A DNA stretch of 32,000 nucleotides from Opitutales bacterium (GTDB lineage: Bacteria > Verrucomicrobiota > Verrucomicrobiia > Opitutales > Coraliomargaritaceae), in the NCBI GenBank assembly GCA_049606355.1, contig JBMYVL010000006.1, forward strand, positions 1 through 32,000, given 5' to 3'. The translations under genes and the position numbers were made by a program. Below the pieces are notes generated by a model, which ran no database searches, had not been told where the DNA came from, and saw only the letters and a list, made by a program, of their open reading frames with translations. The first letter of the stretch is position 1; the number at the start of each line of letters is the position of its first letter. This document shows, in pieces, positions 1-32,000 of this stretch.

Positions 1-347
1 ATGTTAAAACTACCGGGCTCGATGTCGACGAATACCGGTTTGGCGCCAAGGCGCACGATGGAGCCGACCGTCCCGAAGAAAGTGTAGGGACTGGTAATCA
101 CCTCATCGCCTTCGCCGATGCCCATTGCCAGCATCGCCACGATCAACGCATCCGTGCCGGACGAGACACCGATGCCGTGGCTCACGCCACAATACTCGGC
201 TACGTTCGCTTCAAAGTTTGAAACCGTCGGCCCCAGAATAAAATACTGCGATGCGGTAACCTCGGCGACGGCGGCATCGAGCTCGCTTTGCAGTGCTTGG
301 TACTGCGGCTTGAGGTCGAGCAGTGGAACGGGGATGGGTTTGGCCAT
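1..347 (-). CDS. DegT/DnrJ/EryC1/StrS-family PLP-dependent sugar aminotransferase, N-terminal part (gene runs off the left edge)
   Basis: Absent from the ORF track because it has no in-window stop. My reverse translation from the ATG at 345-347 gives [115 protein letters not shown]. The LDLKxQY, GxxVxxFE..YCG, SGTDAL and SPYTF..T motifs are the typical N-terminus of this family. Confidence 0.85.
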
Positions 348-468
348 AATTGAAGGGGAGGACTTGAATTTGAAAATAGAGAGTGAATCCTGGCTAAACG
401 TAAACCTTGAAAGCTAAAGAATGAAAGGTGTGCGTTCGATAACAACACTTAGGTGGTGCTTCCTGAAG

Positions 469-2652
469 CTATCCTTTGACAGCAGAATTCGTAACGAGGT
501 AGATCGGCGCCTCCCCGACATCCGTCGCCTCGATCTCGTTGCCTTGTGAGTCCAGAATCTTGTCAACCTTCGTCGGCCATGGCTCGTTGAATGTTCGGCC
601 GTTGCACCAGATCAGGGTTACCCAATCCTTTTCTCTTTTAAAGCGTAGGGCATATACATCGCTTGGCGTGGGAAGCTGTTCAATGAAAGTTGCATTGCCG
701 ATTTCCTTTAAGAAGGTCTGTAGCATTGGGAATCCTACACGCCGTTGCCAACCTTCTGCCGCACGCTCATCGACGAGTCCGAATCCATGAGATACTAAGC
801 GCCACCAGAAAATTTGATCAACAAAGCCTGAGCAAAGAACGAGTGCGAGATAGCGGATCATATAATGCCCGTATTGCGTTTCGCTCACATGAACCTTACT
901 GCTTCTTGCTTTGTTGAGTAGGTAGGAGGCGGCCACGGGTGACCACACGCCTGTGTCGACTAGTGGCCAGTTGACTTCCGAGACGATCACACGTGCATCA
1001 CATTGCTTGGCATGGATCGCGGCGGCCTTCAGTAGGGCAGCTTTTTCGACGCTTCCGAAGCGTCCCTGAAGATTTTCTGGTGCACCGCGTCGATCTACGT
1101 AGAGATGATGTGACAGCGCATCGAATCTCAGGCCTTTCGGCAGGTTATCTAGTGCCGTGACCGTGTAGTGCATCTCAAAGTCGATACATGCAGGCCCTCC
1201 GATGTGAATGCTGGGGTATTTCTTCCTCAGCGAGACCAGAGGGCGCATCAAGGCATTATATTCATTCAAATTATGAATGCCCCATTTAACACGATTGATG
1301 ACATGGCCAACTTCGACCAGTTCCACTTTACCCTCTAAACGCGCAAAGAGGTATTCCAAGAATTCGCCCCACGACTGGGGCTCTAAGACGGCTCTCCGAT
1401 CCTGTAAGACTGCGACCGACACCGTATGACCCGCCTCGCGAAGCTGGTCTAGGCACTTTAGCGATCGATCCCATTGCTCTTGCCCCTGATGGTGCCCGAT
1501 GCGGATGAGGACCGGCATCGGATCTGCGAGTTCCGCAAGCAGTTCGAATTGCTTTTCAAACTCTATGTCTGCGGGTTCGAGGCACATGCCCACACGACCT
1601 GCCATTGAGACGGGTTGCTTAAACGCCTCTGCCATTTGTTGGGCATAGATACGCTTGATGCCAAACACAGCTTTCAAGCTGGAGTAGCCGACCTTTAGGT
1701 GGTTCAGCCACGAATGGCATTGCTTTCGATCCGTTTTATTGAGGATAATGGCAGCCTGGCCGGATCGATCATCCCAGATCCAGACGTCTTTCATCTTAAG
1801 GCTCTGCTTGCCTGCTGCTTTCCTGGCTTTTCGAAGTGTCTGTAGCGGGTGGCGCAAACGCCGACTCTTCTGCCACCAATCGAAACGGCGACGGGATTTT
1901 GCCAGCTCTCGGCTAAACTCTGCCGGGGCTATGGACTGCCAATAAATGCGAATGAGAATGTCGAAAAAGGCGGAGGGCAGCTTCAAGCGGGAGAAGTCTT
2001 GGGCCCGCTCCACGAGACTGAGTTCTGTGCGCATTCGCCCCCGATTCAAATCAAGAAAGTAGACGGAATATTTGCCGCTCGCCGGGTCTTTCAGCAGTTC
2101 AATATTTTGGTTGCCCAGATCGCGATGGCAGAAACCAGCATCGTGCATCCTGCGCATAGCGGTTCCCACATCTTCCAATAAATTGACGAGCTTTGCGCAT
2201 GGGCCGTTGGATGCGTAGAGCTTCAACAGCGCGGTCTTGAAGCTCTCCAACTCGCCGAGATAATCCGAGAGGTAAAAGCTCTCTACTAACTCCTGGCCTT
2301 TCCAGCGTTCCAGATAGGCTATTGGTGGGGGCGTGGCGACGCCGTGCTCTTGCAGGAACGCCGCAGCCTGAAAGGAGCGAGCCGCCTTGCTGCCGCGTGT
2401 GTGGTCATAGCGATCTTTCCAGCTTGGTTGCTTGCCGAAATACTTGACGGCGACGGCATGTGTTTTGCCATCATACTCGAAATTCAGCACGACTACTTGA
2501 TGGCGCTTCCGAATGAGGACTCCTTCAGTGGCTGCCATGACCTCCTTAGCTAGACCTGATAAGCGCCGCTCGGTCAGCGCCTCTAGCCACTCTGGTCGCG
2601 ATTCCCCGGTGAAACCATCACGGTTGATTGGTGTAAATTTGCTTTCGTTCAC
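469..2652 (-). CDS. Fusion protein: N-terminal Kdo/WaaP-family (LPS) kinase domain plus C-terminal ~450-aa TIM-barrel/glycoside-hydrolase-like domain
   Basis: 727-aa ORF. The N-terminal part has VAVKYFG (ATP-binding Lys context), HDAGFCHRDLGNQNIEL (HRD catalytic loop with Asn) and YFLDLNRG. The C-terminal part (from about MAGRVGMCLEP) has alternating beta/alpha-like segments with VELVEVGHVINRVKWG and ARVIVSEVNWPL, which resemble clan GH-A strand-4 and strand-7 motifs. Confidence 0.7.
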   Translation of the reverse strand: MNESKFTPINRDGFTGESRPEWLEALTERRLSGLAKEVMAATEGVLIRKRHQVVVLNFEYDGKTHAVAVKYFGKQPSWKDRYDHTRGSKAARSFQAAAFLQEHGVATPPPIAYLERWKGQELVESFYLSDYLGELESFKTALLKLYASNGPCAKLVNLLEDVGTAMRRMHDAGFCHRDLGNQNIELLKDPASGKYSVYFLDLNRGRMRTELSLVERAQDFSRLKLPSAFFDILIRIYWQSIAPAEFSRELAKSRRRFDWWQKSRRLRHPLQTLRKARKAAGKQSLKMKDVWIWDDRSGQAAIILNKTDRKQCHSWLNHLKVGYSSLKAVFGIKRIYAQQMAEAFKQPVSMAGRVGMCLEPADIEFEKQFELLAELADPMPVLIRIGHHQGQEQWDRSLKCLDQLREAGHTVSVAVLQDRRAVLEPQSWGEFLEYLFARLEGKVELVEVGHVINRVKWGIHNLNEYNALMRPLVSLRKKYPSIHIGGPACIDFEMHYTVTALDNLPKGLRFDALSHHLYVDRRGAPENLQGRFGSVEKAALLKAAAIHAKQCDARVIVSEVNWPLVDTGVWSPVAASYLLNKARSSKVHVSETQYGHYMIRYLALVLCSGFVDQIFWWRLVSHGFGLVDERAAEGWQRRVGFPMLQTFLKEIGNATFIEQLPTPSDVYALRFKREKDWVTLIWCNGRTFNEPWPTKVDKILDSQGNEIEATDVGEAPIYLVTNSAVKG

Positions 2653-2696
2653 GCTCTTTCAGGGCTACTTGTTGGGTGCGTTTTACGACGGTAGAA

Positions 2697-3752
2697 TTAT
2701 TCGTCAATTTGTAATCCTCGCAGAAAGTCGGTCAGCGTTCGTGCCTCATTTTCCAGAGAATAATTTGCCTCGACCTCACGCCTGCCGGCCTTGCCCATTT
2801 TTTCAAGTAAAGGGATACTGCCGAGCAGGTTTTCAAGTACGTTACGAGTGGCCTGAAGATCGTCGCAAGGAACGATCTGTCCGGTCTTTCCTGTGATGAC
2901 GATGTCCTTCCAAGCACCCGCTTCGGAAGCCAGCACCGCTACTCCGCTCGCCATCGCCTCGAGCACGGTTAGGCCGAAGCCTTCGTTGCGACTAAGGGCG
3001 ACTACCAGGTGCATCGCTCGGAAGAGTTCGGGGAGTTCGGAAAAGGGGCGTTTGCCGAGAAACACAAAGCGATCGTCAAGCCCAGCAGCGGATATTTTAG
3101 TCTTCAGATCCTGAACAAACTTTTGATGCCCAGCGGTCGTTTCTCCACAGACAACGATGGTAAAATCCGGAAAATTTTCGAGCAGGGGGAGTGCGGCTTC
3201 GATGAGGAGATCCACGCCTTTTTGGTGCCGAACGCGTCCGAAGATACCGATCCCATACTTCCCCGGCAGTCCCAGCTTCTTCCAGAGTGCTGCACGGTCC
3301 TCACTCGGATAGTAGCGCGATAGGTCGACGCCGTGGGGACAGATAATATCTGCGCCTCCTTCGATGTAGGCGGCTGCGGTCGTTGAGGTCGAGATGACGG
3401 CATCGGATTCCCGAATGAGCCAACGAGTGATCCAGCTGTGTTTGCGTTGCGCAGTTGAGGTAAAGGCGATTTTGAGGGGTGCTCTAGAGAGTGCTTTGAG
3501 CGCCAAAGCCTGCAGCACCTCGTTGTTTCGGCGAGCGTGAAAGATGCGTGGCTTACCATCAGGCAAGGGCGTTTTGCAGAGCTTGAGTGCGTCGCCGAAG
3601 CTTATAGCGCTTACATCATTGGGTAGGTGGTGCTTCCCAAGCACTGCGAGTGGAATCAGGCCCTTCTGATGCTCCAAAACCTGCAGCATCGTGGAGGTCA
3701 CTCCGGAGAAGCGCTTATTGGAGTTTCCAAGAATGAGTTCGGTCTCTTGCAT
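2697..3752 (-). CDS. Glycosyltransferase family 4 (GT-B), possibly LpcC/LpsB-like core mannosyltransferase
   Basis: 351 aa. The C-terminal motif SRNEGFGLTVLEAMASGVAVLAS is the E-x7-E GT4 signature. The N-terminal NKRFSGVTSTMLQV resembles, from my memory, the LpcC-type core mannosyltransferases; that subfamily assignment is weak. Confidence 0.8.
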   Translation of the reverse strand: MQETELILGNSNKRFSGVTSTMLQVLEHQKGLIPLAVLGKHHLPNDVSAISFGDALKLCKTPLPDGKPRIFHARRNNEVLQALALKALSRAPLKIAFTSTAQRKHSWITRWLIRESDAVISTSTTAAAYIEGGADIICPHGVDLSRYYPSEDRAALWKKLGLPGKYGIGIFGRVRHQKGVDLLIEAALPLLENFPDFTIVVCGETTAGHQKFVQDLKTKISAAGLDDRFVFLGKRPFSELPELFRAMHLVVALSRNEGFGLTVLEAMASGVAVLASEAGAWKDIVITGKTGQIVPCDDLQATRNVLENLLGSIPLLEKMGKAGRREVEANYSLENEARTLTDFLRGLQIDE

Positions 3753-3770
3753 CTGCCTGAATCGTTCGCG

Positions 3771-4715
3771 CTAATTTTTCAATTCCTCAAGGCAACCGAT
3801 AAACCGCTCCTCGAACTGGCGATGATTTTGAGTCGTCCAGGCTCGGGCGTTCTCTCGAATCAAATCTGCACGGTCTTCTGATAGGGAGAGCGCTTGGTCG
3901 ATTGTTTCCTCCAGCGCGTTGGAATCGCAGAAGAAATTTGTGCCGAGATGTCTCGGTTCGGTTTGGTTTGGCTGAACAAGTAATCCGCGGTCCGGCTGCA
4001 CAAGCTCGTTCATCGGCGGGCCATCAGTGCTGATGACAATCGCTTTGCAGGCCATGGCTTCGACAATGTAGTGGCCCCAGCCCTCAGATCGAGAAGGACA
4101 GAGGTGAATCGGATGCTCGTTGTAGAGGCGCTTAATTTCACTGTCTTCGAGATAGTCAGATATTAGATTAACATTCTGTGGGACCGATTGAGGTGCATTC
4201 TCGCGGCACTGCACGAGTGTTAGAGTCGGGAGATCGGGACGCCGGCGCCAAATTTCCAGTATGCTTTCGGTGCCCTTTAAAGTGCTCCGACCTGCAAGAT
4301 GCAGAATTTTCAAGGACTTGCGTGGGACATCCCGATCGTAGAGATCCTTCGAGGTGAACCCGGTGAAGTGGCAGGAAGGGTGGTGTTTCTGGAAAATTGC
4401 CAGAGCATGCTGACTCTTGCAGAAGACGTGGTCGATTTTGCGAAGCCGACCAAGATGCCTTTCCGGAAAGCGTTCCTGATTGGGTATTAGGATATTCTTA
4501 CGCGCTGAACCCAGCCACCGCGTGAAGATGCGTTCCAGAAAGATATTCGCATCGAAGCGTTGTCTTGCAGGAAACCAATTCCGCAGAGGAGAAATGGACC
4601 GACAGTGGCTGATCGTAACTTTGTGGCCGGCCTTGCTTGCTACCTCATGAACGAGGTCAACATCGCGATCGAGACCGACGCCATTCGTACGAGCGATGAT
4701 GTTGATTTGTGGCAT
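3771..4715 (-). CDS. Glycosyltransferase (GT-B fold, group 1-like)
   Basis: SRSEGWGHYIVEAMACKAIVISTDGPPMNELV is a GT1/GT4-type motif. I prefer the ATG at 4715 (MPQINIIARTNGVGLDRD...), because the 37-aa extension to 4826 is Arg/Ser-rich and looks non-coding. Confidence 0.75.
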   Translation of the reverse strand: MPQINIIARTNGVGLDRDVDLVHEVASKAGHKVTISHCRSISPLRNWFPARQRFDANIFLERIFTRWLGSARKNILIPNQERFPERHLGRLRKIDHVFCKSQHALAIFQKHHPSCHFTGFTSKDLYDRDVPRKSLKILHLAGRSTLKGTESILEIWRRRPDLPTLTLVQCRENAPQSVPQNVNLISDYLEDSEIKRLYNEHPIHLCPSRSEGWGHYIVEAMACKAIVISTDGPPMNELVQPDRGLLVQPNQTEPRHLGTNFFCDSNALEETIDQALSLSEDRADLIRENARAWTTQNHRQFEERFIGCLEELKN

Positions 4716-4869
4716 GGGATATATTTTAAAAGATCTGATGTGATCTTCCTCGTGTTGGTCTAAAAGGTGTAAATCAGATGAGCACGAGAAAGGTCTTGTG
4801 CGTCTTCTTGTTAATTTGCAAGGCAACCGTAGCCTTTTCGCTTATTAGGAGGGAAAGAGTAATTAGTGC

Positions 4870-5979
4870 CTATGAGAGGTTGCTGTAAATCCCTTTCAGT
4901 TTCTTGATTGTAGACCGTGTTGAAAACGAGCTTCGTATTGCCTCCAAAGCAACAGGGAAATTAAAGGACTCATATAGATCTTTGGGTGATTTTTTTATGA
5001 GTGGGAGCAACTTATTCGCCAAATCCTTTGGCTTACTAGTTTTGTGCAAGAATTCTCGATTCGGTATGAAGTTTGGTATCATACCAGTTTCACCAGCAAT
5101 TAAAGGCACGCCTGTGGCAACACATTCGAGTGCCGCCATACCAAAGCTCTCACTACGTGATGGATGGAGTGCTAACGAGTATTTTACGAGGTGTTCCCTG
5201 TAGTTTTCAGTCACACCAATGAACTTTACCTCAATCCGCTTCAATTCTACTATTCTAGGTAGCAAGCGCTGCAATTCATTAGGCGCTCCGCAATCACCGA
5301 GGAAATGAAATTCCGGCAATGGCTCGTTAGGTAACGTTGATTCGATTAGCAACAATGCTTCGATCAGGTCCTGCCAGCCTTTACGCGGGGATATCGAGCC
5401 GAGCACGACAATCTTGTCGACTCGAGCTAATGAGGTGGGCGGCATTTGAATAATTTCATCATCGCTTATGCCGTCATAGACTAGAGTTAAACGAGATGAA
5501 GATAGCCATTCCGAAACTCTGTCGTACAGTTTATTACCAACCGCAGTGACGTGTTGATGCTTCCCGCATTGATACTTTTGGAAATCTCTCTGGCTCATTG
5601 TTGGAGTGCGGAGAGTAATCACCGATGGAGCATTTAGCTCTCTTGCCACAGCTAAGCCCAGTAGGCTGTCTGGGTGGTCGTTGCTATGGACAATCCAATC
5701 TGTCTGATTTGGAAAATGCTTTCTTAGATTAGCTACTACCCTCCTTCCGAAGGATTTGTTTTTCCATAGCTTGGCTTGAAGGCTTCGGGAAGAGGGAAAT
5801 GGCAGTGTGAAAAAGTCCACCCCAGCATCGACGCATGCATCTGTGAGCCATCCTTTTTTTTTACTAAGTAGGCATGGTGCGTGATCGTGTAGTCCTTCAG
5901 AAACGAGCAAGCGAGAGAGACACTTCTGCGCGCCAGCCAAATGAACTGAATTTTGAATGTAGAGTAGCTTGGGAGGCAT
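4870..5979 (-). CDS. Glycosyltransferase family 4 (GT-B)
   Basis: 369 aa. MPPKLLYIQNSVHLAGAQK is a typical GT4 N-terminus and HPSRSESFGMAALECVATGVPLIAGETG is the E-x7-E motif. The gene is AT-richer than its flanks. Confidence 0.85.
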   Translation of the reverse strand: MPPKLLYIQNSVHLAGAQKCLSRLLVSEGLHDHAPCLLSKKKGWLTDACVDAGVDFFTLPFPSSRSLQAKLWKNKSFGRRVVANLRKHFPNQTDWIVHSNDHPDSLLGLAVARELNAPSVITLRTPTMSQRDFQKYQCGKHQHVTAVGNKLYDRVSEWLSSSRLTLVYDGISDDEIIQMPPTSLARVDKIVVLGSISPRKGWQDLIEALLLIESTLPNEPLPEFHFLGDCGAPNELQRLLPRIVELKRIEVKFIGVTENYREHLVKYSLALHPSRSESFGMAALECVATGVPLIAGETGMIPNFIPNREFLHKTSKPKDLANKLLPLIKKSPKDLYESFNFPVALEAIRSSFSTRSTIKKLKGIYSNLS

Positions 5980-6007
5980 AAATGATGGCTTCTTCGTTAA
6001 GTTTTTA

Positions 6008-6694
6008 TCAGATTAAGACTGCGATTGTGTCGGCTTTAATGTGAAGCAATTGATAGCCATTAGTTTTGAGCAGCGCTTCTACCCCTTCTTTATCGGCTTC
6101 GATTAAGTTTCTGTGTTCGTACTTGATAATACTTGGTTTGATACGTTGAAAATCGATCATCTTGATAACTTCACCATCATAACCTTCGGCATCGATTTGT
6201 AGTAGGTTGACGTGCGTGAGCTTGTTTTCTCCAATTATGCTCATTAAATGTTTCGCTTCGACTTCTTCGGTAATTATGTGATCTGTAGAGATACCTGATT
6301 TTTTGTGATGCTCGGGATCAATAGAGCCAATCCCTTGTGACCATTCTGGGAGTGTGCCAATTATTTTGGGGTCTACATGATATAACTTAACGTATTTTTC
6401 AGATGAATGGACGGCGCAGTTGATTGCTGTAATTGCTGGGAAGGCTGAATAGACACTGTTTAATTTGGTGAAGTAGTGTTTTAGAGGTTCGATAACAAGA
6501 CCTCTTACCTTACGCTTGACGACAAAAGTGAATAGATCGTCGAACTTAACTCCATCATTTGCACCTATTTGGATGAAGCAAAAATTATCGGTATTCTTAT
6601 ACTCGCAATCGAGTAGTTCCTTGAAACGATCAATTTTTTCAATTTTGTATCCTTTGATTGCTAATAGCTTATTTAGGAAATCTCGTAGTGTCAT
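6008..6694 (-). CDS. FkbM-family SAM-dependent methyltransferase
   Basis: 228 aa. FIQIGANDGVKFDDL is the FkbM glycine-rich SAM motif, and LLQIDAEGYDGEVI is the family hallmark (IDxEGxE). Confidence 0.85.
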   Translation of the reverse strand: MTLRDFLNKLLAIKGYKIEKIDRFKELLDCEYKNTDNFCFIQIGANDGVKFDDLFTFVVKRKVRGLVIEPLKHYFTKLNSVYSAFPAITAINCAVHSSEKYVKLYHVDPKIIGTLPEWSQGIGSIDPEHHKKSGISTDHIITEEVEAKHLMSIIGENKLTHVNLLQIDAEGYDGEVIKMIDFQRIKPSIIKYEHRNLIEADKEGVEALLKTNGYQLLHIKADTIAVLI

Positions 6695-6729
6695 GGTTCG
6701 TATTTCTTATTGAAGTTATTGGTCAGTGT

Positions 6730-7703
6730 ATCTGATGTATCATAAGTTGTGGTTGATGCAAGCCGGTAGGCTTGTATCCCTGCCCCACGCGGGGGCGCGA
6801 TTTTTTCCTCAAACTTGAGCGGGCTTTTATAGCCGAGCGAGGAGTGTTTCCTGAAGCAGTTATAAAAAACCTCGATATACTCGAAGACGTTGCTTCGTGC
6901 TGCGGCCTCGTCGAAGAAGACTTCGCCGCCGACCGTCGATGTCTTACATCTGCCATAGAAGGATTCCTGTGCGGCATTGTCGTAGCAGTTGCCCTTGGCG
7001 CTCATGCTTTGCTCTATCCCGAAGGAGCGAAGCATCGCTTCGTAATCATAGCTGGCATAGGTGCTGCCTCGGTCGCTGTGATGGATTAGTCCCTTGGGTA
7101 GCTTACCACCACGGGTGAACACGGTGCACTGCAAGGCCCAGCAGGCCAGTTTGGAGTCGTTTCGGGCCGAGACACGATCCAACCGATGGTTCGGCGACTG
7201 TATAAGTCCATCACAGTCGCCAGATAGCACCAGCCGTGCTGCACCTTTAGATAAGTCGTATCCGCCACCCAGACCTGATCGCAGCGAGTCGGTGTCCCAA
7301 GATCACGCTGTCGGTTGGGACTATGATCGAAGTCATGCTACTGTTGGTGGCGAGTGGCTTAAAGCCCTTCTTCTGCCTTCCTACGATGCCCAGTTCCTTC
7401 ATCAGGCGAAGCGTGCGGTCACGACCGCAGTCAAACGCCTCTTCCTGAAGATGGTGGTAGATCGGACGATGGCCATAGCGGCCACCGGCCTGCTTGTGCA
7501 GCTCAGCTATACGCTCTTTGATGTCAGCATCTTCGATACTCCGTGCACTCGGCCTCCAGCTCAGCAGTCATAGTAACCGCTGCGACTGAGCCCGAAGTAA
7601 TCGCATAGCTTGCCTACGCTGTAACGACCATGGTGGTCATCTATAAAACGATACTGCATTACGCGTTTTTGCTGAAGTAGCCCACCGTTTTTTAATATCT
7701 CAT
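6730..7703 (-). pseudogene. IS3-family orfB (rve/DDE integrase-core transposase), multiple frameshifts and stops
   Basis: Fragments lie in different frames: MNEILKNGGLLQQKRVMQYRFIDDHHGRYSVGKLCDYFGLSRSGYY (from 7703), ADTTYLKVQHGWCYLATVMDLYSRRTIGW (7086-7268), and LIHHSDRGSTYASYDYEAMLRSFGIEQSMSAKGNCYDNAAQESFYG...FYNCFRKHSSLGYKSPLKFEE (within 6691-7230). The DDE-core motifs are recognisable but not contiguous. Confidence 0.7.
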
Positions 7704-7710
7704 TCATCCG

Positions 7711-7949
7711 CTATGCTTTAGTCAAGCGCTTGCGGAGATAGGCGTTCTCGGCGGCTAATGCCTTCGGGCTCTGTGCACCTTCTGGTGTCTGCGCTTCCAT
7801 GCCATCCAGATGCTTCGTTTTCCATGCATGTAGGGAGAGCCGGTCGATACGTCCAGCTTCTCGGAAACCTCGTTAACGGATAATCCGTCTATAGATAGGA
7901 GTTTGACTGCCTCGTTTTTAAACTCGGCACTGTGCCGTCGTCTTTGCAT
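7711..7949 (-). pseudogene. IS3-family orfA (HTH transposase N-terminal protein), frameshifted
   Basis: MQRRRHSAEFKNEAVKLLSIDGLSVNEVSEKLDVS matches the IS3/IS911 orfA HTH. At about 7850-7860 the sensible continuation (IDRLSLHAWKTKHLDGMEAQTPEGAQSPKALAAENAYLRKRLTKA, leucine-zipper-like) moves to another frame in my hand translation. Confidence 0.65.
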
Positions 7950-8066
7950 GGTTGGTTCCTCTACTTGAGAGAACCCCGTGTCCACTTTTCTCAGGACATA
8001 TCAGGACACATAACACATCAGATTAACTAGTTGCTTTAAGCGTTTTGGGCTATCTATGTTCTGGTT

Positions 8067-8762
8067 ATGAAGATTATCACAGTCCTAAAAACTGGCGGGG
8101 AATTCAAGGAAAGACATGTTTTGGCTCTTCGGGATTCTTGCAATAAATTCGCTCCCGGTTGCGAATTTGTCTGTCTCACCGACATAGAACTTCAGTGCAA
8201 TACAATTCAACTTGAGCATGGATGGCCTGGTTGGTGGTCTAAAATGGAGTTATTCAAATTAGAAGGCCCGATACTCTACATCGATTTAGACACGATTATC
8301 ACGGGTGATCTTAGTGCTCTTGTTGCGAAGTTAATTGGGGAGAAGTTCTGTATCTTGAGGGATGTATGTAAGGGGAATGTGAATCATAAGGCTTTTATTG
8401 ATGAAAAGAAGATGGGTTCTGGGATTATGTTTTGGAAATCAGATATGAGATTTCTCTATGATGACTTTTTGAAAAAATCTGTTGAGTACATGGCAAAATT
8501 TAGAGGCGATCAGGATTACATAGAGTCAATCATGTGGGATCTCGATGTTACCTATTTACAGGATTTAACAGATTCGGTGGTTTCATTCAAAATCGATTTA
8601 GACCACGGTCGGAACTATGATCCTGCGATTCACCGGATCGTATTTTTTCATGGTAGGCCTAGGCCGTGGGAGCAGTCTTTAATTCCATGTGAACTCTACA
8701 AAATCGAGTGCGGCGCCCTTAGGAGGTTTAATATTTGGAGAAAAAATAAGTTTCGGAGATAA
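8067..8762 (+). CDS. Putative GT-A fold glycosyltransferase (GT8-like, DxD)
   Basis: 231 aa. WWSKMELFKLEGPILYIDLDTIITGDLSAL resembles the GT8 block (hydrophobic stretch, YLDxD, then several residues before dl..L). The assignment is by motif only. Confidence 0.5.
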   Translation: MKIITVLKTGGEFKERHVLALRDSCNKFAPGCEFVCLTDIELQCNTIQLEHGWPGWWSKMELFKLEGPILYIDLDTIITGDLSALVAKLIGEKFCILRDVCKGNVNHKAFIDEKKMGSGIMFWKSDMRFLYDDFLKKSVEYMAKFRGDQDYIESIMWDLDVTYLQDLTDSVVSFKIDLDHGRNYDPAIHRIVFFHGRPRPWEQSLIPCELYKIECGALRRFNIWRKNKFRR

Positions 8763-8820
8763 TAGCGCTTAAGTCTGGATTTTCTTTCAAGTACGTGATG
8801 GATTTAGCGCATCGAGAAAA

Positions 8821-9804
8821 GTGAGTGTAGTACTTCAGTTACTTAAATTATTAGATAAGAGTTTTAATATAAAACTCACGCGAAAGATGTATCGGGCTAC
8901 ACTACCTCGTGAGTGGAAACACATTTATGATTTTGGTCCCAATGTGCATTTTGAAAACAAAGGTGATGGAATGGTTCGTCTTTTTTATAGCGGTGCATCC
9001 GTAGTGACTCTTAGTTTGCCTTCAGCTATACTCCGTTCTTATAATCAGCGTAGTGATGTCGCGTGGATTGTGGCATCCGGACCTTCAATAAAAGATATAC
9101 CACTTTCGAAGATCGATAGCGGGGATGTTTTTACGGTTAATGGCTCTATCGGAGCAGTCGTGGAGAGTGGCTTAAAGCCACAAGGCAGTTTCATCGTCGA
9201 CCGTGATTTTTTTCGTAGTAAGTCTGAACTAGTTGAACTGAGTTTATTTAAAAGTGCTCACTGCTATTTCTCTGGTATCGGGCTAAGTATCTTGTTGAAA
9301 AAGGGTTTCGGCGACATGCTAGCAAACTCGAGTGTCACTCTATTCGATGTCGTTGGCCATCAAGCGCTGGTGCCTTGTCGTCGGAAAAATGAATCTTGGT
9401 CTGAGTGGGCGAGACGTTATCCTAATTTAGATGTATCTTGCGACTACCCATTGGTAGGTTGGTCTTATGATCCTGATTATGGTGTTTTTGGAGGCGCTAC
9501 AATTGTCTTTGCCGCCTTGCAGTTGTTACTGAGCCAAGGGTACCAGAAGATTTTTATGCTTGGCTTAGATATGCATTATGGTGGTCGTGTGGCTCGATTT
9601 TATGAATCGGGTTTAAATATGAGGCCATCTCACTTAACTAGAGATATGGAGGCTCAAATTATTCCATCTTTTAAGTGTGCTATAAAGGCCGCTAAGGAAA
9701 ATGGTGTCGAGTTGTATAACGTTACGGAAGGGAGTGGACTGCGGGATGAATTAATTCCTTGGATAAGTTTTGAACAAGCATTGTCCTTGGCTCATAAAAT
9801 TTAG
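8821..9804 (+). CDS. Putative CMP-sugar-type glycosyltransferase (GT42 Cst-II-like / DUF115 MptE-like fold)
   Basis: 327 aa with a GTG start; an alternative ATG is at 8887. WIVASGPSIKDIPLSKIDSGDVFTVNGSI parallels the Cst-II N-terminus (IIAGNGPSLKEIDYSRLPNDFDVFRCNQF, from memory). GGATIVFAALQLLLSQGYQKIFMLGLDMHYGG parallels TSGVYMCAVAIALGYKEIYLSGIDFYQNG. A His-containing segment (RPSHLTRD) follows. Confidence 0.45.
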   Translation: MSVVLQLLKLLDKSFNIKLTRKMYRATLPREWKHIYDFGPNVHFENKGDGMVRLFYSGASVVTLSLPSAILRSYNQRSDVAWIVASGPSIKDIPLSKIDSGDVFTVNGSIGAVVESGLKPQGSFIVDRDFFRSKSELVELSLFKSAHCYFSGIGLSILLKKGFGDMLANSSVTLFDVVGHQALVPCRRKNESWSEWARRYPNLDVSCDYPLVGWSYDPDYGVFGGATIVFAALQLLLSQGYQKIFMLGLDMHYGGRVARFYESGLNMRPSHLTRDMEAQIIPSFKCAIKAAKENGVELYNVTEGSGLRDELIPWISFEQALSLAHKI

Positions 9805-9851
9805 ATTTTTTTAAGTGTTCAATTTGGCACTTGATCTCTCTGGTAGGCTAA

Positions 9852-10832
9852 CTATAATTGGCCACTGAGTTGAAAGTATTTTCGGGCCACGAGAAGGCTG
9901 ATAAGGTGCTCCTTTGTAGAGTCGGTAAATTCCTCATGGTGGCGCTTTAATTGGTCGATGATCGCTTCGGCCTCGTCGGGATTTTCGCAATAGTAGTCCA
10001 TTTTTTCCAGTAGGTCGGAGTAGTCGTCCTTCACTTCTACATAGTGCGTCCCAGCCTCAAGCGTGCCTTCCATAAACCACGATTCAAACTTTGGCTTCGG
10101 CATAAAGCAAAGTGAGTTCGACTGTGCGATCCATTTCAAGTTCGTGGCGACATCGTTGCCCTCGACCGAGAGGACGAATTTGTGCTGAAGCTGCTCTGCG
10201 ATGGAGAGGTAGGGTTTTCGCCATGCCTCAAGCTCAGATATCGGACGCGCTTTCGTCACTCCAATGTCGATTTGTGGATTCCCGAAGTGTTGCCTGAAAA
10301 TGGTGCTGCGGTGATTCAGTTTAACGGCTCCCCGCCAGACAAGTGAGTCCTTCTTCTGTCGAAACTGAAGCGGGTCGTAAATCGGGCGAAAATGGCGGAT
10401 GCTGTTTAGGCGCAGGAGAATGTTATTCGCGTTGGGTCTAGTAATCGGCCGGGTTTTCACGAATCGCGGCGTATCGGTTACCTCTGTGACGTCGCCAAAT
10501 CGGTAGTTTGCTTTTAATTCCGGGTAGAAATGGCGCATCACCCGTCTGAAATCGATGCGGTAGGTTGTCTTATCCCAGGGGATTTTAGCGATACTCGTCG
10601 CGTCAGCGGCAGGCTCGAAGGGTGTCTCCAGGCGATTGTAATAGTTCACTCGGCGCCAGATGGCTTCGGGATCGTACCGATTGATGCGCTTCAGCCAACT
10701 GTTCAGCTTAGCCCGGGAGATGCAAGGCGGGAGCAAGAAATGCTCGAGGAACCCACGTGTGTAAAATGCGATCTTACGAAGCTGTTGATCATGAGAGAAA
10801 TGGCGAATGGTATCCATTGGGGGCTCACTCAT
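9852..10832 (-). CDS. Glycosyltransferase family 90 (CAP10 / LPS-modifying, protein O-glucosyltransferase-like)
   Basis: 326 aa. KFVLSVEGNDVATNLKWIAQSNSLCFMPKPKFESWFMEGTLEAGTHYVEVKDDYSDLLEKMDYY is the characteristic CAP10-domain C-terminal block. Confidence 0.8.
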   Translation of the reverse strand: MSEPPMDTIRHFSHDQQLRKIAFYTRGFLEHFLLPPCISRAKLNSWLKRINRYDPEAIWRRVNYYNRLETPFEPAADATSIAKIPWDKTTYRIDFRRVMRHFYPELKANYRFGDVTEVTDTPRFVKTRPITRPNANNILLRLNSIRHFRPIYDPLQFRQKKDSLVWRGAVKLNHRSTIFRQHFGNPQIDIGVTKARPISELEAWRKPYLSIAEQLQHKFVLSVEGNDVATNLKWIAQSNSLCFMPKPKFESWFMEGTLEAGTHYVEVKDDYSDLLEKMDYYCENPDEAEAIIDQLKRHHEEFTDSTKEHLISLLVARKYFQLSGQL

Positions 10833-11475
10833 CGCTCAAGCTGTTCCGTAATTTTGTTACTATGGCGTCGGCGTTCTGGTTCCCTCCCGAGATGGAATCG
10901 AGGAATCTTGAAATATCCTTAGTTTTTCGTCGAGGTGCCTTTCGCACATTGTCGAGATCAATGAGAAGTATCTTCGAAGGCTCTTTCACGATAAGGTTTT
11001 GTGCGTGGAGATCCCCGTGGGAAAGGCCCAATTTGTGAAAGGACTGTATGGTGTGTATGGCGGCTTCGACTGTTTCATTGGCGAGTTTAGGTGGCTCCTT
11101 CGAAAAGAAGTAGTCCCTAAACTTTAAGCCGGGCACCCGTTGCATTACGAGGTAGGCTACGGCGGAGCGAAGCCCGCACTTGGTAGCCACAAGGTAGTGA
11201 GTCGGGCATGGGATCTCGCGTTGCCTCAGGTAGTGGGCATAGTACAGTGAATTATGGGGGCGCGACATCTCCAAACGGGTTCGCAATGCGGAAAAGAAGC
11301 CTTCGTAGGCGTAGCGTTTCACCACCATCGTTTCTCCCTTTATCGAACAAAGCCGAACGGACTGCTGCGTGCCGTCTTTGATGCATTCACCCTTCTGAAA
11401 AAAGCAATCCACTTCGCCGAAGGTGATCCCTTTCAAACTTTTGGGGGCATTCGGGCATGTACATCGCAGTGTCAT
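10825..11475 (-). CDS. Kdo/WaaP-family lipopolysaccharide kinase
   Basis: MVVKRYAYEG, GLSHGDLHAQNLIV (catalytic loop) and LIDLDNV (metal-binding DxD) support the call. I prefer the ATG at 11475 (MTLRC...), because the track start at 11538 would overlap the upstream gene by 29 nt. The 3' end overlaps the GT90 start by 8 nt. Confidence 0.75.
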   Translation of the reverse strand: MTLRCTCPNAPKSLKGITFGEVDCFFQKGECIKDGTQQSVRLCSIKGETMVVKRYAYEGFFSALRTRLEMSRPHNSLYYAHYLRQREIPCPTHYLVATKCGLRSAVAYLVMQRVPGLKFRDYFFSKEPPKLANETVEAAIHTIQSFHKLGLSHGDLHAQNLIVKEPSKILLIDLDNVRKAPRRKTKDISRFLDSISGGNQNADAIVTKLRNSLSDE

Positions 11476-11509
11476 GGGTTTTGGAAATGATAAAGTATGG
11501 ATGTTGGCA

Positions 11510-12679
11510 TTATTTGATGCCAGTGAGTGCGGCGTCAATCTCGGCTATGTGGCGTTCCATCGAGAATGCCTGACCGGTGTGTATGGAGTATGCACGCATC
11601 TCAGACTTATTTTCGGCTTGGTAAAGGTCATCGATACGGCGGCGTAGCGCCGTCGTATCCCATGCAAAGTCAACTACATAACCGTTCTTCGCGAGTTCGA
11701 TCAACTCGTGGCTACCGTTGGTTTTGGTAGTGATCACGGGCACGCCAGAAGCGAGTGCCTCGCAGACCACGTTGGCCGCCGCGTCGTATTTTGAAGGAAA
11801 GACAAAACAGTCGGCAGCCCCGTAGAATTGCTCTATCTTTGTTTGGAATCCCGCATAAGCGACGCGTTCCAGCAAATCCATTTCACGAAGCGTTCTCTGA
11901 AGTTCGTTTTCGTCTGTCCGTCCCACAATAAGAAGTTTGATCGCCTTCGTCTGTAATCCGGAGAAACTGTCGAGCAGTTCACGTAGTCCTTTTCGGCCTC
12001 GGCCGCCGGCAGTGAACAGACAAACAAAGTCCCGGTCGGTGAAACCAAACCGTTGTCGAATCACAGTGCGTTTCATCCCCGCGTTCTCCGGATTGAAGCG
12101 GGTCAAGTCGATGCCGTTGCGTATGACTCGCAGTCGATCTTCTGGCACAGCGTAGCGGCGCCGAATGTCCTCCTTGACCATAACCGAGTTGGTGATCAGT
12201 AGCCTAGGTGTGTTCTTTTTAAAAAGTATCTTTTGAAAGTGTCGTGCGATAGCGTGGTTCGGCTTGAGTCTTGCCAGTCTGCTGAGGCAGTTGTCCATAT
12301 AAGTGGCATGCACCCCGCCGCCTGCGCGGTATACGTTACCAAAGGTCACATTACCTGTAGTGAAGACCCAATCAAAGTCCACGGGGTGGCGTCGAACTAG
12401 GCGTTGCGCGTGGAAGTTAAACCAAAGCAAGCGCAGAGAAGGAATGATCTTACAGGGTGTGACTTTGATCTTTTCGAGGTTTTCGTGCTCGACGGATTGC
12501 GTCCCAAAGCTTTCTGCGAAGCACCAGATAAGGTAGCCGCGCTTCAGGAGTCCAGTGATAAGGCGATTGATGTAGTTCTCATGTCCTCCTCGGTGGGGAT
12601 CGAGCGACTTGACTACAAGGGCCAGTTTCAGGTGAGGCAAGTGTGCGTCGACCTTAGCTTTCTGCGATGATTGACTCAT
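11510..12679 (-). CDS. Glycosyltransferase family 4 (GT-B)
   Basis: LKLALVVKSLDPHRGGHENY is at the N-terminus, and FPSKYDAAANVVCEALASGVPVITTKTNGSHELI is the GT4 C-terminal motif. I prefer the ATG at 12679, since the track start at 12814 would overlap the upstream gene by 160 nt. Confidence 0.8.
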   Translation of the reverse strand: MSQSSQKAKVDAHLPHLKLALVVKSLDPHRGGHENYINRLITGLLKRGYLIWCFAESFGTQSVEHENLEKIKVTPCKIIPSLRLLWFNFHAQRLVRRHPVDFDWVFTTGNVTFGNVYRAGGGVHATYMDNCLSRLARLKPNHAIARHFQKILFKKNTPRLLITNSVMVKEDIRRRYAVPEDRLRVIRNGIDLTRFNPENAGMKRTVIRQRFGFTDRDFVCLFTAGGRGRKGLRELLDSFSGLQTKAIKLLIVGRTDENELQRTLREMDLLERVAYAGFQTKIEQFYGAADCFVFPSKYDAAANVVCEALASGVPVITTKTNGSHELIELAKNGYVVDFAWDTTALRRRIDDLYQAENKSEMRAYSIHTGQAFSMERHIAEIDAALTGIK

Positions 12680-13751
12680 ACAAGGCTTGGTATTGCTGTG
12701 CCATTTGTTCGACACTGAAATCCTTCGAGAATTCGTAAGCTTTTTCGATGATGGTTGCGCGGGTAGTAGCGTCTTCCTTATACCTGTGGAGATGGCTCGC
12801 GAGTGCGGGTGCATCGCCTACCGGGGACGAAAGGCCGGTCTCCCCGTGTCTTACGAGTTCCGGAATGCCGCCCGCACGAGTTGCAACGACAGGAACTTTG
12901 GCTGCAAAGGCATCAATCACACTGGTACCCAGTCCCTCCGTTTTTGAACTGATAAAGAAAATGTCCAGAGACGGGAGCACCGCTTCAACGTTCTCCAGAA
13001 AGCCAGTAAAGATGATAACTTCGTCAAGTTGACTCTGCTTGACGTAGTCTTTGATTTCGGCCTCGCGCTCCCCTTGGCCAATGATGAAAAAACGGACATC
13101 CTGGTCATACTCACGGATATACTGAGCCGCTGTATCCACAAAGGTGTGATAGTCTTTGTGATCAACCAGCGCACTGGTGTTGCCGATCAGCGTGATATGA
13201 TCGGCGAGCCCGTACTTTTCGCGAAGATGTTGGCTGCCGAGGTGGGGCGCAAACTTCTTGGGGTTGATCGCGCTGTAGATGGTGAGGCACTTCTCCGGCT
13301 GTCCAGTGCCGTTCGATACGATTTCGCGGATTGCGTCGGAAACGCAGGCAATTTTTCGAATCCCAGGATAGGTGTATTTCCATCTCGCAAAGCAGTTGTC
13401 CTTTAACTCGAAATCTACCCGTCGAGTGAGCAGAGACGGCGTTCGGTTTCCCATTAGATAGGAAAGGAAACTCGTGCCATGCCCGTGTGAGCTGTGCGCG
13501 TGGATAAGATCAATCGATTGATCCTGGCAAAGTTTTTTCAGCGCCCATCCAGACTTAAAATCCATGGAGCTCCGCATGGGTAGGGGGTAGTGCCTCCAGT
13601 CCCTCCGCTCACAATATGATTCAAACTCTGCCCCAGGCTTACACGCGACGATGGGCTCGATGCCCAGCGCCTCCAGACCCTCCACCAGATAAGCAATCTG
13701 TTGCTCGCCACCTCGCCAACTGGTCTCAGAGCTAAGATGCAGAATCTTCAT
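12654..13751 (-). CDS. Glycosyltransferase family 4 (GT-B)
   Basis: 365 aa. MKILHLSSETSWRGGEQQ is at the N-terminus, and SSKTEGLGTSVIDAFAAKVPVVATRAGGIPELV is the E-x7-E motif. Confidence 0.85.
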   Translation of the reverse strand: MKILHLSSETSWRGGEQQIAYLVEGLEALGIEPIVACKPGAEFESYCERRDWRHYPLPMRSSMDFKSGWALKKLCQDQSIDLIHAHSSHGHGTSFLSYLMGNRTPSLLTRRVDFELKDNCFARWKYTYPGIRKIACVSDAIREIVSNGTGQPEKCLTIYSAINPKKFAPHLGSQHLREKYGLADHITLIGNTSALVDHKDYHTFVDTAAQYIREYDQDVRFFIIGQGEREAEIKDYVKQSQLDEVIIFTGFLENVEAVLPSLDIFFISSKTEGLGTSVIDAFAAKVPVVATRAGGIPELVRHGETGLSSPVGDAPALASHLHRYKEDATTRATIIEKAYEFSKDFSVEQMAQQYQALYESIIAES

Positions 13752-14511
13752 TTTTGGATCTCAGGTCGATGTATTTGGCGTATTTCAGAAATTTAGAGTG
13801 TGCGGAAACGAGAGCGATTGTGAACCCGTAGAACCCGTCCAGGAAGCCCAGCTTCAAGAAATAGTGTTTAAGAAATACAAATGGCGGGTTGAAGATTAGC
13901 TTCAAAGCCGCGCCTTTCACTGACCCTGACTCTAACAGCCCCTGAGCGGCAATGCCTGAGAATTTATTGCTCTGAGCTACGTGGGCGTCCAAATCTGGGA
14001 TCGTGTAGTGAAGAATGTCGCCATTCAGCTTTTTTGCTTCCACCCCTGCTTTCAGAGTTACTGAGTCATGTGGATTATTTCCACCCCAGCGTCCTACCTG
14101 CCTGTTCCACAATCGGACTTTACGATCCGGATACCAGCCACTGTGCCGTATCCAACGTCCGCAGTAATTATTCAGCCTCGGCATGGAGTATGCCCCATAG
14201 CTATCAATTGTATCCTCTTCGATGCTCTTGATTTCTTGGATGAGCTCGTCGCTTAAGCACTCGTCCCCGTCGAGAGAGAGGATCCAATCGTATTTCGCCT
14301 GCTCTGCGCCAAACTGCTTTTGCTCTATGTAGCCTTCGAATTCGTGTTCGACGAAACGGACTTTCTCGTAGGATGTGCAAATAGCTTTCGTCTGGTCTGT
14401 CGAGAAGCTGTCGACTACGAAAACCTCGTCCGCGACTTCGCATAGCGAGTCCAAGCACTTTTTAATATGCGTTTCTTCGTTGAAGGTAATAACGGTAGCG
14501 CTGATTTTCAT
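13732..14511 (-). CDS. Glycosyltransferase family 2, WaaE/KdtX-like LPS core transferase
   Basis: 259 aa. MKISATVITFNEETHIKKCLDSL, VVDSFSTDQT and LSLDGDE (the DxD) support GT2. The C-terminal FLDGFYGFTIALVSAHSKFLKYAK tail is typical of the short KdtX/WaaE-type GT2s. Confidence 0.8.
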   Translation of the reverse strand: MKISATVITFNEETHIKKCLDSLCEVADEVFVVDSFSTDQTKAICTSYEKVRFVEHEFEGYIEQKQFGAEQAKYDWILSLDGDECLSDELIQEIKSIEEDTIDSYGAYSMPRLNNYCGRWIRHSGWYPDRKVRLWNRQVGRWGGNNPHDSVTLKAGVEAKKLNGDILHYTIPDLDAHVAQSNKFSGIAAQGLLESGSVKGAALKLIFNPPFVFLKHYFLKLGFLDGFYGFTIALVSAHSKFLKYAKYIDLRSKNEDSAS

Positions 14512-14607
14512 GATTCAAAGGTGCTCGTGGTATTTCTAAAATTAATCTCTAATGTGGTCACTGAGAACTATTTGGGTAGTCAATGCAATGTGCTCGCTGG
14601 AAGAATT

Positions 14608-15480
14608 TTAGAGTTTCCAGTATTTGTGTAGCCAGAATACGTCAAGAATGTGGGCGAGAAATTCCTTTTCGTATTCCGCGGTAATGGCAGTCAGGATTTC
14701 TTCGGTGTCGTCGCTATCGACAGGCACTCGGGTAAATTCGATCTTCCATTTGGCGGGCTCGTCGGAGTGGCACGAAATCATATAGAGCTTTGCCCCCGTG
14801 CGTCGTTGTAAGAGTGCGGGTAGCTTGGAGCGAGCGGAATCGCGCCCGAAAAAGGGTCTGGCATATTTGCTCTTTTTCCCTGCACGTTGGTCGGCGAGCA
14901 TAATTAAGTTCCCCCCTTCTTTTATAAATCGCCCTAATAAGAAGACAGAGGTCCTTTTGGCGAACATTTTGCAGCCGTATTTTTCCCGCTCCTTAAGTAC
15001 GTATTGGTTTGCGAATTCGTTATCGAGAGGACGATAGATCGCTCCGAATGAGGCTCCATGAGGAAATTTTATGGCGAGAATATTTGATAATAGTTCCCAG
15101 TTGCCCATGTGGGCAGTACACAAAATATGTCCGTTCCCGACTGCAATGTCCTCCAAGAGCTCATCGGGAATAACCGTGTCGACTTGTTCCATTACTCGCT
15201 CCAGTGGCATGCCATAGATCTTAATGGAGCAGGTGAGGTTTGCGAAAGACCGGCGAAAGATGCCCATGATTACACTTCTACTGACAAGGACTTCGGGGTA
15301 TCTGGCCGATACGACTTCGAGGTTCTCGCGAACTACCCTTCGTTTGCTCGCAAGAATCCAATAAAATACGCAACCCAGAAGCTCTCCGATTTTCCAGCAC
15401 GCCGATATGGGCAAGAATTTGAACAGGCCCATGGTGAGTTGGAACAAGATGATAAGGAGGATGGAGTTAAAGCGCTTCAT
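14608..15480 (-). CDS. LpxL/HtrB-family lipid A (Kdo2-lipid IVA) late acyltransferase
   Basis: 290 aa. It has an N-terminal hydrophobic anchor, the CTAHMGNWELL motif (the HxxxxE/D acyltransferase motif of the LpxL family), and ADQRAGKK. Confidence 0.75.
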   Translation of the reverse strand: MKRFNSILLIILFQLTMGLFKFLPISACWKIGELLGCVFYWILASKRRVVRENLEVVSARYPEVLVSRSVIMGIFRRSFANLTCSIKIYGMPLERVMEQVDTVIPDELLEDIAVGNGHILCTAHMGNWELLSNILAIKFPHGASFGAIYRPLDNEFANQYVLKEREKYGCKMFAKRTSVFLLGRFIKEGGNLIMLADQRAGKKSKYARPFFGRDSARSKLPALLQRRTGAKLYMISCHSDEPAKWKIEFTRVPVDSDDTEEILTAITAEYEKEFLAHILDVFWLHKYWKL

Positions 15481-15542
15481 GTTTGGGTTGTTGAATGACT
15501 TTCATCGCGGGGTGCGGGATGCTGGATGAGCGACTATCTGGG

Positions 15543-15932
15543 TCAGCTTATGGTTTGTAGGGGGTATTCTTTCAGTTTCGAGTCGACTGTGGCAAGGGTC
15601 CAGCCGTTTACGATTGATGTGGCGGCGAGTAGTCTGTCAAAGGGGTCGCGGTGGATCGCCGGAAGCTTGCCGAGCATAAAGATCGCTTCATCTTGAAGGG
15701 GTTGATAGGCGAGGCCTGCTTTCTCGACAACCTCTGGAATACAATCTTTCGGTGCGGCGGGCAGGGAGAGTTTTCCCAAATCGTATTTCACCTGGATCTC
15801 CCAGATGGTGATTTGGCTGAGGTGCCAGCGGATGTCTTTTGCTCTTAAATGCCTGTTCAGGTTTTTTGAGAGTTTTTCAGGCTCGTTCTGCATCCAGAGG
15901 AATACCTGCGTATCCAGGAGGTAATTTTTCAT
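15543..15932 (-). CDS. vapC: Type II toxin, PIN-domain VapC family
   Basis: 129 aa. MKNYLLDTQVFLW supplies the first acidic residue. IWEIQVK, HRDPFDRLL and TVDSKL supply the remaining PIN acidic positions. It overlaps the upstream antitoxin gene by 4 nt. Confidence 0.85.
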   Translation of the reverse strand: MKNYLLDTQVFLWMQNEPEKLSKNLNRHLRAKDIRWHLSQITIWEIQVKYDLGKLSLPAAPKDCIPEVVEKAGLAYQPLQDEAIFMLGKLPAIHRDPFDRLLAATSIVNGWTLATVDSKLKEYPLQTIS

Positions 15933-16171
15933 TCTCCGTAATAGTCCTGCTCAAATTCAGGTAATGGGGCATCAAAGTCTTCCGCGATGGAGCATTGATT
16001 CTTAAGTAGTCCGATTTTGGGACATACCCCCAAATGGGTAGAGTCATTCGCCGGGCCCAACTGGGCTACCGGGCGGTTTCGGTCTGCAATGATGAACACA
16101 TCGCCTTTTGAGGCTTGTCTAGCGTATTTACCGAGATGTGCTTTGGCTTCACTTAGTTTCAAAGTAGTCAT
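15929..16171 (-). CDS. Type II antitoxin, Phd/YefM family
   Basis: 80 aa. MTTLKLSEAKAHLGKYARQASKGDVFIIADRNRPVAQL is the typical Phd/YefM N-terminal fold sequence. It is translationally coupled to the PIN gene. Confidence 0.8.
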   Translation of the reverse strand: MTTLKLSEAKAHLGKYARQASKGDVFIIADRNRPVAQLGPANDSTHLGVCPKIGLLKNQCSIAEDFDAPLPEFEQDYYGE

Positions 16172-16173
16172 AT

Positions 16174-16188
16174 ATTAGACTAATTAGA
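16174..16188 (-). promoter_or_regulatory. Candidate TA operator: ATTAGA direct repeat overlapping the perfect palindrome CTAATTAG
   Basis: ATTAGA occurs at 16174-16179 and 16183-16188, and CTAATTAG at 16180-16187. These lie directly upstream of the antitoxin start at 16171. Type II TA operons are usually autoregulated through such palindromes. Confidence 0.25.
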
Positions 16189-16467
16189 TGACTGAATGTA
16201 GTTATGTCAAGTTTGGGAGAATCGAGTCGGCTTGCTGTCAGATACTTGCCGACTTCGAGCGTGCTGCGCTCGACACCGCCGGCGTTCAGCTTGGGAAGGC
16301 ACCGAGTCGAGCGGCTCAATTTCGATCGTACCTCAGTTCATGAGCACTCTTCGCGTTGTCGGCAGAGAGGTGCCTCGGCACTGCCTTCTCGGTCAAAGGT
16401 GACAATTATCGCTTTGACGCGTAAACTGCTTTCCCTTCTCATCCGCGCTTTCCCATTAATCTGAGCC

Positions 16468-17739
16468 ATGATCGATATAAAGCTCCTTCGCGAGCAGCCG
16501 GAGCAAGTCCGCGCTGCGATAGCCCACAAGAAATTTACCTGCGACATCGATGCGGTGTTGGCGCTGGACGCTACCCGCCGAGCGAAGATCACTGAAGCCG
16601 AGCAAGCGCGGGCGCAGCAGAAGGCCGCCAACCAGGAGATGGCAGCGCTTGCCAAGGGCTCGCCGGAATTTCTGGAGAAGGTGCAGGCTATGAAGGCGAT
16701 TGCGGCCACCGCAAAGGAGCGCGAGGCAGAGGCCAAGGCGGCGGACGAGGCCTTTCAGGAGGCGTTTCTCGGTATCCCGAATTTGCCGGATCCAAGTGTG
16801 CCGGTGGGCAAGGGCGAGGAGGAAAATGTCGTCGCCTCCACTTGGGGCGATGCGCAGGCCGAGTTTCCGCACGCGCTGCCGCACTTTGACATCCCCTGGT
16901 TTGAGTCGCGCATCGACTTTGCACGTGGGGTGAAGACGGCCGGCGCCGGTTTCCCGTTCTACGTCGGCGAAATGTCCCGTCTGGTGCGCGCGCTGGTCAA
17001 TTTCTTCCTGCAGGAAGCGCAGCAGAATGGCTACGAGGAGGTCTTGCCGCCGATCGTGGTGAATGCCGCGAGCGCCACGGCGACCGGTCAGCTGCCCGAT
17101 AAGGAGGGGCAGATGTACGTCGACGAGAACGAAGGCCTGTATCTGATCCCGACTGCGGAAGTGCCGGTCACTAATTTTTATCGTGACGAAATCCTCGAGG
17201 CCGCGCAGTTGCCGATCTACCGCTGTGCCTATACGCCGTGCTTCCGCCGCGAGGCGGGCAGCTGGGGGGCACACGTGCGCGGCCTGAATCGCTTGCACCA
17301 GTTTGACAAGGTCGAGCTGGTCAAGTGGACGGATGCTGACAGCAGTATGGAGGAGCTGGAAAAACTGCGCGACAACGTCGAAGGCACCCTGCAGAAACTG
17401 GGGCTACCGTACCGTGTGCTGCGCATGTGCACCGGTGATATCGGCTTCCCACATGCCAAGCAGTACGACCTCGAGGTCTATGCGGCGGGCCAACAGCGTT
17501 GGCTGGAAGTCTCCAGTTGCTCGAACTTTACGGACTTTCAGGCGCGCCGTGCGGGCATCCGCTACCGCGGTGCGGATGGTAAGCCGGTGACGGCACATAC
17601 TTTGAATGGCTCTGGTCTCGCCGTGCCGCGGGTACTGGCCGCGATCCTTGAAAATAATCTGCAGGCCGATGGGCGCGTCAAGGTACCGGACTGTCTGCAG
17701 TATTGGATGCAGCAGGAGTTTATCGGTGAGCCCAACTGA
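16468..17739 (+). CDS. serS: Serine--tRNA ligase
   Basis: 423 aa. MIDIKLLREQPEQVRAAI is followed by an N-terminal coiled-coil arm. The class II motifs are present (FRREAGS..RGLNRLHQFDKVE, and GSGLAVPRVLAAILENN). Confidence 0.95.
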   Translation: MIDIKLLREQPEQVRAAIAHKKFTCDIDAVLALDATRRAKITEAEQARAQQKAANQEMAALAKGSPEFLEKVQAMKAIAATAKEREAEAKAADEAFQEAFLGIPNLPDPSVPVGKGEEENVVASTWGDAQAEFPHALPHFDIPWFESRIDFARGVKTAGAGFPFYVGEMSRLVRALVNFFLQEAQQNGYEEVLPPIVVNAASATATGQLPDKEGQMYVDENEGLYLIPTAEVPVTNFYRDEILEAAQLPIYRCAYTPCFRREAGSWGAHVRGLNRLHQFDKVELVKWTDADSSMEELEKLRDNVEGTLQKLGLPYRVLRMCTGDIGFPHAKQYDLEVYAAGQQRWLEVSSCSNFTDFQARRAGIRYRGADGKPVTAHTLNGSGLAVPRVLAAILENNLQADGRVKVPDCLQYWMQQEFIGEPN

Positions 17740-17803
17740 GCCCGCAGGATTCGCTGGTACGCAGGCTTGCGCTCGACGCGACCGTCGCAAAGACTACTGA
17801 ATT

Positions 17804-18034
17804 ATGGACGTTTTTCTTGAAGCACTGCGCTCGGGCAGCATTCCGGCTTGGGCAGGTTTACTGGTGGCAGCAATTGTCGTCATCAAGCTACTGTTCAAAA
17901 TGAGCAAGTGGTTGGTACTCTTTGGTATCTTGGTCGCACTCGGCTATGGCTTTGTGGCTTTTTTTCCGGAGCTCGCTGAGCCCGTGCTGGATTGGCTGCA
18001 GTCGAATACACCCGAGACCGCGCCGATCGAATAG
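17804..18034 (+). CDS. Small hypothetical membrane protein (two predicted TM helices)
   Basis: 76 aa. It has two hydrophobic stretches (AWAGLLVAAIVVIKLLF and WLVLFGILVALGYGFVAFF), fits cleanly between serS and proS on the same strand, and has no recognisable family. Confidence 0.45.
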   Translation: MDVFLEALRSGSIPAWAGLLVAAIVVIKLLFKMSKWLVLFGILVALGYGFVAFFPELAEPVLDWLQSNTPETAPIE

Positions 18035-18093
18035 TGCCCGGCGCTGTAATTCGACCTTGCACGCGCGGCTGGGTGGCTTTTCCTGCTGCGTAG

Positions 18094-19614
18094 ATGGCAC
18101 AACAGGCACAAACCGCAATTACACCGACCCGCGCCGAGGATTATCCGGAGTGGTACCAACAGGTCGTCAAGGCCGCTGATCTGGCCGAGACCTCGCCGGT
18201 GCGCGGTTGTATGGTGATCAAGCCCTGGGGCTACGCGATCTGGGAGAATATTCAGCGGGAGCTGGATCGTCGGTTTAAAGAAACCGGACACAAGAACGCT
18301 TACTTCCCTCTGTTTATTCCGATGAGCTTCCTGCAGAAGGAGGCCGATCACGTCGACGGCTTTGCCAAGGAGTGTGCGGTGGTCACCCATTCACGGCTCG
18401 AAGCCGATGCCGACGGTCAATTGCAGCCCGCCGGTCCACTCGAAGAGCCGCTCATCGTACGCCCCACCTCGGAGACGATTATCGGGGAGCTGTTCGCTAA
18501 ATGGGTGCAGTCCTACCGCGACCTACCGCTCTTAATTAACCAGTGGGCCAACGTGGTCCGTTGGGAGATGCGTACGCGATTGTTCCTCAGAACCGCCGAG
18601 TTTCTCTGGCAGGAAGGGCACACCGTGCACGCCACCAAAGAAGAGGCGATGGAAGAGACCCGCAAGATGCTCGACGTCTACGCCGACTTCGCGGAAAACT
18701 TTATGGCCGTGCCGGTGATCACCGGAGAAAAGACCGAAGCGGAACGCTTCCCCGGCGCGGATGCCACCTATGCGATCGAGGCCATGATGCAGGATCGCAA
18801 GGCGCTCCAGGCGGGCACCTCGCACTTCCTCGGCCAGAATTTTGCCAAGTCCAGTAACATCACATATCTCAGCGCCGAGGGTAAAGAGGAGTATGCCTGG
18901 ACCACGTCCTGGGGGGTGTCGACCCGTTTGGTGGGAGGCTTGATTATGACGCATTCCGACGACGACGGCCTGGTGCTGCCGCCACGGATTGCCCCGGCAC
19001 ATCTGGTGATCATCCCCGTCACGCCCAAAGAAGCGACGCGCCAAGCCGTACTCGATTACTGCCACGCGCTGCGCAAGGACCTCGAGGCGCAGCCTTTCCT
19101 CGACGGGCGAGTGAAGGTGGAGCTGGACGACCGCGATATCCGCGGGGGTGAGAAGGCCTGGGGCTGGATCAAGAAGGGGATTCCGCTGCGTGTTGAAGTT
19201 GGCCCCCGTGATATGGAGAAGCACTCCGTCTTTGTCGGCCGTCGCGACCGCGCGCCGAAAGAGAAGCAGAGCTACGAACGCGACGCCTTCGTGGCAGGGA
19301 TCGGCGCCTTGTTGGACGAGATTCAGGACCAGCTGCTAGCGCGTGCCAAGGCCCACCGCGATGCCCATACTCGGGAAATTACCAGTGAGGCTGAGTTTGT
19401 GGAGTTCTTTACACCCAAAGATACAGAGAATCCCGAGATACACGGTGGTTTCGCCTCCATGGGCTTCTGCTGCGATGCCGAACTGGAAGACAAAATTGCC
19501 AAGCAATACAAGGTTACGGTGCGCTGTATCCCGAATGCAACGGTCGATGAGGTGGTGCCCTGCGTCTTTACCGGGAAGCCGGGCAAGCGGGTGCTTTTCG
19601 CCAAGTCTTACTAG
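18094..19614 (+). CDS. proS: Proline--tRNA ligase, archaeal/eukaryote-like type with C-terminal ProRS-C domain
   Basis: 506 aa. It contains GCMVIKPWGYAIWENIQ, RPTSETII, NQWANVVRWE..R.FLRT.EFLWQEGHT, an anticodon-binding domain, and a C-terminus ending in ...FAKSY. The terminal Tyr is typical of this ProRS type. Confidence 0.93.
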   Translation: MAQQAQTAITPTRAEDYPEWYQQVVKAADLAETSPVRGCMVIKPWGYAIWENIQRELDRRFKETGHKNAYFPLFIPMSFLQKEADHVDGFAKECAVVTHSRLEADADGQLQPAGPLEEPLIVRPTSETIIGELFAKWVQSYRDLPLLINQWANVVRWEMRTRLFLRTAEFLWQEGHTVHATKEEAMEETRKMLDVYADFAENFMAVPVITGEKTEAERFPGADATYAIEAMMQDRKALQAGTSHFLGQNFAKSSNITYLSAEGKEEYAWTTSWGVSTRLVGGLIMTHSDDDGLVLPPRIAPAHLVIIPVTPKEATRQAVLDYCHALRKDLEAQPFLDGRVKVELDDRDIRGGEKAWGWIKKGIPLRVEVGPRDMEKHSVFVGRRDRAPKEKQSYERDAFVAGIGALLDEIQDQLLARAKAHRDAHTREITSEAEFVEFFTPKDTENPEIHGGFASMGFCCDAELEDKIAKQYKVTVRCIPNATVDEVVPCVFTGKPGKRVLFAKSY

Positions 19615-19827
19615 GCACTCGACCACCGAGCGGCGCCCCTGCAGTGTGATGGGTTTCTCCTATCTATTCGGGAGGGCGCGAGCTCGGGTCAGAGCGGTAT
19701 AAAAAATAAGTAAATTTCTGAGCCGCGTGTCAGGGATTTGCTGATCTGCTTGACCTTATATTCCCTAGGCGAATGCTGCGGCGCTGAGTGCTTGTACTCA
19801 ACCACTCATACGATAGAAGGGTTTCTC

Positions 19828-20397
19828 ATGTACGGAATGGTCAACAAAGCAATTGAGGAGATGGTGACGCGGCACCATGGCGAGTCGACTTGGGCGCAAA
19901 TCAAAGCGAAAGCCGGGGTGGATGTGGAAGTCTTTATGAGTAACGAAGGCTACTCGGATGACATTACCTACAATCTAGTGGGTGCCGCCAGTGAGGTGCT
20001 GGGCGTGGATGCGGAAACCATCCTGATCGGCTTTGGCGAGCACTGGGTGCTGCATACGGCTCAAGAAGCCTATGGTTCGATGATGCAAGCGGCGGGACGT
20101 ACCTTGCCGGAGTTTTTAACGAACTTGCCCAATTTTCACATGCATGTGGCGATGGTCTTTCCGAACTTGCAGCCGCCGCGTTTTGAATGTGCCGACATTA
20201 CCGACCGATCCCTGCGCTTGCATTATTACTCGCATCGCCCGGGTTTGGCGCCCTTCGTCGTCGGCCTGATGCAAGGCTTGGGCAAGATGTATGAGACGCC
20301 AGCCACGGTGCAGCAGGTGGTGTTTAAAGATCAGGGTGCCGACCATGATGAGTTCGACGTGACTTGGTCCCCGCTGGAGTCAGGTGATGAATGCTGA
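19828..20397 (+). CDS. hnoX: H-NOX (haem nitric oxide/oxygen-binding, HNOB) sensor protein
   Basis: 189 aa from the ATG at 19828. MYGMVNKAIEEMV is the canonical H-NOX start. LPNFHMHVAMVFP carries the proximal-His position (compare sGC beta1 ALHDHL). YYSHRPG is the Y-x-S-x-R haem-propionate motif. The upstream 30 codons of the track ORF are Cys-rich and look non-coding. Confidence 0.9.
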   Translation: MYGMVNKAIEEMVTRHHGESTWAQIKAKAGVDVEVFMSNEGYSDDITYNLVGAASEVLGVDAETILIGFGEHWVLHTAQEAYGSMMQAAGRTLPEFLTNLPNFHMHVAMVFPNLQPPRFECADITDRSLRLHYYSHRPGLAPFVVGLMQGLGKMYETPATVQQVVFKDQGADHDEFDVTWSPLESGDEC

Positions 20398-22060
20398 CGG
20401 TGAGGCAACGGTCGCACGATACGGGGTGCCTGCCGAGCAGTTAGCGAGCGTATTTCCTTTTCATTTTGCGTTGGGGCGCGAGCTTGAGCTCGTACAAATC
20501 GGCCCCACGCTGCAGCGTATCTGCCCCGATGTACAGTTGGGAGCTGATTTTACTCAGCTGTTTGTGTCGATCCGTACCGAGGGTGACATGAGCTGGGATT
20601 GGATTCTGCAACACCGCTCGCATTTTTTCTTATTTGAGCATCTCGCCACTCAGCTGCAGTTACGCGGGGAGTTTGTGCAACTACCGGAAACGGAAGTGGT
20701 CCTTTTTCTGGGCTCGCCGTGGTTTACCGATACCGAGCAGTTTGTTGCGTTTAATTTGGGGTTTAAGGATTTCGCCATTCACGATCCGGTGATTGATATG
20801 CTGCACATCATTCAGGCGAACAAGCTCGCCCTCTCCGATGCGCATCGTTTGACAGAAAAGTTGACCGAGCGGGGCCTCGAATTGACGCGCGCGCGGGATG
20901 CCGCTGAAAAAGCGAATCAAAGTAAAAGTGATTTGTTGGCGATGGTGAGTCATGAGATTCGTACGCCGATGAATGCGGTACTCGGCTTTACGGATCTACT
21001 GCTGAAGACCACCGAGCTGAGTGCCACCCAGAAGGAGTATGCGTTAACAGCTGCAAGCAGCGGGCAAATGTTACTGGCGGTGATCAATGATATCCTCGAT
21101 TTTTCCAAGATTGAATCCGGTGCCGATTTGAAGATCGAAGCTTCAGCAATGGCGCTCGCACCGCTGCTGGAGCGAGTCCAGCGTCTCCTGCAACCGCGCA
21201 CTGAAAACTGTACCTTACAGCTGGAAATCGACGCTGACTGCCCGCAGCAGATCGTTGCCGATGAAGGTCGATTGGAGCAAATCCTGGTGAATCTCACCAG
21301 CAATGCGATTAAGTTTACCGATGAAGGGACGATCGTCTTGCGGGTACACTGCCTCGAAAGCCACGCCGATCGGGTGCGCCTGCGTTTTGAAATTGAGGAC
21401 AGTGGAATCGGCATCGCTGCGGAGGATCTGGAGCAAATCTTCCTCCCTTACAATCAGGTGGCGGGCGATTCAACGAATCCGCGACGGGGCACGGGCTTGG
21501 GCTTGGCGATTACCAAGCAAATTGTGAACTTAATGGGGGGTGCTATTGGCGCGAGCAGTCAGCTCGAGAAGGGGTCGCTCTTCTGGTTTGAGTTGGAGTT
21601 TCGCGTACCAACGGAGCATGCCGAGCTCAAACCTGTCGTATCGCAAACGGTGTCGCCCGCCGCTCCAGGGCTGCGGATTTTAGTGGCCGAGGATAATCCA
21701 GTGAACCAAAGGCTCTTGGAAATTTTGCTCAAGCAACTCGGTCTGTCGGCCCGTTACGTGAGCAACGGTTCGGAGGCGGTCGCCGCGACTGCCCGCGAAG
21801 CGTTTGACCTAATCTTTATGGATTGTCAGATGCCGGTGATGGACGGCTTTGCCGCGACTGCGGCCATACGCGAGCGCGAGGCCTCGTGTGCTGCGGCCGA
21901 TACGCCGCGCAGCCATATCGTCGCGTTGACCGCGAATGCGATCAAGGGCTCTCATGAGCAGTGCCTGACTGCGGGCATGGATGATTTCATCAGCAAGCCG
22001 TTTGGTCTCGAACAACTCCGGGCGGCCCTGGAGAAAAGGCTAGCCGTCGAGTCTCAATAG
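20387..22060 (+). CDS. Soluble hybrid sensor histidine kinase: H-NOXA (HNOBA, sGC-like PAS) domain, coiled coil, HisKA, HATPase_c and receiver
   Basis: The start overlaps the H-NOX stop by 11 nt. The N-terminus (FPFHFALGRELELVQIGPTLQRICPDV...LRGEFVQLPETEVVLFLGSPW...DFAIHDPVIDML) parallels, from memory, sGC beta1 ([27 protein letters not shown]...[20 protein letters not shown]...DIPLHDATRDLV). The H-box is SHEIRTPMNAV, the N-box is LVNLTSNAIKFT, and the G-boxes are DSGIGI and GTGLGLAI. The receiver domain is ILVAEDNPVNQ...DLIFMDCQMPVMDG...ALTANA. No TM segments are present. Confidence 0.88.
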   Translation: MNADGEATVARYGVPAEQLASVFPFHFALGRELELVQIGPTLQRICPDVQLGADFTQLFVSIRTEGDMSWDWILQHRSHFFLFEHLATQLQLRGEFVQLPETEVVLFLGSPWFTDTEQFVAFNLGFKDFAIHDPVIDMLHIIQANKLALSDAHRLTEKLTERGLELTRARDAAEKANQSKSDLLAMVSHEIRTPMNAVLGFTDLLLKTTELSATQKEYALTAASSGQMLLAVINDILDFSKIESGADLKIEASAMALAPLLERVQRLLQPRTENCTLQLEIDADCPQQIVADEGRLEQILVNLTSNAIKFTDEGTIVLRVHCLESHADRVRLRFEIEDSGIGIAAEDLEQIFLPYNQVAGDSTNPRRGTGLGLAITKQIVNLMGGAIGASSQLEKGSLFWFELEFRVPTEHAELKPVVSQTVSPAAPGLRILVAEDNPVNQRLLEILLKQLGLSARYVSNGSEAVAATAREAFDLIFMDCQMPVMDGFAATAAIREREASCAAADTPRSHIVALTANAIKGSHEQCLTAGMDDFISKPFGLEQLRAALEKRLAVESQ

Positions 22061-22111
22061 GAGAACTCCAGGCTGGGGCGGCCCTCGGGCGATGAACGGT
22101 ACGTTGTGAGT

Positions 22112-22150
22112 TGCGAAAGTTGCGAAGACAGGTTTGCGTTGCCTTTCGCA
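22112..22150 (+). promoter_or_regulatory. TTGCG-motif cluster and 8-bp inverted repeat in the kinase-NOS intergenic region
   Basis: TGCGAAAG at 22112-22119 and CTTTCGCA at 22143-22150 are separated by 23 nt. TTGCGAAAG and TTGCGAAG form a tandem copy (22111-22127), and a further TTGCG sits at 22134-22138. TATTTTT follows. This could be an operator for the NOS gene or a weak terminator hairpin for the H-NOX/kinase operon. Confidence 0.3.
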
Positions 22151-22186
22151 TATTTTTAACAACTCAAGCCCGATGGTTAATTGCAC

Positions 22187-23299
22187 ATGAAACAGGACAG
22201 CGAGCCGAGCCGCCGCCACCGCGAGGCGGTCGAATTTATGGACTTGTGTGCCCATGAGTTACCCGCTGCTTCGGCAGATTGGCAGGCACGGCGTGCCGAG
22301 GTTGAGGCGACCCTCGCAGCGGAGGGCGTCTATGCGCTCGACTTTGCTGAGCTCGAACATGGTGGACGAGTGGCGTGGCGCAATAATGCGCGCTGTATCG
22401 GCCGGCTCTTTTGGTCTTCGCTGAAAGTTCGAGACCGCCGTGAGTTGGATGATCCGGACTTGGTGGCGGCCGACCTGCGTGAGCATGTACGCTTAGCGAC
22501 CCATGCGGGTAAGATTCAACCGCTGCTGACTGTTTATGCGCCTGCCGATGCGGCCGGGCCGCGTTTGCGCATTTGGAATCACCAGCTGTTCGGTTATGCC
22601 GGCTATGGCCTGCAGGACGATGGGAGTTATTTGGGTGACCCGAAGAATGAGCGCTTCACGGCTAAAGCGCTCGAACTTGGCTGGCAGCCGGCGCGCACCC
22701 AATTCGATTTGTTGCCGTGGATCCTGCAGAAACGTGGGGAAGCGCCGCGTTTGTTTGAGCCGCCGACGGCGGACTGCTTGGAAGTCCCCTTACGTCATCC
22801 GAAATTAGAGTGGTTTGCCGCACTTGGCCTGCGCTGGTATGCCGTACCGATATTATCGGATATGAATTTGCGGATTGGCGGCATGGACTTCCCGGCAGCG
22901 CCGTTTAACGGATGGTATATGGGAACCGAGATCGGCTCGCGTGACCTGGGGGATGCCGGGCGCTACAATGTTTTGCCAACACTGGCGGAGCACATGGGCT
23001 TGTTGAGGCCGAAAAAAGACCGCTTGTGGAAGGATCGGGCCTTGGTGGAACTCAATGAGGCGGTGCTGCACTCCTTTGCCGCGGATGGAGTGCGGATTGT
23101 CGATCACCACCGCGCGTCCTCCGAATTTATGCGCTTTGTGTCGATGGAACAGCAGCAGGGGCGCCTGGTGTCCGGAAATTGGAGTTGGTTGGTTCCGCCG
23201 ATGTCGGGTTCGGCGACGGAAGTATTCCATCGCCCATGGAAAGATCGCAAGTACGTACCGGACTATCAGCTGCAAGCTCCGGCATGGGAGGCGTTTTAA
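22187..23299 (+). CDS. nos: Bacterial nitric oxide synthase, oxygenase domain only (no reductase domain)
   Basis: 370 aa from the ATG at 22187 (a TTG lies at 22181). WRNNARCIGRLFW carries the haem-thiolate Cys. KIQPLLTVYAP, IWNHQLFGYAGY and FDLLPWIL are conserved blocks. PFNGWYMGTEIGSRDL carries the substrate-binding Glu. LWKDRALVELNEAVLHSF, VDHH and WSWLVPPMSGSATEVFHR complete the match. The protein is near-colinear with the B. subtilis NOS sequence as I remember it. Confidence 0.93.
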   Translation: MKQDSEPSRRHREAVEFMDLCAHELPAASADWQARRAEVEATLAAEGVYALDFAELEHGGRVAWRNNARCIGRLFWSSLKVRDRRELDDPDLVAADLREHVRLATHAGKIQPLLTVYAPADAAGPRLRIWNHQLFGYAGYGLQDDGSYLGDPKNERFTAKALELGWQPARTQFDLLPWILQKRGEAPRLFEPPTADCLEVPLRHPKLEWFAALGLRWYAVPILSDMNLRIGGMDFPAAPFNGWYMGTEIGSRDLGDAGRYNVLPTLAEHMGLLRPKKDRLWKDRALVELNEAVLHSFAADGVRIVDHHRASSEFMRFVSMEQQQGRLVSGNWSWLVPPMSGSATEVFHRPWKDRKYVPDYQLQAPAWEAF

Positions 23300-23391
23300 G
23301 AGCGAGCAAGGATTTTAGGCGCTGCTACCACATCTTCAGTAAGCTCCTGTACCTGCGGAGCGATCCATTTGCATCAACTTCAGTATTATTT

Positions 23392-23883
23392 ATGCGTAAT
23401 CTAAGCCTACTCCTTATGTTTTTCTTTTCGATGCAGGCCATCAGTGGCCAAGAACTTGCCGTCGGCGCACCGGCCCCACAGCTGATCGTCACGGACCAAG
23501 ACGGTCAGAGCTTTGACTTGGGCGAGGCCCTGACATCCGGGACCGCGGTGGTATTTTTCTATCCGATGGCCAACACTCCGGGTTGTACCAAGCAAGCCTG
23601 TAGCCTGAGTGAGGGCTACATGGAGCTGCGTCAGCGCGGTGTGCAAGTGATCGGTGTCTCCGGGGATAGTGCTGCCGCGCAGCGCAAGTTTCAAGAGAAG
23701 TACTCCCTGCCGTATCCGCTGATTGCGGACACCGATTTGCGTGTAAATAAGGCTTTCGGAAAGAAGCGCTTTGCGCGGCAGGCGTACATCTTCAAAGACG
23801 GTCACTTGGTGTGGCGTGATTTAAAGGCAGCGACTAGTCGCCAGTTTGAAGAAGTGGTGGCCGCATTGGATGCCTTGCAATAG
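23392..23883 (+). CDS. bcp: Bcp-type peroxiredoxin (AhpC/TSA family) with N-terminal signal peptide
   Basis: 163 aa from the ATG at 23392. MRNLSLLLMFFFSMQAISGQE looks like a signal peptide. VVFFYPMANTPGCTKQACS is the PxxxTxxC peroxidatic Cys motif with a second Cys five residues later. VIGVSGDS and YPLIADTD also fit. The upstream 71 codons of the track ORF overlap the NOS 3' end and are rejected. Confidence 0.85.
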   Translation: MRNLSLLLMFFFSMQAISGQELAVGAPAPQLIVTDQDGQSFDLGEALTSGTAVVFFYPMANTPGCTKQACSLSEGYMELRQRGVQVIGVSGDSAAAQRKFQEKYSLPYPLIADTDLRVNKAFGKKRFARQAYIFKDGHLVWRDLKAATSRQFEEVVAALDALQ

Positions 23884-24054
23884 CTTTGCCTAGGCGTACT
23901 GCGGCTCGCGTCGGGTAACTTGTGCTGCGCTGGCTGTTCGCGGAGCCAAGCGGTGAAAAATTTGGGCTGTTCTCTAAGCACTGATTAGTCTAGGTATCGA
24001 CGGTTTAGGGTAGCGTATTCGCTATCGTTTCGACCATTTCTTGATTCATTGACT

Positions 24055-25413
24055 ATGAAAATCTGCTGTATTGGAGCCGGCTACGTGGGTGGACCCACCA
24101 TGGCCATGATTGCCCACAAATGTAAGGACCACACCGTGACGGTGGTGGACATCAACTCAGAGCGTATCGATGCGTGGAACTCGAACACGTTGCCGGTTTA
24201 TGAGCCGGGTCTCGATGCGATCGTACAAGCCGCGCGCGGCCACAACTTATTTTTCTCTACGGATGTAGATAGCGCGATTCGCGAAGCGGAGATGATCTTC
24301 ATTTCTGTGAATACGCCGACCAAGACCTACGGGGTCGGGGCGGGGCGCGCAGCTGACCTGCGCTATATCGAAAAGTGCGCACGTAAGATCGCGGAGGTTT
24401 CCGAGGGCGACAAAATCGTGGTCGAGAAATCGACCCTGCCGGTGCGGACGGCGGAATCCGTGAAGCGTATCCTCGAATCCAATGCCAAAGGGCGCAAATT
24501 TCAGATTCTCTCCAACCCTGAATTCTTAGCCGAGGGCACTGCGGTGCAAGACCTCGAGGCACCGGATCGCGTCTTGATCGGCGGGTCGCAAACTGCGGAT
24601 GGCTTGGCAGCAATTCAGAAGCTAGTGGATGTCTATGCCGCGTGGGTCCCACAGGAGCAAATCATCACCACCAACCTGTGGTCTTCAGAGTTGTCCAAAC
24701 TGACGGCGAATGCCTTTCTGGCGCAGCGGATTTCCTCAATCAATGCGATCTCTGCACTGTGTGAAGCGACCGGGGCGAATGTCGATGAGGTGGCACATGC
24801 GATTGGAACCGACAGCCGTATCGGGCCGAAATTCTTGAAGGCATCGGTCGGCTTTGGTGGCTCCTGCTTCCAAAAGGATATCCTGAATTTGGTTTACCTT
24901 TGTGAGCATTTCGGGCTCCCGGATGTAGCGGCGTATTGGAACAGTGTTATTGAAATGAACGACTACCAGAAGCACCGCTTCGGTCGCCGTATTATCTCAA
25001 CCATGTTCAACACCGTCTCCGATAAGAAAATCGCAGTGCTTGGCTTCGCCTTTAAGAAAGATACCAACGATACCCGTGAGTCGGCGGCGATCTACGTCTG
25101 TGGTGATTTGATCGAAGAGCAGGCGAATCTTTCAGTCTACGATCCAAAAGTATCTGAAGCGCAAATGCGTCGGGATTTAAATTTGGCGGCGGACGACCCG
25201 CGCTTGACGGTGTGTACGGATGCCTATGCGGCAACCAAAGATGCACACGCAGTGTTGATCTTGACGGAATGGGATGAATTCAAGGCGCTCGATTTTGAGA
25301 AGATCTACGACGGGATGCACCTACCGGCCTTCCTCTTTGACGGACGCAACCTGCTTGATTTGGACGCCTTGCGTGCGATCGGGTTTGAGGCCAGTGGCAT
25401 CGGCCGTGGTTAA
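24055..25413 (+). CDS. ugd: UDP-glucose 6-dehydrogenase, long eukaryote-like form
   Basis: 452 aa from the ATG at 24055. [23 protein letters not shown]...VTVVD.N..RI.AWNS.TLP.YEPGL...NLFFST..D.AI.EA...[26 protein letters not shown] is nearly colinear with animal UGDH as I recall it. The catalytic [10 protein letters not shown] is present. Confidence 0.92.
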
Positions 25414-25532
25414 GGGTCGGCTAAATCGGCTGTTTGACTGGCGTGGCTTGTCATCACTTACCGGTTGCCAGCCCACGGCTCGCCGCTTTCACTGCACCTT
25501 TTAATTTTCAACGACTCTCTATTAAACTGACT

Positions 25533-26711
25533 ATGATCGTAAAACCCCGCATTCGAGGATTTGTTTGCATCACGGCGCACCCAACAGGCTGTGCGGCCAA
25601 GGTGCAGCAGGAAATTGCCGTCGCTCAAGCCGCCAAGCAAGCAGGAGGGCCGAAGAAGGTTCTCGTGATCGGCGCTTCGACTGGCTACGGCTTGTCATCA
25701 CGCATTGCTGCTGCCTTTGGTCACGATGCCGCGACCTTGGGGGTGTTTTTTGAGCGGCCATCGCTCAAGGGGAAACCGGCCAGCGCAGGTTGGTATAATT
25801 CGGTTGCTTTTGAGCAAGCCGCCCACGACGCCGGCCTCTATGCAAAAAGTATTAACGGCGATGCCTTTTCCAATGAAGTCAAGCAACAGACGATCGACAC
25901 CATCAAAGCCGATCTCGGCCAGGTGGATCTGGTGATCTATAGCTTGGCCTCACCGCGTCGTACCGATCCGGCCAATGGTGAGACCTACAAGTCCTGTTTG
26001 AAGCCGATTGGCCAGACTTACAGTAATCGTACGCTGGATACCGACAAAGCACAGGTGAGCGAAGTGACCATAGAACCGGCAACCGATCAGGAAGCTGCGG
26101 ACACGGTTAAGGTGATGGGCGGCGAGGACTGGGAGCTTTGGATGCAGGCGCTCGCGCAAGCGGGCGTGTTGGCGCCGGCTGCGAAGACGGTGGCGTATTC
26201 CTACATTGGGCCGGAAATCACATGGCCGGTGTATACGAACGGAACTATCGGAGCTGCGAAAAAAGATGTCGAGCGGGCGGCTGAGGCGATCCGTGCGGCG
26301 TATGGCTGTGAGGCCTACGTTTCCGTCAATAAGGCAGTGGTGACGCAGGCGAGCTCCGCGATTCCTGTGGTGCCCTTGTATATTTCGATTCTATTTAAAA
26401 TCATGAAGGCCAAGGGCACCCACGAAGACTGTATTGAGCAGGCGGTGCGCTTACTGAATGAGCGGCTCTACGGCGGTGACCTGCAGCTCGATGCGACCGG
26501 CCGCATTCGTATTGATGACTGGGAAATGGCACCCGAGATTCAGGCTGCGGTAGAAGAAATTTGGCCAAAGATTACCAGCGAATCGCTCACTGAGCTTTCC
26601 GATTTTGAGGGCTATCAGAAAAACTTCCTCAACCTCTTTGGCTTTGAAATCGACGGGGTTGATTACGAGGCGGAGGTCGAAGTGGATCTACCGATGCCCA
26701 GTATCGGCTAA
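25533..26711 (+). CDS. fabV: Enoyl-[acyl-carrier-protein] reductase FabV (trans-2-enoyl-CoA reductase family)
   Basis: 392 aa from the ATG at 25533. [54 protein letters not shown] and [13 protein letters not shown] are hallmark FabV/TER blocks. Confidence 0.92.
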
Positions 26712-29700
26712 AGTTCAACGCACTCGGCCGGTGCAGTAAAGACGAGGAGTAGGCTGATGGTGCCCTGCGGGATGCCTGTGAGCGCGGCAAGTGCCTTGCG
26801 GTAGGCTTCCATTTGTGGGCGATGTTTTTCGGTCGCGTCCTGGAGTGTATTCGACGGGTGGATACGATCGGTTTTGAAGTCGAGGATGACTGCACGGTCA
26901 AAGTCTCCGGATGGGCTGCGGTATAGTTGCACGCGATCAAAGACTCCATTGATCAATTGCTGCTCATCAATGAGGCTAAACGCTTTCTCGCGCCACACGA
27001 CTGCGTCGGCATCACTGCAAGTGAAGTGCGCACGAATTGCCGGATTTTGGAAGCATTTTTCAATACAGTTGCGCACGGCTGCGGATTCGATCTTGGCGCG
27101 TAGAGTGTCGAGTGTGGATGGCTGCCACCATTCAATTTGCTCAAAAGCATCGTGCACCGCGGTGCCAAATTCGCTGGCAGTTTCACTGAGGTCAAAAAAG
27201 GTGCGAGCCGGTATGCGGAGCTGCTTGCTCGAAGAGGGGCGCATGAGTTGCAGGCGCGGGTGTACGGCTGGATACGCTTCCGCAACGGGCGCAGTCCCGT
27301 GCGCTTCACTTGGGCTGGCTTCCGGCTGAAACGAGTCCGCCCAGTTCGGGTCCCCAGTCTCCCAGAGTAGACCGTTCGCGGTAGCGGTACTGCCGAGGCG
27401 TTCCCTTAGATAGTGAACGGTCGAGCCCTGGCTGACGCGTTCCAGGTCACTGATCATGTACAGGCCACGTTTGGCCCGAGTCATGCCGACATAAAGGGCG
27501 CACAGTCTGCCGAAACCAGATTGGCTTTTCGTTTGGTCGTGGAGTTGTGAGAGCTGAGGGTCCGCCTGCATCAACTCTTTTTTGATGGGCTCCATGAGCC
27601 AATCGGTTTCCCCCTGCGGGTTGGTTTTGGGGCTGATGCGCTGCTCGTTTCGCACGCTCGTGTCTTCGTTGATGAGGAGGACGAGGTCATATTCCAGACC
27701 TTTGGATTTATGGATCGTCTCGACAATAATCGCATCGCCGGGTGCGCACTCACCACTCTTTGAATCCTTCAAGTAGTGGATCAGGGCATCGATGCTGCGT
27801 TGCTCTTCTCGATCAAAGCGACGCGCTGCTTCGATGAGCGTTTGTAGTCGCTGTCGATGGCGCTCGTCCTCTTGGGGGAGGTGTTGGCTGATGGCGTCGC
27901 ATGCCCAACGCACCGCTGATTCGTGGCTGTCTTGCAACAGGCGTTGCCGCAGTGCATCGGTCTGGCTGGATAAGGCGACTCCCTCTGTAGACGCGTCAAT
28001 GCATCTGAGGAAGCCTCTGGCGTGCGCATCGCCTGGGTGTGCGGCGCAACGCAGCATTGCAAGCAGAGCAGCTCCAGCGGCGTTGTCCGTCGCCGGTTGA
28101 ATCGCGGACCCGGTGTGTACCGGAAAATCACTGTGTTCGCGCAAGTAGGCAGCGATTTCATTGGCATGCGCATTCTTACGTACCAAGATACCCACACTCA
28201 TACCGCGTTGGATCGGCTGAATCGTTTCGAGTAGCTGCAAGATTTGTTCGTTGCGCGTCGGGCTATCGTTTTTCTGCACCTGCATCCAACAGGCGTAACC
28301 ACTCAGGTCTTGAGTCTTTGGGGAGGGGACGTGTGGCTCCCAAGAACGTTGCCAGCGTTCTGCCGCATCTGGAGAGAAGGTCTCCGCGATAAGAGCCGGA
28401 TCCTCGAAGACTTCGTTCACTGCATCCAGTATTGCCGGAGCGGAACGCCACGAAGTACTTAAGCTCTGCGGCTCGATGTTGGAATATCGCTGACGGATTT
28501 CGTGAAATAGGCGGTCATCGCTATTGCGCCATAAGTAAAGGCATTGCTTGGTATCGCCGACATAAAATAACGAGCGTTGTCCCGAGTCATCTTGTACGAC
28601 CTCATCGATCAAGGTTTCAACCACCTGCCACTGCGACCGGCTAGTATCCTGAAACTCGTCGAACAACCAGTGGTCGTAGTGCCCATCGAGGCGGTAGTCC
28701 ATGAGGGCGCGACTATCGGCATCCATCTGCGCTAGCGGAGAACCGGCCGCTGCGGGAGCGAGTAGGTGGGTGAGATCCGCAAAGGCAAGGCGGCCGGGTC
28801 GACGCACGATGCGGTCGTAGCTTTGGTGGTATGCCTGTAGTACTCGATACACGCCTTGGGTGTTTTGCAGCGCGCGGTGTAAGTGATGCCAGAAAATCGC
28901 CTGTACAATGGCAGCCAGTGCCTGTGCCGAACGCCCGGTGAGAGGAACGAGATTATTTTTGCCGCGACCACTGCGGAGCGTGACTTGTCCGGCAAATAGC
29001 TCGTCGGCCTGGGCGATTGCGCGATCGATCAAAGTCGTGGTTTTCTCGTTCTTCCCGTATGCGCGCACTTTGTCTGCGAGCGCGTGAAAATCATTTTCCT
29101 GCGAACGGCTGAGGCCTTCCGGGATGCACGTCAACCAAGCTTCGGCAAGTTGCTCCCAGTCGATACGCTTTGTGTGTGCCCATTGGCACTGCTTCGGCCA
29201 GATGCGCTCCATTTGCCCCCACTTCTCCGGGTCTGGCGCTTCTAAGAAGTGGGAATAGAGGTCTTTAATGAATCCACTCACCGTGCCTTCGACACGGCGT
29301 GTATCCTGTCCATAGGTAGCTTGCCGAAAGGCATGCCAGAACTCATTCAGCTCACTGCTCGAATCATCGAATTGATAAATGATGTGGTCGCGCGCTTCCT
29401 TGCGCATCCGTAGTTCAGCACCTTCATCCATCAGCTTAAGGTTGCCGGGGAGTCCGAGTTCGAGTGAGAACGCCGACACCATGCGAAAGAAAAAGCTGTC
29501 GAGGGTTTGCAGATTGAGCCGATGCATCTGCTGTATCACACAGCTCAATAAAGTGTGGTAGCGTGCACGGTCCGCATCGATCTGAAGTTGCGAAGAGAGC
29601 TCAGTCGCACCTGCTTCGCTTGCCGCTGCGGTGGCTAGTTTTTGAATGATGTGGTGGAAGAATTCACCTGCAGCGGAGCGCGTAAAGGTTAGGGCAATAA

Positions 29701-29812
29701 TCCGTTCCGGCTGCTCAGTGAGGTGCAAGAGGTAGATGAAGCGATTGGTCAGGTTGTAGGTTTTCCCTGAGCCGGCCGAGGCCGCAATGGCGATGTTTTG
29801 CAGGGACTTCAT
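26708..29812 (-). CDS. addA: UvrD/Rep-type helicase with C-terminal PD-(D/E)XK nuclease, AddA-like
   Basis: 1034 aa. [12 protein letters not shown] is the Walker A motif. DEFQDTS is helicase motif [14 protein letters not shown] is motif III, and [12 protein letters not shown] and [12 protein letters not shown] are motifs V and VI. The C-terminal GVFDRV...AVILDFKTD is the nuclease motif. It overlaps the upstream AddB-like gene by 4 nt. Confidence 0.8.
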
Positions 29813-32000
29813 GCAAAGGTGTAATTTTCAAACGCGCCCGATTGCACCGTTTTCTCGATGCCGTCGGGGAAGTATGCGGCAAAGTCATCAAACGCTTCCG
29901 GGATGTCGTTACTTGGTGGCCAAAACTGCCCTGCTTGAATGCGGCGAATCACTGCTGCGGCGCAGGCATAGGCCGAATCCAAATGCGCTTCCGTTAAGTC
30001 GTGCCACCGGGCGAACTCACTTTTGTCGAGTGTTTTGGCTAAATTAAAATAGGCAACGCGGATGTTTGCTTTGCCCGTAGATCGCATGGCTAGCGCATAC
30101 AGGGGCAGCTGCAGGTTTATCCAGCGGTAGGTTTTTCCGTCCAATTCGAAAAGGGCCTCTTCCGGCACATGTGTCGGGAGGCCTTTCTTGCCTAGTTGTA
30201 CCAAGTGCGCTTGCTGTGGATTTTTGGGAGTATCGCTGGTCTTATAGTCAATCAACTCAATGAGCTCATCACGCTGATCTGTACGATCAATGCGTCCCTT
30301 TATTTGGACGCCTTCAATAGAGAAATTATCAAAGGCAACTTCGGTATCCAGAATGTGGGTACAGCCGTTTGCTTCAATATCTTCGATCTGTCGTTCGCAA
30401 AATGCGCTGAGCCGTGCGAGTAAGGATTCTTTTTGCAGTCTTAATGCGAAAGACAGGTGTTTGCCGTAGCGGTGTTGAATTTTTTGTTCGGCGATGGCGT
30501 GCAGCTTTTCGATGAGGCCGTGGGCCGTAGTCTGCTGGGTGAGGTGTCTACCCTTGAGCTCCTCGACAACATCATGAAATAGATTGCCAAACGTAGCGGC
30601 ACTGAGCTCGCGTGTTTCGACATCGATCGGGCGCATACGCAGCACTTCTTTTAGAAAAAAGCGAAAGGGGCAGGTTAAGTAACTGGTCAGTGCGCTCACT
30701 GATATAGAGTCGGGGCGCGACAACCGAGGGGGTGCTCTCAGTTTCCAAGGGAGGGTATGCGAACCATGGCTGCGGATGTTCGCTGCTGTACCGAATAATT
30801 TCTGCGTGCGCGGCACGAGGGTATCTGCGCTCCCCAGGAACAGTAAGCGTGAGGGTTTCAGTGGCGAACCATCCGCGGTCGTTTGTGGGACCAAGAGTTC
30901 GATGCGCCCACTTTGGCGGCGCCGTTGGCACAAGGCCTCGAGTAAATAAGCGTCGCGTGCGAAACGCTGAGCGTTGGTACGCAGTCCCAGGGCGTCGCGT
31001 AAGCTTTCCGGGAGGAAGGCATCGCCAACGATTGATTCAGGTACAATGGTTTCGTTGATACCGGCGAGAATCAGGTGTGGGGCATCATTCCAAAGCAGCT
31101 CGAGCCAGCCCAGCAAGTCATGCGCGTTTTCAGGACGTTCGGGATAGACCACCGCTTGTCGCAGTGTCTGCTGGAAGGCTGATCGGATGAATTGCGCAGG
31201 CAATTTTGGAAATAGGGTCTCCGCTTGGTGCGCTTGGTCGAGCAGCTTGCGAATCGCTCCGGCGCGCGCTTGCCAATTCGCAGTTTGTGGATTGCCCAAT
31301 TCGATTTCGCGTTCGCTATAGATGGTTTGTAGGGCGGTTGCCAGTGCCGGTGCAAAGGGTTCCTGGGGGGTAGCCAGAGAGCGCTCCAGCTGCTTGAGCT
31401 GTTTGAGCGCAGCGCTCAATGCGGGATCTTTACTGAAGCGAAGGAGTGCGGGCAAATCCGCTGCCAAATGGCGCTCAAAAACTGTATCCACTTGGCTTAG
31501 GAGTTTTTCCTGTGTGTCCGTTACACCCAACCAATGCACGATATCGGGATGCTGCAGTAAGGTTCGAATCGTCGACGTGTGGCTGCCTTCGGCTAATTCG
31601 CAGAGGAGTTCGGCGAGGCGTCCGACCCCTCCCAATTGCAGCATTTCGCCCTCTGGATTATAAAACGGAATGTGCTGTGCGCGCAGTGTATCTCCGACGG
31701 TTGGGTTTAAGGCAGGATCGGCGAGGCCGATGAGCACGGATTCAGGTGCGGCCTTTTGGGTTGCCTGTGCGATGTGTGCCGCGGTTTGTTGGGCATCCGG
31801 GAAGGATTGTAAGTGGCAGTTCCAAGCTTCCAGATCCATTGCCCGCGCGGTCCATGGATCGGTGTGGGGGCGCCCCCAGTCATCAAAGAGTTCGGCATCC
31901 GGCCCATAAATCCAAACGTCGACCGGGGTGGTGTGCGCCGCTTGTTGCAGTGCCTTCAGCGCGAGGGGTTGAGGATCGGGTGTCGCGACGAGGATGATAC
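29809..32000 (-). CDS. AddB-like PD-(D/E)XK nuclease subunit (5' end lies beyond the right edge)
   Basis: The track ORF starts at the Met at 31839. My reverse translation of 31840-32000 stays open in the same frame (...IILVATPDPQPLALKALQQAAHTTPVDVWIYGPDAELFDDWGRPHTDPWTARA-MDLEAW), so the gene very likely continues out of the window. The C-terminal GRIDRTDQ...LIELIDYKTS is a PD-(D/E)XK motif. Confidence 0.7.
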   Translation of the reverse strand, partial: IILVATPDPQPLALKALQQAAHTTPVDVWIYGPDAELFDDWGRPHTDPWTARAMDLEAWNCHLQSFPDAQQTAAHIAQATQKAAPESVLIGLADPALNPTVGDTLRAQHIPFYNPEGEMLQLGGVGRLAELLCELAEGSHTSTIRTLLQHPDIVHWLGVTDTQEKLLSQVDTVFERHLAADLPALLRFSKDPALSAALKQLKQLERSLATPQEPFAPALATALQTIYSEREIELGNPQTANWQARAGAIRKLLDQAHQAETLFPKLPAQFIRSAFQQTLRQAVVYPERPENAHDLLGWLELLWNDAPHLILAGINETIVPESIVGDAFLPESLRDALGLRTNAQRFARDAYLLEALCQRRRQSGRIELLVPQTTADGSPLKPSRLLFLGSADTLVPRTQKLFGTAANIRSHGSHTLPWKLRAPPRLSRPDSISVSALTSYLTCPFRFFLKEVLRMRPIDVETRELSAATFGNLFHDVVEELKGRHLTQQTTAHGLIEKLHAIAEQKIQHRYGKHLSFALRLQKESLLARLSAFCERQIEDIEANGCTHILDTEVAFDNFSIEGVQIKGRIDRTDQRDELIELIDYKTSDTPKNPQQAHLVQLGKKGLPTHVPEEALFELDGKTYRWINLQLPLYALAMRSTGKANIRVAYFNLAKTLDKSEFARWHDLTEAHLDSAYACAAAVIRRIQAGQFWPPSNDIPEAFDDFAAYFPDGIEKTVQSGAFENYTFA

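What the first reader, a model, noticed from the sequence alone, without database searches (positions are those of the whole stretch)
19828..23883. Self-contained NO circuit: H-NOX sensor, sGC-like H-NOXA hybrid kinase, NO synthase and exported peroxiredoxin in one 4-kb same-strand cluster
The sequence directly shows four consecutive plus-strand genes. (i) An H-NOX with the proximal-His region and Y-x-S-x-R motif. (ii) A soluble hybrid histidine kinase overlapping it by 11 nt, whose N-terminus is colinear with the H-NOXA/PAS and coiled-coil region of soluble guanylate cyclase. (iii) After a 126-nt gap, a stand-alone NOS oxygenase with the haem-thiolate WRNNARCIGR and the GWYMGTEIG arginine-binding Glu. 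(iv) After a 92-nt gap, a signal-peptide-bearing Bcp peroxiredoxin. From established knowledge, bacterial H-NOX genes normally sit next to kinases or c-di-GMP enzymes and are thought to report exogenous NO from a host or from denitrification. Bacterial NOS is found mainly in Gram-positives (Bacillus, Staphylococcus, Deinococcus, Streptomyces), where it serves stress protection or nitration chemistry and has no known dedicated receptor. To my recollection, the only studied bacterium with both an NOS and an H-NOX pathway is a marine Silicibacter/Ruegeria strain, and I do not recall the genes being adjacent there. My inference is that this locus encodes an autocrine or paracrine NO signalling system analogous to the metazoan NOS-sGC axis. 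Phosphorelay would replace cGMP as output, and the peroxiredoxin might limit peroxide or peroxynitrite damage in the periplasm. This is the strongest candidate in the window for a previously undescribed system.
Basis: partly seen in the sequence, partly recalled or inferred. Interest (0 to 1): 0.82.

Follow-up and report, generated by a model that had tools for sequence, protein, structure and literature searches.

The report
NO synthase beside an NO-sensor kinase
In one marine Verrucomicrobia species, a nitric-oxide-making enzyme gene sits directly next to a nitric-oxide sensor and its kinase. This is a rare, apparently unreported layout that may form a make-and-sense NO circuit, but no other species examined shares it, so the functional link is unproven.

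Summary
Four intact plus-strand genes lie at 19828-23883:
- an sGC/Nostoc-type H-NOX;
- a soluble HNOBA-HisKA-HATPase-REC hybrid kinase whose start overlaps the H-NOX stop;
- a stand-alone bacterial NOS oxygenase;
- a Bcp/PrxQ peroxiredoxin with a hydrophobic N-terminus.

The organism is an uncultured marine Puniceicoccaceae/Opitutales bacterium (Verrucomicrobiota). All sampled strains of this species (~98% ANI) keep the cluster, and all four genes are under purifying selection.

Conservation does not support a dedicated, self-contained circuit.
- Among 160 NOS loci from genomes and metagenomes, H-NOX or HNOBA lies near NOS only in this species.
- The sister species has ProRS-[alpha/beta hydrolase]-NOS-Bcp-UGDH-FabV, with no sensor or kinase in that slot.
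- Related H-NOX/HNOBA-kinase pairs sit in exopolysaccharide clusters or cyanobacterial loci, never beside NOS.
- No Hpt protein or output regulator was identified among the window's annotated genes.

My best reading is a lineage-specific juxtaposition of two known modules. It probably lets the cell sense its own NOS-derived NO, as was shown for unlinked genes in Silicibacter TrichCH4B. I rate it a new variant of a known kind, of moderate interest.

The parts
19615..19827 (+). 213-nt region between the proS stop and the H-NOX start; presumed promoter/leader of the H-NOX-kinase operon
   Evidence: No Rfam match and no consensus promoter. Within-species diversity pi=0.024 is similar to synonymous diversity, so constraint is weak. 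It cannot be aligned with the sister species.
19828..20397 (+). H-NOX haem NO sensor, 189 aa, sGC/Nostoc type
   Evidence: Pfam HNOB 5.7e-52. PDB Alr2278 1e-66 at 53% identity, and sGC beta1 6e-32. His104 and Y133xS135xR137 are present, and Phe sits at the position of Ns Met144, so there is no distal Tyr. There are 8 nucleotide haplotypes but one protein, pN/pS=0.
20387..22060 (+). Soluble hybrid histidine kinase: HNOBA/PAS (about 20432-20938), HisKA with His189 (about 20921-21121), HATPase_c (about 21260-21601), receiver with Asp479 (about 21677-22030); no Hpt domain
   Evidence: Pfam. The N-terminus is 40% identical to the Nostoc punctiforme kinase H-NOXA crystal structure 2P04 (3e-20) and also matches the sGC beta1/alpha1 PAS and coiled-coil region. 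The start overlaps the H-NOX stop and follows a GGAG. pN/pS is 0.12.
22061..22186 (+). 126-nt kinase-NOS spacer; transcriptional status unknown
   Evidence: No plus-strand terminator-like site or promoter match. The RNA fold is no better than shuffles, z=-1.1. pi=0.021, so it is not strongly constrained. The same 126-127-nt spacing occurs in all contigs of the species.
22187..23299 (+). Stand-alone NOS oxygenase (bacterial type, 370 aa)
   Evidence: Pfam NO_synthase 2e-136. B. subtilis NOS 1e-106, mammalian NOS oxygenase 4e-96. Cys70 thiolate and Glu248 are present. It belongs to a verrucomicrobial clade. pN/pS is 0.16.
23300..23391 (+). 92-nt NOS-Bcp spacer
   Evidence: No terminator or significant structure; pi=0.028.
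23392..23883 (+). Bcp/PrxQ-type peroxiredoxin with a hydrophobic N-terminal (probable signal) peptide
   Evidence: AhpC-TSA 4e-27 and Redoxin 5e-23. NCBIfam thiol peroxidase Bcp scores below its cut-off. C65-x4-C70 is present, and the hydrophobic N-terminus is conserved in 5 relatives. It follows NOS only in this genus: L002 and L087. pN/pS is 0.09.

Best explanation
This is a lineage-specific juxtaposition of two known modules in a marine Puniceicoccaceae species.

Module 1 is a translationally coupled operon of an sGC/Nostoc-type H-NOX and a soluble HNOBA hybrid histidine kinase.

Module 2 is a stand-alone bacterial NOS oxygenase followed by an exported Bcp-type peroxiredoxin. It sits in a housekeeping stretch (serS, proS ... 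ugd, fabV).

Proposed mechanism:
1. NOS makes NO from arginine, using general cellular reductases.
2. NO binds the ferrous haem of H-NOX, which is ligated by His104.
3. H-NOX acts in trans on the kinase's HNOBA/PAS dimer and signalling helix, much as the H-NOX domain acts within sGC. This changes autophosphorylation at His189 and transfer to Asp479.
4. The phosphoryl group then passes to an Hpt protein and response regulator encoded elsewhere.
5. The likely output is surface polysaccharide or biofilm control. In related Verrucomicrobia this sensor-kinase pair is embedded in exopolysaccharide clusters that also encode sigma-54 activators.

Shown here: gene identities, catalytic and ligand residues, operon-like coupling of H-NOX and kinase, purifying selection on all four genes, fixation of the arrangement in the species, and its rarity elsewhere.

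Inferred: that NOS-derived NO is the physiological ligand, the sign of kinase regulation, the output, and any role for Bcp.
For: - Domains and motifs are intact.
- The four genes are adjacent on one strand, with no terminator-like site in the spacers.
- The arrangement is identical in all contigs of the species, from many samples.
- pN/pS is 0-0.16 for the four genes, similar to housekeeping neighbours.
- GC3 of H-NOX and kinase (0.64-0.67) matches NOS, Bcp, ugd and fabV, so this is not a recent foreign insert.
- There is a precedent: Silicibacter TrichCH4B makes NO with NOS, and its NO-bound H-NOX controls a hybrid kinase, an Hpt and a diguanylate cyclase (PMC4436077).
- From established knowledge, H-NOX proteins bind NO at pM-nM, NO diffuses freely, and both proteins are cytoplasmic. 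Any NOS activity in the same cell should therefore reach this sensor.
- Related H-NOX/HNOBA kinases lie in EPS clusters that encode sigma-54 activators.
Against: - The linkage is not conserved. Of 159 other NOS loci, none has H-NOX or HNOBA within up to 10 kb.
- The sister species keeps proS-NOS-Bcp-ugd-fabV, but with an alpha/beta hydrolase in the slot.
- Seven H-NOX/HNOBA-kinase contexts examined lack NOS.
- Verrucomicrobial NOS neighbours are otherwise housekeeping and variable, for example FabH, PlsX and YdjM.
- The 126-nt spacer may carry NOS's own promoter, and intergenic regions are not constrained.
- No Hpt protein or response regulator was found among the window genes scanned.
- No HNOBA-type kinase has been shown biochemically to respond to H-NOX, to my knowledge.
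Confidence: 0.5

Rival explanations
1. The adjacency is coincidental. The H-NOX-kinase cassette landed in a variable slot between proS and nos. It reports exogenous NO, for example from phytoplankton or nitrogen-cycle microbes. NOS has a non-signalling role such as oxidative-stress protection or a nitrite/nitrate supply. Bcp is simply a neighbouring housekeeping antioxidant.
For: - The slot differs in the sister species, which has a hydrolase there.
- The linkage is absent from 159 other NOS loci and 7 H-NOX contexts.
- NOS relocates often within the clade.
- Spacers are unconstrained, and there is no shared regulatory signal.
- By my rough estimate, about 2 in 3000 placements would be adjacent by chance per genome. 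With hundreds of genomes possibly carrying both genes, one chance case is not improbable.
Against: - The arrangement is fixed and intact across the whole species, under purifying selection.
- It is same-strand and tightly packed, without terminator-like sites.
- Even if the placement was accidental, cytoplasmic NOS-derived NO should still reach a high-affinity H-NOX in the same cell (established knowledge).
- The Silicibacter precedent shows unlinked genes can form such a circuit.
Confidence: 0.33
2. This is feedback control. The H-NOX/kinase phosphorelay mainly regulates expression of the downstream nos-bcp genes, so NOS is an output of the sensor, with or without also being its input. NO production would be adjusted to ambient NO.
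For: The sensor operon lies immediately upstream of nos-bcp on the same strand. The 126-nt spacer could hold a regulated promoter. NOS and Bcp stay together in the genus with or without the sensor.
Against: No DNA-binding regulator is encoded among the window genes scanned. The spacer is not conserved within the species beyond neutral levels and has no recognisable operator or structure. The sister species keeps nos-bcp at this site without the sensor.
Confidence: 0.1
3. The H-NOX does not sense NO physiologically. It reports another signal, such as haem redox state, oxidants, CO or O2, so proximity to NOS is irrelevant.
For: Some bacterial H-NOX proteins respond to oxidation (PMC12329717, listed). 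Ligand selectivity was not measured here.
Against: The protein is 53% identical to Nostoc Alr2278 and clearly related to sGC beta1. It has Phe at the position of Ns Met144 and no distal Tyr. From established knowledge, this is the pattern of O2-excluding, NO-binding H-NOX proteins.
Confidence: 0.07

Closest known systems
Silicibacter sp. TrichCH4B NOS / H-NOX / SiliHK / Hpt / DGC pathway (Rao, Smith & Marletta 2015, PMC4436077)
   Same: One bacterium encodes both a NOS and an H-NOX adjacent to a soluble hybrid histidine kinase. The concept is endogenous NO signalling by phosphorelay, in a marine, phytoplankton-associated setting.
   Different: In Silicibacter the NOS is fused to a reductase (Sorangium type), the kinase is not described as HNOBA-type, and the paper does not describe nos as adjacent to hnoX. 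Here the NOS is a stand-alone oxygenase, the kinase carries the sGC-like HNOBA domain, the genes are contiguous, and the phylum is Verrucomicrobiota. Nothing has been tested experimentally here.
Nostoc H-NOX (Alr2278 / Npun) with the adjacent HNOBA signal-transduction histidine kinase (PDB 2O09, 2P04)
   Same: The H-NOX is 53% identical and the HNOBA domain 40% identical. It is the same two-gene module, a stand-alone H-NOX followed by an HNOBA-HisKA-HATPase-REC kinase.
   Different: Cyanobacterial kinases have two receiver domains and no NOS neighbour. Here there is one receiver and NOS lies 126 nt downstream.
Metazoan NOS-soluble guanylate cyclase axis
   Same: The haem-thiolate NOS oxygenase is homologous (4e-96 to nNOS/eNOS). 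H-NOX plus HNOBA/PAS plus signalling helix is co-linear with sGC beta1.
   Different: H-NOX is a separate polypeptide. The output is a His-Asp phosphorelay rather than cGMP. The NOS has no reductase or calmodulin module. Producer and sensor are in the same cell.
Verrucomicrobial H-NOX / HNOBA-PAS-kinase pairs inside exopolysaccharide gene clusters (uncharacterised; L082, L083, L178)
   Same: These are the closest relatives of the window's H-NOX (75-79% identity). The HNOBA region matches at phmmer 3e-59 to 4e-61 and the kinase core is about 50% identical. They share overlapping start/stop codons.
   Different: They carry extra PAS/GAF and often Hpt domains, and sit among glycosyltransferases, Wzy, Bac_transf and sigma-54 activators, with no NOS. 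The window's kinase is a minimal version relocated beside NOS.
Stand-alone bacterial NOS (B. subtilis, S. aureus, D. radiodurans)
   Same: It has the same single-domain oxygenase architecture and catalytic residues, and no dedicated reductase.
   Different: It belongs to a verrucomicrobial clade, about 49% identical to Bacillales NOS genes. No receptor is linked in the Gram-positive cases.

Membership tests
H-NOX (Pfam HNOB, PF07700), NO-selective sGC/Nostoc subclass | Full-length HNOB domain match | tested here: met
   5.7e-52 over model positions 1-162 of 163
H-NOX (Pfam HNOB, PF07700), NO-selective sGC/Nostoc subclass | Proximal haem-ligating His and the Y-x-S-x-R propionate-binding motif | tested here: met
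   His104 aligns with Ns His105; Y133-S135-R137 present
H-NOX (Pfam HNOB, PF07700), NO-selective sGC/Nostoc subclass | No distal-pocket H-bonding Tyr (O2 exclusion) | tested here: inconclusive
   Phe sits at the position of Ns Met144 and Trp at Ns Trp74. The alignment to Tt H-NOX Tyr140 was not displayed, and ligand binding was not measured.
H-NOX (Pfam HNOB, PF07700), NO-selective sGC/Nostoc subclass | Binds haem and NO | not testable with these tools
   Needs spectroscopy of purified protein
HNOBA-type hybrid histidine kinase (Nostoc STHK type) | HNOBA/PAS domain followed by a signalling helix and HisKA | tested here: met
   HNOBA 8e-22; 2P04 3e-20 and sGC beta1 4e-11 extending into the coiled coil
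HNOBA-type hybrid histidine kinase (Nostoc STHK type) | Encoded next to a stand-alone HNOB gene | tested here: met
   11-nt overlap with the H-NOX gene; the same pairing occurs in 7 related contexts
HNOBA-type hybrid histidine kinase (Nostoc STHK type) | Phospho-acceptor His, ATP-binding domain, receiver Asp | tested here: met
   His189 in SHEIRTP, HATPase_c 2e-25, Asp479 in FMDCQMP
HNOBA-type hybrid histidine kinase (Nostoc STHK type) | Hpt domain or protein completing the phosphorelay | tested here: not met
   The protein has no Hpt domain, and no Hpt or response-regulator gene was found among the window genes scanned against Pfam. It must be encoded elsewhere.
Bacterial NOS oxygenase (bNOS) | Complete NO_synthase oxygenase domain with Cys thiolate and substrate Glu | tested here: met
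   2e-136 over model positions 6-361 of 362; Cys70 and Glu248
Bacterial NOS oxygenase (bNOS) | No fused reductase and no N-terminal Zn/hook extension | tested here: met
   370 aa; aligns from residue 12 to residue 9 of B. subtilis NOS
Bacterial NOS oxygenase (bNOS) | Makes NO from arginine | not testable with these tools
   Needs an enzyme assay
Bcp/PrxQ peroxiredoxin | AhpC-TSA fold with peroxidatic and resolving Cys five residues apart | tested here: met
   AhpC-TSA 4e-27; TPGC65TKQAC70. The NCBIfam Bcp equivalog scores 85 bits against a cut-off of 140, so it is family level only.
   MRN + LSLLLMFFFSM + QAISG resembles a Sec signal, and the hydrophobic N-terminus is conserved in relatives. 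No signal-peptide predictor was available, and the start codon is ambiguous.
NOS-dependent H-NOX signalling system (Silicibacter type) | NOS and an H-NOX/hybrid-kinase pair in one genome | tested here: met
   Contiguous in the window
NOS-dependent H-NOX signalling system (Silicibacter type) | NOS-derived NO changes kinase activity and a downstream phenotype | not testable with these tools
   Needs genetics or biochemistry
Dedicated conserved gene cluster (operon-level system) | Linkage conserved across species or lineages | tested here: not met
   Only this species among 160 NOS loci; the sister species lacks the sensor at this site
Dedicated conserved gene cluster (operon-level system) | Co-transcription of the four genes | tested here: inconclusive
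   No terminator or promoter calls in the spacers, but the scans are uninformative for this phylum

The most novel reading that the evidence does not exclude
The cluster is a co-regulated autocrine/paracrine NO circuit. The cell makes NO with NOS and reads it with an sGC-like H-NOX/HNOBA kinase encoded in the same transcription unit, and Bcp buffers peroxynitrite or peroxide by-products. This would be the first physically linked bacterial counterpart of the NOS-sGC axis. It would also be a snapshot of how producer and receptor genes become coupled, possibly used in bloom-associated Verrucomicrobia to time polysaccharide or biofilm behaviour.
Probability: 0.25. Interest if true: 0.75.

Novelty: new variant of a known kind. 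Interest (0 to 1): 0.5.

Why it matters
For most H-NOX-bearing bacteria the source of the NO they sense is an open question, and bacterial NOS has no known dedicated receptor outside one Silicibacter strain. A genome that places a stand-alone NOS directly beside the most sGC-like type of bacterial NO sensor-kinase gives a compact three-gene set. It could be reconstituted in vitro or in E. coli to ask two things: whether bacteria use NO as a self-made signal, and how an H-NOX talks to an HNOBA/PAS-signalling-helix module, a mechanistic question shared with human sGC. It also adds two points. Verrucomicrobiota hold a sizeable, unstudied NOS clade. Their H-NOX kinases are habitually tied to exopolysaccharide clusters. 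The value is limited because the linkage occurs in a single uncultured species and has no comparative support.

Tried and rejected
1. Genome-level co-occurrence of NOS and H-NOX in other Verrucomicrobia. The listing of cluster members returned almost no accessions, so NOS and H-NOX proteins could not be assigned to common assemblies. The longest-contig lengths of NOS and H-NOX hits never coincide. This question is unresolved.
2. Promoter/terminator scan, RNA folding of the three spacers, and Rfam. Nothing exceeded shuffles.
3. Aligning the insertion boundaries with the sister species. Homology stops at the proS stop and resumes inside nos. There is no hydrolase remnant in the window and no H-NOX or kinase remnant in L002, so the polarity (insertion versus replacement) is undetermined.
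4. Compositional test for foreign origin. GC3 of H-NOX and kinase matches the neighbours, so horizontal acquisition from another phylum was rejected. The closest relatives are verrucomicrobial.
5. Conserved NOS partners in the verrucomicrobial clade, such as a reductase, sensor or regulator. Only housekeeping neighbours (FabH, PlsX, YdjM) recur.
6. Intergenic constraint within the species. pi is about equal to pS, so this was uninformative.
7. Iyer et al. 2003, the paper defining HNOBA, is not held in the library. The statement that bacterial HNOBA genes neighbour HNOB genes therefore rests on my own knowledge plus the contexts seen here.

Full report
**What is there**

The window region 19828-23883 carries four consecutive plus-strand ORFs exactly as described. 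Pfam assigns them as follows:
- HNOB, 5.7e-52.
- HNOBA + HisKA + HATPase_c + Response_reg, 8e-22 to 2e-25.
- NO_synthase, 2e-136, full length.
- AhpC-TSA/Redoxin, 4e-27.

The H-NOX is 53% identical to the crystallised Nostoc Alr2278 H-NOX (1e-66) and clearly related to sGC beta1 (6e-32). His104 aligns with the proximal His, Y133-x-S135-x-R137 is present, and the residue at Ns Met144 is Phe.

The kinase N-terminus is 40% identical to the H-NOXA domain of the Nostoc punctiforme signal-transduction kinase (PDB 2P04, 3e-20). It also aligns with the PAS and coiled-coil region of sGC alpha1/beta1. The kinase has His189, Asp479 and no transmembrane segment. Its ATG at 20387 follows a GGAG and overlaps the H-NOX stop by 11 nt.

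The NOS keeps the Cys70 thiolate and Glu248. It aligns end-to-end with B. subtilis NOS (1e-106) and with mammalian oxygenase domains (4e-96).

The peroxiredoxin has the Bcp/PrxQ C65-x4-C70 motif and a hydrophobic N-terminus conserved in relatives. Its export is plausible but untested, and its start is ambiguous (23392 or 23416).

**Whose genome, and is the arrangement real?**

The nearest genomes are Puniceicoccaceae/Opitutales MAGs from seawater. The identical H-NOX protein is named as coming from an Opitutales MAG. The window matches contig JBMYLE010000001.1 of GCA_049596055.1 at 99.3%.

More than 15 independent contigs from JGI, ENA, NCBI and Logan assemblies carry the same order: serS - small ORF - proS - hnoX - kinase - nos - bcp - ugd - fabV. 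They are 98-99% identical over 10 kb.

Across 11 haplotypes, pN/pS is 0 for H-NOX (8 nucleotide variants, one protein), 0.12 for the kinase, 0.16 for NOS and 0.09 for Bcp. Flanking housekeeping genes give 0.01-0.10. All four genes are therefore functional and fixed in this species.

**Is the linkage conserved?**

It is not. I fetched the 80 genome loci and 80 metagenome loci most similar to this NOS, with up to 10 kb of flank. I then searched all six-frame ORFs with the window's H-NOX, HNOBA region and Bcp, using tblastn at 1e-5 and phmmer at 1e-2. H-NOX or HNOBA next to NOS appears only in L001, which is the same species.

The closest other species is Puniceicoccaceae ALOHA_ZT_55 (L002), together with a TARA contig (L087). 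Its identities to the window are ProRS 86%, NOS 84%, Bcp 73% and UGDH 87%. It has proS - [281-aa exported alpha/beta hydrolase] - nos - bcp - ugd - fabV. The space between proS and nos is thus a variable slot.

Other close NOS genes (82-83%) sit beside an enolase-superfamily gene and an amine oxidase, or beside a deacetylase. Across 26 verrucomicrobial NOS loci, the only recurrent neighbours are FabH, PlsX and a YdjM-like membrane protein. Bcp follows NOS only within this genus.

**Where the sensor-kinase pair comes from**

The H-NOX has hundreds of 67-79% identical relatives, some labelled Verrucomicrobiota. In the contexts I read, each is followed by an overlapping HNOBA-PAS-(GAF)-kinase gene. 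These pairs lie inside exopolysaccharide clusters with glycosyltransferases, Wzy, Bac_transf, an acyltransferase and a sigma-54 activator, and have no NOS.

The kinases with the same minimal architecture as the window's are cyanobacterial (Nostoc-type, two loci) or again lie in an EPS cluster. None has NOS nearby.

GC3 of the window's H-NOX and kinase (0.64-0.67) equals that of nos, bcp, ugd and fabV. The pair is therefore a native verrucomicrobial module that was trimmed and relocated, not a foreign import. Whether it was inserted here or lost from the sister species cannot be decided.

**Transcription signals**

Nothing decisive was found.
- No terminator-like site on the plus strand and no sigma-70-like promoter in the 126-nt or 92-nt spacers, with counts equal to shuffles.
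- No significant RNA structure.
- No Rfam family.
- Spacer diversity within the species (pi 0.021-0.028) is about the same as synonymous diversity.

Only the H-NOX/kinase pair is demonstrably operon-like.

**Interpretation**

Two known modules have been brought side by side in one lineage. The mechanism I consider most likely (about 0.5) has three steps:
1. Cytoplasmic NOS makes NO using non-dedicated reductases, which is established for bacterial NOS.
2. The H-NOX in the same cytoplasm binds that NO.
3. Through the HNOBA/PAS dimer and signalling helix, H-NOX alters kinase autophosphorylation and a phosphorelay.

The Hpt and response regulator of that relay lie outside the window. The EPS context of related sensors points to surface polysaccharide or biofilm control as the output.

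The strongest argument for coupling is biophysical plus precedent. In Silicibacter TrichCH4B, unlinked nos and hnoX/HK genes form exactly such a pathway. The strongest argument against a dedicated system is the complete lack of comparative support.

The main rival (about 0.33) is chance placement with independent functions. A rough estimate is that a cassette lands next to a given gene in about 2 of 3000 positions per genome. One such case among the many genomes carrying both genes would not be remarkable.

Minor rivals are that NOS is a regulated output of the sensor, and that the H-NOX reads redox state or another gas.

**Novelty and score**

Every component belongs to a known family, and the concept has an experimental precedent. 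Three things are new:
- the physical linkage;
- the combination of a stand-alone NOS with the sGC-like HNOBA kinase type;
- the phylum.

I found no paper describing NOS/H-NOX adjacency or verrucomicrobial NOS in the searchable library. I rate it a new variant of a known kind, interest 0.5. The arrangement would still make an unusually compact test system for self-made NO signalling.

Noticed in passing
window 469-15480 (minus strand), low-GC stretch 5000-10000, rve fragment 6691-7230: This is a large LPS-core/glycosyltransferase cluster with two Kdo/WaaP-type kinases, six GT4/GT2/GT90 genes, an FkbM methyltransferase and a lipid A acyltransferase. It is interrupted by a truncated integrase-core (rve) ORF and a GC dip to 0.39-0.46. 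Strains of the same species carry different glycosyltransferase sets upstream of serS (L166, L167), so this looks like a strain-variable surface-glycan island.
   Followed up: partly
window 15543-15932 (-) and 15929-16171 (-): A PIN-domain toxin with an overlapping 80-aa PhdYeFM-like antitoxin lies between the glycan cluster and serS. In some strains (L166, L167) the gene in the toxin's position is shorter (81 or 107 aa) and has no PIN match.
   Followed up: partly
window 17804-18034 (+): A 76-aa ORF between serS and proS is called in every contig of the species, has no Pfam family, and lies in an unusually conserved intergenic stretch (pi 0.007 versus about 0.025 elsewhere).
   Followed up: no
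L002 2558-3403 and L087 about 330-1200: The sister species has an exported alpha/beta hydrolase (esterase / S9-like) in the exact slot that holds H-NOX and the kinase in the window.
   Followed up: yes
L082 5062-19756; L083 10001-20561; L178 1-12127: In other Verrucomicrobia, H-NOX plus HNOBA kinases are embedded in exopolysaccharide clusters with sigma-54 activators. L083 additionally has a FIST protein and two more hybrid kinases. This suggests an uncharacterised NO-to-EPS regulatory theme in the phylum.
   Followed up: partly
L003-L008, L088-L104 (NOS loci): A sizeable verrucomicrobial NOS oxygenase clade exists (Akkermansiaceae, Oceaniferula, Spartobacteria, Opitutaceae, Terrimicrobiaceae). 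It often sits right after plsX-fabH or next to a YdjM-like membrane protein. No study of it was found.
   Followed up: partly
window 26708-29812 (-) and 29809-31839 (-): An AddA/UvrD-like helicase-nuclease (1034 aa) and a PD-(D/E)XK nuclease partner (AddB-like) overlap by 4 nt and are conserved in all strains.
   Followed up: no
L166 10560-14058: On the 880-kb contig the kinase is split in two, and NOS is split and fused in frame to Bcp. Other strains are intact, so these are probably frameshift errors of a long-read assembly rather than biology.
   Followed up: no
window 25434-26711: The mechanical ORF for FabV starts at TTG 25434 (425 aa), but all gene calls in relatives give 392 aa, which puts the start at 25533.
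   Followed up: partly
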